Origin: Cyanobacteria bacterium P01_D01_bin.156
GTDB taxonomy: Bacteria; Cyanobacteriota; Cyanobacteriia; Phormidesmidales; Phormidesmidaceae
Assembly (NCBI GenBank): GCA_039024555.1
Contig: JBCCQQ010000022.1
Span: 1 to 64,000, forward strand
Length of the DNA: 64,000 bases
Reading direction: 5' to 3'
The translations under genes were made by a program, and so were the position numbers. Positions 1-64,000 of this stretch are shown in pieces. Position 1 is the first letter of the stretch. Each line of letters starts with the position of its first letter. The notes beneath the pieces are model-generated. The model was not told where the DNA came from. It was given only the letters and a program-made list of their open reading frames with translations, and searched no databases.

Positions 1-129
1 CAAAAAGGCGCAGGGGAACAACAGCAGACCAGACCAGCCAACGAAGACAAATCTATCGCGCTTCAGCCAGTCATCGACGACGTCGAAGACGCCTCGATTG
101 GCTCCAGCACGGCCCATTGCAATGGTCAT
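1..129 (-). CDS. psbD: Photosystem II D2 protein, 5' part (runs off window start)
   Basis: Manual translation of the reverse strand from ATG at 129: [43 protein letters not shown], the D2 N-terminus; not in ORF track. Confidence 0.97.
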
Positions 130-639
130 CTCAAATCCTCTTAATATGGCATCAAGTCCTATGTATTCAAGGCGAAAAGTACTTTTTCGCCCGCTATCAG
201 GACGTGGGGATGTGACAAGCACTCACATCAAGATGGCCGTAATCACCATCAGATAGGATTTTGGCTTGTACTTTATGATAAATAGACTTTCGTTTTTTTA
301 CAATCTGTCACGTATGCTCTCAGATTCTTAAAGCGCCTGAAATAGCTGTCTGAAAAGGGGCACAAGTATTTTTATCAAGAGTTAACGTAAATTTTTGTGT
401 CCAAGACGCAGATTATCTACTTCCCAGGCTTATTTATTCATATTTTCTTTAGGAATAAGAAATTCTTAAATGCATCGCATTTTATAGTTTTTGCTCAAAC
501 ATGTTCGGTAGGGTACTAAGGAAGCCTGAGGATGCAGCATAAACCATATATGTAATCGATTGCTTGGTGGCGAATAGCCTCGCAGATTAAACCGTTTCGC
601 TCGAAATGCTACGCTAGATGGATACTTAAATTCAGATAG

Positions 640-1878
<1,239 letters not shown>

Positions 1879-2089
1879 GTTGTACTGACTTAGTTGGTTA
1901 CATAATCTAATCAATAATATGTAAAAGCCAGGTGAGCCTAAAGGTTCCCTGGCTTTTACAATTGTCTTTGGTGTGGCAATCTGTTGGCATGGCAAATTGC
2001 ACAACGCATAGTATGCAACCGACAAAACTATCGGCGATAGCTTTTGGCTGCTATGGGCAAAAAGTTTTAGATTGCAGGGAATTAGCACA

Positions 2090-3394
2090 TTGGTTTTTAA
2101 GGTTGGATTATTAGGGTTGGGTACTGTAGGCACAGGCACAGCCAAAATTTTGTTGGATGCGGCACGACGTCATCCTTTACTACAGACCTTAGAGATCCAC
2201 AAGGTGGGGGTGCGCTCTCTAGATAAACCCCGTGCTATTAATTTTCCGGAGGAATGCCTCACTACAGACCTTGAGGCTATTGTGACCGATCCTGATATTG
2301 ATATTGTGGTTGAAGTGATTGGTGGGTTGGAACCTGCGCGATCGCTAATCTTAGAGGCCATCGAAGACGGTAAGCACGTTGTTACAGCCAACAAAGCCGT
2401 CATTTCTCGCTATGGCAATGAGATTGCAGAAGCCGCCCAAAAAGCAGGTGTCTACGTACTATACGAAGCCGCGGTTGGCGGCGGAATTCCAGTCATTCAG
2501 CCATTACAGCAGGCACTGGGCGTCAACCGCATTGAAACCGTCACTGGCATCATTAACGGCACCACCAATTATATTCTGACCCGCATGGAGTCTGAGGGAG
2601 GGGACTTTGAACCCATCTTGGCGGATGCCCAAGCATTAGGCTACGCCGAAGCAGACCCTACAGCAGATGTGGATGGTTTAGATGCCGCAGATAAGATTGC
2701 AATTTTGGCTGCCATTGCTTTTGGGGGCAAAATTCGTCGGGAAGATGTGTTTACCGAAGGCATTCGCAACGTCAGTGCCTCCGACGTGAACTATGCAAAA
2801 ACCCTAGGATTTGTGATTAAGCTGCTAGCGATCGCAAAACGAAACAACGAAGCAGAAACCATTCAACTCCGCGTACATCCCACGCTGGTCCCACTACAAC
2901 ATCCTCTAGCAAGTGTGCACGATGTCAATAACGCAGTGCTGGTAGAAGGAGACCCCATTGGTCGGGTGATGCTTTATGGTCCCGGTGCCGGAGAAGGTCC
3001 TACCGCCAGTGCCATTGTTTCAGACGTAATGGCCATTGCCGCAACACTCCACATGGAGTCCCCTGCTGAGGAAAAGTTACCCAACCCACTGCTCAGCCAC
3101 TCCCACAGCGATTACAAAACCATCAGTCCGATGGAAGAGCTCGAAAGCCGCTTTTATCTGAGGCTTATGGTGAAAGATAAGCCAGGAGTAATTGGCCATC
3201 TGGGTGAAATTTTTGGCCAGCATGGCCTGAGCTTAGAGTCCATTGTGCAAATTGGTCTGCAAGATAATCTGGCGGAGTTGGTCATCGTTACCCACGAAGT
3301 CAAAGAAGGCGACTTCCACAAAGCTGTAGAGATATTAAAAGCCTCATCAGCTGATGTAGACTCAATTTCCAGTCTTTTGCGAGTGTTAGGCTAA
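2090..3394 (+). CDS. hom: Homoserine dehydrogenase with C-terminal ACT domain
   Basis: GLLGLGTVG, VVTANK, EAAVGGGIP, NGTTNYIL, GPGAG motifs; start TTG 2090 (or 2072) uncertain. Confidence 0.95.
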   Translation: MVFKVGLLGLGTVGTGTAKILLDAARRHPLLQTLEIHKVGVRSLDKPRAINFPEECLTTDLEAIVTDPDIDIVVEVIGGLEPARSLILEAIEDGKHVVTANKAVISRYGNEIAEAAQKAGVYVLYEAAVGGGIPVIQPLQQALGVNRIETVTGIINGTTNYILTRMESEGGDFEPILADAQALGYAEADPTADVDGLDAADKIAILAAIAFGGKIRREDVFTEGIRNVSASDVNYAKTLGFVIKLLAIAKRNNEAETIQLRVHPTLVPLQHPLASVHDVNNAVLVEGDPIGRVMLYGPGAGEGPTASAIVSDVMAIAATLHMESPAEEKLPNPLLSHSHSDYKTISPMEELESRFYLRLMVKDKPGVIGHLGEIFGQHGLSLESIVQIGLQDNLAELVIVTHEVKEGDFHKAVEILKASSADVDSISSLLRVLG

Positions 3395-3398
3395 AGCT

Positions 3399-4295
3399 TT
3401 GAATTCTCAATCTGTTTCTGGCGAAACCCTATACCAGTGGAGATTGCAGGCCCAAGTAGAGGCACAGACAGCAAATATAGCTGTCTACGAAGTAGATTGG
3501 CTGCTGCAGGGTATCAGCAATTTAAGCCAAACGGATCTCAGCCTCAGTCTCTATAGAGATCGAACCGTCCCCCTAAATCAATCCGTAGACTGGCTGACTC
3601 ACCAATGGGGAAAGCGTCTAACCAAAAGGGTACCGGTACAATATTTGATGGGGGAAACACCCTGGCGAGATTTAATGCTAACGGTAACACCGGATGTTTT
3701 GATTCCCCGACCGGAAACAGAACTGATGGTGGATATTGTTCAGGACTGGGTTAGCCAACAGAATCTTAGTCCTGGTAAACGAGTATGGGCTGATTTAGGA
3801 ACTGGGAGTGGGGCGATTGCGATCGCTGTGGCCAAAGCCTTTCCCCAAGATCAGATTCTGGCAGTTGATATTAGTTCAGCAGCGCTTGAGGTAGCTCAAC
3901 AGAATGCTCGGCGAAACCAGGCCCATAATGTGGAGTTTTATCAGAGCAATTGGTTGGATTCACTAGCAACCTGGCAAGGGCGACTATCAGGCATCATTAC
4001 CAATCCACCTTATATTCCGAGCGCTGTAGTGCTGAACCTGGACCCAGAAGTCACAGAGCATGAGCCGCACCAAGCCCTTGATGGCGGTAGCGATGGATTA
4101 AACGATATTCGTTCACTCATAGAACAGTCTCACAATTTTTTACGCCCCGATGGGTTATGGCTCACCGAACATATGCAAGGACAGTCCCAGATCATTGCTC
4201 AATTATTGACTGCTCACAACGCCTACCAAACCGTCCAAGTACATCACGATTTAGCTGGCATTAAACGTTTTGTTTCGGCCACAGCCAATTACTAG
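3399..4295 (+). CDS. prmC: Release factor glutamine methyltransferase
   Basis: VLIPRPETE, DLGTGSGAIA, NPPY motifs. Confidence 0.95.
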   Translation: MNSQSVSGETLYQWRLQAQVEAQTANIAVYEVDWLLQGISNLSQTDLSLSLYRDRTVPLNQSVDWLTHQWGKRLTKRVPVQYLMGETPWRDLMLTVTPDVLIPRPETELMVDIVQDWVSQQNLSPGKRVWADLGTGSGAIAIAVAKAFPQDQILAVDISSAALEVAQQNARRNQAHNVEFYQSNWLDSLATWQGRLSGIITNPPYIPSAVVLNLDPEVTEHEPHQALDGGSDGLNDIRSLIEQSHNFLRPDGLWLTEHMQGQSQIIAQLLTAHNAYQTVQVHHDLAGIKRFVSATANY

Positions 4296-4600
4296 ATATA
4301 TTCAATGGGGTTGCCATGCTTTTGTCGGTAGGGCCACAAAGTGAACTTCCACAGCTCTGCCACTAGAGCTTCTCGATGGCCGTAAAGTAGAGTTCCAAGA
4401 TAAAAGGGGCTTTTGTTCAGAAAGTTTTGACCAAGGTCGCCATGCATGAGGCCAATTTTGATACGTGGCCAAGCATGCACTGTAGAGACTAGTTAGCCGC
4501 TAAAATAATCACTAATTGCGGGTAACCGCTTTAGTGGTGTGACTTCACATCTAGGGTATGTTTCGGCTGACAACTGCTGGATGAGAAGCAACGTTGAAAT

Positions 4601-5842
4601 ATGGTTTCGTTAGCCCGTAAAAACTTACTCAAAGACTTGCCTCGTTTTTTAGTAGCCCAGGCGGGCATTATGTTCGCCGTTAGCCTAGTTACCATTCAAA
4701 CTGGCATTCTAAAAGGGTTTACCCGATCAACAACACTGCTCATTGACAGTTCCGACGCCGATATTTGGGTCGCTTCAGAAAATATCGTCAACTTTGAGTT
4801 AACGGAGCCCTTTCCCTACGTTCAGGTACGACAGGCCCAGGAAGTCGAAGGCGTAGCCTTAGCAGAAGCGTTAACCATTGGCTCTGGTCGCTGGTATTCA
4901 GACGGTAAACTCACCACATTACGGGTATTTGGCTTTGACCCTAACGGCGAGTTGTTTCGACCAGGCCAGGTTTCTGAGCCATCGATTCAGGCGTTGAATG
5001 CTCCATACTCTGCCTTGATTGACCGTACTAACATGCGCTCCTTTCGCATTGATGGCGTGGGAGATACGGCACGCATTCGTCAGCTCCCGGTCATGGTGGT
5101 TGGTTTGACCCGCGACACCCAGTCACTGGTATCTAGTAAGTTTGTTTTTACGTCTCTAATTAATGCCAACGCTTACATTAGTTCTGGTTTTTCAGCCGGG
5201 TTAACCTGTCAGCTTGGTGATGGCGATATTACGTGTATTAATGCGTTTCAGCGCGAGCCAGATGCTGGCAATGCGGCAGTGGATGAGCCAGAACCGCTCA
5301 AAGCTGATGCACCCGTTACCTATGTATTGGTTAAAGCAGAACCTGGAGAAAATTTACAGCAATTGAAACAACGCTTAGAAAGCTCACTGTCTGGAACGAA
5401 AGCATTTACTAAAAACGAGCTGATTGCCAGCACTCAAGCCTATTGGCAAAATCGCACGGGCATTGGGTTTATCCTCGGGCTAGGTGCCATCGTTGGGGTG
5501 ATTGTGGGCATGGTGGTGGTCGCTCAGATTTTGTACACATCGGTTTCGGAAAATCTACGGGAATTTGGCACCCTTAAAGCCATGGGAGCATCGGACTGGG
5601 ATATCTACAGCGTGATTTTGGAACAGTCGCTGTGGATGGCTCTGTTGGGCTATGTACCAGGACTGCTGCTATGTTGGGGAATGGGCACTTGGACTGCTGC
5701 CACCCAGGGCATTGTGGTATTAATTACGCCCCTCAGTGCCGTAGGTGTTTTAGGCATCACCGTGGTGATGTGTGTCGGCTCGGCGGTGTTTGCTATTCAA
5801 AAGGTGACTCGCGTAGACCCCGGTATTGTGTTTAAGGCTTAG
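4601..5842 (+). CDS. ABC exporter permease, DevC/FtsX-like
   Basis: MVSLARKNL N-terminus, large periplasmic loop, EFGTLKAMGAS and C-terminal DPGIVFKA typical of DevC/MacB-type permeases. Confidence 0.85.
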   Translation: MVSLARKNLLKDLPRFLVAQAGIMFAVSLVTIQTGILKGFTRSTTLLIDSSDADIWVASENIVNFELTEPFPYVQVRQAQEVEGVALAEALTIGSGRWYSDGKLTTLRVFGFDPNGELFRPGQVSEPSIQALNAPYSALIDRTNMRSFRIDGVGDTARIRQLPVMVVGLTRDTQSLVSSKFVFTSLINANAYISSGFSAGLTCQLGDGDITCINAFQREPDAGNAAVDEPEPLKADAPVTYVLVKAEPGENLQQLKQRLESSLSGTKAFTKNELIASTQAYWQNRTGIGFILGLGAIVGVIVGMVVVAQILYTSVSENLREFGTLKAMGASDWDIYSVILEQSLWMALLGYVPGLLLCWGMGTWTAATQGIVVLITPLSAVGVLGITVVMCVGSAVFAIQKVTRVDPGIVFKA

Positions 5843-5882
5843 GGAATACAGGTGACATTCTTAGTGAGGTGTGGGGTTATTA

Positions 5883-6581
5883 ATGGTTGCGATCGCAGCG
5901 CGTAACATTCAAATGTCCTTTATGTCGGGCACCACTGAAACTCAGGTACTCAAAGGCATTGATCTAGCTATTCCTTCCGGACAAATTCGTCTAATGATGG
6001 GTCCGTCTGGCTCAGGGAAAACCACACTGCTATCGATTTTGGCAGGAATTTTAACCCCTACTGCAGGACGTGTAGAATTGCTAGGCCAAGAGATAACACG
6101 GCTCTCTCGCAAGGAACTAGCCACATTTCGCCGCGACCACATTGGGTTTATTTTTCAAAGCTTTAATCTGTTTCCGGCCCTTACTGCCCTTGAAAATATT
6201 GAGCTAGCTCTACAGCTTAAGGGCAAAAAAGGTCCAGGGAATAAGGAACACGCCTTTGACTTGCTAAAACAAGTTGGGTTAGGCAACCGAGTGGATAATT
6301 TGCCTGCCGATTTATCTGGTGGTCAGAAACAACGAGTTGCGATCGCTCGCGCTTTAGCCGGAGAGCCAGAACTGATTATGGCAGATGAACCTACAGCAGC
6401 TCTGGACTCTTCTACAGGTCGAGATGTAATTGAGCTGATGCAGTATTTAGCTAAAAATAAGGGCTGCACGGTGCTGATCATTACCCACGACCCTCGCATT
6501 ACCGACGCAGCTGATGAGATTACCTATTTAGAAGATGGTTTACTAGCTCAAGAATCTAGTTTGGTCACGGGCTTACATTAA
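5883..6581 (+). CDS. ABC exporter ATP-binding protein, DevA/LolD-like
   Basis: Walker [40 protein letters not shown]. Confidence 0.92.
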   Translation: MVAIAARNIQMSFMSGTTETQVLKGIDLAIPSGQIRLMMGPSGSGKTTLLSILAGILTPTAGRVELLGQEITRLSRKELATFRRDHIGFIFQSFNLFPALTALENIELALQLKGKKGPGNKEHAFDLLKQVGLGNRVDNLPADLSGGQKQRVAIARALAGEPELIMADEPTAALDSSTGRDVIELMQYLAKNKGCTVLIITHDPRITDAADEITYLEDGLLAQESSLVTGLH

Positions 6582-6936
6582 CTTGGTCAATAGAAACCTG
6601 GCATTGCGAAGGGTTCAAGTAATACCGTTGCGATCATTTTGAGAACATCATTGATGATTAACAGGGAGCGCGCCGCAGGGGCCAGCTGACACTCACTAAA
6701 GGCCACGGTTACACCCGAATGCTTGAGCATACGCCAACCCAACTGAGCAATGCTTGCTCGCCAGTGCGTAATTTTAACTAGGGTTAAGAGATAGGAGCCT
6801 GTAGCGTAGAGCACTTTTACTGTCAGTAATCCCCGATACCATCTCCCCATATGAAAAGAGATCGGGGTATCCGGTTTGTAGCTTTTTAGGAGAGCTACTT
6901 ACGCACGATACGCATATTCATCCATTCATCGTGTTT

Positions 6937-7632
6937 ATGCTTTCAGATACTACACTACTGGCCTATGTCCCCCAGTTTTCCGTCGTTTTCAACAACATTG
7001 GCTTCTTTGTTCAGGGACTATTACTTACCCTACAAATAACAGTTGCCTCAATATTTTTAGGTCTGATTTTAGGCATTTTAGGAGCGTTGGGTCGAACCGC
7101 TGACAATCGATTTTTTAACGCCATCGCCATCGCCTATGTTGAATTTTTCCGCAACACACCATTTTTAATTCAGCTGTTCTTCTTCTATTTTGGCTTACCC
7201 AGCATTGGTCTTAGAATGGCTCCCTGGCAGGCCGCCATCTTGGCCCTAGCCATTAATTTCGGGGCCTATTCAACGGAGATTATTCGGGCAGGTATTGAAG
7301 GTATTAGCCCCGGTCAAATCGAGGCAGGTATGGCCCTAGGGCTAAAGAAGATGAAAATTTTTCGCCACATCATTCTGATGCCAGCTCTTGGGAAAATTTA
7401 TCCATCATTGGTGGGTCAGGTGGTTATTGCCGTCTTGTTTAGCAGCGTTGTCTCTCAGATCTCAGTTGAGGATCTAGCCTTTGTTGGCAACTACCTACAG
7501 TCTAGAACGTTCCGCAGCTTCGAGATTTATTTTGCGGTGTCGGTAATCTATGTGGCCCTAGTCTGGTCAATTAAGGCGGCTGCTTTTTTAATTCAAAAGA
7601 GGTTTTTCTCTTTTACGCAGTACATCAAATAG
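6937..7632 (+). CDS. Polar amino-acid ABC transporter permease (HisM/GlnP family)
   Basis: FFRNTPFLIQL, EIIRAGI..GQIEAGMALG EAA loop. Confidence 0.92.
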   Translation: MLSDTTLLAYVPQFSVVFNNIGFFVQGLLLTLQITVASIFLGLILGILGALGRTADNRFFNAIAIAYVEFFRNTPFLIQLFFFYFGLPSIGLRMAPWQAAILALAINFGAYSTEIIRAGIEGISPGQIEAGMALGLKKMKIFRHIILMPALGKIYPSLVGQVVIAVLFSSVVSQISVEDLAFVGNYLQSRTFRSFEIYFAVSVIYVALVWSIKAAAFLIQKRFFSFTQYIK

Positions 7633-7674
7633 TATTTGTTCGGTTAGCAAACTGCTGTCTATGGGGACTGGAAA

Positions 7675-8328
7675 ATGCAGGATTTTACCCTTACTCAGAT
7701 TATTACTAATCTACTCAATGCCACAAAGTGGACGCTGGCCCTTTCCGCGATCGCATTTAGCTTCGGTGGCTTTTTTGGCTTCTTAATTATGTTAATGCGT
7801 ATTTCACCAAACCTAATTCTTAGAGCGGTCAGTACGCTATATATTGAGATTTTTGAAGCGACTCCGCTGATTATGCAGCTGTTTCTGGTATTTTTCGGGA
7901 TTTCAGTGCTGTTTGACATTACCCTCTCCCCCTGGGTTGCCGCAACCATTGCCCTGACCACCTACACCAGCGCATTTTTGGGCGACATCTGGCGTGGTGC
8001 TGTTGAAGCAGTCCCCACAGGTCAGTGGGAAGCGTCAACCGCCTTAGGTCTTCACTACTTCAAAAAGCTGCGACACATTATTTTGCCACAGGCCGTTCGG
8101 CTGTCCATTCCACCGACGGTGGGATTCGCCGTACAGGTAATTAAGGGAACTTCATTAGCATCCGTTATTGGGTTTGTCGAACTAACGCGTTCTGCATCTT
8201 CCATCAGCAACGTTACATTTCAGCCATTTTTAATTTTCTCAATCGCTGCAGTGATTTACTTTTGTCTTTGTTTCCCCCTCTCGCTATGGAGTAAACGCTT
8301 AGAAAAACGCTTTGCAGTCATCTCTTAG
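7675..8328 (+). CDS. Polar amino-acid ABC transporter permease
   Basis: TPLIMQL, GQWEASTALG, IKGTSLASVIG. Confidence 0.92.
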   Translation: MQDFTLTQIITNLLNATKWTLALSAIAFSFGGFFGFLIMLMRISPNLILRAVSTLYIEIFEATPLIMQLFLVFFGISVLFDITLSPWVAATIALTTYTSAFLGDIWRGAVEAVPTGQWEASTALGLHYFKKLRHIILPQAVRLSIPPTVGFAVQVIKGTSLASVIGFVELTRSASSISNVTFQPFLIFSIAAVIYFCLCFPLSLWSKRLEKRFAVIS

Positions 8329-8376
8329 GATGCTGGACATTCTTACTGTTGATTTTTTTACTTAGAAAAACACATC

Positions 8377-9267
8377 ATGCTCAAGAAACTGCTTCGTACT
8401 CAACATCCTGCTTTTAGAAAGCTGTTAGTTGCAGGCATTTGCTTTGTCTTTACCGTCAGTGTTGTTGCTTGCTCATCAGGATCAATTACGTCTCAGGAGG
8501 TTTCAGGTGATGTAGCCGATGCATCAGCAGTCAGTGCGACCGCCAGCGGCAGCACTCTAGATGCCGTACTGAGTGAAGGGGTGATTCAAATTGCAGTTCC
8601 CCAAGATAGTCCACCCTTCGGCTCGGTGGGTACCGATGGCCAGCCCCAGGGCTACGACGTCGACGTCGCTAAAATGATTGCAGAGTCGATGGAAGTTGAA
8701 CTCGAGCTTGTACCGGTAACCAGTACGAACCGAATTCCTTACTTAGAGACCGGACGCGCTGACTTGGTTATTTCGAGTATGGGCGCAACCCCAGAGCGCG
8801 CTAAGTCCATCTACTTTTCGTCAACGCCCTATGCTCCCTTTTTCTCAGGCATTTATGGTTCCAGTAGTCTCGATGTATCAGACTACAGCGACCTAGGCGA
8901 CTACACTGTGGGTGTCACCCAGGGTGCGCTTGAAGACTTAGAACTTACGGAAAAAGCCCCCGAAGGTACGGAAATTAGACGGTTTGAAGATAACAGCATC
9001 ACAATTTCAGCGTTACTCGCTGGTCAGGTTGATTTGGCCGCTACTGGAAATACGATTGCGGGAAAAGTCATCAAAGATAATCCCGATAAGGATATTGAAA
9101 ACAAGTTTGTGATGAAAAACTCTCCCTGCTATATCGGCATGCGTCGAGGCGACCAGGACATGTTGGAGTGGGTAAATGTTTTTATTCGTAACAAGCGTTT
9201 ATCCGGCGATTTAGACAAGCTGTCTTTGCAGTGGTTTGGAGAGCCCTTGAATATACCAACTTTCTAA
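8377..9267 (+). CDS. Polar amino-acid ABC transporter substrate-binding lipoprotein
   Basis: Lipobox [35 protein letters not shown] (SBP family 3). Confidence 0.9.
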
Positions 9268-9307
9268 GCTGTGGCTGTGTTTCTTTTTTGTTGTTAGGAC
9301 TATTTCC

Positions 9308-10090
9308 ATGGTAGGGAGTCAATCGGCTACGAATACGACAACTGAGCAGCTATCGAACGTTGTGATTAAAGCTCGCAATGTGGAAAAGTGGTATGACAAA
9401 AGTTTTCATGTCTTAAAGGGCGTCAGTCTTGATGTGATGCGCGGTGAGGTTGTCGTTGTCATGGGACCATCGGGTTCGGGAAAGTCCACATTTATCCGAA
9501 CGTTTAATGCTTTAGAGCCTTACCAAAAAGGAAGTATTGAAATTGATGGAACCCAGCTGACGGCTAAAATGCGAAATCTTGATGCGATTCGCCGCGAGGT
9601 GGGCATGGTCTTTCAGCAGTTCAATCTTTTCCCACATTTAAGCGTTTTAGAAAATGTGATGTTAGCTCCTGTCGAAACCCGAGGGTGGAAAAAGGAGAAG
9701 GCTAAAGACGTTGCGGCAGAGCTGCTGGAGCGAGTTGGTATCCTCGATCAGGCTAAAAAATACCCCGGACAGCTATCCGGTGGGCAGCAGCAGCGAGTTG
9801 CGATCGCACGCGCCTTGGCTATGCAACCCAAGGTTATGCTGTTTGACGAGCCCACCTCTGCCTTAGATCCAGAAATGGTACGGGAAGTATTAGATGTAAT
9901 GCGCTCCCTAGCTCAATCAGGCATGACCATGGTGTGCGTTACCCATGAAGTCGGCTTTGCCCGAGAGGTAGCTGACCGCATTGTGCTGATGGCAGATGGT
10001 CTTATCGTAGAAGAAAACAAACCGCAGGAGTTCTTTAGCAACCCCCAACACGAACGGACTAAACAGTTTCTATCGCAGATCTTGCACTAG
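9308..10090 (+). CDS. Polar amino-acid ABC transporter ATP-binding protein (GlnQ-like)
   Basis: [46 protein letters not shown]. Confidence 0.95.
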
Positions 10091-10102
10091 CGTTCTACAT
10101 AG

Positions 10103-10189
10103 CGTTGCTGATCCTCGGGATGATTTTATCTGCCAAATCCAGAACTCTGGACAGATGTACAGAGCATTTCATCCTCTAAATCAGCAACG
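10103..10189. repeat. Long nested imperfect inverted repeat between convergent genes (possible bidirectional terminator or structured RNA)
   Basis: CGTTGCTGAT(10103)/ATCAGCAACG(10180), GGATGA/TCATCC, ATCTG/CAGAT and TCCAG/CTGGA form nested pairs. Confidence 0.6.
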
Positions 10190-10199
10190 GCTTCGGCAC

Positions 10200-11171
10200 C
10201 TAGGTTGACGTTAGTTCTTTAGCAATACCGGTCAAAATCTCAGGCACCGGGCGGGGCTGCCAACCTAGGTCGCGCATGGCTTTTTCGCCACTGATGCGAA
10301 CACAGCGGTCATAGATATAGTGGACCAGTTCATTATTTAGGGGCGCATTCCAAGATAGTGCCTTGCCGATGGGGTCTAGAGCGCCACCAATCAGTCTGAC
10401 CAATGGCTTGGGAGCATCTGCCGGAGCTTTCACACCGACGGCATCTCCTAGAACTTGGAACATTTCGCCAATGGAAAGCTCCCCAGCGGAGATGATGAAA
10501 TGTTCTCCAGACGAGGCTTTTTCAACAGCGAGCACCATGGCTTGCACCAGATCATCCACATGAACAATACCGGTGATGCGATCGCACCCAGGCCATAGGG
10601 GTAAACGGCCCTTCAAAAACAACTTAATCACCGGACCAAAGTGTGGATCATCCGCCCCAAAAATTCCACCTGGCATTAAGCTAACCGCCCAATAACCATC
10701 AACCACATGCTGATTCACCAGCTGCTGAGCCTTAAACTTAGTCTCATCATAGGCAGATGAAAAACCTTCCTGGGTGCGCTGATAGGTTTCATCAATCACC
10801 TGCCCTGCTGTATCGCCATAAATACCAATGGTGCTGCAATAAACTAACTTCGGCGGATTGGCCTGCGATTGAATGGCATCGATCACTGTGCGAGTGCCCT
10901 GAACATTCACCCGTTTCATCCGGGCTGCATCCACAATCCCCAGATCGACACAGGCAGCAATATGAAACACCACATCCACGCCTGCCATGGAGGAAGTTAA
11001 AACGTCCGCCTCGGTAATGTCACCATAGACCAACTGCACATCCAAATTATCTAATCGGGTCAAATCACTCGTGCGCCGCACCAATCCAACGACGCGATGC
11101 CCCTGTGATATCAATAGTTTGACCAAATGAGAACCTGTGAAGCCATTAGCCCCTGTAACCAGTGCTTTCAT
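10200..11171 (-). CDS. NAD(P)-dependent epimerase/dehydratase/reductase (extended SDR, HpnA/DFR-like); candidate 3-keto-lipid reductase
   Basis: TGANGFTGS nucleotide-binding motif, VFHIAA, YDETK catalytic YxxxK, VHVDDL; specific role inferred from context. Confidence 0.85.
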   Translation of the reverse strand: MKALVTGANGFTGSHLVKLLISQGHRVVGLVRRTSDLTRLDNLDVQLVYGDITEADVLTSSMAGVDVVFHIAACVDLGIVDAARMKRVNVQGTRTVIDAIQSQANPPKLVYCSTIGIYGDTAGQVIDETYQRTQEGFSSAYDETKFKAQQLVNQHVVDGYWAVSLMPGGIFGADDPHFGPVIKLFLKGRLPLWPGCDRITGIVHVDDLVQAMVLAVEKASSGEHFIISAGELSIGEMFQVLGDAVGVKAPADAPKPLVRLIGGALDPIGKALSWNAPLNNELVHYIYDRCVRISGEKAMRDLGWQPRPVPEILTGIAKELTST

Positions 11172-11470
11172 ACCGATGCTTGATGTGCTGTAAGTGCTAT
11201 GCTCGCCAGTGCCAATGGGCCTAAGCTGTTATCGTAACGGAAATCATGTCGTTTTCTTACAATGCTATTGCCGACAGCTGCATCTAGAAAGCCGCTAAGA
11301 TAATAAAGCAAAAAAAGTTAGCGATTATTTCAAAAATCATCACTCAGTTTATGGATGCATATCTCGTAGACTTTGGTCACCTAAAACCCACGAAATACGC
11401 ATTATAAAAGCTGCCTATTTAAAGTTCACACTTACCTAAAGCCTGGATGTTTTTTAGAGCGTCCCATTAA

Positions 11471-12574
11471 ATGCAAAAAATAATTCAAAAGTCTGATTTT
11501 GTTCTGACTCCCTATATGCAGAGCAATGATCTTCGTGCTACATATCAAGTTTTAAATACGCTAATTCCCTACATTTTATTATGGGTTTTAGCTGTAAAAG
11601 TAGCCCATATTTCTCTTGGGCTTCTAGCACCAATTATCATCTTATTAGTGCTTTTTTCATTGCGATGCTTTTCGCTGATGCATGATTGCGGTCATTATTC
11701 ACTGTTTAGATCTAAAAAAGTAAATCGAATCGTTGGATTCCTCTTGGGTCTAATTAATGCCATGCCCCAGTATTGGTGGTCTAGAGACCATGCCTATCAT
11801 CACAAAACAAATGGTGACTGGGAACGCTATCGCGGCATTGGTGATTTTTTATCCACAGAAGAATATGCCAAGCTAAGCCCAGCCGATCAAACTCTATATG
11901 GGGTATTGAGGCATCCATTAATGGCATTTCCAGGAGGCTTTTTCTATTTAGCATTTAAGCCCAGACTCATTTTTATTCTGGGTATTTGTGACTTTATTCG
12001 CTATGGATGGAGTTGCCTAAAACTAGATTCTAAGGTTAGCTTTTCAGACATTCTGACGTCCCATCAACCCAAGCATTGGTCTACTGCAGCAGAATTCTGG
12101 GATATTTTTCTGAACAATATTTTTGTCGTGGGTGGATGGATTCTTTTAAGTCATTGGTTAGGTGTGGGATTTTTCCTAGGCATATATTCTGTCGTGCTCA
12201 CGCTGTCGGCAGCTATTTTTATTAATGTATTTTTTGTACAGCACAATTTTGATGGAGCCTATGCCCATAAAACGGAAGGTTGGGATTACTTAACAGGGGC
12301 AATTGAAGGCAGTAGCTACCTAGAGTTGCCCTGGATTTTAAAGTGGTTTACGGCTGATATTAGTTACCACAATATTCATCATCTCTCGGAAAGAATTCCT
12401 AACTACAATTTGAAGGCATGCCATCAAAAAAACATCCATCTACTCACTCATATAAGAACTATTCACATGGGTGAAGTATTAGACTGCGCTAAATTTATTT
12501 TGTGGGATGCTGACGAGAATAAGCTGGTCTCTATACAACTGTTTCGCCACAATCAGACCAATGCCTTTTCGTAA
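11471..12574 (+). CDS. Membrane-bound fatty acid/acyl-lipid desaturase
   Basis: Three His boxes HDCGH, HAYHH, HNIHH plus FFVQH; hydrophobic segments. Confidence 0.92.
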   Translation: MQKIIQKSDFVLTPYMQSNDLRATYQVLNTLIPYILLWVLAVKVAHISLGLLAPIIILLVLFSLRCFSLMHDCGHYSLFRSKKVNRIVGFLLGLINAMPQYWWSRDHAYHHKTNGDWERYRGIGDFLSTEEYAKLSPADQTLYGVLRHPLMAFPGGFFYLAFKPRLIFILGICDFIRYGWSCLKLDSKVSFSDILTSHQPKHWSTAAEFWDIFLNNIFVVGGWILLSHWLGVGFFLGIYSVVLTLSAAIFINVFFVQHNFDGAYAHKTEGWDYLTGAIEGSSYLELPWILKWFTADISYHNIHHLSERIPNYNLKACHQKNIHLLTHIRTIHMGEVLDCAKFILWDADENKLVSIQLFRHNQTNAFS

Positions 12575-13695
12575 ATGCGGTAAGTCTTATAAATCTTGGC
12601 CCCAGTACTCTCAATAATGTTGCGCGATCGCATATTGTCCTCATATACCCAGGACAGTTCAGAACGCCTATAGGGAGGTTTCTTATCCGTCCCTCCCTTC
12701 ATACCCAAATACACTACGGCTAAAGCTACCATTTTGCGACTATATTCTGGCAGCGTACAAATCGCCAAAACCCTCGCCTGGTTGATTTTACGACGATGCC
12801 AAAGAAACTTCAGAATACCCAAAACATTCAATTTACCCTTGACATGCTTAAGGGCAATATTGTAATCCGGTAAGGCCATAAAAAAGCCCACCATTTTGTT
12901 ATTAGAGTCTTTTTTAGGATCTTCTGCAATTACAAAAATATCTGTATCCACTAGAGTCTGCAGATCTCTAGCTTCCTCCATAAACTCCGCTTCCGTACGG
13001 GCGCTAGAGCTCCAATTGTGAGCAAACGCCGTAGTAAACAGTTCGTAGATATGACGACAATCTTGCTCGAAGGCTTCACCCTTCAAATTGATAGTGCGAA
13101 ACGTAATACCTGCCTTCTGGGCAATCTTATAGCCTCGCTCAAAGCTATCAGGTAAAGGATGATCCAAAGGCAAATCATAGGCATAGGCATCTTTAGCTTT
13201 ATGCCAACCGTTTGCCTCCATCAAATCTAGATAGTAACTAGGGTTGTAAGGCATCATTACCATTGGGTCAGAGTCAAACCCATCCGCCAAAAAACAACAG
13301 TTGTTGTGGGTAGACAAGTCAATTGGGCCACGAGCCACAGTCATTCCCTGTTGTTTTAGCCAACCCGTTGCTTCGTCTAGAAGTGCTTTCCCCACATGTT
13401 GATCGTCAATGCATTCAAAAAAACCCATCAAACCAACAGGCTGATTCTCCCGCTCAATCAGCCGCTCATTCACAGCTGCAACAATTCTTCCCACCGGTCG
13501 CTTTCCTTCGTAGGCCACAAACTGTTGCAGCTTGCCGTACTGAAAAAATGAATTCTCTTCAGAAAACTGTTTAGCTGTACTGGACTCAATAGGAGCAACC
13601 CAATGAGCATCCTGTCGGTATACATAAGCTGGAACAGCCAGAAATTCGGCTTGTTCTTCTGGCGTAGTGACCGACCTAATAGAAAAATTATTCAT
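12553..13695 (-). CDS. Double-GNAT acyltransferase, bacterial ceramide synthase (bCerS/YghO)-like
   Basis: VY..D.HWVAP, VGRIVA, GFFECIDD, ARGP, GFD..PMVMMPYNPSYY, KAKD, ALPDYN, SELSWVYEDN, KIYKTYRIYEK match the family pattern as I know it; ATG 13695 chosen as start. Confidence 0.8.
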   Translation of the reverse strand: MNNFSIRSVTTPEEQAEFLAVPAYVYRQDAHWVAPIESSTAKQFSEENSFFQYGKLQQFVAYEGKRPVGRIVAAVNERLIERENQPVGLMGFFECIDDQHVGKALLDEATGWLKQQGMTVARGPIDLSTHNNCCFLADGFDSDPMVMMPYNPSYYLDLMEANGWHKAKDAYAYDLPLDHPLPDSFERGYKIAQKAGITFRTINLKGEAFEQDCRHIYELFTTAFAHNWSSSARTEAEFMEEARDLQTLVDTDIFVIAEDPKKDSNNKMVGFFMALPDYNIALKHVKGKLNVLGILKFLWHRRKINQARVLAICTLPEYSRKMVALAVVYLGMKGGTDKKPPYRRSELSWVYEDNMRSRNIIESTGAKIYKTYRIYEKALV

Positions 13696-13812
13696 AGCTG
13701 GGAGAGTAGAGCACAAAGAGTAAGGAATAGGTCGCAAAACCAAGATGTAATCTCTAGAAACAAGTTCCAAGGATTAACCTGTATACCTATTCCCCACTCC
13801 CATCGTTCTCAG

Positions 13813-15096
13813 TTAAGCGTACTGAACCACTGCGCCGCCAAGCTTTTCACGGACAGCGACCATAGCTTCCACAAGCCGATCCATTTCAGCCTGAGTGTGG
13901 AGAGCATTCGCCGTAATCCGAAGTCGGGGCTTAGCGATAAACCAAATTGCCGATACCCAAATTCCATACTCTTCCATCAGGGCACGAGCATAGGACTTAG
14001 GATCGAGGTCAGGAGGCAGCAAAACAGGAATTACATTGGTCTCACCAATGGCATCAAAGCCAGCGGCAATCAGCTTAGTACGCAGATACCTAGTATTAGC
14101 CTGTAGCTTAGCCACCCGTTCAGGTTCGCTACGGACTAGCCGAATACTCTCTAGGGCCGCTGCAGTTACCGGGGGAGGCAGAGAAATCGTACCGATAGAT
14201 GTGGGTGACACATCCAACAGATCAATCAGCTCACGGTTAGGAGAACTAATAGCAGCCCCAGCAGACCCAGCAAACTTAGAGAATGTGGTCATAATGACGG
14301 GCACGATACCACGGTCAATAACTGACTGGGGGGTAATGCCAAAGTGATCGTAAATTCCTTCACCCCTACCACCAATGGCACCACTGGCATGGGCTTCGTC
14401 CATGACAACAACACTGCCAGGATAGTGTTCCATAATGTCTAACATGCGAGGCAATGGCACCACATCACCATCCATGGAGAAGACCGCATCAGAAATGACA
14501 ATTACCCGATCATCAGGACGCACATAGCGACGCATTTTGCGCTCTAAGTCATCCATATCGCAGTGGCGATAGGCCTTAACGCGCACCTTAGGACTATGGC
14601 CAAACATTTTACCGGAGCGATTATCCGCATTCACCACTGCCGCGATAATACAGCCGTGATTGAGTACATCGCTAAAGATAATAGTTTCACGAGTGTGCTG
14701 GAACCCAGCAACAGGAACAGCTAGGTGGCAAAAACCATCCATCAATGCCTGCAGGGCCATCCAAGCATTCAGAAACAGCTGCGTATGGGGCAAATGCTTA
14801 AAAGCAGAAATCTCTTCCTCAAGTTGCCGGTGTAGCTCAATACGACCGCTTAACACCGAGCAAGAACTGTTAGATGTGCCATAGCGACGGATAGAGTCAA
14901 TAGCGGCCTGAGTTACCTCCTTGTCTTGGGCCATACCCAACACATCGTTGGTACAAAAGGTCAGAACCTGGTGTCGTTTGCCAGTGCCCTGTTCTTCGAT
15001 ATCTATCTGATTGCCATTTTTATAGTGGCAAATGAATTTGTCAGGGTATAACCCGCTTGCATGCAAACGTTGCACGTAGTCATTAACGACTTCCAC
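13813..15096 (-). CDS. PLP-dependent alpha-oxoamine synthase (SPT/BioF/Kbl family), serine palmitoyltransferase-like
   Basis: SDVLNH, YRHCDMDDL, VFSMDGD, DEAH, TFSK (PLP lysine), RLRIT; GAGGAG RBS before GTG. Confidence 0.85.
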   Translation of the reverse strand: MEVVNDYVQRLHASGLYPDKFICHYKNGNQIDIEEQGTGKRHQVLTFCTNDVLGMAQDKEVTQAAIDSIRRYGTSNSSCSVLSGRIELHRQLEEEISAFKHLPHTQLFLNAWMALQALMDGFCHLAVPVAGFQHTRETIIFSDVLNHGCIIAAVVNADNRSGKMFGHSPKVRVKAYRHCDMDDLERKMRRYVRPDDRVIVISDAVFSMDGDVVPLPRMLDIMEHYPGSVVVMDEAHASGAIGGRGEGIYDHFGITPQSVIDRGIVPVIMTTFSKFAGSAGAAISSPNRELIDLLDVSPTSIGTISLPPPVTAAALESIRLVRSEPERVAKLQANTRYLRTKLIAAGFDAIGETNVIPVLLPPDLDPKSYARALMEEYGIWVSAIWFIAKPRLRITANALHTQAEMDRLVEAMVAVREKLGGAVVQYA

Positions 15097-15218
15097 AATT
15101 TACTCCTCATCACCTACATTGAGCATATCAATCAACCAAGGTCGAAAATACAAAGGCTGATACACCTTCAGCAATACGCCTTGGCATCAACGGGGCTTGG
15201 GTATCCCAAGCGGGCGAA

Positions 15219-16343
15219 TCACACAAGCATACCGTTACTAACCTCCTGGGATGGTTGGCTAGGAGACTCTTTTGAAGCCTCTAGACGAGACTTAGACGGT
15301 TTCTCCAAACTCTCATACTGACCAGCAATTACCCGCTGTAGAGCGATAATTGCTGGATTAACTTCGACGTAGTTGCGCTGCGGGTCGATGGAATAGTTAC
15401 GCTGCTCGCTTTCCATCATTTCTACGTCCTGATGCAAAAACTTGAGAAAAATACTGTTCAGAATCACCTTTTCTAGCACTCTTGCTAGGGGGCCACTGAG
15501 CAGCCATTGTGGCAGAGGCAATTTCAAAAACATTAGGGAAAAAGACTTAGTCTCAGTAGGGCCGACTGGCAAACGCATGAGGTAAAGAGAGGAAACCGAC
15601 TCTAATGCAGTTGCGTAATGGGGATAGCAATAGCGAATGGAAACCGTACGGGTCGTACTATCACTCCCTTTAGAACCCAAGCCTAAAAGCTTGCTCAAAA
15701 ATCCCTCATAGGAGACTTGATAATCCGCTGAAACTTCCTGATCGTCTTGCCTCAGATTTAGGAGCTTAGGATCGTACCAACCTTGCAGCTCCTTATGCAA
15801 AAACCCATGGAACACATCCATCGTATTCTCGTTACAGATGGAAAAATGGGCTTGAAAATGTCCTGGAATACGCACCATAAACCAACCAGGCTGTCCATAC
15901 TGAGGAACTTCCGGCAAAGGTTGTTGCGTAGCTAAATCAGCATCTCCAGGAAAAACCCATACAATGCCGTAGGCTTCACGAGTCGGATAACTATGCGCCT
16001 GAGCACAAGGAAGCTTCTGTTCCTTAGGGAAATAAGGAATGCCAACGCAGGTGCCATCAACATCAAACTCCCACCCATGATAAGGACACACAAGATTATT
16101 GCCATGAATCTCGCCCCGATGGAGCTCTACGCCTTTGTGAGGGCAGGCATCGGCCATGCTGTGCACGGTGCCATCCATGGCCCGATAAACAGCAAGGGGA
16201 GTTTCCCAAACCTGTGCAGAAACTACTTCACCCACCTCAATCTGGTCAGCCCAAAACACGGGATACCAGTAGTTTGGGTTAATACCGACCGCACGTGCAC
16301 GTCGATATATGGGTTGGCCTTTGAGAACAGCAGACGCTTCCAT
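15219..16343 (-). CDS. Rieske non-heme iron oxygenase
   Basis: Rieske CPHKG...CPYHGW; mononuclear Fe site ENTMDVFHGFLH and distal QD. Confidence 0.92.
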   Translation of the reverse strand: MEASAVLKGQPIYRRARAVGINPNYWYPVFWADQIEVGEVVSAQVWETPLAVYRAMDGTVHSMADACPHKGVELHRGEIHGNNLVCPYHGWEFDVDGTCVGIPYFPKEQKLPCAQAHSYPTREAYGIVWVFPGDADLATQQPLPEVPQYGQPGWFMVRIPGHFQAHFSICNENTMDVFHGFLHKELQGWYDPKLLNLRQDDQEVSADYQVSYEGFLSKLLGLGSKGSDSTTRTVSIRYCYPHYATALESVSSLYLMRLPVGPTETKSFSLMFLKLPLPQWLLSGPLARVLEKVILNSIFLKFLHQDVEMMESEQRNYSIDPQRNYVEVNPAIIALQRVIAGQYESLEKPSKSRLEASKESPSQPSQEVSNGMLV

Positions 16344-16765
16344 CGTTTACGACTAAAACTAAGACTTAGAGAACATCAGCAAAACAGCATTTTCAATTTA
16401 CGAGACATAGCTTGATTTTTACTGAGTAAAGCCCAATAAGCTCAAATTTTGTCTGCCAATCGGATGTCAGCTTGGGTGCAGTATGACGGTAAGCCATAGG
16501 CTGATGCTGAAGTTTAGTGACGCTTCACGAACTGGCAATTCAGGGATTCCAAAAAGCTGGAGCAATTAGATAAAACAAAGGGAAATCCCATAAGAGCTAG
16601 TAAGTAGACAGATAAAGCAGCAATACTTACTAACGAGGCGTAGACCCTGGTTTTTCTCTAACCCTGATAACCAGTTATGGGTAATGTTAACATCTATTAA
16701 CTTGTCGCGAACGAACAGCCTGCAGAGCTGTCTTTCTTTAGCAAGTGTTACCTGCCCCCATCTCT

Positions 16766-17974
16766 ATGACCACTGTCTACAAGAAACCTGCCACTCTTAC
16801 CGTAGAGAACCGCGGTCAAAGCCCTGCCCCCCAACCGATAAAACATTCTTGGCGAGTGTTAGCCGTCCTGATGATGTCAGGCTGTTTGTCGAGTGCGGCC
16901 GGTGCGATAGTGGCACCCGTTTTTCCAGAAATTATTGAGTACTTTGGACTCAGTGGACGTTGGGCAGGCGTACTAGTAAGTACCCATACCCTTACAACAG
17001 CTTTGGCCAGCCTGGTATTTGGTCTCTTGGCTAAACGTTTAGGCAACGTGCGCATTTTACTGTCTTGCTTGGTTGGGTATGCCGTTTTCGGCGGTTTGGG
17101 TGCTCTGGCCGATGGCTTCTGGCACATTTTATTTTCTAGGGCTTTAGTCGGTGTGGCGAGCGGCGGCATCGGTGCCGGTAGCATTGGCATTTTAAGCAAC
17201 CTGTACGAAGGTGAAGCCCGCACCCGCATGATGGGCTACGCCACCAGTGCATTAGCCACGGCCACGGTCATCTTTCCGATTTTAGGGGGTTGGTTAGGTC
17301 TTTATCACTGGCGTTCGGCATTTTTGCTATACGGATTAGGGGTGCCTGCTGCCTTAGTTGGATTATGGCTTCTCCCTAAGGGGCAACGAGGTAGACGAGA
17401 TATTCCCAAAGCCGATGGCATTGGTTCAATTCTGCAGCAAAGCCGAGTGCTGTTGTTACTACTGGCTTTAGCAACGGCATCAGCTATTTTTTATGTAGTG
17501 GTGGTATACGCGCCGCTTTACCTTAAGCAAGCAATCGATGCATCTTCTCTGCTCAATGGCTTTGTATTGGCGGCACGTTCTGTAGGTGCTGCGGTCATTG
17601 CGGCGGTAGGTGCTGCCAAAGTCTCCAAACGCTTGGGGGCTGGTGGAGCGATCGCAACCGGCTTCTTACTTATGGCCATATCCTTAGCAACCATTCCCAG
17701 TGTGCTTGCCCCGTCACTTATGCTCATAACAGGTTTACTCTTTGGCCTGGGATTTGGGCTAGTGATGCCAAACTTTTACAGTGCCTTAGCGGATTTATCA
17801 CCCGATTCCCAACGATCTGGAGTGCTGGCCATTGGTACTGGCTGTGCCTCCATGGGACAGTTCCTTTCTCCATTTGTGTTTGGTCCCATTTGGGCCAGTG
17901 CAGGTACCCAGGTGTTCTACATCGCAGCGGCTATTGCTGCTACGGTAGGTTTACTGAACTGGGTGCGTCGTTAG
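16766..17974 (+). CDS. MFS transporter
   Basis: About 12 hydrophobic segments; GLLAKRLG motif-A-like loop, RALVGVASG, PILGGWLG..HWR. Confidence 0.9.
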   Translation: MTTVYKKPATLTVENRGQSPAPQPIKHSWRVLAVLMMSGCLSSAAGAIVAPVFPEIIEYFGLSGRWAGVLVSTHTLTTALASLVFGLLAKRLGNVRILLSCLVGYAVFGGLGALADGFWHILFSRALVGVASGGIGAGSIGILSNLYEGEARTRMMGYATSALATATVIFPILGGWLGLYHWRSAFLLYGLGVPAALVGLWLLPKGQRGRRDIPKADGIGSILQQSRVLLLLLALATASAIFYVVVVYAPLYLKQAIDASSLLNGFVLAARSVGAAVIAAVGAAKVSKRLGAGGAIATGFLLMAISLATIPSVLAPSLMLITGLLFGLGFGLVMPNFYSALADLSPDSQRSGVLAIGTGCASMGQFLSPFVFGPIWASAGTQVFYIAAAIAATVGLLNWVRR

Positions 17975-17988
17975 GCTATAGCTAAGCC

Positions 17989-18456
17989 ATGATTCTGAAA
18001 CATTCCCTAGTCAAGTTTCTCAAAACTGGAGCTATTCCCCTTCTACTCATCACCGTTGCTGTAAGGCAGATTGTTTTAGTCAATACTGCAGGATTAAGTC
18101 CCTGGCATGGTGGCGGGTTTGGCATGTTTGCATCTATGGACCGTGACGAACGACGGGTGGTCACGGCTCAACTGGAATGTGAATCCATCCAAGGGGTATC
18201 GTTACCAGGACTATTAGCCAATGCTCCCGAGCTCGTTCAGGATAAAACGTATATCCACATCAGTACGTTTCCCACAGACGCTCAACTACAGCGTTTGGGT
18301 AAGCTGCTGACCGAAGATACTGGAAATATTACTGGCCTGACTGACGGGCTAAATGAATGTGGCGAGACATTACAGCTGCAGGCTTGGCGGTTGATTTATA
18401 AAGATGGAGCCATTGGCTATAAACCCATTACTCAACCCGTTGAGGTAATACCATGA
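17989..18456 (+). CDS. Small membrane-anchored protein, probable partner of the HTTM protein (SdpA/DUF5819-like role)
   Basis: N-terminal hydrophobic helix then LSPWHGGGFGMFASMD; ATGA overlap with next gene. Confidence 0.6.
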   Translation: MILKHSLVKFLKTGAIPLLLITVAVRQIVLVNTAGLSPWHGGGFGMFASMDRDERRVVTAQLECESIQGVSLPGLLANAPELVQDKTYIHISTFPTDAQLQRLGKLLTEDTGNITGLTDGLNECGETLQLQAWRLIYKDGAIGYKPITQPVEVIP

Positions 18457-19343
18457 GCTGGTTCAAGCAATGGAATTTGTGGTTGAGTAACCTGATGCAG
18501 CCACCGGTTTATTTGCTGGTGCTTAGGCTGACCACAATTTTATTAGTGCTCCATAGCATTGATCACTGGCTGTGGACCATGCTGCCAGAAAAGCTCCTAG
18601 CCATAGCCATGCTGCTATACGCACCGTTGCTACGTCAACGCTGGGCTTGGTTGGCAATGAGCGTATTTCTGATAGTGAATAACCTGTGGCACTGGGCCAC
18701 ATTGGTGAACCACGAGTATCTCTACACCTACTGGGTGTTGGTATGTACTGTGGCAGTGTGGAGCCGAACGCCAAAGCAGGTACTGAGCTGGAATGCTCGC
18801 TGGATCATTGGCCTCTGTTTTTTATTTGCCACCCTGTGGAAATTTATTGGTGGTGAATATTTAGACGGTTCGTTTTTGCACCTAACATTTTTGCTAGATC
18901 ATCGCCTGGCAATGGGGGCTTTTCTATTCGGTGGACTGGACCTAACAACCCTGGCCGAAAATAGGCAAATCTTTGAAACTTTGCAGGCTTCAGGGGCTGT
19001 TTTAGAACCGCAGCAATTAGCCACTACACCACGGATGGCGGTAGCCAGCTTAGTGCTGTCTTACTGGACTATTTTGATCGAAGGATTGGTAGCCGCTAGC
19101 TTTTTATTGCCCATTCGCTGGCTTTATCAAAAACGTGACTGGATACTTTTTATCTTTGTACTGACTACCTACACAGTGATTCCAGTGTTGGGGTTTGGGG
19201 CATTGCTGATGGTGATGGGCTTGATCCAAACAAAAAGCAACTTCGTAGCTCGGCTTTACCTTGGTCTGTTAATATCCATGCCTATTTGGATGCCATTACC
19301 TCAGGGCATTTTTGGGGTAATGCAAATGCTCTTTCAAGCATAA
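18453..19343 (+). CDS. HTTM-domain / vitamin K-dependent carboxylase-like membrane protein
   Basis: NHEYLY and FATLWKFIGGEYLDG resemble the NHSYLY and AGVKKLDADWVEG motifs of GGCX/HTTM proteins; multi-TM. Confidence 0.65.
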   Translation: MSWFKQWNLWLSNLMQPPVYLLVLRLTTILLVLHSIDHWLWTMLPEKLLAIAMLLYAPLLRQRWAWLAMSVFLIVNNLWHWATLVNHEYLYTYWVLVCTVAVWSRTPKQVLSWNARWIIGLCFLFATLWKFIGGEYLDGSFLHLTFLLDHRLAMGAFLFGGLDLTTLAENRQIFETLQASGAVLEPQQLATTPRMAVASLVLSYWTILIEGLVAASFLLPIRWLYQKRDWILFIFVLTTYTVIPVLGFGALLMVMGLIQTKSNFVARLYLGLLISMPIWMPLPQGIFGVMQMLFQA

Positions 19344-19428
19344 GTTCATTCTCAAGATATTTGTTTCGTGTCAGTTGAACCGCTCAATTACTGGCCCATA
19401 AAGCAAGACTACAAACATCGTGAGATTT

Positions 19429-20286
19429 CTAGCTCACCTGAGTATCCGGTGATTCTTGCAATAGCCATAGGCCGCTGTAGGTCATACCAGAATCATCGGG
19501 ACGAATGAGCAAAAAATGTAGTCCCTTAGCCGTTGCTTTTCGCTGCTCAAAAGCATTGGCCGCTCCACGCACATCAGCATCTTCAAACGTCGTAAGCACA
19601 AAACGATCACTCAGTCCTGCTTCTAAAATCAAGCCATCAGGCTGTCCGGCAATATATTGCAAAAATGCTGGGCGCACCGACTCTAACCACTGAGCCAACG
19701 CCATAGCTCGCTGCCCACCATCGATCACTACACCAGGAATCAAAACCGTACTGGATAAACCAATCTCTAGAGGCAAGAATTCCTTGGGCACCGACCGGAT
19801 CGGAATCGCTTCGTATTGAAACCGCAGCAATTCTGCGTTAGAAAGTCCTGCAAATCGCCACGTTTCACCCCATAAATTATCTGGCAAAGGAATAGGGGTA
19901 GAACGTTCAATAGAGAATGGCGAATAAGGCTCACCCGTGTACGTTTTTAGATTGGAATACCAAGCGGTGCGCTGCCGTAACCACTGCTTCAGGGTGGGCA
20001 ATGCCCGTTTCGGCACCACCGAAATATCCAGTTCCCGACAGGCAACTTCCGTCAGCGTTTGGGATTGGGGACGAAATACCTCTAATCGATTAGGACGATA
20101 CCCAGCTCGATGAATTGCTTGCTTTAGCTGATGGCGTAGCCACATGGCATCTGCCTGGGGCTGAGGACAGGTTTCTGCATAGCTAAAGTCCATATTTGGG
20201 GTGCATAGCAGCAACTCCCAATGGGTATTGTTCTCAGCGTTTTTTAAGGGACGGCGATAGAAGTCAAGCTGCCAGGGGAGACTCAT
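19429..20286 (-). CDS. Tab2/Atab2 family RNA-binding protein
   Basis: WQLDFYRRP, WELLLC, FRPQ, LWGETWRF, ILEAGLSDR, GLHFL; ATGA overlap with glgP stop. Confidence 0.9.
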   Translation of the reverse strand: MSLPWQLDFYRRPLKNAENNTHWELLLCTPNMDFSYAETCPQPQADAMWLRHQLKQAIHRAGYRPNRLEVFRPQSQTLTEVACRELDISVVPKRALPTLKQWLRQRTAWYSNLKTYTGEPYSPFSIERSTPIPLPDNLWGETWRFAGLSNAELLRFQYEAIPIRSVPKEFLPLEIGLSSTVLIPGVVIDGGQRAMALAQWLESVRPAFLQYIAGQPDGLILEAGLSDRFVLTTFEDADVRGAANAFEQRKATAKGLHFLLIRPDDSGMTYSGLWLLQESPDTQVS

Positions 20287-22412
20287 GAAAGATAGAGCTT
20301 TTGAACGTAGTCGCACACCATGCGATCGCTATTAAACACAGGCGCGATGGTGCGAATGGAGGCTTTCATCCGTTTCACCCAGCTACGAGGAACATGATTG
20401 CGATCGTTGTCATAGTACAGGCGAACAATATCCCGCTCTAGCTGAGTGTAAAAGGATTCTGCATCTATCGTATCTTGAACATCCTGTTCTCTGGTTTCTG
20501 CATCCTCACCAATTGTCCAACCGTTCAAGTGAGCCTTGTACCCTTCACACCACCAACCATCTAAAACACTAAAGTTAATGCCGCCGTTCAGGGCTACCTT
20601 TTGGCCACTGGTGCCCGAAGCTTCCAACGGTCGACGGGGCGTATTCAGCCATAGATCAATGCCCTGCACCAGGAGCTTGGCTGTATACATGTCATAGTCT
20701 TCAATAAACGCGATGCGGTCGCGTAAGTCTGGATGACGACTCCATTCCAAAATGCGCTGAATAATTCGCTTACCAGCGGTATCATCAGGCCTGGCTTTGC
20801 CAGCAATAATCAACTGAACAGGCCGTTTTGGATTGGAAAAGATACGAGTTAACCGACTGAGGTCACGAAAAATGAGGTCGCTGCGTTTGTAGTCACTAAA
20901 GCGCCGCGCAAAGCCTAGGGTGAGTACCTTTGGCTCCAACAGTCGCTCTACTGCCTTGATGTCATCGGAGCATTCTTTACGGTCTTGTCTCGCTTTGAGA
21001 ACGCGATCGCGGGCGTAGGCGATGAGTCGTGCCTTTAAGATTTGGTGCCGCTGCCACAATCGCTCGTCGGGAATGTTTTCAATTTTGCTCCAGGTTTCAG
21101 GATCTGTAATGCGTTCTGCCCAATCCTTACCTAGATAGTCCTGGTATAAGTCTTCCAATAATGGGGCAATCCAGCTGCGGGCATGAATGCCATTGGTGAC
21201 ATATCCCAAGGGTTGACGAGTCTCGGATGTCTCCTGGGAGTAAAGATTTTGCCAAAGCTGCTGGGAAACCTCTCCATGGCGCTGACTGACCGCATTTGCT
21301 GACCGAGTCAACCGTAGAGCCAAGGCCGTCATACTAAACACATCTGGGTTTGATTCTTGGGTACCTAGGGCTAAAAATTCCGCTCGTTCTAACCCAAGCT
21401 GGGGCCAATAGTCTGCAAAATGGCGCTCAATTTGGTCGATTGAAAAGGCTTGGCCCGTGGGAACAGGCGTATGGGTAGTAAATAATGTGCGATCGCAGAC
21501 CGTAGATTTGACATCGTCTAGAGTGCCATCGATTTGCTCCATCTCAAAACGGGCCAATTCCAGCAAGGCAAATGCCGCATGTACATCATTTAGATGGTAG
21601 ATAGCAGGTTCAATTCCCAATGCCTGCAACATGCGTACACCACCCACCCCCAAAAGAATTTCCTGGAGCAGCTGCTTATCTGAATCACCGCTGTACAACT
21701 GACTAGTAATCTGCCGATCAGTCGCATCATTTTCGATAATGTCCGTATCCAACAGATAAAGCAGACTACGGCCCACTTGCACTTGCCAAACTTGGGCCTT
21801 CACCATACGTTGGCGAATATTCACGCGAATCTTCAGCCGTTGCCCATGTTCGTTACACACAGGCATCATGGGCAGATTCTCAAAATCGTTGTCCTTATAG
21901 TGCGTTTGCTGCCAACCACTGCGATTGAGCTGTTGAGAAAAATAGCCCTGACGATATAGCAACCCCACCCCGATCATGGGTAACCCCAAATCGGAAGCTG
22001 ATTTTAGATGATCCCCTGCTAGTACCCCCAAACCACCACAATACAGGGGCAATGATTCATGGATGCCATACTCAATACAAAAGTAGGCCACTGGATTATC
22101 AGCCGTAATGCTGGGAGCAGCAGTTTGTGCCCAAGTTTGGTGACGATGGAGATAGGTATGAAATTCGGTCGCTAACGTTTGCAGGCGCTTTAAATAATTG
22201 GGATCTTCAGCTAGCTGCCATAAGCGCTCAGGTGTAATCGCCTGCATCAACGCCACAGGATTATGCTGACAGTCTTGCCATAGGTCTGGGGCCAGCACCC
22301 TGAATAAAGACGCTCGTTCCGAGGTCCAACTCCACCAGTAGTTATAAATAAACTGGGTGAGCGGTTTTAGAGGCGGAGGAAGCTTCAGGCTGATAGAGCG
22401 ACGAAGGTACAT
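20283..22412 (-). CDS. glgP: Alpha-glucan (glycogen) phosphorylase
   Basis: GGLGVLAGDHLKSASD, FTTHTPV, GFARRF, EASGTSGQK (PLP Lys), LDGWW. Confidence 0.92.
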   Translation of the reverse strand: MYLRRSISLKLPPPLKPLTQFIYNYWWSWTSERASLFRVLAPDLWQDCQHNPVALMQAITPERLWQLAEDPNYLKRLQTLATEFHTYLHRHQTWAQTAAPSITADNPVAYFCIEYGIHESLPLYCGGLGVLAGDHLKSASDLGLPMIGVGLLYRQGYFSQQLNRSGWQQTHYKDNDFENLPMMPVCNEHGQRLKIRVNIRQRMVKAQVWQVQVGRSLLYLLDTDIIENDATDRQITSQLYSGDSDKQLLQEILLGVGGVRMLQALGIEPAIYHLNDVHAAFALLELARFEMEQIDGTLDDVKSTVCDRTLFTTHTPVPTGQAFSIDQIERHFADYWPQLGLERAEFLALGTQESNPDVFSMTALALRLTRSANAVSQRHGEVSQQLWQNLYSQETSETRQPLGYVTNGIHARSWIAPLLEDLYQDYLGKDWAERITDPETWSKIENIPDERLWQRHQILKARLIAYARDRVLKARQDRKECSDDIKAVERLLEPKVLTLGFARRFSDYKRSDLIFRDLSRLTRIFSNPKRPVQLIIAGKARPDDTAGKRIIQRILEWSRHPDLRDRIAFIEDYDMYTAKLLVQGIDLWLNTPRRPLEASGTSGQKVALNGGINFSVLDGWWCEGYKAHLNGWTIGEDAETREQDVQDTIDAESFYTQLERDIVRLYYDNDRNHVPRSWVKRMKASIRTIAPVFNSDRMVCDYVQKLYLS

Positions 22413-22577
22413 AGGTCGAAGGAGGAAAGTCAACAGTGGCAAGGGGACGGAATTAATCAAAGCCTCTCAAAGCGTTAGAGCGACTGCGGTATAGTGTTCC
22501 AATCCTCACATTTGGATCTTTAGCCCTGTTTGGGCAGTAGTTGTAGCGTTAAATGTCGCCCTGGGCGGCAATGGCGA

Positions 22578-23849
22578 ATGGCCCCAACCCTTACCCAATT
22601 TGGTCAACAAATGTCCCACCTCACTGGGGTGCGGGCGATCATGAAAGATATCATTGAAACCCTGCAATCGGGACAGGCTGCAGACTTTATTAACTTAAGC
22701 GCAGGCAACCCGGTCATCATTCCGGAGGTAGAGCAGCTGTGGCGCGACTGTACCACTGATTTACTGGCTAGCAAGGAATATGGGCAAGTCGTCTGTCGCT
22801 ATGGTTCAAGTCGGGGGTATGAACCATTAATTGATGCCATTACGGCTGATTTCAATCAGCGATATAACCTGCAGCTACAAGCCGGAAATATTTTAATTAC
22901 ACCCGGCAGCCAATCCCTATATTTTTTGGCAGCTAATGCTTTTGGTGGCTATACCACTAAAGGCACTCTCAAAGAGATTATCCTTCCCCTTAGTCCTGAC
23001 TATACGGGCTACGGTGGAGTTTCCCTCTATCCAGAAGCCGTACGGGCCTATCGACCTAGGTTAGACATCAATGAGTCCACCCATCGCTTTAAGTACCGTC
23101 CTGACTTAAAGCAGCTGACGGTTAATGACAATACCGGCTTTCTGCTGTTTTCTCGGCCCTGTAATCCTACGGGCAATGTGGTCAACGATGATGAAGTGCG
23201 ACGTATTGCCCAACTAGCCAAGGATGTGCCTGTTTTTATTGACTCGGCCTACGCACCACCCTTTCCTGCGCTGAACTTTACGGCAATGACGCCCATCTTA
23301 GCGCCCAACATTGTTCACGGCATTAGTTTGTCAAAGGCAGGATTACCCGGTGAGCGAGTGGGAATTGCCATTGGTGATGCCGCCACAATTCGAGTCCTCG
23401 AATCATTCCAAACAAATTTGTGTATCCATTCTTCCCGCTATGGTCAAGCCATAGCGGCCCGTGCGATCGCATCAGGCGCACTGGCTGAACTATCAAAAAC
23501 AGTCATTCGCAGTCACTACCAAGAAAAATTTGCCGTCATCGAAACCACATTGGATGACGCCATGCCAGATGTGCCCTGGTATCTACACTTAGCAGAAGGC
23601 TCTATTTTTGCCTGGCTATGGCTACAGGATTTACCCATGGATGACCAAGCGTTTTACCAAGCCCTCAAGCAGTATGGCGTGATCGTTGTCCCCGGTAGTC
23701 CATTTTTCCCAGGGTTACAGGAAGATTGGGAACACAAACATCAGTGCTTTAGGGTTAGTCTGACGGATACAGCAGAGAGAATTGCGATCGCCATTCGTCG
23801 GCTCGCTCAACTCACTGAGGAAGTCTATAGTCAAGGAAATAATCCATAA
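22578..23849 (+). CDS. avtA: Valine-pyruvate aminotransferase
   Basis: [37 protein letters not shown]. Confidence 0.9.
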
Positions 23850-23850
23850 A

Positions 23851-24420
23851 ATGACACAGGACTGGCTTACCATTGGTCGCATTGTGGGCCCCCATGGCCT
23901 GAATGGCGAAGTGCGCGTATATCCTGATAGTGATTTCCCAGAACGATTTGAGCGGCCAGGTGAACGATGGTTACTCAAACCAGGCACGACTACTCCAGAG
24001 CCCATCAAGCTAATTAAGGGGCGCTTTCAAAACGGCAAAGGCCTATACGTGGTTAAACTAGCTGATATTAATTACCGTGACCAAGCAGAGGCCCTGCGAG
24101 ATGCTCAGTTATTAGTCCCCGCCGCCGATCGTCTCCCCCTCGAACCTGGCGAATTCCACGTGGGTGATTTGATGGGTCTAGCCGTCATTCTTCAGGCAAC
24201 GGGCGAACAGGTAGGGACGGTAAACGATATCTATCGGGCAGGCAATGATTTATTAGAAGTCACCCTTACATCTACCAGCTTAGATAGCCAAAATACACAA
24301 CCGTCACGGACAGTGTTGATTCCTTTTGTGGAGGCTATTGTCCCCGTAGTTGACTTGCTCCAAAAGCGCGTTGAGATCACGCCACCAGCTGGCTTGATTG
24401 ACGAAACCAGCAACACCTAA
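23851..24420 (+). CDS. rimM: 16S rRNA processing protein RimM
   Basis: [42 protein letters not shown]. Confidence 0.95.
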
Positions 24421-24938
24421 GACTGTAACTGCTCCAGATCAAGACTGGCTGCATCAGCATGTTTTGCCAGTAGCTGCCGAATTCGAGTCAGCGTTTCAGT
24501 ATCGTCAATGCGCTGTTCCTGATACCCCCGCTGCCACACAGGCGCACCTGGCTCTCCACGCACCAGATTAATGCGTTTAGCTGCCGCTGCTTTAAATCCA
24601 GCAACAAAAGAAGAAAGGGCTCTCGGCTTCTCTGGGGTTTGCACACCATAATCTGATGGCAACTGCCCTTCTCTGGGCGTAACGACGATCAACGCTCGCA
24701 GACCATTCGGCAAGACTGCCCAACGATCAACGCGAATGTCTCGCTCATGTGCAGTCGATACTTGTTGCCACTCAGCAACAGCAATCTTTCCAGAGGTGTT
24801 CAAGTGTGTTTGTTCGTCTGCTATATCACCAAATAAAAAAGCTTCTTGGTGGGTCAATAAATGAATGTGATAAAACGTAGTGCTGGGTTTGGACGGCCCC
24901 AACTGGAATATATTAGCCAACCTTTCCTCAGTGCCCAT
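24417..24938 (-). CDS. REP-associated tyrosine transposase (RAYT/Y1)-like protein lacking catalytic residues
   Basis: LFGDI, LN..GKI...[25 protein letters not shown] match the family; PNHxH is PNGLR and the catalytic-Tyr helix reads RQLL. Confidence 0.75.
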
Positions 24939-24991
24939 CCAGGCATTGCGTGATTGTTGTTGACTTAGATTTCCCAGGTGTAGGTTAATAT

Positions 24992-25027
24992 TCTCGCCGA
25001 GAAAATACGCAATTTTTCTTGGCGAGA
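24992..25027. repeat. Inverted repeat upstream of the RAYT-like gene
   Basis: TCTCGCCGAGAAAA-N8-TTTTCTTGGCGAGA, 13/14 complementary. Confidence 0.7.
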
Positions 25028-25053
25028 TGATACTTATTTATGGAATTTAGGAC

Positions 25054-25083
25054 AAAAAAATAGCCAGCCTATCGAGGCTGGCT
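25054..25083 (-). terminator. Rho-independent terminator downstream of tRNA-Leu(CAA)
   Basis: AGCCAGCCT-ATCG-AGGCTGGCT perfect 9-bp stem followed by a T7 run on the minus strand. Confidence 0.85.
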
Positions 25084-25104
25084 TCATAAGTAAATCAACA
25101 AATA

Positions 25105-25187
25105 TGGGCAGAGCGAGACTCGAACTCGCATGACCAAAGGCCGCCACATTTTGAGTGTGGTGCGTCTACCAATTTCGCCATCCGCCC
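25105..25187 (-). tRNA. trnL-CAA: tRNA-Leu(CAA)
   Basis: GGGCGGATGGCGAAATTGGTAGACGC-ACCACA-CTCAAAA-TGTGG...GTTCGAGTC...CTGCCCA; long variable arm; CCA not encoded. Confidence 0.97.
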
Positions 25188-26029
25188 GTAGTCTTAATAT
25201 TATAGTTGATACCGCGCGTTTGTAATAGCCTTTGATAATCTTGACTGCCATGCCAACGGGTAATCTCCCTAGCTCGTAATACGGGCACTGGGTGAGTTAA
25301 CTCTTGGGTACGCATTTCCTTCAACAATGCACCTAGCTGATCTTGATTCAGCTCCTCATAGGCATCAGCCTGGGCAATAAAGGCGTCCAAATTAAGTTGA
25401 GGCGATAGATGTGGCGATCCTCCGGCCAATTTCATTAATACCGACGCCACAACCCTGGCATCCTGACTGGCAAGTAGGGCCGCGCGATCGCACGTAAATT
25501 CAGCACAACGTACCCATTTCAAAATTTGACTTTGTAAACTTTGAGACCAGGCTGCCCCCAGGGGTAGCTGACTGGCCGCCAAGGTCAAGAGGTTTGCCAG
25601 GGTTAGATATACGCCATGATCACATTTCAGATGTCCCAACTCATGACCAATGACTGCTTGTAACTCCTGATTCGTTAGCAGATCAATTAACGACGTGTGA
25701 ACAACAATAAAGGGGCGCTTACCCCGCATGGCAAACGTATACGCATTAGGCACAGGATTTTGTCTGATATAAAGCTGCGGGGGGTCCATATCTAGCACCT
25801 GGCAAGCATCTACCAAAAGTTGATAGATATCAGGGAGCTGGGTCGGCCCGACCAACACACTAGTCGCAATATTTTCTAAATAAAAAAACTGCTCTGCCGT
25901 TGGTCCTAACAAACCACGGATAGCCAGATCAAACCCTGGCAAACGCTTGAGGGATTCTGTCGCCTGCAAATCCAAAGGATGGCGAAAATGATTAGCCCGC
26001 AGCCCGGTTAGAATCGACTTTTGGTCCAC
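25166..26029 (-). CDS. M48 family zinc metallopeptidase
   Basis: HELGH (HExxH), PNAY, AEFTCDR, THP; GGAGG RBS before GTG 26029; last 7 sense codons/stop overlap the tRNA. Confidence 0.9.
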   Translation of the reverse strand: MDQKSILTGLRANHFRHPLDLQATESLKRLPGFDLAIRGLLGPTAEQFFYLENIATSVLVGPTQLPDIYQLLVDACQVLDMDPPQLYIRQNPVPNAYTFAMRGKRPFIVVHTSLIDLLTNQELQAVIGHELGHLKCDHGVYLTLANLLTLAASQLPLGAAWSQSLQSQILKWVRCAEFTCDRAALLASQDARVVASVLMKLAGGSPHLSPQLNLDAFIAQADAYEELNQDQLGALLKEMRTQELTHPVPVLRAREITRWHGSQDYQRLLQTRGINYNIKTTGGWRNW

Positions 26030-26072
26030 ACCTGCGCCTCCAAGGCTTCTAGATAGTTTACAGTGTAGCTTT

Positions 26073-27461
26073 CTAGACAGTGACTGGCCTATGGGATACA
26101 GAAGACTCAATTGGATGGGCAACACGCCGCAGCTTCGCCCCCACCGACGTAAGTTTAGCTTCAATATCTGCATAGCCACGATCTAAGTGATGGAGACCAT
26201 GGAGAGTAGTTTTACCATCGGCCGCTAATCCCGCTACTAATAGAGCTGCAGCCGCCCTCAAGTCAGTCCCCGTCACTGGGGCACCAGATAGATAGGGAAC
26301 ACCACGAATAACAGCCATATTGCCGGTCAACCGGATATCTGCACCCATGCGGTTAAACTCAGCCACGTGCTGAAGTCGATTTTCAAAAACCGTCTCTGTA
26401 ATGACACTATTACCGTCAGCTAGGGTTGTCAGCGCCATAAACTGAGCCTGCATATCCGTCGGAAAGCCAGGATGAGGACGAGTCTCAATATCGATGGGCA
26501 AAATACGCTGTCCAGGGACAATACGCACACGACTGTGGCCTTCCAACTCAACCCGAGTCCCTGCTTCTGCAAGTTTCGCAATGACCGGGGTTAAATGCTC
26601 TGGAATAACCGGGGAAAGACTAATAGGAGACTTTGTAATAGCACCCGCCAGCATAAAGGTGCCGGCCTCAATGCGATCAGGAATAATGCCATAGTCAGTG
26701 GAATGGAGACTGGACACGCCCGCAATCGTAATTGTGTTCGTTCCTGCACCACGAATGCGCGCGCCCATGGCTCGACAAAAATTAGCCAGGTCCAAAACCT
26801 CAGGCTCTTGGGCAGCGTTTTCAATGACCGTTTCTCCCTCTGCCAGAGTCGCGGCCATCATCAAAGTTTCTGTGGCTCCCACACTGGGGTAGTCAAGATA
26901 AATTTTGCCCCCTTTCAGGCGGCCGCGGCTACCGGGGACATAGGCATGGACAATACCATGATCCATGTGAACCTGTGCTCCTAATGCCTGTAAGCCTTTA
27001 ATGTGTAATGCGACAGGACGAGCTCCAATAGCACACCCTCCCGGCAGTGGCACTCTAGCGACACCCAAACGAGCTAACAGAGGACCAATCACAAAGAAAC
27101 TCGCCCTCAGTTTGCTAACAATTTCATACGGGGCACGAGAATGACTAATGGAACTGGCATCAATATCGAGGGTGTCACCATGGTGACTAACTTTAACGCC
27201 CAGGGCAGTAAGCACCTCAGCCATCCGTCCGATGTCCACCAGATTGGGAATGTTACGCAGTCGACAATCTTGGGAACATAGGATGGTACCTGCCATAACG
27301 ACGAGGGCAGAGTTCTTGGCCCCGCTAACGTGAATATGGCCATTCAAGGGTTGCTTGCCCCAGATTTCAATAACAGGTGCAGACCCGTTGGAGGAATGCT
27401 GATCAGCCTGAAGTGAGGTGTTGATGGTAATGTCCTCCAATTTAGTAACGGGGCTCAGCAA
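26073..27461 (-). CDS. murA: UDP-N-acetylglucosamine 1-carboxyvinyltransferase
   Basis: [41 protein letters not shown]. Confidence 0.98.
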
Positions 27462-27685
27462 AACGACATCATAAAACTGGCTCTCAAGCCAATTTTGTAA
27501 ACATAAGTGATGATTTTACCGGAAACTTTTGATTAGTTAAGTCATATTAATATCCTTTTCAGATAAGTACTAACGTCATCTAACCCAATCTGAAAGGGGC
27601 AAATGCTAAACCTCAAGATGGGGGATTGACGAATTGTCCTAATTGCAAGAAGATTTTGAGCTAGAGGTCACGCAGGTGACATTGA

Positions 27686-27769
27686 GCGGAACTGGCGGAA
27701 TTGGTAGACGCGCTAGATTCAGGTTCTAGTGTTCGCAAGGACTTCCGGGTTCAAGTCCCGGGTTCCGCA
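27686..27769 (+). tRNA. trnL-CAG: tRNA-Leu(CAG)
   Basis: GCGGAAC acceptor stem, CTAGA-TTCAGGT-TCTAG anticodon arm, GGTTCAAGTCC T-loop. Confidence 0.97.
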
Positions 27770-27978
27770 TACGTGAAGTAGTTCTTAAATGCCTTTCTAT
27801 CAATGTTCAGAAGTTTGAAAGGCTCTGAGATATATGGATGTATAAATTGCATCATTCATGCAGATCAATTCAGTTTTCCTTATTGATTGTTAATTGGGAA
27901 AAAGTTGAATGCTATAGGCTAGACCGTGAGTAAAAACATACACGGAACTTAGTTGTTGGCAGCAGGTTTGCTTTTCCC

Positions 27979-28758
27979 ATGACTAGCATTATTACCAGTA
28001 CCAAAAATCCCATCGCTAAGCAGTTTCGTAAGCTACACCAGGCAAAGGAACGGCGACGTCAAAGCATGTTTTTGCTGGAGGGAACTCACCTGTTACAGGA
28101 GGTGTGTTCAATGGGCTATCAGCTTCACCAAGTGGCTGTTACAGAGGGATGGCGTCAGACCCACACCTCTCTGTATGTGCAACTGGAAAGTTTGGCAACA
28201 GAAGTACGTCTGGTAACCCCTGAAGTGTTGGCTAGCATGTGTACCACTGTCAGCCCCGATGGGGTGATAGCTATTGCTCCTCGCAGGGATGCTGCCTCAG
28301 CTTCGTCCCATCCTATTTCCCTAGGAATCGCCCTCGAACGCCTGCAGGATCCCGGAAACCTCGGTACTGTGATTCGCACAGCTGCCGCTACGCATTGCGA
28401 TCGCCTCTGGCTGACATCAGACAGCGTCGATGTGGACCATCCCAAAGTGCTCAGAGCAACGGCTGGTCAGTGGTTTCGACTACCAATGGAGACTATCCCA
28501 AGTTTCGCAGACCTGAGGAATCAAGATGTCCAACTGGTGGCGACCACACCCAGGGCATCCCTTGATTATTGGCATATGGACCTGCGGCAGCCCACAGTAT
28601 TTTTAATGGGCAATGAAGGTGCTGGGCTCTCTGAACAGGCCATGGACCTGTCCACGCATCAGGTCAGAATTCCTTTAGCAGCTGATGTGGAATCATTAAA
28701 CGTTGCGATCGCAACGGCTATTTTGCTCTATGAAGCCCAACGTCAGCGTTGCTCTTGA
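27979..28758 (+). CDS. TrmH/SpoU family RNA methyltransferase
   Basis: QDPGNLGTVIRTA, GNEGAG, ESLNVA. Confidence 0.93.
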   Translation: MTSIITSTKNPIAKQFRKLHQAKERRRQSMFLLEGTHLLQEVCSMGYQLHQVAVTEGWRQTHTSLYVQLESLATEVRLVTPEVLASMCTTVSPDGVIAIAPRRDAASASSHPISLGIALERLQDPGNLGTVIRTAAATHCDRLWLTSDSVDVDHPKVLRATAGQWFRLPMETIPSFADLRNQDVQLVATTPRASLDYWHMDLRQPTVFLMGNEGAGLSEQAMDLSTHQVRIPLAADVESLNVAIATAILLYEAQRQRCS

Positions 28759-28967
28759 TCGTCTGTGGTAAACCCCACATCTTGAGGCAATTTCGACCCA
28801 GCAGGTAATCCATAATCAGGATTCTGGACGTCCTTTGGAGTAGAAGAACTGAAATTGTCTGCCTCCAATTCGGTATCTTCTAGCTCATCGCCCCAAAGAT
28901 CGTTTAACTGCTCTAAAGATTGCATAAAATCGGCTGTAGCCGACTGCTTCAGCTGACGTTTGTCCAT
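28743..28967 (-). CDS. Small acidic hypothetical protein
   Basis: ATG-started 74-aa ORF with an amphipathic N-terminal helix (ATADFMQSLEQL) resembling small cyanobacterial hypotheticals. Confidence 0.6.
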   Translation of the reverse strand: MDKRQLKQSATADFMQSLEQLNDLWGDELEDTELEADNFSSSTPKDVQNPDYGLPAGSKLPQDVGFTTDDQEQR

Positions 28968-29454
28968 AAGTCTATCTTGCTAATCAGCCCTGCCGACCAA
29001 TCATCATTACGAACAACTAGAATGCCTCGGACTTAGAAAATCTTAGGCATTCCTAAGCAAGCATTCACAGCGTACGTGAATCGAGCAAAAAGCTCGTCAT
29101 GGTTTATGGCTATTGGCATTAAGGCCTTTAACTATAGGGATCTTGAATTGGACTCTAGCCAAGATGTTCCAAACACAAGCAAACAAAGGAACCAGAATGA
29201 TGCTTGTGAAGAGCGTTCTATGTTTGGAACTTATTTAGCACAATGGCTTTTTAGCACAACGGCTTTACAGAGAATACAGGGTCTTCAAATTTAACAAATG
29301 GCTCGCAATTCCTAAATATTGAGTTGTCTATTATTCACAATCTAGATGAGAATATATTTTGCCCCTATGTTACCCACATGGTTATCTGACCCCGGCAATT
29401 GGTAAGAGAACAGTGGTGAAGGGCGTCACTAATGTGCTGAAACAGGAGATCGTT

Positions 29455-30888
29455 GTGAGTTCATCCTTTGATTACGACCTAATCATTGTGGGTGCCGGTG
29501 TCGGTGGACATGGGGCAGCGTTACACGCTGTAAAAAGTGGCTTAAAAACTGCCATCATTGAGGCAGCTGATATGGGAGGCACCTGTGTTAACCGTGGCTG
29601 TATTCCTTCCAAAGCATTGCTAGCTGCCTCAGGGCGCGTTCGAGAAATGCAAGACAAGCATCACCTACAGTCCTTCGGGATTCACGTGGGAGATGTGCAG
29701 TTTGATCGTGCTGCCATTGCTGACCATGCTGGTAACTTAGTCAGTAAAATTCAAGGAGATTTGACCAATAGCCTGACTCGCCTTGGAGTAGATACTATTC
29801 GCGGCTGGGGTAAATTAGCAGGTGCTCAGAAGGTAACGGTGACCACAGATAACGGTGAAAAGACCTACACCGCTAAAGACATCATGCTGTCCCCTGGATC
29901 AGTCCCCTTTGTGCCCCCTGGCATTGAAACTGATGGTAAAACCGTATTTACCAGTGATGAAGCCATTAAGTTGGACTGGTTACCTCAGTGGGTGGCCATC
30001 ATTGGTAGTGGCTACATTGGCCTAGAGTTTTCCGATGTCTACACCGCTCTTGGGTGTGAAGTCAGCATGATTGAGGCATTGCCCCAATTGATGCCCACCT
30101 TTGATCCTGACATTGCCAAAATCGCCAAGCGGGTCCTTATCGACCCCCGCGATATTGAAACCCATACAGGAGTCATTGCCAAAACGGTTATCCCTGGTGC
30201 TCCGGTCACCATAGAACTGGCGGATCTTAAAACGAAAGAAACCGTTGACGTCCTGGAGGTAGATGCTTGCCTAGTGGCCACTGGCCGGATTCCAGCGACG
30301 AAGAATATGGGACTGGAAAACTTAGCTGTCGAGACCGATCGCCGTGGTTTTATTCCAGTCAATGACCGCATGGAAGTCCTGAGAGATGGCCAGCCCATTC
30401 AACACCTATGGGCCATCGGTGATGCAACTGGCAAAATGATGCTGGCCCACGCCGCCTCTGCCCAGGGTGTGGTGGCCGTGGAAAATATTCTAGAAAATAA
30501 CCGCACTGTTAACTATCAGAGCATTCCGGCAGCGGCCTTTACCCACCCTGAAGTGAGCTTTGTGGGCCTGACTGAACCTGCAGCAAAAGAGCTCGCTGAC
30601 GCAGAGGGGTTCAAAATTGGCACTGTTCGTAGCTATTTCAAGGCTAATTCCAAGGCGTTGGCGGAGAATGAATCCGACGGCTTGGCAAAAGTAATCTACC
30701 GAAAGGACACAGGAGAAATTTTAGGAACCCACATTATTGGCATTCATGCCGCAGATCTAATTCAAGAAGCAGCAAATGCCATCGCTCAAGGTCAAACCGT
30801 CAAGGAACTGTCCTTTATCGTGCATACTCACCCCACCTTGTCTGAGGTGTTAGATGAGGCATTTAAGCGTGCTGAGGTAACCGCATGA
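29455..30888 (+). CDS. lpdA: Dihydrolipoyl dehydrogenase
   Basis: [19 protein letters not shown] redox disulfide, [24 protein letters not shown] before GTG 29455. Confidence 0.97.
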
Positions 30889-31766
30889 AGATCAGACGAC
30901 GATCTCCCAATCCCACCGTGGCCGTGGATACCCTGCGATATCAGGTGAAGGTTCCTGACAGTGAGCCGCACAATATTTTGGAAAAAATTGTCTGGCACAA
31001 AGAAGTGGAAGTGGAGCGACTTCGCGAAAAAACACCGCTGGCTGAACTACAGCGTCAGGTACTGACAGCGCCTCCGGCACTGGACTTTTCAGCAACTTTG
31101 CGAGAAGGGAAGACTTTTCCAGCAGTGATTGCCGAGGTCAAAAAGGCTTCCCCCAGCAAGGGGGTTATTCGAGAAGATTTTGATCCGGTTGCGATCGCAA
31201 AAGCCTACGAACAGGGAGGGGCCTCTTGTCTCTCTGTCTTGACAGACAAAAAGTTCTTTCAAGGGAGCTTTGACTATTTAGCCCAGGTCCGTCAAGCGGT
31301 GAGCCTGCCTCTTTTGTGTAAGGAATTCATTATTTATCCTTATCAAATTTATCAGGCAAGAGTCCATGGAGCTGACGCAATCCTGCTAATAGCAGCGATT
31401 TTGTCCGATAAAGATTTGGGCTACTTTACGAGAATTACCAAAGCATTGGGTATGACTGCCCTGGTTGAGGTCCATACGGCTGAAGAACTAGAGCGCGTAC
31501 TCAATATTGAGCAGATCCAAGTAATTGGCGTTAATAACCGCAATCTCGAAGATTTCTCAGTCAGCCTAGATACCACTCACAATCTACTTGATCAGGCATC
31601 TGCCCATAGTCGAGCCGACGAAATTTTATTTGTTAGTGAATCTGGCATCCATCAACATGATGACGTCAGCTATGTCACGCAGGCCGGAGCTCGAGCAATT
31701 TTGGTTGGGGAGTCACTCATGCGTCAGCCTGATCCCGGTGCCGCTATTGATCAGCTCATAGCCTAA
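30885..31766 (+). CDS. trpC: Indole-3-glycerol phosphate synthase
   Basis: [42 protein letters not shown]. Confidence 0.97.
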
Positions 31767-31824
31767 ATAGTCAAACCACTTATTAGTCAGCAGCTTCAGG
31801 CTTCCTACTCTGAATTGATTTACT

Positions 31825-32061
31825 ATGAACCGACCCATACCTTTGCCATCTCATATCCACTATGAGCTTTTACTACAGCTTTTGGAACGTGAGACTGCTG
31901 CTGCTGTATACAAACACTCCCCTCAAAAGGAACAGCTCCAAGAATTAATCATCACACTACGTAAGGCCATGTCTCAGCAAAAACAATTAGAACAAAGTTG
32001 CAGAGTAGCAGACCTATCTGTTGAGTATCACTGGTCACTAAATGGCAAATCAGGGAATTAG
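31825..32061 (+). CDS. Conserved cyanobacterial small protein (DUF5340-like)
   Basis: PIPLPSHIHYELLLQLLER...LRKA..QQKQLE..VEYHWSLN. Confidence 0.8.
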   Translation: MNRPIPLPSHIHYELLLQLLERETAAAVYKHSPQKEQLQELIITLRKAMSQQKQLEQSCRVADLSVEYHWSLNGKSGN

Positions 32062-32092
32062 GTCCCGCAACCAAAACTGACTCACTAAAAAC

Positions 32093-32138
32093 TAATGGCG
32101 TGTCTTTCTCTCTTTCAACTGAGGAAGACACGCCATTA
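32093..32138. terminator. Hairpin between convergent genes, probable bidirectional terminator
   Basis: TAATGGCGTGTCTTTCTC...GAGGAAGACACGCCATTA 18-bp near-perfect stem. Confidence 0.75.
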
Positions 32139-32179
32139 AAATTTTGCAGCCGCTTATAAACGTTAAAGTGACGGCAAAA

Positions 32180-32293
32180 TTAAGGATGTAGCAATAGGTC
32201 AGGGAAGAAACGATTAAACTCAATTAGGATGCCAGCAGTAATCGTCATCCAAATAGCAGCTACCACAGGAGCTGTTGAAAGATATCTCATCAT
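32180..32293 (-). CDS. psaJ: Photosystem I subunit IX
   Basis: YLSTAPV..AIW...[16 protein letters not shown]; directly downstream of psaF. Confidence 0.97.
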
Positions 32294-32403
32294 GATAATT
32301 TCGTCCTGAAATAAGAGCGTCGAACAAGCATGAGCACTGAATGCAGCTGAAAGGTTGTACAAGGATAGCCAAATTCGAACCACACTCAGCACAAAACAAT
32401 GCT

Positions 32404-32904
32404 TTAGCGAGGAGAAACAGTGATCTCATCATCCTTAGCAAACATTGCACCAGAGGCCATGTCCTTGAAAGCAGCCAATGGCCACAATGCACCAGACAAA
32501 GAAGACTTAATGGCCAAACTGGTATCAATAATGATTTCCATTTCCTCAGGTTTCTTAGCAGAACGAGCCTCAATCAGATAGGAACGGCCAGCCCAACCAA
32601 TCCAACCAGCAATGTATAGGAAAAGAATGCCAGGAATCACAAACTCACCAAGATGAGCTAGATCGCCATCTACCACGATGTGGGGTAAACCATCTTCACC
32701 ACAAAGCAAGGTGGAATTTGCATAAAAATCGAAACGTGCCTTAGCTGCATCTGTAGTAGCTGCAGACGCGCGCTGTTGGAACGCAGCAGATTCGCCACAG
32801 GGGGTTAAACCCGCTACATTATCTCCAGCAAGACTGGCGGAAGCAGGTGCTGTAAAACCACACCAGAGGCAAATAACTAGAGCCAGAGCAAACAACCGTC
32901 GCAT
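32404..32904 (-). CDS. psaF: Photosystem I subunit III
   Basis: [39 protein letters not shown]. Confidence 0.98.
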
Positions 32905-33266
32905 AGAGTGTTTCCTTTGTGTTTTACAAAAGACAAAAAAATCGTTGCCGACTTCCAGAATGAATTAACCTTCAAGCTAGGTTAGTCACCGTGGTTACTA
33001 GAAGTAATCATCCTTAGGATCAGCAATCCCAAAAAAGTTAAATTCAGAGAATCTCTTAACTTAGATAACCAACTGTAAAGTTGCCTTCATAGGCATGTAC
33101 CCAAGATGCAAACGAAATTAGTTGACCAATAACACGTCTAGATCGTTTTAAACCAACCAACGTGCACTAAATTAAGGATCTACTTGACTCCCAGGAATCA
33201 TACCTTTCCGCCAAACCCTGACAGGGAAATTGCTCACAAGACTTTACATGCTGACACAATTCACCA

Positions 33267-34325
33267 ATGGCAAAAATCCTTGCAATTGAAACCAGCTGTG
33301 ATGAAACAGCCGCGGCGGTCGTAAGCCAACGACAGGTGTTAAGCAGTGTCGTTGCGTCTCAGATAGATCTCCATCGTCACTACGGGGGTGTAGTTCCAGA
33401 ATTAGCGTCTCGTGAACATTTATTAACGGTAGGAGCTACGGTTGAGACGGCACTGGAGCAAGCTCAGCAGTCATGGACGGATATTGACGCTGTTGCCACA
33501 ACTTGTGCCCCAGGCCTAGTAGGAGCCCTATTAGTCGGAATGAGTGTTGGCAAAACCCTAGCCATGGTGCACCACAAGCCTTTTTTAGGGATGCACCATC
33601 TCGAAGGACACATCTATGCCGCTTATTTGGATTACCCAGAACTACAACCTCCCTTTCTGTGCCTTCTAGTTTCCGGGGGCCACACAAACTTAATTCGGGT
33701 AAATAGCTGTGGCCATTACCAACTTTTGGGCAAAACACGAGACGATGCCGCAGGCGAAGCCTTTGACAAAGTCGCCCGTTTATTAGCTCTAGGCTATCCA
33801 GGTGGCCCTGCCATTGATCGCTTAGCCAAGGAAGGTAACCCTAAAGCCTTTAAGCTCCCGGAGGGAAATATTTCTTTGCCACAAGGGGGCTACCATCCCT
33901 ACGATGCCAGTTTTAGCGGATTAAAGACGGCGGTCCTGCGATTAATAGAACGCCTCCAAGCAGAAGACTTAGGCCCTCTACCAGTAGCCGATATAGCAGC
34001 GAGTTTTCAGCAAGCTGTTGTACGGGCACTGACAAAACGTGCTCTTCGCTGTGCACAGGATCAAAATCTATCAACTATTGTGCTCGGTGGAGGGGTTGCA
34101 GCCAACAGTAGTCTGCGTCAAACATTAACGTCTCAGGCAGCGGCTCAAGGTTTAAATGTCCACATTCCCTCGTTAAAATTTTGTACTGATAATGCCGCCA
34201 TGATGGCCTGTGCTGCTGGAGAGCATTTTGAACGAGGACATCGTTCCAGTCTAGATTTGGGTGTCTTTTCGCGGCTTGATTTGACAGATATTGACCAACT
34301 GTATCAATCATCTAACAGCCACTGA
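33267..34325 (+). CDS. tsaD: tRNA N6-threonylcarbamoyltransferase
   Basis: [43 protein letters not shown]. Confidence 0.97.
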
Positions 34326-35185
34326 CGTATCTGGGCTTCAAAGGCATGGGGCTGCTCTAACATCGCAAAGTGACCGCAGCCTTCGAACATTGCGATCGCA
34401 TCTCTCCCTTGGTGAAAAAAATGATGAAAGCTAGCCAGGTGGCTGACATAGCGTGGTTCCATCACCATATCTTGAGCACCGGTGACAAAGTACACAGGCT
34501 GGGCTAGTTGAGAAACAATATTGGGTAGCCGATGCACCTCATCTTCAGTGGTTGAAGCTAATAAAGACTGGGCAGCCGCTTCGAGATCGGCTCGCAGGAA
34601 GTCGACTAGACGCTGGCGCCCCCAACGATAGCTAAGCCGTTGTCTAACCATAACGTTAGAAAAAACCCAAGGCACAATAGGCAAATATTGAAGCCACAAT
34701 GGCCGCCACCCTAGCATTTGCTGACCCGCATTCCGAAACTTTTCGAAAGCATTGCGGATGTAAACGCCACCGCCCGCATTTACACAGATAACCCCCTGTA
34801 TGCGTTGCGGAAACAAATGAGCCGCCCACAAGGCAATGCTGCCGCCAAGGGAATGCCCCATCAGCCATACATTGTCTAACCCCAAGACATCCAATAGGGC
34901 ATTTAAGTCCTGGGCATATGCCCTAAGCCCATAGTCTGAAGTAGTTACAACAGATTGAGAAGTATGCCGTGATAGCTCTTGGGTAGAGTCACCAAATCCT
35001 CGTAAATCATAGGCTAGGCAAGCAATATCTGGAGCCAGCTGCTCCATTAGGGGGTACCAATAAGCACGACTCAATAGCCAGCCATGAATACAGATCAGTA
35101 CTGAACGATGTCTTGAGGTAGACGAAAATAAATTAGGAGTGAAGTCATAGGAATGAGGCACTCCAAGAACAGGCGTCACCACCAT
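34304..35185 (-). CDS. Alpha/beta hydrolase
   Basis: HGW oxyanion motif, YDLRGFG, GHSLGG, GHFAM. Confidence 0.9.
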
Positions 35186-35310
35186 GATGCAAATAACAGG
35201 CGTGTAACGACATTAAAACTTGAATCAGTCCCACAGAACTCATGCAAGCATTGACATGGAAAAGGTGCAAAGACAATGCCTTAAAGCATCACCAAGCACT
35301 TGCTACACTT

Positions 35311-36036
35311 CTAATAAAGACCGCTTAACAAACGCTCGCGCATACCATCTGCAATTTTGTGCCCTAAATATTCAGGAATCAAACTTTCATTTGGACCCAA
35401 TAGGTACAAAATTAGTCGCGTCCGACCTCTCCACACCAACAGATTAGCATTCACCACAAGTAGATCCTCTTGCCAAATAGCGTACATCACCTTGTAGAAC
35501 AAACCAGGTTGGTTATCCGCCTCAATCAGTAGAGCTGGCAGATGAAAAACAGGATCAACATAAAATTCAGTTTCAACCTTTTCTAAACCCGCGTTGAGAT
35601 TGAACTCAACACTCAACATTTCCTCTACCTCGTAGCGGCCTGCCAAAGCCTCACGAATAGCACGACAGGTATTATCAGCCGTTTTTTCACTAAGTGCCTT
35701 ACCACCTCTGGATACTACTAGTTTTACAAATACCAACATGGGTGGATAAATCTGCCCATAGAGACTCAGGCTATGAATTGTCAACCCATAAGCTGCTAAA
35801 ACCCCAAAAATATCGCTCAGGAGAAATGATTGATTACGATAGGCAAAATGTAGAGCGCTACGATTGCCTTCGGGTTTAATCTCAATGACGGCTTTTTTAG
35901 TTTTGTAGAGCTGATAAGCGAGTCGTAAATTTTGTAACTGGATTTCACTACTGACAAATTGCTTATAAAACTTTGGAAACGCTCGGTTGAAACGCTTCAA
36001 CAATTCCACTGTCGATGTCTTTAATCCAGCTGCCAT
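35311..36036 (-). CDS. Conserved hypothetical protein with two ACT-like domains
   Basis: NQSFLLSDIFGVLAAYGLTIH and ADNQPGLFYKVMYAIWQEDLLV resemble tandem ACT repeats. Confidence 0.65.
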   Translation of the reverse strand: MAAGLKTSTVELLKRFNRAFPKFYKQFVSSEIQLQNLRLAYQLYKTKKAVIEIKPEGNRSALHFAYRNQSFLLSDIFGVLAAYGLTIHSLSLYGQIYPPMLVFVKLVVSRGGKALSEKTADNTCRAIREALAGRYEVEEMLSVEFNLNAGLEKVETEFYVDPVFHLPALLIEADNQPGLFYKVMYAIWQEDLLVVNANLLVWRGRTRLILYLLGPNESLIPEYLGHKIADGMRERLLSGLY

Positions 36037-36339
36037 AGATTTTCAGAAACTGTACGGGTTATAAACTCACTCGGTGTTCTCCATTGATCAGCCCGACAAA
36101 CGCTTATCTTTAAAGGAGGGCATAGTGTGCTCATGCACTGGATAATATGCCCGCAGTAGCTTGTCATCAGTGCTAAAGAACATCATGCCCAGTTACTGGA
36201 TAAAGCCCGCCCGTAAAAATGCTCATTGAGATACATCTATTTGCACGACAGTTTATCCATCTGTTACCCAGTTTTGCTAGATTCTAAATCAATGTTTTTA
36301 CCTTCCTAGGAAAGGATAGACCTATACTGCTAGAGTTAA

Positions 36340-36888
<549 letters not shown>

Positions 36889-36897
36889 CCTCACAAG

Positions 36898-37317
36898 CTA
36901 TCTGAACAACTCTTTAGCTTCAAGAACCCACTGAGATACCTGAGCTACATTTGGGCTGAGGTCAGCTCTTTGCATCAGCTTGATTTGGAGCCGCCTCAGC
37001 TGGGCATGGAGTTGAGTGGCAGGCAAAAGCGCCAACTGCTGCGGGGAACTGATACCAGCATGAAGAAGTAAGCCACAATATTGACAGCCAACACTAGGAA
37101 TACAGGCTAACTTAGCTAAGGCAGCCCATTTATTCACGTACTTAATGTGAGAGTTGAGCTGACGGGCAAGTTCTGAGCGCGCTGATTGGTTGCGGGTTGC
37201 ATTGAGCAGCTGCAGAGTTGTGGTAATTTTAAGGGCCTTGAGCTGGCATTGGTGCTGCATGGAAACACCTGGTAACTCCTCAATTGCCCAATTTTGAATT
37301 CTTACGGATGACATCAT
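36898..37317 (-). CDS. DUF4332-like protein
   Basis: IEELPG, KWAALAKLACIPSVG.QY.GLLLHAGI, VSQWV. Confidence 0.75.
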   Translation of the reverse strand: MMSSVRIQNWAIEELPGVSMQHQCQLKALKITTTLQLLNATRNQSARSELARQLNSHIKYVNKWAALAKLACIPSVGCQYCGLLLHAGISSPQQLALLPATQLHAQLRRLQIKLMQRADLSPNVAQVSQWVLEAKELFR

Positions 37318-37425
37318 CAAAATTTTGAATTAGAAACTCACAGGGTAAGGAAGAGGGTATATTAGGACAGGTTACAAACCTGCTAAGCTAGAAATCCTAA
37401 GGATAGTTTAGAATATGTTTGACTA

Positions 37426-37499
37426 CGGGATGTAGCGCAGCTTGGTAGCGCGCCTGCTTTGGGAGCAGGATGTCGCAGGTTCGAATCCTGTCATCCCGA
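37426..37499 (+). tRNA. trnP-TGG: tRNA-Pro(TGG)
   Basis: CGGGATG stem, CCTGC-TTTGGGA-GCAGG anticodon arm, GGTTCGAATCC. Confidence 0.97.
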
Positions 37500-37748
37500 T
37501 TTTTATGATTTGAGTGGGTTAGTAACTTCTGCTCAAATAGCCTGCAGCCAGTATGTTCTACAACCTACTGGCAACTATCTTTGGAAGCGAGTTAGTAGAG
37601 CATATGTAACACTCAAAACTATGCCCTAACGTTCATTTTCACAGTGCTTTCATGTATGACGGACAGGCTAAGCTGTAGTTGTCGTGATGGGTCAGTTGTG
37701 TCACTCGGTTAATAAGTATTTTCAGAGAAATTGAGTCTGGAGGACGTT

Positions 37749-38498
37749 ATGAAAACGATGTTTAGACATCTATTTTTTGGTCTGCTTGGGAGCAGTCTGA
37801 TCGCGTCAAGCAATCCCCCCCTAGCTATGGCACTGTCGGAGGATGAAATACTGGAGAAATTGGCAATCGTTCCTGTATTTATTCTTTTAGAAGAGTCAGG
37901 TAGCTGGACTAGGAACGTAGTTGATTTACCCAATGACGGTTTAGGTTACGTCGCTGCAATGAGGGTTTTCTTCAACGAAGCCGACTTAATCAGTTTTGTG
38001 GAAACAGTTCGTTTGGAAAATCCCACATTTCATCAGGGAGGCACATTTGGCATTATTGATTTAGCCACTATTATGCGTCGAGGTTCTGAGAACCAGGAAA
38101 TTCCCCTAAGCCCTATTTTTGTTCCATCTACTGAGGCATTTGAAGCAGCCCGAGCTCTGGAGAGTAATTTTAGGGGTGTTCCATTATTTGCTTTACAAGA
38201 TGCTCCAGGCAGCTATCTACCTCTGTCTAGTAATGGAGAGGGAGATGAAACTGTCTTTTCCATGTTTTTTTCTAAGCAGGATGCAGAAATTGTTTTAGAC
38301 GATATCAATCGCGAGAACCCGGATAATCCGGTTGTAGCTCAGACGCAGGTAGGCGTGATCTCATTTGCTGACTTTTTGGATAACTTGCGGAACAGTAATG
38401 ACCAAAAGTTTCAATTTGTTCGTTTTGCCCCTGACTCCGAAGTTGTTAATCAGATTCAAAACTTACAAAGAGCGCTGCAAAATCAGCAAGCACCTTAA
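37749..38498 (+). CDS. Tic22-like periplasmic protein (divergent)
   Basis: Signal peptide then ALSEDEILEKL..VPVF, FRGVPLF, FFSKQDA. Confidence 0.75.
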   Translation: MKTMFRHLFFGLLGSSLIASSNPPLAMALSEDEILEKLAIVPVFILLEESGSWTRNVVDLPNDGLGYVAAMRVFFNEADLISFVETVRLENPTFHQGGTFGIIDLATIMRRGSENQEIPLSPIFVPSTEAFEAARALESNFRGVPLFALQDAPGSYLPLSSNGEGDETVFSMFFSKQDAEIVLDDINRENPDNPVVAQTQVGVISFADFLDNLRNSNDQKFQFVRFAPDSEVVNQIQNLQRALQNQQAP

Positions 38499-38584
38499 CG
38501 GCTCTATTTAGTTTTGATTTTATTTTCTCAATAGAAAACCACAGATTGATGAGACGGCCTGGTGACTAGTTCTTGAGAAAAGAT

Positions 38585-39805
38585 CTACGAAAGTTGGAGT
38601 AGGAGATTATAAATCTGATGAGCAACAGCGAGCTTTGTTCCCTGACTGAGGGGCGTTTGATGGCAGCGACGGTCTATAAAAATGCCCTGATTAAATGGAC
38701 TACCAAATCCACTCTCTGGCTGGTCAACTGGATTGGCCACGATAGCATCTAGCCCTTTACGCTGAAGCTTATCTACGGCAGGAGCAGCTATATTTCCAGT
38801 TTGTGCAGCAAACCCAACTAATACTTGCTCGATGCGTTTGTGGACAGCCAGCTTAGCTACGATGTCTGGCACTGCATCTAACGGTAACGGATTTGGTAAC
38901 TTTGCCTTAGGTAGCTTACCGATCACCTGCTCTTGGGGACGTAGGTCAGCGACTGCAGCCGCCATGATGATCCAATCTGCGGTACTCACTTGAGATATGA
39001 GCGCTGCTTCCATGTCAGCGGCGCTTACCACCGGTATGGTTTGCACCGTACCGGGAATAGTCTGACGCAGATGGGTTTCCATAGGGCCATGCACTAAGAC
39101 CACTTGGGCACCTCGATACATGGCTGCAGTAGCCAGAGCAATCCCCATCCGCCCCGTAGATGGGTTGCCAATATAGCGAACAGCATCGATGTATTCCTGA
39201 GTGCTGCCAGTGCTAATCAGAATTCGTTTGCCTTTTAGATCGCGAGAGCTGCTATGGAGTAAGGATTCTATGGCAGCTAGGATGGCTTGAGGTTCAGCCA
39301 TACGTCCGGTGCCAATGCGATCGCACGCCAACCGTCCAGCCGCTGGCCCTACTGCATGATATCGATCGTCAGTTAGCACCTGCTGCCAGTTGCGTTGAAC
39401 AGAGGGCTGCAGCCACATATCTGTGTTCATCGCCGGAGCTAGCAGCACTGGACAAGTAGATGCCAAAACAGTGTTAGTTAATAAATTATCTGCTAGTCCA
39501 CCAGCCAACTTACCCAAGGTATTTGCCGTCAACGGTGCAACCAGAAATAGATCAGCCCACTCCCCCAGTTCAATATGCAAAGGCCGCCCCTGAGAGGCAG
39601 ACCAAAAGTCCTCATCTCTATAAGCTTCGTGTCGGGCCAATGTGGCGAAGGTTAACGCCGATACAAAAGATTCAGCCGCAGAGGTCATAATGACCTTTAC
39701 CGGCCACTCTCGTTTAGCAAGGGTGGAAACAACTTCACACACTTTGTAGGCTGCGATACCACCACTTACACCAATGAGCACATTGGCTGCTCTACGTGCT
39801 TTCAT
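38585..39805 (-). CDS. coaBC: Phosphopantothenoylcysteine decarboxylase/synthetase
   Basis: GGIAAYK, APLTANTLGK, APAMN, GNPSTGRMG, AAAVAD, VGFAA. Confidence 0.96.
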   Translation of the reverse strand: MKARRAANVLIGVSGGIAAYKVCEVVSTLAKREWPVKVIMTSAAESFVSALTFATLARHEAYRDEDFWSASQGRPLHIELGEWADLFLVAPLTANTLGKLAGGLADNLLTNTVLASTCPVLLAPAMNTDMWLQPSVQRNWQQVLTDDRYHAVGPAAGRLACDRIGTGRMAEPQAILAAIESLLHSSSRDLKGKRILISTGSTQEYIDAVRYIGNPSTGRMGIALATAAMYRGAQVVLVHGPMETHLRQTIPGTVQTIPVVSAADMEAALISQVSTADWIIMAAAVADLRPQEQVIGKLPKAKLPNPLPLDAVPDIVAKLAVHKRIEQVLVGFAAQTGNIAAPAVDKLQRKGLDAIVANPVDQPESGFGSPFNQGIFIDRRCHQTPLSQGTKLAVAHQIYNLLLQLS

Positions 39806-39815
39806 TTAGCAACGT

Positions 39816-40037
39816 TTAGGCTTCGTCGTAAGCTTCCATATCTAGAAGATGGACATAGCCTTGAATCAGCTCAGGACGCTGAAACGCAACTGAACGCAGA
39901 CGATGCCAATCTTGTAGCCCTTCAAAGGCAGTGGCATATTCGTCTTTCTCTAAACGTTGAGCCAACCGATCCACATCTTCCTGAGTGACATCGGCAATAG
40001 GCTTAGTGATGCTATTGGAAACTTGAGTTGAAACCAT
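39816..40037 (-). CDS. Conserved cyanobacterial small protein (DUF2555-like)
   Basis: LAQRLEKDEY..AFEGLQDWH.LR.VAFQRPEL...Y.HLLD.EAYDEA. Confidence 0.8.
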   Translation of the reverse strand: MVSTQVSNSITKPIADVTQEDVDRLAQRLEKDEYATAFEGLQDWHRLRSVAFQRPELIQGYVHLLDMEAYDEA

Positions 40038-40129
40038 GATGCTGGCTCCTTTGGGCTGGGCGCTGATATTAGTCTATGCGCTATGAGTCTTGCTGTCCCG
40101 TAATAGGTTTGAAATGTTACACCGATTTC

Positions 40130-40768
40130 TTAAAGTTCTTGACAAAATTTTTGAGCTACTTCTAGAACCTGCAAGCTAATCTCATGTCCCATGGGAAATT
40201 CGTGATAATCCACAGCCATCGCTATGTTATCCAACGCTGATTTTGTACGACGTGCTTGATCAATGGGAACAACCAAATCCTGAACACCATGAACCAACAA
40301 AATGGGGCGAGGTGTGGTCGGAAGCTTTAACGACTGACTATGCATATAACCGCTTAAAACCATCATGCCTGCCAGAGGAAACTCCATCCCGACGTCAAGG
40401 GTCATGGCTCCCCCCTGGGAAAAGCCACCTAATACGGTTTTGTCTAGAGGAATTCCTGTTTGATTGGGCAAAGCCGTCAGCCACTCGATTAAACTCTGTC
40501 GGCTTTGTTGTAGGTCTGCCCGACTGTCACAGGGTTGATCAAAATCAAAAATCGCTGGTAGCGCATACCACATTCGTCCACCTGGAGCTGCCATGCCCCC
40601 AGCTACCTGATGGGGATGGGGGGCATCAGGAAACAGCATTTGGTAATTAGCCAGCTGCATGTAGGGCGCAATGCCAGCCACATCCTGGGCATTGGCACCC
40701 CAGCCGTGGAGCAAGACAAGCAAGTATTCTGCAGTTGGATCGCCAGCAGACAAGGCATGAAGGGACAT
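40130..40768 (-). CDS. Phospholipase/carboxylesterase family alpha/beta hydrolase
   Basis: LHGWGAN, GFSQGG, HGVQD.VV, MGHEI. Confidence 0.9.
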   Translation of the reverse strand: MSLHALSAGDPTAEYLLVLLHGWGANAQDVAGIAPYMQLANYQMLFPDAPHPHQVAGGMAAPGGRMWYALPAIFDFDQPCDSRADLQQSRQSLIEWLTALPNQTGIPLDKTVLGGFSQGGAMTLDVGMEFPLAGMMVLSGYMHSQSLKLPTTPRPILLVHGVQDLVVPIDQARRTKSALDNIAMAVDYHEFPMGHEISLQVLEVAQKFCQEL

Positions 40769-40994
40769 AAGCAGCGATGGGCAAAGGACCACCACAGATT
40801 TTACTGTCCTCTTGGGAAGGGCTTATCAAAAGAAACAAAATAACGTCGGACTTTGGGCACCGCTCGGGCAACCATCGTCATAGCTGGTACAGCGATCCTT
40901 ATTTAACCGGTTTTGTAAGTCCTATCCCTAACTAATCAGAGTTTCGCTGTTTAGTCTCAGGCACTTAACTAGCACTTGACAAGTGGTAGTAACT

Positions 40995-42113
40995 TTAGGT
41001 GCCCGTCGAGTTCGCTGTAGAAAAAGATTCTGAGTCTTTTTTAATATCATCGGGAACGTGAAGGGCTTGCGATAACTCATGCAGATCTGGCCAGGAGGTC
41101 TCATCGTCGGCTTTAACTTTTAGAAGCCTTGTTTTCTGAAAATTTGCTGTATGAAGATTTGCCTTTTCGAGATTAGCGAAAGACAGATTAGCTTCCTCAA
41201 AGTTAGTACCAAAACAAAAAATTTCTTGTAGCCTGGAACCGTACAAGCTAGCAGCCTTAAAGTTGGCCTGTTCAAGCCAGGACTGCTCAAGATTAGATTG
41301 AACCAAAGTAGCTTCTTGCAAATTAGCCTGAGTAAGAGTGACCTTCTTCAGATTAGCCTGAGAGATCTTTGCTTTCTGAAGATTTGCGTTGGAAAGATTA
41401 GCTTCTGACAGGTTACTTCCTCTGAGGTCAGCTTCTTGAAAGTTTGTTCTGTAAAGCTGTGCTCCTTGAAGATTCACTCCAATTAGATTGGATTTACTAA
41501 GATTAGCTCCGGAAAGATCAATCCCTTGAAGGTCAGCACCTTTGAGATTTAGTCGCAACCTACTAATGATCTCAGCTTCTGCCAGAAATCGGATCACGCT
41601 GCTTTTGCGGTCTAAATCGTTTTCAAAGCGTCTCAGGATGGATAATGTTCTGGCTCGGATAACATCTAGCGAGGACTCTAATAGTTCCTTATTTTCAGTA
41701 CTAGCGTTTGCCCCCCTACTGGCAATAGCCATCAAGTTTTTATCGATCAGCAACGTTGATATTCGATCAAAGTAGAGCTGCAAGACTTCTTCTCGGATTT
41801 CGTCCGCATCTTGCTCCCTTTGCTCTCTGGCAGTGCGCTCAGCTTGCTCCTGCTGAGTTTTCTGGAACCAAGCTCCTAATATCGCCAAAACTAATGGCAC
41901 TCCCAGCACGTTGAGGCCATCCCACAAAGATTTACCAGGAGCCTTGACAGTAATATCCTGGGTCTCTGTGCTGGGATTTCCTTGGCTGTCTACGATTTCT
42001 CGCTCAATAGTGACAGTCGCTAAATCATCTGCGCCGAAACCCCATTTACCCGGCCATACCAAGGTGTTGCACCAATAAGCCCAGTTGCCAATGCTAGACC
42101 ACTGAGAAGTCAT
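40995..42113 (-). CDS. Pentapeptide repeat protein with N-terminal TM segment
   Basis: Long A(D/N)Lxx repeat tract; KSLWD.L..LGVP TM segment, RARTLSILR; start uncertain. Confidence 0.9.
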   Translation of the reverse strand: MTSQWSSIGNWAYWCNTLVWPGKWGFGADDLATVTIEREIVDSQGNPSTETQDITVKAPGKSLWDGLNVLGVPLVLAILGAWFQKTQQEQAERTAREQREQDADEIREEVLQLYFDRISTLLIDKNLMAIASRGANASTENKELLESSLDVIRARTLSILRRFENDLDRKSSVIRFLAEAEIISRLRLNLKGADLQGIDLSGANLSKSNLIGVNLQGAQLYRTNFQEADLRGSNLSEANLSNANLQKAKISQANLKKVTLTQANLQEATLVQSNLEQSWLEQANFKAASLYGSRLQEIFCFGTNFEEANLSFANLEKANLHTANFQKTRLLKVKADDETSWPDLHELSQALHVPDDIKKDSESFSTANSTGT

Positions 42114-42327
42114 ATCTTTTTCCCAATCCAATTGGCGACTGCTTTTCTGGTAGGCAGTGTAGTCTTGAGTCTATCCAAAGCTTTACTGATGTAATTCACC
42201 CTACTCGGGATGATACAAGCTCAATTCCGTTGATTTAGAATTTTTGATGCGATTTTGCTAAGCCAGCCTGTTTGAATACCTGTTTGCTTCAGTTCAAATG
42301 ATTGCTGCGTCAATCACGAGAGAGGTA

Positions 42328-42900
42328 TTAAGGATTAGGTAAGGGGGGAAGCATATCTGAGATAGCAACCCTTAATTCCTCAAATGCCATGGCCGAAGCC
42401 ACCAATGTTTCAGCCAAAATACTCTGGGCCTGATATCGACCATTTTGGGGTTGTCGAAACTGATAGAGCTGACGTTCCACCACATCTAGAACCCAATACT
42501 CCTGAATCCCTGCCGCCGCGTAAAGAGGGGCTTTGGTCTCCAAATCGTATTTCAGACTCGAATCAGCTATTTCAATGACAAGCAATACTTCATCTGGGGC
42601 AGGATGGTGAGTGCTGTAGTCCAGCAGATCCCGCTTAGCAATGACAATATCAGGCTCTGGTTCAGAATAATTGTCTAATGCGATTGGGTCTTGAACTCTG
42701 ATAGAAACCTGTTTTCCCAATGCTAGCTGCCAACATTCTTGCGTCCGTAGTGTTGCCGAAGTATGGGCAAACCCTTTGGCAATCATGGGAATAATTTCTC
42801 CATCAATGAGTTCCGTCCGCTCATTAGCCGCAAGGATGCCCAGTTCACCCATACGCATATATTCATCAACTGTGAAGCGACGGGAGCGACTAGCAACCAT
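42328..42900 (-). CDS. Uma2 family putative endonuclease
   Basis: FTVDEY, ELIDGEI, SEPEPD, LVIEIADSSL..D...K..LYA.AGI.EYW. Confidence 0.92.
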   Translation of the reverse strand: MVASRSRRFTVDEYMRMGELGILAANERTELIDGEIIPMIAKGFAHTSATLRTQECWQLALGKQVSIRVQDPIALDNYSEPEPDIVIAKRDLLDYSTHHPAPDEVLLVIEIADSSLKYDLETKAPLYAAAGIQEYWVLDVVERQLYQFRQPQNGRYQAQSILAETLVASAMAFEELRVAISDMLPPLPNP

Positions 42901-43007
42901 ATCTAGAGCATTGCATTAGATAACCATGTTCATAGTATAAAAACTCTCTTTGCGTTCTAACCTAGAAAAGCTCCACCATATCCAAGGGAAAAGCTAACGG
43001 TTCTCAA

Positions 43008-43082
43008 CTAAACCTTGGCCACGTCCAGAAATGTGGGTTTTCCGGCAGGAAAGCTACAGATTTTAACTTGGACGCGGTTTAG
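43008..43082 (+). promoter_or_regulatory. Predicted stem-loop in the purH leader
   Basis: CTAAACC/GGTTTAG, CGTCCA/TGGACG and TGTGGGTTTTCC-GGCA-GGAAAGCTACA (GNRA loop). Confidence 0.4.
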
Positions 43083-43135
43083 AACTTAAAATTTTGGATG
43101 TGGCTGATGTTTACCTACCCCGAGATAGAACGTCC

Positions 43136-44674
43136 ATGACACGCTTAGCGCTGCTTAGTGCATCTGACAAAACCGGTATTGTTGACCTAGCGAAGGTTCT
43201 AACCACAGAATTTGACTTTGATATCATCAGCAGTGGCGGTACCGCTCGCACCCTTACAGAAGCAGGTATTCCCGTCACTAAAGTATCCGAATACACGGGC
43301 TTTCCTGAAATCCTTGGCGGTCGGGTCAAAACGCTGCAGCCCCGTATCCATGGGGGGCTACTAGCTCGTACTGATAATGCAGACGACCAAAAGGACCTAG
43401 CTGACAACGACATTCGGCCCATAGATTTGGTTGTGGTTAATCTATATCCCTTTGAGCAAACCATCGCTAAACCCGCTGCCACGCTCACTGATGCCATCGA
43501 AAATATCGACATTGGTGGCCCCACCATGCTGAGGTCCGCGGCTAAAAACCACGCCTATGTGACCGTACTGTGTAATCCAGCTCAGTACGACGGTTACCTA
43601 AATGAACTCCGCAATAGCGGACCCTCTCTCGAATTTCGTGCTGCCTGCGCGCGTCAGGTGTTTTGGCATACTGCTATCTACGATCAGGCCATCGCCACCT
43701 ATCTGACTGAGCAAGCTGAAGAAGCCACCAGTGAGCGTTTTGCCCTCGGTGGGACCCAAAAACAACCCCTACGCTATGGTGAAAACCCCCATCAGCCTGC
43801 AGTGTGGTACCAAACAGGGAGTTTAGCGACTGGATGGGCCGCAGCAGAAAAACTGCAGGGTAAAGATCTAAGCTACAACAACCTTGTGGATCTAGAAGCA
43901 GCTCGTCGAATCATTGCAGAGTTTCCCAGTGAAAATGGCCCTGCTGCTGCTGTCCTGAAACACACCAATCCCTGTGGTGTGGCTATTGGCCAGTCCATGG
44001 CGTCCACCTACAGACGAGCATTTGAGGCGGATAACATATCTGCTTTTGGAGGTATTGTGGCGCTCAATCAAACGATTGATGTGGAAACCGCTGAGTCTTT
44101 GACTCAAACATTTTTGGAGTGTGTGGTTGCTCCTGGATGTGCGACCGAGGCACGGGACATATTGGCTAAAAAGAAAAATTTACGGGTGTTAGTGCTACCT
44201 GATTTACTCAGTGGACCTAATCAGACAGTACGTGCGATCGCAGGGGGGTTTCTGACCCAAACATCCGACGATTTTCAAGAAGATATTAGCCAGTGGAAAA
44301 TCGTAACCGAACGTCAACCAAACGAAGCTGAACTCACAGAAATGCTATTTGCCTGGCGCGTTGCCAAACATGTGAAATCCAATGCCATTGTGGTCACCAA
44401 TGAAAGCACTACGGTAGGCATCGGTGCCGGACAGATGAACCGAGTAGGGGCCGCCAAGATTGCCCTGGAACAAGCTGCAGAAAAAGCTATGGGCGCCACC
44501 CTAGCCAGCGACGGATTCTTTCCCTTTGATGACTCAGTACGCACAGCTGCTGCTTCGGGCATTAAGGCTATTGTGCAGCCAGGGGGAAGTATTCGGGACG
44601 AGGAATCTATCAAAGCAGCCAACGAACTAGGAATCGTGATGGCCTTTACCGGAACACGCCACTTCCTACATTAA
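43136..44674 (+). CDS. purH: Bifunctional AICAR transformylase/IMP cyclohydrolase
   Basis: ALLSASDKTG, GGRVKTL, NIDIGGP, LRYGENPHQ, KHVKSNA, QPGGS, RHFLH. Confidence 0.98.
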   Translation: MTRLALLSASDKTGIVDLAKVLTTEFDFDIISSGGTARTLTEAGIPVTKVSEYTGFPEILGGRVKTLQPRIHGGLLARTDNADDQKDLADNDIRPIDLVVVNLYPFEQTIAKPAATLTDAIENIDIGGPTMLRSAAKNHAYVTVLCNPAQYDGYLNELRNSGPSLEFRAACARQVFWHTAIYDQAIATYLTEQAEEATSERFALGGTQKQPLRYGENPHQPAVWYQTGSLATGWAAAEKLQGKDLSYNNLVDLEAARRIIAEFPSENGPAAAVLKHTNPCGVAIGQSMASTYRRAFEADNISAFGGIVALNQTIDVETAESLTQTFLECVVAPGCATEARDILAKKKNLRVLVLPDLLSGPNQTVRAIAGGFLTQTSDDFQEDISQWKIVTERQPNEAELTEMLFAWRVAKHVKSNAIVVTNESTTVGIGAGQMNRVGAAKIALEQAAEKAMGATLASDGFFPFDDSVRTAAASGIKAIVQPGGSIRDEESIKAANELGIVMAFTGTRHFLH

Positions 44675-44675
44675 C

Positions 44676-44709
44676 CCCATTTATCCCCCCTGAAGGGGGG
44701 GATGAGGGG
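44676..44709. terminator. GC-rich hairpin between convergent purH and ndhV
   Basis: ATCCCCCCT-GAA-GGGGGGGAT with outer CCCC/GGGG. Confidence 0.6.
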
Positions 44710-44710
44710 A

Positions 44711-45181
44711 TCAATTACCTTTCAGCCACTTTTGACCTTTCAGACGTTGCAAGACATAAAGCACCATGAGGTCTAATGTAATGCGACGTTCATCTCCCAT
44801 AAACTGCTCAATCGTACTGGGGGGTGCCCCATCAGTTGCAAAGGAATAGATTTTAGGACCGCTAATACTTTCTTCTAAAAAAGCGATATTAAACTGACGA
44901 TTCCCTTCAGCCCAACGTCCAATCACTTGAGGATAGGTGTCTTTATCAACACCAATCACGTTGATGGGTTGAGTCTCAAAAGAAATCTGAATGTCATTCA
45001 GACCATCCTCTTTTTCTAGAGCCGTTTTTACAGCGGGGACAAAATGCTGTTCGATAAATTCAGCAAACGGTTTATCTTCTAACTTGGGCGGTTTGGCCTT
45101 TTTAGCTTTTGCAGGGGCCTTAGCTGGCGCTTTATCAGCGGACTTTGCCGCAGGGGCCTTAGGAGTCGACTCGTCTGCCAT
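44711..45181 (-). CDS. ndhV: DUF2996 family protein, NDH-1 subunit NdhV
   Basis: Lys/Pro/Ala-rich N-terminus, LEDKPFAEFIEQHF.P, IEQFMGDERRITLDL, QRLKGQKWL. Confidence 0.75.
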   Translation of the reverse strand: MADESTPKAPAAKSADKAPAKAPAKAKKAKPPKLEDKPFAEFIEQHFVPAVKTALEKEDGLNDIQISFETQPINVIGVDKDTYPQVIGRWAEGNRQFNIAFLEESISGPKIYSFATDGAPPSTIEQFMGDERRITLDLMVLYVLQRLKGQKWLKGN

Positions 45182-45392
45182 GCTTTTGTCTACTTAAACA
45201 GTTGAGTTTGAAGCATACAACACACTTCAAACCAGGTCTTTCCCATATTAGTAAACCTTGCTCCCATCCAGAACTGTAGTTTTTCTATAAGGCCCGTTTA
45301 AGGCGATTTCTTTAAAGCCATCAGACAAACTCCCCAGGGATCTTACATATCCCAGGGAGTGTATGCTTTGAAAGAGCAAATGGTAACGATTG

Positions 45393-46457
45393 TTAAGACA
45401 TAACGCCTGCAATAGCTGCCCGTACGGTAGCAGTATCGGTCTGCTGACTAATTGGAGTCAGACCGATGGCGTCTAGATCGGCATCTACCATCAGTTGCAC
45501 TAACCCTGGAAAATTAATAGACGGCTCCCAGCCGAGCTTTTGTTGCGTGTTGGTGGGGTCACCAATCAGGATATCAACTTCAGCGGGACGCAGATAGCGG
45601 GGGTCAAACTTCACATAGTCATGCCAATCTAAGTTGACATAGCTAAAGGCAATGTCTAGAAACTCTTTAATGGTGTGGGTCTCTCCCGTAGCTACCACAT
45701 AGTCCCCAGGCTCATCCTGCTGTAGCATCAACCACATTGCCCGCACATAGTCCTTGGCGTAGCCCCAATCACGCTTGGAGTCCAAGTTTCCAAGGTATAG
45801 CTCCTTTTGTTGACCTGCCACAATTCGGGCCACAGCGCGGGTAATCTTACGGGTGACAAAGGTTTCGCCCCGGCGAGGGGACTCATGGTTAAACAAAATG
45901 CCATTACAGGCAAACATGCCATAGGACTCACGATAGTTAACCGTTTGCCAATGGGCATAGACCTTAGCACAGGCATAGGGGCTGCGGGGATAGAACGGCG
46001 TGGTCTCTGTTTGGGGAATTTGCTGGACTTTTCCAAACATTTCAGAGGAACCCGCTTGGTAGAAACGCACTTCCTTATCAGTCCGCTGTTGGTAATCGCG
46101 GATAGCTTCCATCAACCGTAATGCGCCCATTGCCACTGTATCCACAGTGTATTCAGGAGAATCAAAGCTAACGCGCACATGGGACTGAGCACCCAGGTTA
46201 TACACTTCACTGGGCTCTACCTGCTCTAGAATGCGACGTAGCATAGTGCCGTCATTGAGGTCCCCATAGTGGAGAAACAGGCGAGCATCTTCGCTGTGGG
46301 GGTCCACATAAATGTGATCAATACGATCCGTGTTAAATGTGGACGTACGCCGAATGATGCCATGAACTTCATAGCCTTTTTCGAGTAAAAGTTCTGCCAG
46401 ATAGGAGCCATCTTGGCCGGTGATACCTGTAATGAGTGCACGCTTGATTTGCGTCAT
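45393..46457 (-). CDS. gmd: GDP-mannose 4,6-dehydratase
   Basis: [40 protein letters not shown]. Confidence 0.97.
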
Positions 46458-46731
46458 AGAGTATATTTCCTTATTACGAAGTTCAAAGCTCAAGATGGCG
46501 TTCTGCCATAGGTTTCTGCCAAGCAGAAAGTTTGGCACCATCGGTAACTGTGGAATGCAACAAGAGAGGAAATCGTTCAATGGTTTAAGCATCGAACAAC
46601 CAACATCATTCCTAGGAGCAACTCCAATTGTCTGTGAGCCCATTGATTTAGCGATGGATGTTGAGGCTCTATGGTTTCAATAAATATTAGTATGAATAGC
46701 TTAGCTGCTAGGCCACGAAGATGCCCAACTA

Positions 46732-47010
46732 TTATGCCCTTCGGTCGCGTTCAATATCGTAAATAGCTTTTTCCCAACACCATTGCTCTGAGCGATCAGG
46801 ATTTTGCGATCGCACCCGCTCCACTAGGCGAGCCGCCACGGCCTGGTTACCATTAACTAATCGCATCAGCCGCTGTCGTGTAGAACGGGGAACCCCAGCT
46901 GTTCCGGTGGGCAAAGACGGGACTCCAAAGCGAATCGGTAATCGATAGCCGGTCAGCCAGCAAAAAACTGCCACCACCAGCACCACCGCAAAGATGACTG
47001 AAAAGGACAT
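46732..47010 (-). CDS. Small membrane-anchored hypothetical protein
   Basis: N-terminal TM segment; C-terminal A.RLVE..R..NPDRSEQW.WEKAIYDIERDR helical motif seen in cyanobacterial hypotheticals. Confidence 0.7.
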   Translation of the reverse strand: MSFSVIFAVVLVVAVFCWLTGYRLPIRFGVPSLPTGTAGVPRSTRQRLMRLVNGNQAVAARLVERVRSQNPDRSEQWCWEKAIYDIERDRRA

Positions 47011-47043
47011 GTTCGATTTCCCCCACGTTCTACCCTAGCTCAT

Positions 47044-47622
47044 ATGAACCCAGTCACCCGCGATAGTCAGTTAGTTCTAGATTTTTGGTTTGGCTCACCT
47101 GCTGGTGACTATCGCAAAGAATGGTTTCGAAAAGATCCTGACTTTGATACTCAGATCAAGGAGCAATTTTTAGACCTGTATTGGGCTATGGTAGCGTCCT
47201 CGCCCGAAAGCTGGTGGTCAACGGCAAAATCTAGCCTAGCTAGGATTATTGTGCTGGATCAGTTTTCCCGCAATATGTTTCGCGGTACCCCCCAAAGCTT
47301 TGCAACCGATTCTCTAGCCCTAGCCACAGCAAAGGTCATGCTGCAAAAGGGATACGATGCCGCCTGCTTACCTGTCGAGAAGTTTTTTATCTATTTGCCA
47401 TTCGAGCATAGTGAAAACATGGAAAACCAAAATCGCTCGGTAGAACTGTTTGAGCAATTGATACAGACAGCTCCCGATTTACACTCTGGCCTGGACTATG
47501 CGCGACGTCATCGAGCGGTGATCGCCCAATTTGGACGGTTCCCCCACCGCAATGAAATTTTGGCACGTGCCAGTACCCCAGCAGAACTGGAGTTTCTCCA
47601 AAAACCAGGCTCAAAGTTTTAA
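47044..47622 (+). CDS. DUF924 family protein
   Basis: LDFWF, IIVLDQFSRNMFRG, YLPFEHSE, FGRFPHRN.IL.R.ST..E. Confidence 0.92.
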   Translation: MNPVTRDSQLVLDFWFGSPAGDYRKEWFRKDPDFDTQIKEQFLDLYWAMVASSPESWWSTAKSSLARIIVLDQFSRNMFRGTPQSFATDSLALATAKVMLQKGYDAACLPVEKFFIYLPFEHSENMENQNRSVELFEQLIQTAPDLHSGLDYARRHRAVIAQFGRFPHRNEILARASTPAELEFLQKPGSKF

Positions 47623-47712
47623 GCCCCTACATTGATATTTTCGCAGGCAAATGCATAGCCTGAGGGCACAACGGGTAACCACTTAGATCCCAAAATTTTG
47701 ACTGTGGCTGAG

Positions 47713-47775
47713 TTTTGAAATTCGGAGTTCGAAACGCTCCTCTTTCCGAACTCCGAATTCAAAATTCCGAACTCC
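47713..47775. repeat. STRR-like heptamer repeats in inverted arrangement
   Basis: TTTTGAAA TTCGGAG TTCGAAA ... TTCCGAA CTCCGAA TTCAAAA TTCCGAA CTCC; ~22-bp imperfect stem. Confidence 0.7.
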
Positions 47776-47840
47776 ATCCAAATACCTTGAAAAATCGCTG
47801 TGCTTTACATTATTGTCCGAACAAATCCACAGTGGCTGCC

Positions 47841-48251
47841 CTAAACAGGTTTTTCGTATTCGATTTCCACCGTAGTATGCACGTTGCCTCGCGGTTGAAA
47901 ATCACCTTTGATTTGGAACTTGAGCGGATCAGCCGCGGCAATAAAGTCATCCATGATTTGGTTGATGGACTCTTCATGGGAAATGTAGCGATCGCGATAG
48001 CCGTTTATGTATAGCTTAATCGCCTTTAGCTCGACTACTTTTTCATTGGGACTGTAAGTAATGTGAATGGTCGCAAAGTCAGGATAGCCGGAGAATGGGC
48101 ATTTACAGGTAAATTCCGGCAGCGAAATGTTGACGTCATACAATCGACCAGGTCGAGGGTTAGGAAACGTAATTAACTCATTTTCTGTAATGGCGCGTTC
48201 GCCATACTTGACATCAGTAGGAGTATCTGTGGGGAGTGGGGTATTGGCCAT
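47841..48251 (-). CDS. queF: NADPH-dependent preQ0 reductase
   Basis: PEFTCKCPFSGYPDF, VELKAIKLY, ISHE, PRG. Confidence 0.95.
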   Translation of the reverse strand: MANTPLPTDTPTDVKYGERAITENELITFPNPRPGRLYDVNISLPEFTCKCPFSGYPDFATIHITYSPNEKVVELKAIKLYINGYRDRYISHEESINQIMDDFIAAADPLKFQIKGDFQPRGNVHTTVEIEYEKPV

Positions 48252-48660
48252 GGGTGTAGAAAATTTGAAAACTGACAGTTGATGAAATTACGCTGGTGAT
48301 TCTAGAGAAAAGGGGATACAACTAAGCTTGCGTCAAGATTTATGCATTTCGCTAGTAGACAGGGTATTTCTACTAAGAGAGCTAATGTAGCAAAATGCCT
48401 CGGACAATCAAACCCTTGAGCCCTCCAGTAGCTCAACAGGACTCCACCCAGCGAACAAAATCAGCTCAAGGACTTGACGAATTGCGATGGTGTTGCTCTA
48501 ATTTGAACGGCCTGGGAAAGGCCATACCTACCCTGGCATGACTGATTAATGGATAAAGCTATCTGGCCAAACCTCTAGCAGTTGGGACCTGGATAGATAA
48601 CAAAGTTCCCGCAGATCGGTAGCATCCGTCTTAATTTTTTGGAGATTTTTGGACCTACTT

Positions 48661-49224
48661 ATGAATCCTTCTCACAAGTTTGACTCAGCAAGAAACCAAG
48701 TGAGATCAGAAATCGGCTATTCCTCTTCGGTTCCTGTTTCAGTCTATCGCGAGCTCGCGGCTGAACTGCAGGCAACGAAAGCAATGGTGGATTCACTGAG
48801 CAACCAGAACAATCATCTCCAGCAGCAAAACTATCTTCTACGGCAAAACATTCACCAAATGGTGCAAGTGGCTCTACAACTTGGTCACCACGCGGGCGTG
48901 GCTCATCCTGCCGAAGCAGAAATGACCTATTCTGCTCATCCTACAGAACTCCATGAGTACCATGCTCCCATAGAGCAGCAGCTGCATTCTCCAGAACCCA
49001 TACAACCATCTGAAGCGGAGCTAGCGCTGCCACAGAAACCCCGCAAAGCAGAAATTTCTAAGTTGGTTACGGAACAGTCAGGAGAACATCGACGCTACAG
49101 CTTGGAATCATCTGCTAGCGGTAGCATGAGCACCCTATGGTTAATTGTTTCCATCGCCGTTATTATCTTCACGGCTTTTGGTGCTGGCTTTTTGATTATG
49201 CGGCCCTTAATTAGCGATCGCTAG
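48661..49224 (+). CDS. Hypothetical coiled-coil protein with C-terminal TM anchor
   Basis: SVPVSVYRELAAELQATKA..coiled coil; C-terminal IIFTAFGAGFLIMRP. Confidence 0.75.
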   Translation: MNPSHKFDSARNQVRSEIGYSSSVPVSVYRELAAELQATKAMVDSLSNQNNHLQQQNYLLRQNIHQMVQVALQLGHHAGVAHPAEAEMTYSAHPTELHEYHAPIEQQLHSPEPIQPSEAELALPQKPRKAEISKLVTEQSGEHRRYSLESSASGSMSTLWLIVSIAVIIFTAFGAGFLIMRPLISDR

Positions 49225-49325
49225 ATTCTTCCACTCACACCACTTTTATTACGCCTCAAGGGTTTGTAGGTGGTGTTTGGGATAGCTCAGGTTCTACTCT
49301 AAAATTGAATTGCAAAAGGTACTCC

Positions 49326-49339
49326 GTATCGATTGATAC
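49326..49339 (+). promoter_or_regulatory. Putative NtcA binding site upstream of glnB
   Basis: GTATCGATTGATAC = GTA-N8-TAC with extended palindrome; glnB is a known NtcA target in cyanobacteria. Confidence 0.65.
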
Positions 49340-49420
49340 GGTGAGAGGCACACTTAACTCGCTAAACCTTGATATCGTGGTCCAGTTATCCAAATTGGCC
49401 CGATGTGTGTGGAGCTATAG

Positions 49421-49764
<344 letters not shown>

Positions 49765-49765
<1 letters not shown>

Positions 49766-51024
49766 TGTCATCTGACAAGTTGTCAATTGACGATTTTTTG
49801 GGGGCCTACGGTCGCTTTGGCGTCAACCTGGGACTGTCTCGCATTCAGGCATTGCTAGAGCGTTTAGGTTCCCCTCACTTGCAAGTTCCCATCGTTCATG
49901 TAGCTGGCACCAATGGCAAAGGTTCTGTCTGTGCCTACTTGGCTTCAGTACTATCTGCAGCTGGTTATCGGGTTGGACGATACACCTCCCCCCACTTACT
50001 TGATTGGAATGAACGCATTTGCATCAATCAAGTGCCTATTGAACATAAACAGCTGTGGCACCACCTGCAGAATGTGGCCACAGCTATCGATGACACAATC
50101 GCTACACCTACTCAGTTTGAAGTCTTTACAGCCGTAGCCTGGTCATATTTTGCAGCCCAGGCAGTGGATGTGGCGGTTATCGAAGTGGGGTTAGGAGGTC
50201 GATTAGATGCCACCAATGTATGCCCTGAACCTTTGGTGACGGCGATTGTATCCCTCAGCCGTGAACATTGGCAGCAATTAGGCCCCACACTTGCAGATAT
50301 TGCTCGCGAAAAAGCAGGGGTAATAAAGCCTAGCAGACCCTTGATAATTGGGCCTTTGCCCGCTGCGGCAGATGATGTTGTCCGTCAGCGAGCTAGGGAG
50401 TTGAATGCTCCTTTACATGCAGTCACGCCAGCAATAGATGCAGATGCTGGGCAGTGGCGCAGTGGTCTAGATCGTCAGATCGATTATCGAGCCAGTCTCC
50501 TGGGAGATCATCAGCGTATAAATAGTGCTGTTGCGATCGCAATACTACAGCTTCTGCAGCAACAGGGGTGGAATATCCCCATCGATGCCATCCAACAGGG
50601 GATGGAGAAAACTCAATGGCTAGGGCGTTTACAGTGGCTCACATGGAACAAACAGCAGCTGCTAATTGACGGAGCCCACAATACCGCTGCGGCCCAAATG
50701 CTGCGGCGCTATGTGGACCAGCTACCCCAGCCTATAACCTGGCTCATGGGGATGCTGGCAACTAAAGACCATAGGGACATCTTCCAAGCACTGCTTAGGC
50801 CAGGCGACGCATTGCATCTTGTTCCAGTCAAAGGGCATCAAACAGCTGAACCAGCTGACCTAGCAGCCCTAGCCCAGGGTCTCTGTCCGGACCTAGCAAA
50901 GTGTTGCAACTATAAAACCCTTGAAGCAGGTCTGACGGCATTCAGCAAAGATAACGGAGAAACTAAAGTGCTGTGTGGGTCCTTGTATTTAATCGGAGAC
51001 TTCTTATCTCACCATCAGAATTAG
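49765..51024 (+). CDS. folC: Folylpolyglutamate/dihydrofolate synthase
   Basis: HVAGTNGKGS, TSPHL, EVGLGGRLDATN, DGAHN, GSLYLIG. Confidence 0.96.
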
Positions 51025-52301
51025 CGGTTATTCCATTCATCTGCGGCATCAGCAATGGCTTCATCCACAGATTTCTCTCCAAGCATGGCAGCTTGCAGAT
51101 TGTCATAAATTGCTTTTTGCAACTGTTTCACATCTGCCAACGCCGGAATTAACACCTCAGCATCCCCTAACTGACTGGCACTGATAGCTCGGGCAACTTC
51201 AACAGGCGTAGCCTCTGCCGGGGCTTCGGCCAGCGTGCTATCCACAGCTGCCACAGTGGACGGCAACACATTTGCGGCTTGGGCAAAGGAGATTTGATTG
51301 TCGTTGTTGGTAACATACAGTGCAAACTTCACTGCCGCATCGGGCACATCTGTCGCTCGGGGCACCACCAAATTCATGGCAGCCACATTTTTTTTGCCGG
51401 TGTTGCCGGTAATTTGAGGGGCTGTTTGAGTGGCCGCTGCAATATCGGGTGCGTTGTTCGCAATGTTGTCTAGGGCTTCGGCCCCTGACGCAAGCAAAAC
51501 GGTTTCTCCAGCCTGGTAGAGCTCAATGGCACGGCGATGGCCCTGGGTCAACACCTCGCGAGGCAACAGCTCTTGCTGGTAAAGGTCTGTCCAGTATTGA
51601 AAAACGGCTTTACCTGCAGATGTATTAAAGGCTGCATTGCCTTCACCATCGACCAGTGGCACCCCCATCTGAACAAACGACTGGAGAACATCAGCGGCAT
51701 CTTCAGGAACAAAACTGATGAAGAAGGCATACTTTCCAGTTTTCTCTTTGATTTGTTTCGCTGCGATCGCTAGCTCAGCATAGGTGCTAGGAGGCTCACT
51801 CAGACCAGCCGCCTCCAGCAGCTCGTTGTTAAACAACATCACTCGCGTAGTCAAATACCAGGGAAATCCAAAGCTTTCACCATTGAGTGTGGTTGCCTGC
51901 CAAATTTTTGGTAAGTACGTAGCCCGCTGTTCAGGACTCAATTTCTCATCCAACAGCAACCAAGCATTACGCCCCGCTAACTGGGAAGCAAAGTCAGGGT
52001 TTAAGTTGACAACATCGGGGGCAGTGCCCGCAGAAACCGCCGTCAATATTTTGCTTTGCATATCAGCCCAGGGAATATCCACCCACACCACATCCACATC
52101 TGGATTCGCGGCTTCAAAATCAGCAATCAGCTGGTTGAAATAATCAGTGAACTTGGGCTGCAGCTGCATAGTCCAAAATTCCACTGCCTGTTTTCCAGAT
52201 TGTTCGGTGCTGCCACCACAGCCTGCCACAGCAAGCAACACCCCAGCAGCAGCCCAAGCCGCCATACGTGATAGAACATGCCGACGTTGAAACAGTTTCA
52301 T
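51021..52301 (-). CDS. Sugar ABC transporter substrate-binding lipoprotein
   Basis: Lipobox VAGC, EFWTMQL, AGTAPDVVNLN, FPWY. Confidence 0.88.
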   Translation of the reverse strand: MKLFQRRHVLSRMAAWAAAGVLLAVAGCGGSTEQSGKQAVEFWTMQLQPKFTDYFNQLIADFEAANPDVDVVWVDIPWADMQSKILTAVSAGTAPDVVNLNPDFASQLAGRNAWLLLDEKLSPEQRATYLPKIWQATTLNGESFGFPWYLTTRVMLFNNELLEAAGLSEPPSTYAELAIAAKQIKEKTGKYAFFISFVPEDAADVLQSFVQMGVPLVDGEGNAAFNTSAGKAVFQYWTDLYQQELLPREVLTQGHRRAIELYQAGETVLLASGAEALDNIANNAPDIAAATQTAPQITGNTGKKNVAAMNLVVPRATDVPDAAVKFALYVTNNDNQISFAQAANVLPSTVAAVDSTLAEAPAEATPVEVARAISASQLGDAEVLIPALADVKQLQKAIYDNLQAAMLGEKSVDEAIADAADEWNNR

Positions 52302-52461
52302 GATGTTTTTTTGCAACCGAAGAGTATAGCTTTGCGACCCTAGTTCACCATATCAGTGTTCGCTGAACGCGCTCGCTCGCAATCGCTATGTTCAACCTAA
52401 GCGAATTGGGCATCTGATCGACCACCACGATGAAAGCCGTTCCAGCTCAAACCATAAAAAT

Positions 52462-53703
52462 TTAGTGCACCACAACTTTGTTGGCACAGTCTTTAGCCCG
52501 AGCACAGGCCTCTTCAACAGTTTCCCCTAAAGCAAGCGCCACCCCCATACGACGGTTTTTGTGGGCTCGAGGTTTACCAAACAACCGTAGTTTGCTGGTG
52601 GGCACAGTCAGCGCTTCAGGCACACCAGAAAAAGTGGGATTGTCGGTAGCTTCATGCGCCAGAATCACCGCAGAAGCCCCAGGTCTCACCTGCTCGATTT
52701 CACCGATGGGTAATCCGGCAATGGCCCGCACATGCAGCTCAAACTCTGACATGTTTTGGCTCACCATGGTGACCATGCCAGTGTCGTGGGGACGAGGACT
52801 TACCTCGCTAAAGTACACGGTTTGTTCCTGGCTGGGATCGCCTGCGATAAACAATTCCACACCAAATAGTCCCACACCGCCGAGGGCATCGGTTATGGCT
52901 CTCGCAATGTCCTGACATTTTTCTAATGTCGTTGAATTGAGGGGACAGGGCTGCCAAGATTCACGATAATCTCCATTTTCTTGGCGATGCCCGATGGGGG
53001 GACAAAAATGGGTAGTGGGTTGAGCTGCGGGCAAGTCGGGATGGGACCGCACAGTCAGGAGAGTAATTTCGGTGTCAAATTCCACAAACCCTTCTACAAT
53101 CACACGCTGATCTTTACCACGGCCAGCTTCAAAGGCATAGGTCCAAGCTTTATCCACATCAGCCTCAGTTTTAACCAAGCTTTGTCCCTTACCTGAGGAA
53201 CTCATGACAGGCTTGACAACACAGGGCAGTCCAATCGAGGCAATAGCCGCTCGATACTCGGATTCTGTCGCAGCGAAACGATAGGGGGAGGTAGGTAAAT
53301 TCAATTCTTCAGCCGCTAAGCGTCGAATACCTTCACGATCCATCGTCAGCCGTGTAGCCAGTGCCGTAGGTACCACGTTCCAGCCTGATTGCTCTAACTC
53401 GAGAAGCGTTTCTGTTGCCAGAGCTTCTACCTCTGGCACAATCAAATCCGGTTTTTCCTGCTCCACCAATTGCTTTAATGCCTGACCATCCAACATGCTC
53501 AAAACATGAGAACGATGAGCGACCTGCATTGCCGGGGCATTGTCATAGCTATCCACCGCAATCACCTCAATGCCCAAACGCATCGCTTCTAGTGCAACTT
53601 CTCGCCCTAATTCACCAGAACCCAACAGCAGCAGACGTTTGCCCTGAAGTGAAAGAGGTGTACCCCAAACCATATTCACCGATTTTTTTGCAATATTCAC
53701 CAT
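52462..53703 (-). CDS. purT: Formate-dependent phosphoribosylglycinamide formyltransferase
   Basis: [47 protein letters not shown]; start may be 53673. Confidence 0.97.
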
Positions 53704-54213
53704 AGTTCTTCAAAAAAAACCAACTTTTTTTAGAAATCGTGTGATCAATTTAGCCAATTGAGTGTAATATCGCTCGTAAAAAATCACGTCGTCTTCCAAA
53801 GCCTCTCAAATGGCAAAGGAAGCATGCCTATCAATACTCGCACTCGCGTTTTTCACGGAATGAACTTCCCCATGGGATTAACAATCCGCAATGAAAGTTT
53901 TGAAAGTAACTTAGAGGCTGTTCCAAGTGGAGCGACCCAAAGTTGAAGAATACGTCATACCAATGGGGCTTCTCATTGTTGAACGTACGCTCAAAAAACA
54001 AGTTAGGAGATGTACATTTTGTTTGCTTTTTAGGGCAGTATTGACACCAAACTCTGTGTTCTTTGGCAATCGCTAGCCATTCCTGCACAAATTGTGTACG
54101 ATGCGTTAGCAAAAATTAGCCCATGATTGTTGGGATGTACTCCAGCTCACCGTCAGGCTCTGCCCAGTCAACTTGCCTTCCAAAACCGGATAACATTGTG
54201 ACCGGATAATGCT

Positions 54214-55317
54214 GTGGATAGTTTAAAGTCGCTATTTTCAAGAAAGACCCCAGGTGTAGGTGTGGAGCTTACGCCGGAACGGGTGAATATTGCCCGCCTG
54301 CGGAAACAAGGACAGAAGTTGAAGCTCGATACTCTGGCTTCTGCTGAGATTCCAGAAGGTATCTTTGAAGAGGGCCAAATCATTGATACGGCGGCTATGG
54401 CAGAAGCCATTCGGTCTGCCATCCAGGAAAGCAAACTTAGGGTAAAACGGGCAACAACGGCTGTTCCTGGGCGTGCGATTACACGAGTGATTCCAGTACC
54501 TGCCGAGTTGGATGACAACGAGCTCCGGGAAATGGTCTTGAACCAGGAAGCCAGCTTGTATCTACCGTTCCCACGAGATGAAGCTGATGTGGACTATCAG
54601 AAACTGGGCTTCTTTGTGGATGAAGATGGGATCGAAAAAGTGCAAGTTTTGTTAGTGGCCGTTAAGAAAGAAGTCACTAACGCCTACATGGAAACGTTTC
54701 AACAAGCAGGGTTAAACCTAGATGTTGTCGAAACCAGCAGTTTTGCACTGATTCGCACGATTCGAGAACAGTTGCGTCAGTTTACCCCCCAGGAAGCTGC
54801 AGCCATTGTCGATATCCAGTTTGAAAGCACAGAGATTTCGATTGTTGTCGATGGGATTCCTCATTTTTCAAGAACAGTTCCCATAGGGACATTCCAAATT
54901 CAAAGCGCCCTGAGCCGAGCAATGAATCTACCACCCACGCGCAATACCGAGTTGTTACAGGGGATGACGGTACCAGCCACTCCCATGGATAGTATGGGTG
55001 CTCCGCAGATGGCTGGTGGAACAAATCCAGGAACTGCCGCCATGCTCAGAGTTCTGGGAGAACTCTCCGATGAGTTACGGCGCTCTATCGACTTCTACTT
55101 GAATCAGGGAGAAGACATGGAAGTGGCCCAGCTATTGTTAGCCGGTCCAGGCAGTGCCATCGGCCAGTTAGATGAGTTTTTTGCTCAGCGTTTGAGTTTG
55201 CCAGCGAGTCCGATTGATCCAATTGAAGCGCTATCTCTGGAAGTAGGAGATGAGATTTCAGAAGCGCAGAGACCTGGGTTAGCAACGGTTCTAGGCTTAG
55301 GTTTGCGGGAGGTTTAG
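54214..55317 (+). CDS. pilM: Type IV pilus assembly protein PilM
   Basis: EASLYLPFP, VLLVA, ELRRSIDFY, GLGLREV; first gene of pilMNOQ. Confidence 0.95.
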   Translation: MDSLKSLFSRKTPGVGVELTPERVNIARLRKQGQKLKLDTLASAEIPEGIFEEGQIIDTAAMAEAIRSAIQESKLRVKRATTAVPGRAITRVIPVPAELDDNELREMVLNQEASLYLPFPRDEADVDYQKLGFFVDEDGIEKVQVLLVAVKKEVTNAYMETFQQAGLNLDVVETSSFALIRTIREQLRQFTPQEAAAIVDIQFESTEISIVVDGIPHFSRTVPIGTFQIQSALSRAMNLPPTRNTELLQGMTVPATPMDSMGAPQMAGGTNPGTAAMLRVLGELSDELRRSIDFYLNQGEDMEVAQLLLAGPGSAIGQLDEFFAQRLSLPASPIDPIEALSLEVGDEISEAQRPGLATVLGLGLREV

Positions 55318-55320
55318 GGC

Positions 55321-56103
55321 ATGTATAGCATTGACATCAATTTTCTAAATGATCGAGAAGAACGCCCCGAATTGGCGGCAGATACCTCGATTGTTCGTCA
55401 GCAGCCGAGTAGCGATCGCACTCCTATTGCCCTTGGGCTAGGAATACTGGTAGCCGCCTTAGCGGGTGTGGGTGGATTTTTCGGGTTTCTCAAATATCAA
55501 GAATCCACGCTTCTAAAGCGTCAAGCCGAACTTGATTCACAACTAACCGAACTCCAAGCCAAATTAGCTCAAGTCGATCGAATTAAGGCAGAAACCGAAG
55601 CCGCCCGTGCAGAAAGTCGAGCACTGGCTGGAGTATTCACTAAAATCCGTCCTTGGTCAGCCATTGTCAAAGACATTCAAAATCGTATCCCTACGCGAGC
55701 TCAGCTAACGCGAGTCAATCAAACATCAGGGCAGGCTTTACCTCTAGAGCCCGGAGGTGAAGCCGTTGAACCAGAAGCTGGAGGCATCACTATCAATGGA
55801 ACAGCTTGTTCATTTGATGATGTCAACGACTTTGTGTTAACCCTCAAAAATTCTCCCTTTTTAGAGAGCGAAACCGTCAAATTAAACACGTCTACCTTAG
55901 GAGGAGAGGTGTTGGGACGCTGCCCCGGTGAGGTACAGCGAGATGAACCTACAGCGCTGGTTAATTACACTATTGCTGGCAACATCAAAAGCATATCGAC
56001 CGAACAATTTGATCGACTGCTTGCCGAGTTGGAAAATCAGCAAGCATCCGTAGGTCTTTCTTCCCGGTTAAAAGCCCTTTTAGAGACAGGAGTGCTCAAA
56101 TAA
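55321..56103 (+). CDS. pilN: Type IV pilus assembly protein PilN
   Basis: MYSIDINFL, TM plus coiled coil, PWS, SFDDVNDF.L.L..SPF. Confidence 0.92.
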   Translation: MYSIDINFLNDREERPELAADTSIVRQQPSSDRTPIALGLGILVAALAGVGGFFGFLKYQESTLLKRQAELDSQLTELQAKLAQVDRIKAETEAARAESRALAGVFTKIRPWSAIVKDIQNRIPTRAQLTRVNQTSGQALPLEPGGEAVEPEAGGITINGTACSFDDVNDFVLTLKNSPFLESETVKLNTSTLGGEVLGRCPGEVQRDEPTALVNYTIAGNIKSISTEQFDRLLAELENQQASVGLSSRLKALLETGVLK

Positions 56104-56909
56104 TGACATTAAGCGGAGACTTTATACCAGCTGAAGACGACCTGTATGATGAACCATCAAATCCTGTCGTCTTTGGGATTGAACTAACCCCTCAAATACT
56201 AGGCATTTTGGCAGCCCTAGCAGGTATTGGGTTAGCCATCTTTTTATTTCAGAGGTTTGTCCAACCAGTACGTCAAAGTAACCAGACGTTAAGAACCGAA
56301 ATTGCCGAAAAAGAACAACAGCTTGAAACCCAGGCTCAACGCCTAGAGGAAATTGCCAAACTGGAAGAAGAGAGGGATACCGCCTTAGTTCAACGGCGAA
56401 ACGTCTACTCTTTATTCTCTGATGAATCATCCATGGATACCCTGCTGTTGGATATTAATCAGCGCATCAAAAATAGTAATGCGTCCATTGGAGCCGCCCG
56501 CAATCAGATTCAAGCTCGAGGGATTCCACCAATTTTGATTGAGGCAAAGCTCAATAGTTTTGTCCCTAGCGGTGAAGTTGTTGTTGAAGATGGCAGCTTA
56601 GGAGAAGACGTCAATGGAAAACTAAGACGCCAAACGTACAATGTTCAATTTTCCGGAGATTTTGCTCAAACACAATCAGTTTTAGGCAACATCGAGCGAT
56701 TAGAACCACTACTGCTCATGCGCGATTTTGCATTGAGCGCAGGAGAAACAGTGACCGAAACTGTTCTCAACCCTCAAGGACAAGTCGTAGGACAGCCCAA
56801 ACAACGTATTAATTCCACATTCGCAATTGATGCGTTGCTGCCCACAGGGGATCCAAACGCTCCGCCAGAAATTGCACCGCCTCCAGCCCCTGAAGGCGAG
56901 GCCCAGTAA
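56103..56909 (+). CDS. pilO: Type IV pilus assembly protein PilO
   Basis: TM plus coiled coil, TLLLDIN, G.FAQTQSVL.NIERLEPLL; position in operon. Confidence 0.88.
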   Translation: MTLSGDFIPAEDDLYDEPSNPVVFGIELTPQILGILAALAGIGLAIFLFQRFVQPVRQSNQTLRTEIAEKEQQLETQAQRLEEIAKLEEERDTALVQRRNVYSLFSDESSMDTLLLDINQRIKNSNASIGAARNQIQARGIPPILIEAKLNSFVPSGEVVVEDGSLGEDVNGKLRRQTYNVQFSGDFAQTQSVLGNIERLEPLLLMRDFALSAGETVTETVLNPQGQVVGQPKQRINSTFAIDALLPTGDPNAPPEIAPPPAPEGEAQ

Positions 56910-57000
56910 ATGTTCAGTCAGTGTTAACAAAACACCACCAACTCACGGAATTTTCTTTTCTAGGCATTGATGTACTCTCACTAAGATTAAGGAGTGAACT

Positions 57001-59055
57001 GTGAAACGCTTTTTCAAACTTGGAAGTTTAATTGCTGGCGGAGCTTTGAGCGTCCTCACAGCTCAAGCAGCAGAAGCTGCAGCAACGGCCATTCAGAAGG
57101 TTGAACTCAACCCGACCAAAACTGGCATGGAGCTCTTGCTCTCCACCAAAGGCGGAGACACTCCTCAAATCTTTGCTGTCCATCGAGATAATGTTCTCCA
57201 AGCAGACATTACTAACGCTCAACTAGCTTTACCCCATAGCAAAAGCTTCAGCAAAAAAAGTCCAACTCCCAGCATTAAGTCCATCCAAGTAAAAACCCTG
57301 GATGACAACACTGTACGGTTGACCATTAAGGGCTCTGAAAAAGCCCCAGTGGCAGCTTTACAAAAGCTGGAGGGAGAAGGGGTACTGATAAGTTTAGATA
57401 CACGTCCTAATGCGGCCCCCCAGCCCAGTGAGCTACCGGATAACATCGAAACAACGACAGACACTACGCTTTTGCCCATACACTTAGCACAGGCAGCTGG
57501 TGAAGAGACTCCCGAAGTTTTAGTCCCTAGTCCAGAGGTGATTATCGATGGTAATCCAGTAGCCGCACCAACTGTAAATAGTGCGCCGCCATTTTTACCC
57601 AGGGCTGTGGCACCTCCAGTAGGAGACATTGCGGTTTCTGAAATTAACGCTAGATTAGATGTTATTGATTTAGGTACTGCGGAGCGAGTGCCCCGTTTGG
57701 TTTTGCGAGACGCAACAGCGCGTGAAGCACTGTCATTATTGGCTCGGGCAGCTGGACTTAACTTAGCCTTTACTGATGCCAGCACAGGTGGTGACACGGC
57801 GGCGGCTAATACGAGAGTTACCCTGGATATTGAAGATGAGCCAGTGCAGAATGTTTTCAACTATGTTTTGCAAATTTCTGGATTAGAAGCGAACCGCGTG
57901 GGTCGAACAATTTTTGTTGGGCCTCAATTACCTCAGGCTGCTCGTAATACAACTGTGCGTAGCGTTCGTCTGAACCAAGTTGATGTGGCTAGCGCTGTCA
58001 ACTTCTTAGTGTTTATGGGGGCCGAGAGCGCCTTTGCTGATGAGCAAGAAATTCAGGTAGTTGAATCAACCATTGATGTCGGAGAAGAAGTCGAACAGGT
58101 TGAAAGAACCGAACTAGAAACCAATGTTGAAATTCTTCGGGCAGATTATCAGGATTCGCCTCCCTTATTACGAGGACTACAGGTGATCGGAGATGCTCGA
58201 ACTAGTTCTGTAACCTTGATTGGAACGCCTCGTCAGGTCGAAATTGCCACAGCTCAAATAGTACAGTTAGATCTACGACGTCGTCAGGTTGCGATCAACT
58301 TACGTGTTATTGACGTCAATCTTTCAGCCATAGAACGTTTTGACACTAGCTTTTCGTTTGGTATTGATGATACCTTCGCTAACCAAAGCAATGGGCTATT
58401 AACTCTCGCCTTTAACAACAATCCCTTAAACGTAGCAAGTAACTTCATCGCAGCCCTTGAGGCAACTATTGATAATGGTAATTCCAAGATTATCACCGAC
58501 CCCACGCTGATTGTCCAAGAAGGACAAGATGCTTCGGTTAACTTAGTTGAAGAGGTCATTAATGAAAGTACTACCAACTTTGCGACCGTGGATGGTACTG
58601 ATGACCTTGTGCAGGAAAGAGAAGTTCAACTAGTCGATGTTGGCTTGACATTGGCTGTTAACATCGATCGTATTGATGACAATGGTTTTGTATCCCTTTC
58701 AGTGGCACCAACGATCTCTTCTCCTGGAGCTCAAATTCCTCTTGGAGATAATGATTTCGTGACGCCTATTGCAAGACGAGCCTTATCCTCCGGTCAAATT
58801 CGTGTACGAGATGGTCAAACCCTGGTTTTGTCCGGAATTATCCAAGATACAGACACTGCCAGCGTACGGAAGGTGCCTATTTTAGGTGACCTGCCTATTA
58901 TTGGGGCTCTATTCCGTGACACAGACATCACGAATGAGCGCCAGGAGCTAATTGTGCTGCTAACGCCTCAAATCCTAGATGATTCTGACCAAAGCATCTA
59001 TGGCTACAGCTACACCCCCGGTGAAGATATCCGAGAACTGTTGGGTGAAGAGTAG
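57001..59055 (+). CDS. pilQ: Type IV pilus secretin PilQ (AMIN + secretin)
   Basis: Signal peptide, AMIN-like N-domain, LDLRRRQV, RDGQTLVLSGII, KVPILGDLPIIGALFR. Confidence 0.93.
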   Translation: MKRFFKLGSLIAGGALSVLTAQAAEAAATAIQKVELNPTKTGMELLLSTKGGDTPQIFAVHRDNVLQADITNAQLALPHSKSFSKKSPTPSIKSIQVKTLDDNTVRLTIKGSEKAPVAALQKLEGEGVLISLDTRPNAAPQPSELPDNIETTTDTTLLPIHLAQAAGEETPEVLVPSPEVIIDGNPVAAPTVNSAPPFLPRAVAPPVGDIAVSEINARLDVIDLGTAERVPRLVLRDATAREALSLLARAAGLNLAFTDASTGGDTAAANTRVTLDIEDEPVQNVFNYVLQISGLEANRVGRTIFVGPQLPQAARNTTVRSVRLNQVDVASAVNFLVFMGAESAFADEQEIQVVESTIDVGEEVEQVERTELETNVEILRADYQDSPPLLRGLQVIGDARTSSVTLIGTPRQVEIATAQIVQLDLRRRQVAINLRVIDVNLSAIERFDTSFSFGIDDTFANQSNGLLTLAFNNNPLNVASNFIAALEATIDNGNSKIITDPTLIVQEGQDASVNLVEEVINESTTNFATVDGTDDLVQEREVQLVDVGLTLAVNIDRIDDNGFVSLSVAPTISSPGAQIPLGDNDFVTPIARRALSSGQIRVRDGQTLVLSGIIQDTDTASVRKVPILGDLPIIGALFRDTDITNERQELIVLLTPQILDDSDQSIYGYSYTPGEDIRELLGEE

Positions 59056-59079
59056 TAACTAACAACCTACTCTGTTAAT

Positions 59080-59136
59080 TTTCATTAAAACCCCTGAACC
59101 CCTCCCTGAAATAAGGTTTTAGGGGTTTTAATGAAA
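59080..59136. terminator. Long hairpin after pilQ
   Basis: TTTCATTAAAACCCCT / AGGGGTTTTAATGAAA perfect 16-bp arms. Confidence 0.7.
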
Positions 59137-59180
59137 TCTAATTTCTTATCAGCGCAAACAATTCGTATGAATTTTCCTAA

Positions 59181-59287
59181 AAATCGCTGAAATCCATATA
59201 AATTCAATGTTTTATAGATCCATACTGGCGAAGTAGCCCTTAGAATGGGGCAGAGAAAATGTGAGGTTTCAAGGGTTTCAGCGATTT
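59181..59287 (+). promoter_or_regulatory. Long-range inverted repeat in the hup upstream region
   Basis: AAATCGCTGAAATCC (59181) / GGGTTTCAGCGATTT (59273), 14/15 Watson-Crick complementary. Confidence 0.5.
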
Positions 59288-59372
59288 GCTGAGATTTTAC
59301 TCACGTTTCTGGCTTGTTGGTCCAGACATGGACGTGGTTCATTCATTGGTTTTAATCTGCGAGGAGACAAAG

Positions 59373-59651
59373 ATGAATAAAGGTGAACTTGTAGACAAGG
59401 TGTCTGAAAAGGCATCTGTCACCAAAAAGCAGGCTGATGCAGTCATTTCAGCTGCAATTGAGTCCATAATGGAAGCGGTTTCCAGTGGTGAGAAGGTAAC
59501 TTTGGTTGGGTTTGGGTCTTTCGAGCCTCGTCATCGGAAAGAGCGTGAAGGTCGTAATCCTAAAACTGGCGATACTATGGTTATTCCAGCAACCACAGTG
59601 CCTGCATTTTCGGCAGGTAAATTGTTTAAAGAGATGGTGGCTAAGAAATAA
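59373..59651 (+). CDS. hup: DNA-binding protein HU
   Basis: MNKGELV, VTLVGFGSF, REGRNPKTG, PAFSAGK; GAGGAG RBS. Confidence 0.98.
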   Translation: MNKGELVDKVSEKASVTKKQADAVISAAIESIMEAVSSGEKVTLVGFGSFEPRHRKEREGRNPKTGDTMVIPATTVPAFSAGKLFKEMVAKK

Positions 59652-60039
59652 TTTATTTGTTTGATATCAGCTTTTTGTGTCGCTGTTGCTGTAGATATTC
59701 ACCCTTGAAGTGAGAAATTCTCTAATCTTTGGTGATTGTTCTGGGCAGTAGCGACACTTTTTAGCCGTTGCTGATTTAGAGGATGGAACCCTCTGTACAG
59801 GCGTCCAGAGTTCTGGATTTGGCAGATACAATCATTCTGAGGAGCAGTAACGCCGCTTTTTAATATAAACAACGCTTCTAGAGCTATGTGCAGTGTAAAG
59901 CACTCAAAAATTAGTTTCCTAGCTCCTTTGTAACTCGTCGTCATACAAGTGATTAAGCATACTGATTGGCATCGACTCAATCAACAGATATACATGTTGC
60001 TTCTGTTCAGGCGATAAAGCACAGAACACGGATTGAATA

Positions 60040-61350
60040 TTGAAGGTCAGTACAGAGTACGATTTAGCTATTTTGGGGGGCAGTTGGAGCAGTCGTCGAG
60101 CTGCTCTTCAGGCTGCGCGGCAAGGTGCTCGTATTGCCCTCATTGCTCCTAGTTGGGAAATTAATAACGCTGCTGAATACAGTTTTCAAGCGATACGGCA
60201 ATGCAATGCATCATGTCTGAGTACTTGGCGGGATATGCGCGCTTGGTTTGATGCTCTCTGTAGATATAGAGAGCTAGATTCTGCAATGCTTCGGGTCCAA
60301 GGAATTGACGTCATTTTGGCAACCTCACAGTTTTCCGTCAATCAGCACCTGACTGTAGATGAACGGCCCTTAAAAGCTACTCATTATTTGTTAACGGACG
60401 GATATGAGTTTACGGCTACACCGGATTTTAAAGACAGCCTGCAATATTATCAACTAATGCAGCTAGATACCCTCCCTACAAGCATTGCCATCATTGGCTC
60501 TGGGGCCTCTGTTGTGGAATGGGCCTATGCTTTAAATCAGTTCACTAAGGTCAATGTTTTCTGTAATTCTCCCCTGCTTTTACCAGCAGAAGATATTGAT
60601 ATTCAACGACTGATGGAAGCGCAGCTGCGGAGTGTGGGCGTCACCATCAACTTTGTAGATGGTGATTTAGATAACAACCAGTTAGCCACAATATCAGAAA
60701 CAGAGTCGGTAGTCCTAGTGCCTAAGTCAAGGCTCAATCATAAGGGCTTATCCCTGGCACAGTTGGGAGTTGACCCCGATAAGAATATTGTTGCTAACTG
60801 TTATTTACAGACTCAGTTTCCTCAATTGTATGTAACGGGAGATTGTTTAGGAGGCGAACAGCGCCCTGAACTGACACAGCAAGAAACCTCTGTTGCTTTG
60901 GACAATGCTTTGTTTCGTCGCCGTCGTCCTATGCATTATGAAACGGTATCCTACAGTATTCAAGGTGTTTCTCCGTTAGGTCGCTGGGGCCTAACGGAAA
61001 ATCAAGCGCGCTGTCGTTATGGCACCAGAGTTGAGGTATTCCAGGCATCATGCTTGCCTATTACACCTTCCCACAGCGCTCAGATAAACTTTTGCAAGCT
61101 GCTCACCTTAGACAACCATTTGATAGGTATCCATCTATTGGGGGAGGGGGCTTCTACTCTGACTAAGGGTTTCAGGGCATCTTTAACGATTCCAGCCCTT
61201 GCTAAATGGACCGTAAAACATGTGCAAAGTGGAACTGTTTACGAGGCCATTCATCAAGCGATCGCACAGTGGGAAAATAACCGTTGGCAGCCAGGTAAAT
61301 GGCGCCGAGATTGGGCTGAAAATTGGTTCCACTGGCGACGTTCTCTGTGA
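60040..61350 (+). CDS. Degenerate pyridine nucleotide-disulfide oxidoreductase-like protein
   Basis: YDLAILGG N-terminus, IAIIGSG, LLPAED, LQT..PQLYVTGD, GLTE, IGIHLLG; no CxxxxC redox motif. Confidence 0.75.
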   Translation: MKVSTEYDLAILGGSWSSRRAALQAARQGARIALIAPSWEINNAAEYSFQAIRQCNASCLSTWRDMRAWFDALCRYRELDSAMLRVQGIDVILATSQFSVNQHLTVDERPLKATHYLLTDGYEFTATPDFKDSLQYYQLMQLDTLPTSIAIIGSGASVVEWAYALNQFTKVNVFCNSPLLLPAEDIDIQRLMEAQLRSVGVTINFVDGDLDNNQLATISETESVVLVPKSRLNHKGLSLAQLGVDPDKNIVANCYLQTQFPQLYVTGDCLGGEQRPELTQQETSVALDNALFRRRRPMHYETVSYSIQGVSPLGRWGLTENQARCRYGTRVEVFQASCLPITPSHSAQINFCKLLTLDNHLIGIHLLGEGASTLTKGFRASLTIPALAKWTVKHVQSGTVYEAIHQAIAQWENNRWQPGKWRRDWAENWFHWRRSL

Positions 61351-61362
61351 TGCTAGTCGCTT

Positions 61363-61956
61363 TTAGACTTTTGCCAGGGTTACCACTTCTGCCTGGTCCT
61401 GATATTTTCCTTGGCGCGTATCATAGCTTACCTGACAGGGATCCCCTTCCAAAAACAAGAGCTGTACTACGCCTTCATTGGCATAGATACGGCAATCGGC
61501 ACTTGAGGAATTAGAAAACTCCAACGTGAGATAGCCTCGCCATCCCGCTTCTGCAGGGGTGAGATTTGCAATAATGCCACAACGAGCGTACGTACTCTTG
61601 CCAATACAAATTGTGGTGATATTTTCAGGAATCGCCAAACGCTCAAGCGCAACACCTAGACCATAGGAATGAGCTGGCAACACAAAATAGTCACCATATT
61701 CATCGGCACGAAGCTGAGTCATTTCCAGATTATCTGGATTAAAGTGTTTTGGATCAATGACGGTCCCTGGAACATGGCGAAAAATACGAAACTCTTTTGG
61801 TGATAGACGAATATCGTAACCAAAGGAAGATAAGCCATAGCTAATAACAGGAACGCTTGTCCCATTAAGCTCCATACGTCTGACCAATGCAGATTCAAAT
61901 GGGGCGATCATCCCCGCTTCAGCCATACTGTGAATCCAGGCGTCATTTTTAATCAT
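61363..61956 (-). CDS. dcd: dCTP deaminase
   Basis: SYGLSSFGYD, GKSTYARCG, TPAEAGWRG.LTLE, YANEG. Confidence 0.96.
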   Translation of the reverse strand: MIKNDAWIHSMAEAGMIAPFESALVRRMELNGTSVPVISYGLSSFGYDIRLSPKEFRIFRHVPGTVIDPKHFNPDNLEMTQLRADEYGDYFVLPAHSYGLGVALERLAIPENITTICIGKSTYARCGIIANLTPAEAGWRGYLTLEFSNSSSADCRIYANEGVVQLLFLEGDPCQVSYDTRQGKYQDQAEVVTLAKV

Positions 61957-61978
61957 TTTTTATTGATTAATAAGGGGC

Positions 61979-62569
61979 TCAAGGTAAAAATTCACGTCGA
62001 AACTCCGTTACCTGGTCCGCTATCGACAGAATCGAATAGGGCATTTTCGGACCTGTCAGAATAATATCCATTTGAGCAGGCCGCTGCTCTAGTAAATCCA
62101 GAATCTCTGCCTCAGGGATCAGCCCAAAATCCATGGCTAGGCTTAATTCATCCAGCATGACTAAAGCATAGCGATTAGTCGGAATCACTTTTTTTACATA
62201 ATCCCAAAGGTCACTAACCGCATCCTGGGAATCATCAGTCGTCTCAAAAATACATCCAGGATAATCGCAACGTACCCAGTCGAGATTTTGTCCCATGTGG
62301 GTCATGTGATCTGGCCCTTGGGCAATGCCTCCCTTTAAAAACTGGACGACCAAAACAGGCATACCTTGGTCTGCCGACCGCAATGCCTGCACCATAACAT
62401 TGGTAAAAAAGCTGCGATGTACCGAAGTAAACACCTGTAGAGAACCTTCCAGTGCCTGCAGAAAAGGGTGACGCAAACCTGCAGGAATGTTGGTGGCCGT
62501 CTCTGCTGCAGGGGAAGCTACACGTAAATGACGACGGTTGGGAGAGTTAACCCTTAGCTGTTGAACCAT
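61979..62569 (-). CDS. CobO/BtuR-like P-loop protein (cob(I)alamin adenosyltransferase family)
   Basis: VVQFLKGG, LDELSLA, DIILTG, ADQVTE; Walker A region degenerate. Confidence 0.75.
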   Translation of the reverse strand: MVQQLRVNSPNRRHLRVASPAAETATNIPAGLRHPFLQALEGSLQVFTSVHRSFFTNVMVQALRSADQGMPVLVVQFLKGGIAQGPDHMTHMGQNLDWVRCDYPGCIFETTDDSQDAVSDLWDYVKKVIPTNRYALVMLDELSLAMDFGLIPEAEILDLLEQRPAQMDIILTGPKMPYSILSIADQVTEFRREFLP

Positions 62570-62663
62570 AAAGACGCTATATCTAGTAGCACTTTTCTAA
62601 TAGCGACCTAAATATAGCGTATGTAGGGATGCTTGTGGCGATAACCTTAACATGATAATTTTT

Positions 62664-62804
62664 TTACCCCAAAAAGTTTACGACAGCCCCTAGGGGAACA
62701 TGGGGAAAGAAGAGTGGTGAGGCCATAGCTACCGTGGCAATCAGGGTGAGTGTAACGATGGCGAATAGTACACTCACTTTGTCAGCTTTGATGCGTTTGT
62801 TCAT
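62664..62804 (-). CDS. Putative 46-aa small membrane protein
   Basis: Manual translation MNKRIKADKVSVLFAIVTLTLIATVAMASPLFFPHVPLGAVVNFLG; GAGG RBS upstream; below ORF-track cut-off. Confidence 0.5.
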   Translation of the reverse strand: MNKRIKADKVSVLFAIVTLTLIATVAMASPLFFPHVPLGAVVNFLG

Positions 62805-62942
62805 TTGGGGACCTCAATAAACAATAAAAGATAGCGACTCTAACAGGGTGTTTACCAGTACCTCGCTAAACAGAACACAGCTAGAGTGAACCAAGACAGG
62901 CTATGGTCAAGCTATGTGGCAATAGTGATGTACACCACCCCT

Positions 62943-63620
62943 ATGGTAAAAGCTGTTTTATTTGATCTTGATGGCACCCTAGCTAACACTGACCCTCTGC
63001 ACTTTCAAATCTGGCAAGCATTGCTTTCCGAGCATGGCATCAAGGTCGATTCCCCCTTTTACGACACCCATATTAGCGGTCGCCTCAATCCCGATATTGT
63101 CCGTGATTTACTACCTCAGCTATCTGAACAAGAGGGTGTTTTTTTTAGCGCCGATAAAGAGGCCAAATTTCGGCAGCTAGCAGCCACTAAGCTGCAACGT
63201 ATGGATGGGTTAAGTGACTTTCTACATCACCTTGAACAGCAGGGCTACAGCGTAGCTTTAGTCACCAATGCGCCTCGTCCGAATGCAGAATTTATGCTAG
63301 AAACTCTGGCACTTCAAGGCACATTTCAGCCAGTCATCATTGCGGATGATTTACCCAGGGGCAAACCTGATCCACTCCCCTATCAAACAGCACTGGACCA
63401 CCTGGCTCTCTCCCCTCAGGAGGCCCTGGTATTTGAGGATTCGCCTACCGGAGTACGGGCAGCTGTGGCAGCAGGTATTCCTACCATTGGGGTGACATCC
63501 ACCCATAGCCATGCCACATTAACTAAGCTAGGCGCTCTATTTACTATTTCAGACTTTACTGACAGTCGTCTGAGAACTTACTTGACCAAGGATCCTGAGA
63601 ATTCTTACCTATCTTGTTAA
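62943..63620 (+). CDS. HAD-superfamily hydrolase (CbbY/beta-PGM-like)
   Basis: FDLDGTL, VTN, GKPDP, FEDS..G. Confidence 0.92.
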   Translation: MVKAVLFDLDGTLANTDPLHFQIWQALLSEHGIKVDSPFYDTHISGRLNPDIVRDLLPQLSEQEGVFFSADKEAKFRQLAATKLQRMDGLSDFLHHLEQQGYSVALVTNAPRPNAEFMLETLALQGTFQPVIIADDLPRGKPDPLPYQTALDHLALSPQEALVFEDSPTGVRAAVAAGIPTIGVTSTHSHATLTKLGALFTISDFTDSRLRTYLTKDPENSYLSC

Positions 63621-63706
63621 AGGATAAAGTCAACGCCCTTGCAGCTAGAGTTGCTATCGGGCCAGGGTATCTAAGATGCTAGAAATACTGACTTTCGCTT
63701 TTCACT

Positions 63707-64000
63707 ATGAGCAACGCCTCCGATCATCCATCTGACCAACCCCAGACTGTCCAAGACCGACTGGCCAGCTTACGTCAACTAGCCCAGGCATTTCCTAAAG
63801 AGCAGCGGGAAGATGTGCTGTTAGAGTTAGATGATCTGAGTCGTGATTTACAAGCTGACACCACCAGCTTACAAACTCTGCACATCAAGCTCAAGCGCTT
63901 GGCTGCGATCGCAATGATGGCCCGAATGTTTACCACCAACAATCAATCAGCCATTGAAGAATTCGCCAGCAATCTTGTAGAGCTTACCGACGCCACCAAG
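63707..64000 (+). CDS. Hypothetical helical protein, 5' part (runs off window end)
   Basis: Open frame from ATG 63707 to window end: MSNASDHPSDQPQTVQDRLASLRQLAQAFPKEQREDVLLELDDL... Confidence 0.65.
   Translation, partial: MSNASDHPSDQPQTVQDRLASLRQLAQAFPKEQREDVLLELDDLSRDLQADTTSLQTLHIKLKRLAAIAMMARMFTTNNQSAIEEFASNLVELTDATK

Follow-up and report, generated by a model that had tools for sequence, protein, structure and literature searches.

The window analysed here is a stretch of 64,000 nucleotides from Cyanobacteria bacterium P01_D01_bin.156 (contig JBCCQQ010000022.1, positions 1 to 64,000). Positions 10200..16343 hold five open reading frames, as the original prediction had it: a Rieske oxygenase, an alpha-oxoamine synthase (AOS), a GNAT acyltransferase, a desaturase and an SDR. 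Four of the families are borne out by Pfam, namely PF00355 (Rieske), PF00155 (AOS), PF00487 (desaturase) and PF01370 (SDR). The proposed run of Rieske, AOS, GNAT and SDR genes is real, with all four on the minus strand. The desaturase, said to lie in the middle of the run, does sit between the GNAT and SDR genes, but on the opposite strand. The features of the locus are:

4601..6581, plus strand: DevC/DevA-type ABC exporter genes (FtsX/MacB and ABC_tran), a possible loose associate
10200..11171, minus strand: extended SDR, an HpnA/Gox2253-like NAD(P)H reductase (PF01370), core gene, predicted ketoreductase
11471..12574, plus strand: His-box membrane desaturase, Bacillus DesA delta5-like (PF00487), a lineage-specific insertion outside the module
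12553..13695, minus strand: tandem-GNAT acyltransferase of the YghO/bCerS family, core gene, assigned by homology, tree, and AF2 with Foldseek
13813..15096, minus strand: PLP-dependent alpha-oxoamine synthase (PF00155), core gene, from a distinct subfamily found mostly in cyanobacteria
15219..16343, minus strand: Rieske non-heme iron oxygenase (PF00355), accessory module member, predicted tailoring hydroxylase/oxidase
16766..17974, plus strand: divergent MFS transporter (PF07690), module member, predicted exporter/flippase

The start of the GNAT was set at the ATG at 13695 by alignment of homologs. An Rfam scan of positions 9000-20500 gave no match, and promoter and terminator scans of the locus gave results no better than those from shuffles. 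At loci L039 and L047, two genes of no known family, without a Pfam match, lie between the Rieske and AOS genes.

Orthologs of AOS, GNAT and SDR occur in an identical set of 24 among 301 sampled genomes. They are also present together where they lie far apart (genomes G017, G190, G220, G158, G248 and G294), and their identity is 53-75% even once scattered over the chromosome. We compared these 24 AOS-positive genomes with 26 AOS-negative genomes, a non-random sample with 15 members from one family, so that the co-occurrence statistics overstate independence. By this comparison, the MFS ortholog is found in 22/24 against 0/26 genomes, a small fatty-acid hydroxylase in 23/24 against 1/26 and a GH3 amide ligase in 20/24 against 0/26, and every genome with a Rieske ortholog is AOS-positive (18 of the 24, the ortholog not being found in the other 6). 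The genes of the locus form the core of a set of seven which many cyanobacteria retain or lose as one.

Conserved synteny across cyanobacteria, as envisaged originally, is seen in the recurring neighbours of AOS: 24 AOS-centred loci hold GNAT in 18 cases, Rieske in 18, MFS in 15, SDR in 11 and the desaturase in one, and clustering around AOS is far beyond chance. MFS is adjacent in 56 of 80 named loci, and GNAT and SDR are at most 60 bp apart, mostly overlapping, in 30 of the 50 loci holding both. The order AOS-GNAT-SDR is that of the actinobacterial spt-bCerS-reductase operons, found in Streptomyces and Rubrobacter plasmid operons. Module matches in the GTDB species collection number 426 stretches from a sizeable, scattered set of cyanobacterial lineages; among the named carriers are Leptolyngbya sp. 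PCC 7375, Leptothoe, Spirulina subsalsa, Rivularia, Mastigocoleus, Thermosynechococcus, Hormoscilla and Chroococcidiopsis. The distribution is patchy, with one carrier among 35 genomes within one large family. A metagenome scan with the divergent relative P0002 gave four loci, three of which are the same module.

The desaturase is an unrelated, lineage-specific insertion and a bystander. It converges on the GNAT gene with a 22-bp overlap, splitting a GNAT-SDR pair that normally overlaps, its GC content is 38.9% against 47.1% for the genome, and it scores 229 against 500 on NF052548. Its ortholog is found in 3/24 AOS-positive and 7/26 AOS-negative genomes, and its presence at this site extends to 16 of 20 close relatives but to none of 60 distant ones. 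Around the orthologs in three other genomes, no module gene lies within the surrounding 12-17 kb. Strand, GC content, lack of co-occurrence and a position restricted to close relatives led us to reject the desaturase as a part of the pathway.

By its sequence, the AOS is a distinct subfamily with intact catalytic but rewired specificity residues. It retains N50, H147, D233, H236, K274 and R393 and carries a conserved basic insertion (residues 155-180). It falls below every NCBIfam AOS cut-off, and its identity to any reference AOS is 25-34%, such that neither chain length nor amino acid can be given by sequence. In our tree it forms its own clade (100/100) outside the 8-member clade of Spt and Spt-operon enzymes (100/96), a placement repeated in a 76-row quick tree. 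Fold search and ESM Atlas look-ups gave nothing beyond family membership, and the specificity segments are mostly unreliable in the AF2 monomer (pLDDT <50 at 75-83, 103-135, 146-168 and 271-306). As identities for the AOS, BioF, Kbl, HemA, CqsA and SulA were rejected or found unsupported on NCBIfam scores, tree and residues; a CqsA/LqsA-type model gives 92 bits.

On one reading of the locus, the AOS would be a redundant BioF or Kbl, or else the Rieske and SDR proteins would make up an SdmA/SdmB-like sterol or hopanoid demethylase, and the clustering would be incidental. The best NCBIfam matches do carry these names (bioF for AOS, SdmA for Rieske, HpnA/SdmB for SDR), but every score is far below its cut-off: the AOS reaches 230 bits on TIGR00858 (BioF; cut-off 426), the Rieske protein 211 of 600 on SdmA and the SDR 122 of 600 on SdmB. 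Furthermore, the genome encodes a separate true BioF (C40:44998-46086) that passes with 475 bits, from which the window AOS differs in clade and to which it is ~31% identical, in agreement with the initial view that set the AOS apart from BioF. On SdmA, an equal score is reached by a Rieske paralog that is no member of the module, and the SDR goes with AOS in all 24 genomes, in 6 of which a Rieske ortholog was not found. We consider this reading very improbable.

The description of the AOS as SPT-like does not hold in any specific sense, given its placement outside the Spt clade and its altered specificity residues. We took the specificity positions from PMC11906848 and PMC9304779. Across 201 sequences of the AOS family, position 79 is Cys, Thr or Ala, S80 and G302 are invariant (201/201 each), I304 is present in 197, and W-[FY]-x-A-K-P-R is conserved. 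The Spt signature, comprising a Ser gatekeeper with Arg, Ala at PLP-Lys+30 and a PATP loop, is thus absent: with near-invariance, Ser-Arg of the gatekeeper loop becomes Cys/Thr/Ala-Ser, Ala at K+30 becomes Ile, a conserved Phe/Tyr becomes Gly and the PATP loop is shortened.

These residues bear on the reading of the module as a source of ordinary serine-derived (dihydro)ceramide, made by means of a highly diverged Spt, bCerS and a replacement reductase, which could explain cyanobacterial ceramide reports. Among PDB sequences the AOS indeed matches Sphingobacterium Spt best, TFSK is kept around the PLP lysine, and an AU test does not reject AOS and Spt as a single clade (p 0.30). However, the lead of Spt over ThAOS/Kbl is slight (146 against 140 bits), the top BLAST score belongs to a BioF, and the G-S-R and F-[ST]-A found in 7/7 Spt or Spt-operon references are replaced in the AOS family by S-[CTA]-S and G-T-I. 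The co-inherited GH3 ligase would also be superfluous for a serine ceramide. NCBIfam Spt models give the AOS 114-177 bits, against cut-offs so strict that NF047603 is passed by none of 14 controls, Caulobacter among them. On balance we think a serine ceramide unlikely.

A closer conceptual precedent, indeed the closest, is SulA (CapA) of Alistipes finegoldii, described in the accessible part of PMC9304779 as an acyl-ACP-using AOS that performs the first step of sulfonolipid/capnine synthesis; like the module AOS, it departs from Spt in specificity and opens the route to a sphingolipid analog. In contrast to SulA, whose diagnostic residue is Lys281 (PLP-lysine +30), the module AOS has Ile in 197/201 sequences, and use of cysteate is therefore not supported; the equivalence of Ile304 to Lys281 was set by the offset from K274 and by alignment to Spt references.

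Lipidomics of Nostoc punctiforme had been brought to bear on the locus, yet the accessible part of PMC8895605 concerns the cyanobacterial BioF (Npun_R3567 group), the sole AOS found there in that genome. This enzyme shares superfamily and phylum with the window AOS and differs from it in clade. Since the present genome has a separate true BioF, the negative result in Nostoc is no test of the AOS-GNAT-SDR module.

The GNAT alone has no Pfam match at 0.001, whereas 17/17 aligned members match PF00583 at E<=0.1, and by Foldseek its AF2 model resembles tandem GNATs. Over its full length it is homologous to YghO of E. coli BL21 (30% identity over 385 columns, E 1e-52), an N-acyltransferase candidate according to the accessible part of PMC9386255, and the two share the C-terminal motif E-[LM]-[SG]-W-x-x-E-[DT]-N...Y-R-x-Y. 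In a tree that left out the Caulobacter bCerS sequence itself, the GNAT falls with Spt-linked homologs on the bCerS side of a 100/100 branch, YghO-like proteins without an AOS neighbour being excluded. Homology and tree placement thus uphold the bCerS-like assignment. YghO-family GNATs without any AOS occur beside AMP-binding or MMPL genes in non-photosynthetic relatives, and so the fold by itself does not mean ceramide synthase.

The SDR carries the motifs TGANGFTG and YxxxK, has 3WJ7 as its best PDB match (1.9e-38) and is 26-31% identical to five Spt-operon reductases. In the tree it branches with an HpnA-like paralog (94/96), apart from CerR/Epi (AU p 0.07 for grouping with CerR), and with the NCBIfam scores this favours the suspicion that it is HpnA-like rather than clearly CerR. 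E. coli Epi likewise has HpnA as its best match. The apparent position of the SDR outside the CerR/Epi group counts against a ceramide-like product.

Rieske motifs are present at residues 67 (CxH...CxxH) and 173 (NxxDxxHxxxxH). The best PDB matches of this protein are Sxt oxygenases (E 4e-24). We rejected a saxitoxin-like cluster, as the match covers the N-terminal half only and the AOS is stand-alone, not a multidomain fusion.

The MFS transporter, the fatty-acid hydroxylase and the GH3 ligase were absent from the original prediction, yet are co-inherited with its genes. The GH3 protein has JAR1-like motifs and all three Pfam GH3 domains, above cut-offs, and adjoins the MFS-Rieske-AOS block in several genera. 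In the present genome it shares a locus on another contig (C14:62846-65877) with the hydroxylase and an OlsC-like gene. The latter scores 252 bits on the OlsC model; its close orthologs (60% or more) are found in only 4/24 genomes, and for that reason we rejected it as a core gene and treat it as accessory. In several genera unrelated to one another (L028, L040, L093, L103, L111, L121, L131), DevC/DevA genes come after the SDR.

AOS enzymes are active in several natural-product and autoinducer routes. The module might make a secreted acyl-amide natural product or signal: an aminoketone of short or medium chain length would undergo acylation, reduction and oxygenation, be joined to an amino acid by GH3 and leave the cell through the MFS protein. 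The dedicated MFS, the JAR1-like GH3, the Rieske oxygenase and the patchy distribution are consistent with this; the exporter and GH3 fit a secreted small molecule as well as they fit a ceramide-like lipid. Nonetheless, the neighbours recurring across genera (fatty-acid hydroxylase, OlsC-like acyl 2-hydroxylase, JmjC cupin, desaturase, cyclopropane synthase and an Mpo1-like protein) are lipid-tailoring enzymes, and the membrane His-box hydroxylases, OlsC-like enzyme, desaturases and cyclopropane synthase among them act on long acyl chains. The identity retained after scattering is more what one expects of a housekeeping envelope function than of a mobile cluster, and the CqsA/LqsA-type score is low. 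A secreted product is, in our estimation, a minority prospect.

The separate GH3 locus raises another arrangement: two linked lipid routes, one of AOS, GNAT and SDR, the other of GH3, small hydroxylase and OlsC-like enzyme, yielding a hydroxylated N-acyl amino acid lipid much as OlsH does for ornithine lipid. OlsH is a GH3-type lyso-ornithine lipid synthetase of Singulisphaera that uses ATP to join ornithine to a free fatty acid, giving an N-acyl amino lipid (PMC12493201, accessible part), and the module GH3 is proposed to be, like it, a bacterial amide ligase of amino-lipid synthesis. The OlsC score and the 4/24 AOS-positive genomes in which GH3 was not found are compatible with two routes. 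Against this, GH3 was found in none of the 26 genomes without AOS, lies next to the AOS block in several genera and, with 80 bits, stays far short of the 620 set for the OlsH model NF052613; unlike OlsH, it is co-inherited with an AOS pathway instead of OlsI. Two independent routes thus seem quite improbable to us.

As first remarked, no ACP gene lies at the locus; genome-wide, there is a single match to the ACP model TIGR00517. E. coli AcpR as tblastn query gave no match in the genome, and a dedicated AcpR/AasR of the Rhodobacteria type, a feature not general among Spt producers, was likewise not found. AasR-like AMP-binding matches lie on other contigs. Because of the single ACP match and the basic insertion of the AOS, we infer housekeeping acyl-ACP as the acyl donor.

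The reading we favour, somewhat more readily than its competitors combined, is that the co-inherited seven-gene pathway builds a ceramide-like N-acyl amino-alcohol lipid, with an amino acid other than serine as the probable substrate. All of the individual reactions are inferred. The AOS would condense acyl-ACP with the amino acid; the resulting aminoketone would be N-acylated by the bCerS-family GNAT, and its keto group reduced by the SDR. Chain hydroxylation may fall to the small fatty-acid hydroxylase and the Rieske enzyme and, in some lineages, to an OlsC-like or JmjC hydroxylase. GH3 might attach another amino acid to a carboxyl group through an amide bond, or supply an N-acyl amino acid building block, and MFS, perhaps with DevCA, would export the product to the envelope.

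This scheme resembles the bacterial ceramide pathway of Caulobacter crescentus and E. coli BL21(DE3), given in the accessible parts of PMC11087976 and PMC9386255 as Spt-bCerS(CerS/Aca/YghO)-CerR(Epi), in combining an AOS, a YghO-family tandem GNAT and an extended SDR. It differs in an AOS outside the Spt clade with other specificity residues, in an HpnA-like SDR (26% identical to E. coli Epi over 208 aa), in the lack of an AcpR gene at the locus, and in the addition of GH3, MFS, Rieske and the small hydroxylase. We saw no LptF/G or head-group genes near the locus. A literature search, to which most subscription journals were out of reach, found no published description of the module.

Glyceroglycolipids and phosphatidylglycerol are the accepted constituents of cyanobacterial membranes. 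The sole genetic study of cyanobacterial sphingolipids that we found addressed, in its accessible part, the wrong enzyme, BioF (PMC8895605). With the module, the idea of a phosphorus-free aminolipid gains a concrete genetic footing that can be tested. We put forward only tentatively that the carrier lineages make a new membrane aminolipid class, with a C-C-linked sphingolipid-type backbone that a new oxoamine synthase subfamily builds from a non-serine amino acid, acylation by a bCerS relative and an amino-acid cap added by GH3. If true, sphingolipid and amino-lipid chemistry would meet in a hybrid, its backbone being the third after those of ceramides and sulfonolipids. The oxoamine synthase family would gain a new substrate specificity, a large group of bacterial GH3 ligases would gain a function, and the lipid might also give a lineage biomarker in mats and sediments.

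All five open reading frames proposed for the locus exist, with Pfam matches to Rieske, Aminotran_1_2, FA_desaturase and Epimerase. The Rieske oxygenase, the PLP alpha-oxoamine synthase (AOS), the tandem-GNAT acyltransferase (GNAT) and the extended reductase (SDR) are all encoded on the minus strand; the desaturase is encoded on the opposite, plus strand, with a 22-bp overlap at the 3' end of the GNAT gene. Contig C22 of a 6.6 Mb genome begins with the window, and the closest named relatives among the matches listed are Leptothoe/Leptolyngbyaceae (AOS identity 93-96%). Two further groups of genes were noted in the window:

6931-10090, four genes for a polar amino-acid ABC transporter, located between SDR and the exporter genes devCA; the relatives examined have various other genes here
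17989-19343, a gene pair following the MFS gene (one product of 155 aa, the other a membrane protein of 296 aa) with no Pfam or NCBIfam match, kept 3' of MFS only in Leptothoe and Almyronema relatives

AOS orthologs (66-75% identity) are found in 23 other genomes, making 24 of 301 sampled Cyanobacteriota genomes with the source genome included. The expected synteny across cyanobacteria is conserved, GNAT and Rieske each lying near 18 of the 24 AOS genes, a divergent MFS near 15, SDR near 11 and the desaturase near one. Scanning the GTDB species collection with a pattern gave 426 stretches that code for a relative, and nearly all of the 80 listed are titled cyanobacteria. Among 80 named loci, many of them incomplete, we counted Rieske in 70, MFS in 56, GNAT in 54, SDR in 40, a small fatty-acid hydroxylase in 29, the desaturase in 16 and GH3 in nine.

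The same 301 genomes were then searched gene by gene. The GNAT profile matched 41, of which the 24 scoring at least 590 bits are exactly the AOS genomes and the other 17 score at most 221 bits; SDR matches fall in an identical set of 24. Rieske matched 26 genomes, with 18 orthologs that score at least 425 bits, every one in an AOS genome, and only a 35% paralog in the remaining eight. In six genomes GNAT is distant from AOS or on a different contig, and all three core genes are still kept. We also compared the 24 AOS-positive genomes with 26 from the same class that lack AOS, the latter picked non-randomly from listed rows and including 15 from one family. Orthologs of MFS were present in 22/24 versus 0/26 (weak paralogs only in four negatives), the small PF04116 hydroxylase in 23/24 versus 1/26 (that match at 53%) and the GH3 ligase in 20/24 versus 0/26, while close orthologs of an OlsC-like hydroxylase occur in four of the 24. 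Fisher p-values of ∼1e-10 to 1e-12 overstate this co-occurrence, because kin are not independent. Contrasts within families agree with the counts: G264, from the window's family, is without all seven module genes, and G242 is the sole carrier of all seven among 16 panel members of its family. Our conclusion is that the module is a real, conserved pathway; that its clustering is incidental is very improbable.

A second module locus was found in the source genome:

C14:62846-65877 (fetched locus L177:8847-11881), OlsC/AspH-like hydroxylase (+), small PF04116 hydroxylase (-), GH3 ligase (+)

The module is contiguous in Chroococcus, Chlorogloea, Aliterella and two MAGs, where its order is amidohydrolase, Mpo1-like, hydroxylase, GH3, MFS, Rieske, AOS, GNAT, SDR, DevA, followed by DevC in 4/5. 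A division of these genes into two linked routes, which the separate locus might evoke, is improbable. A bacterial GH3 makes N-acyl ornithine (PMC12493201). That the module, with its GH3 and MFS genes alongside AOS, GNAT and SDR, makes a secreted acyl-amide is unlikely. In Rivularia-type loci (L088, L097, L110, L116, L122, L129) the stretch between MFS and Rieske also holds a desaturase of a second family, a gene for a cyclopropane fatty-acid synthase and one for a B12 radical-SAM protein (DUF4070), which suggests that chains are methylated or cyclopropanated. In one family, two conserved genes (about 175-220 and 295 aa) that lack a Pfam match lie between Rieske and AOS:

L039:9525-11024, L047:9464-11049, also L181 and L182, two-gene insert
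G000:C4:187628-188975, the source genome's own copy

IS605/TnpB elements lie within or beside the cluster in L026, L040, L041, L088 and L108, and their insertion is likely one cause of its fragmentation.

The desaturase, originally predicted to belong to the pathway, is an insertion and no member of the module. It occurs in 3/24 AOS-positive versus 7/26 AOS-negative genomes, its GC content is 38.9% versus 47.1% for the genome, and it separates GNAT from SDR in 16/20 close relatives versus 0/60 distant ones. Four close loci do not show it: three of them are truncated before this point, and in the remaining one (L067) the GNAT and SDR genes overlap. Among the 50 loci with both GNAT and SDR, 30 have the two at most 60 bp apart. 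The desaturase could conceivably act on the product within this clade.

AOS scores below every NCBIfam AOS cut-off (bioF 230/426 bits, Kbl 210/460, HemA 188/339, Spt 114-177), and a separate gene of the source genome passes that for bioF (475). Trees (76 rows, quick; 32 rows, careful, LG+G4) give its subfamily a separate clade with strong support, apart from Spt, Kbl and BioF. Grouping with BioF, part of the outcome that would have undone the original prediction, is not seen. The label 'SPT-like' also finds no support as a specific assignment, as AOS falls outside Spt and its specificity segments differ, although an AU test is compatible with sisterhood to Spt (p 0.30). A profile search of 1.84 billion representatives gave about 12 clusters scoring 250-680 bits, with the general family following at no more than 220; divergent relatives of the subfamily include P0002, P0004, P0005, P0006, P0009 and P0010, one of them named as coming from a Pseudomonadota MAG.

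Because N50, H147, D233, H236, K274 and R393 are conserved, AOS should be active. Nearly all of the 201 sequences compared, some of which are redundant, show rewired specificity segments. The gatekeeper, Val79 in ThAOS and Ser102 in Spt (PMC11906848), is Cys in 163, Thr in 29 and Ala in nine, followed by Ser where Spt has Arg. The subfamily has N-A-W where references have [ST]-G-[YF]. At PLP-Lys+30, where Spt has Ala and SulA has Lys281 (PMC9304779), the subfamily has Ile, adjoining a Gly where an aromatic residue is otherwise conserved. Its PATP loop is shorter by four residues and has invariant Lys389 and Arg391. Most of these segments are modelled poorly in the monomer. By analogy with the SulA basic patch, the basic insertion at residues 155-180 is a candidate ACP-binding site. 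We infer from these residues a substrate pair unlike serine and palmitoyl; a true serine ceramide, with which sisterhood to Spt would accord, is unlikely.

GNAT alone has no Pfam match at 0.001; 17/17 aligned orthologs match Acetyltransf_1 at E≤0.1, and its AF2 model (pLDDT 81) resembles tandem GNATs such as 2WPW, MshD and MAB_4324. The proposed homology to bCerS is supported: an end-to-end alignment matches GNAT to E. coli BL21 YghO (30%, E 1e-52), listed as ortholog of Caulobacter CC_1154, an N-acyltransferase required for dihydroceramide (PMC9386255). Homologs sit inside spt clusters on plasmids of Sphingomonas, Roseomonas, Aureispira, Streptomyces and Rubrobacter; in Streptomyces and Rubrobacter the AOS-GNAT-SDR order is the same as in the module. 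A Streptomyces plasmid (L052:6766-11292) has spt-like, bCerS-like and reductase genes, then a condensation-domain gene. YghO-like genes without AOS in the fetched stretches come from non-photosynthetic Cyanobacteriota and one oxygenic genome (G164), adjoin AMP-binding, MMPL, PPDK-like or DUF3419 genes, and in some cases are fused to long unannotated N-terminal regions:

L158:6493-9459, L162:6302-8593, L163:4423-7311, AOS-less YghO-like GNATs
L165:5846-7474, L169:6885-8009, L170:5984-6997, the same

In an unrooted tree (27 rows), a 100/100 branch has these AOS-less proteins on one side and the cyanobacterial clade together with the Spt-linked proteins on the other; the proteins on this second side have a C-terminal motif in common. 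The AOS-less proteins are a different acyl-transfer system, and the YghO/GNAT family is wider than ceramide synthesis.

SDR carries glycine-rich and YxxxK motifs, has 3WJ7 as best PDB match and is 26-31% identical to Spt-operon reductases. As had been suspected, it looks more HpnA-like than clearly CerR-like: a 23-row tree joins it to an HpnA-like paralog (94/96) and not to CerR/Epi, with an AU p of 0.07 for a grouping with CerR. CerR itself is a periplasmic, NDUFA9-like protein according to PMC11087976. A separately recruited ketoreductase is the best reading, tied to GNAT since the two are strictly co-inherited and translationally coupled. The Rieske cluster and iron ligands are intact; the protein's likeness to SdmA is no greater than that of an unrelated paralog, and the Rieske is dispensable.

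PMC8895605 reports no sphingolipids in N. punctiforme, where the enzyme studied is the cyanobacterial BioF, the sole AOS found there, and cites two ceramide reports from other cyanobacteria; in the available part of PMC11334938, cyanobacteria appear only within a reference. A DesA-family hydroxylase is noted for Caulobacter ceramide (PMC11324152). No description of this module was found in the literature searched, and the pathway is apparently undescribed. It likely works like bacterial ceramide synthesis, but its first enzyme, AOS, sets it apart from that system, and we somewhat favour a non-canonical ceramide-like lipid as its product.
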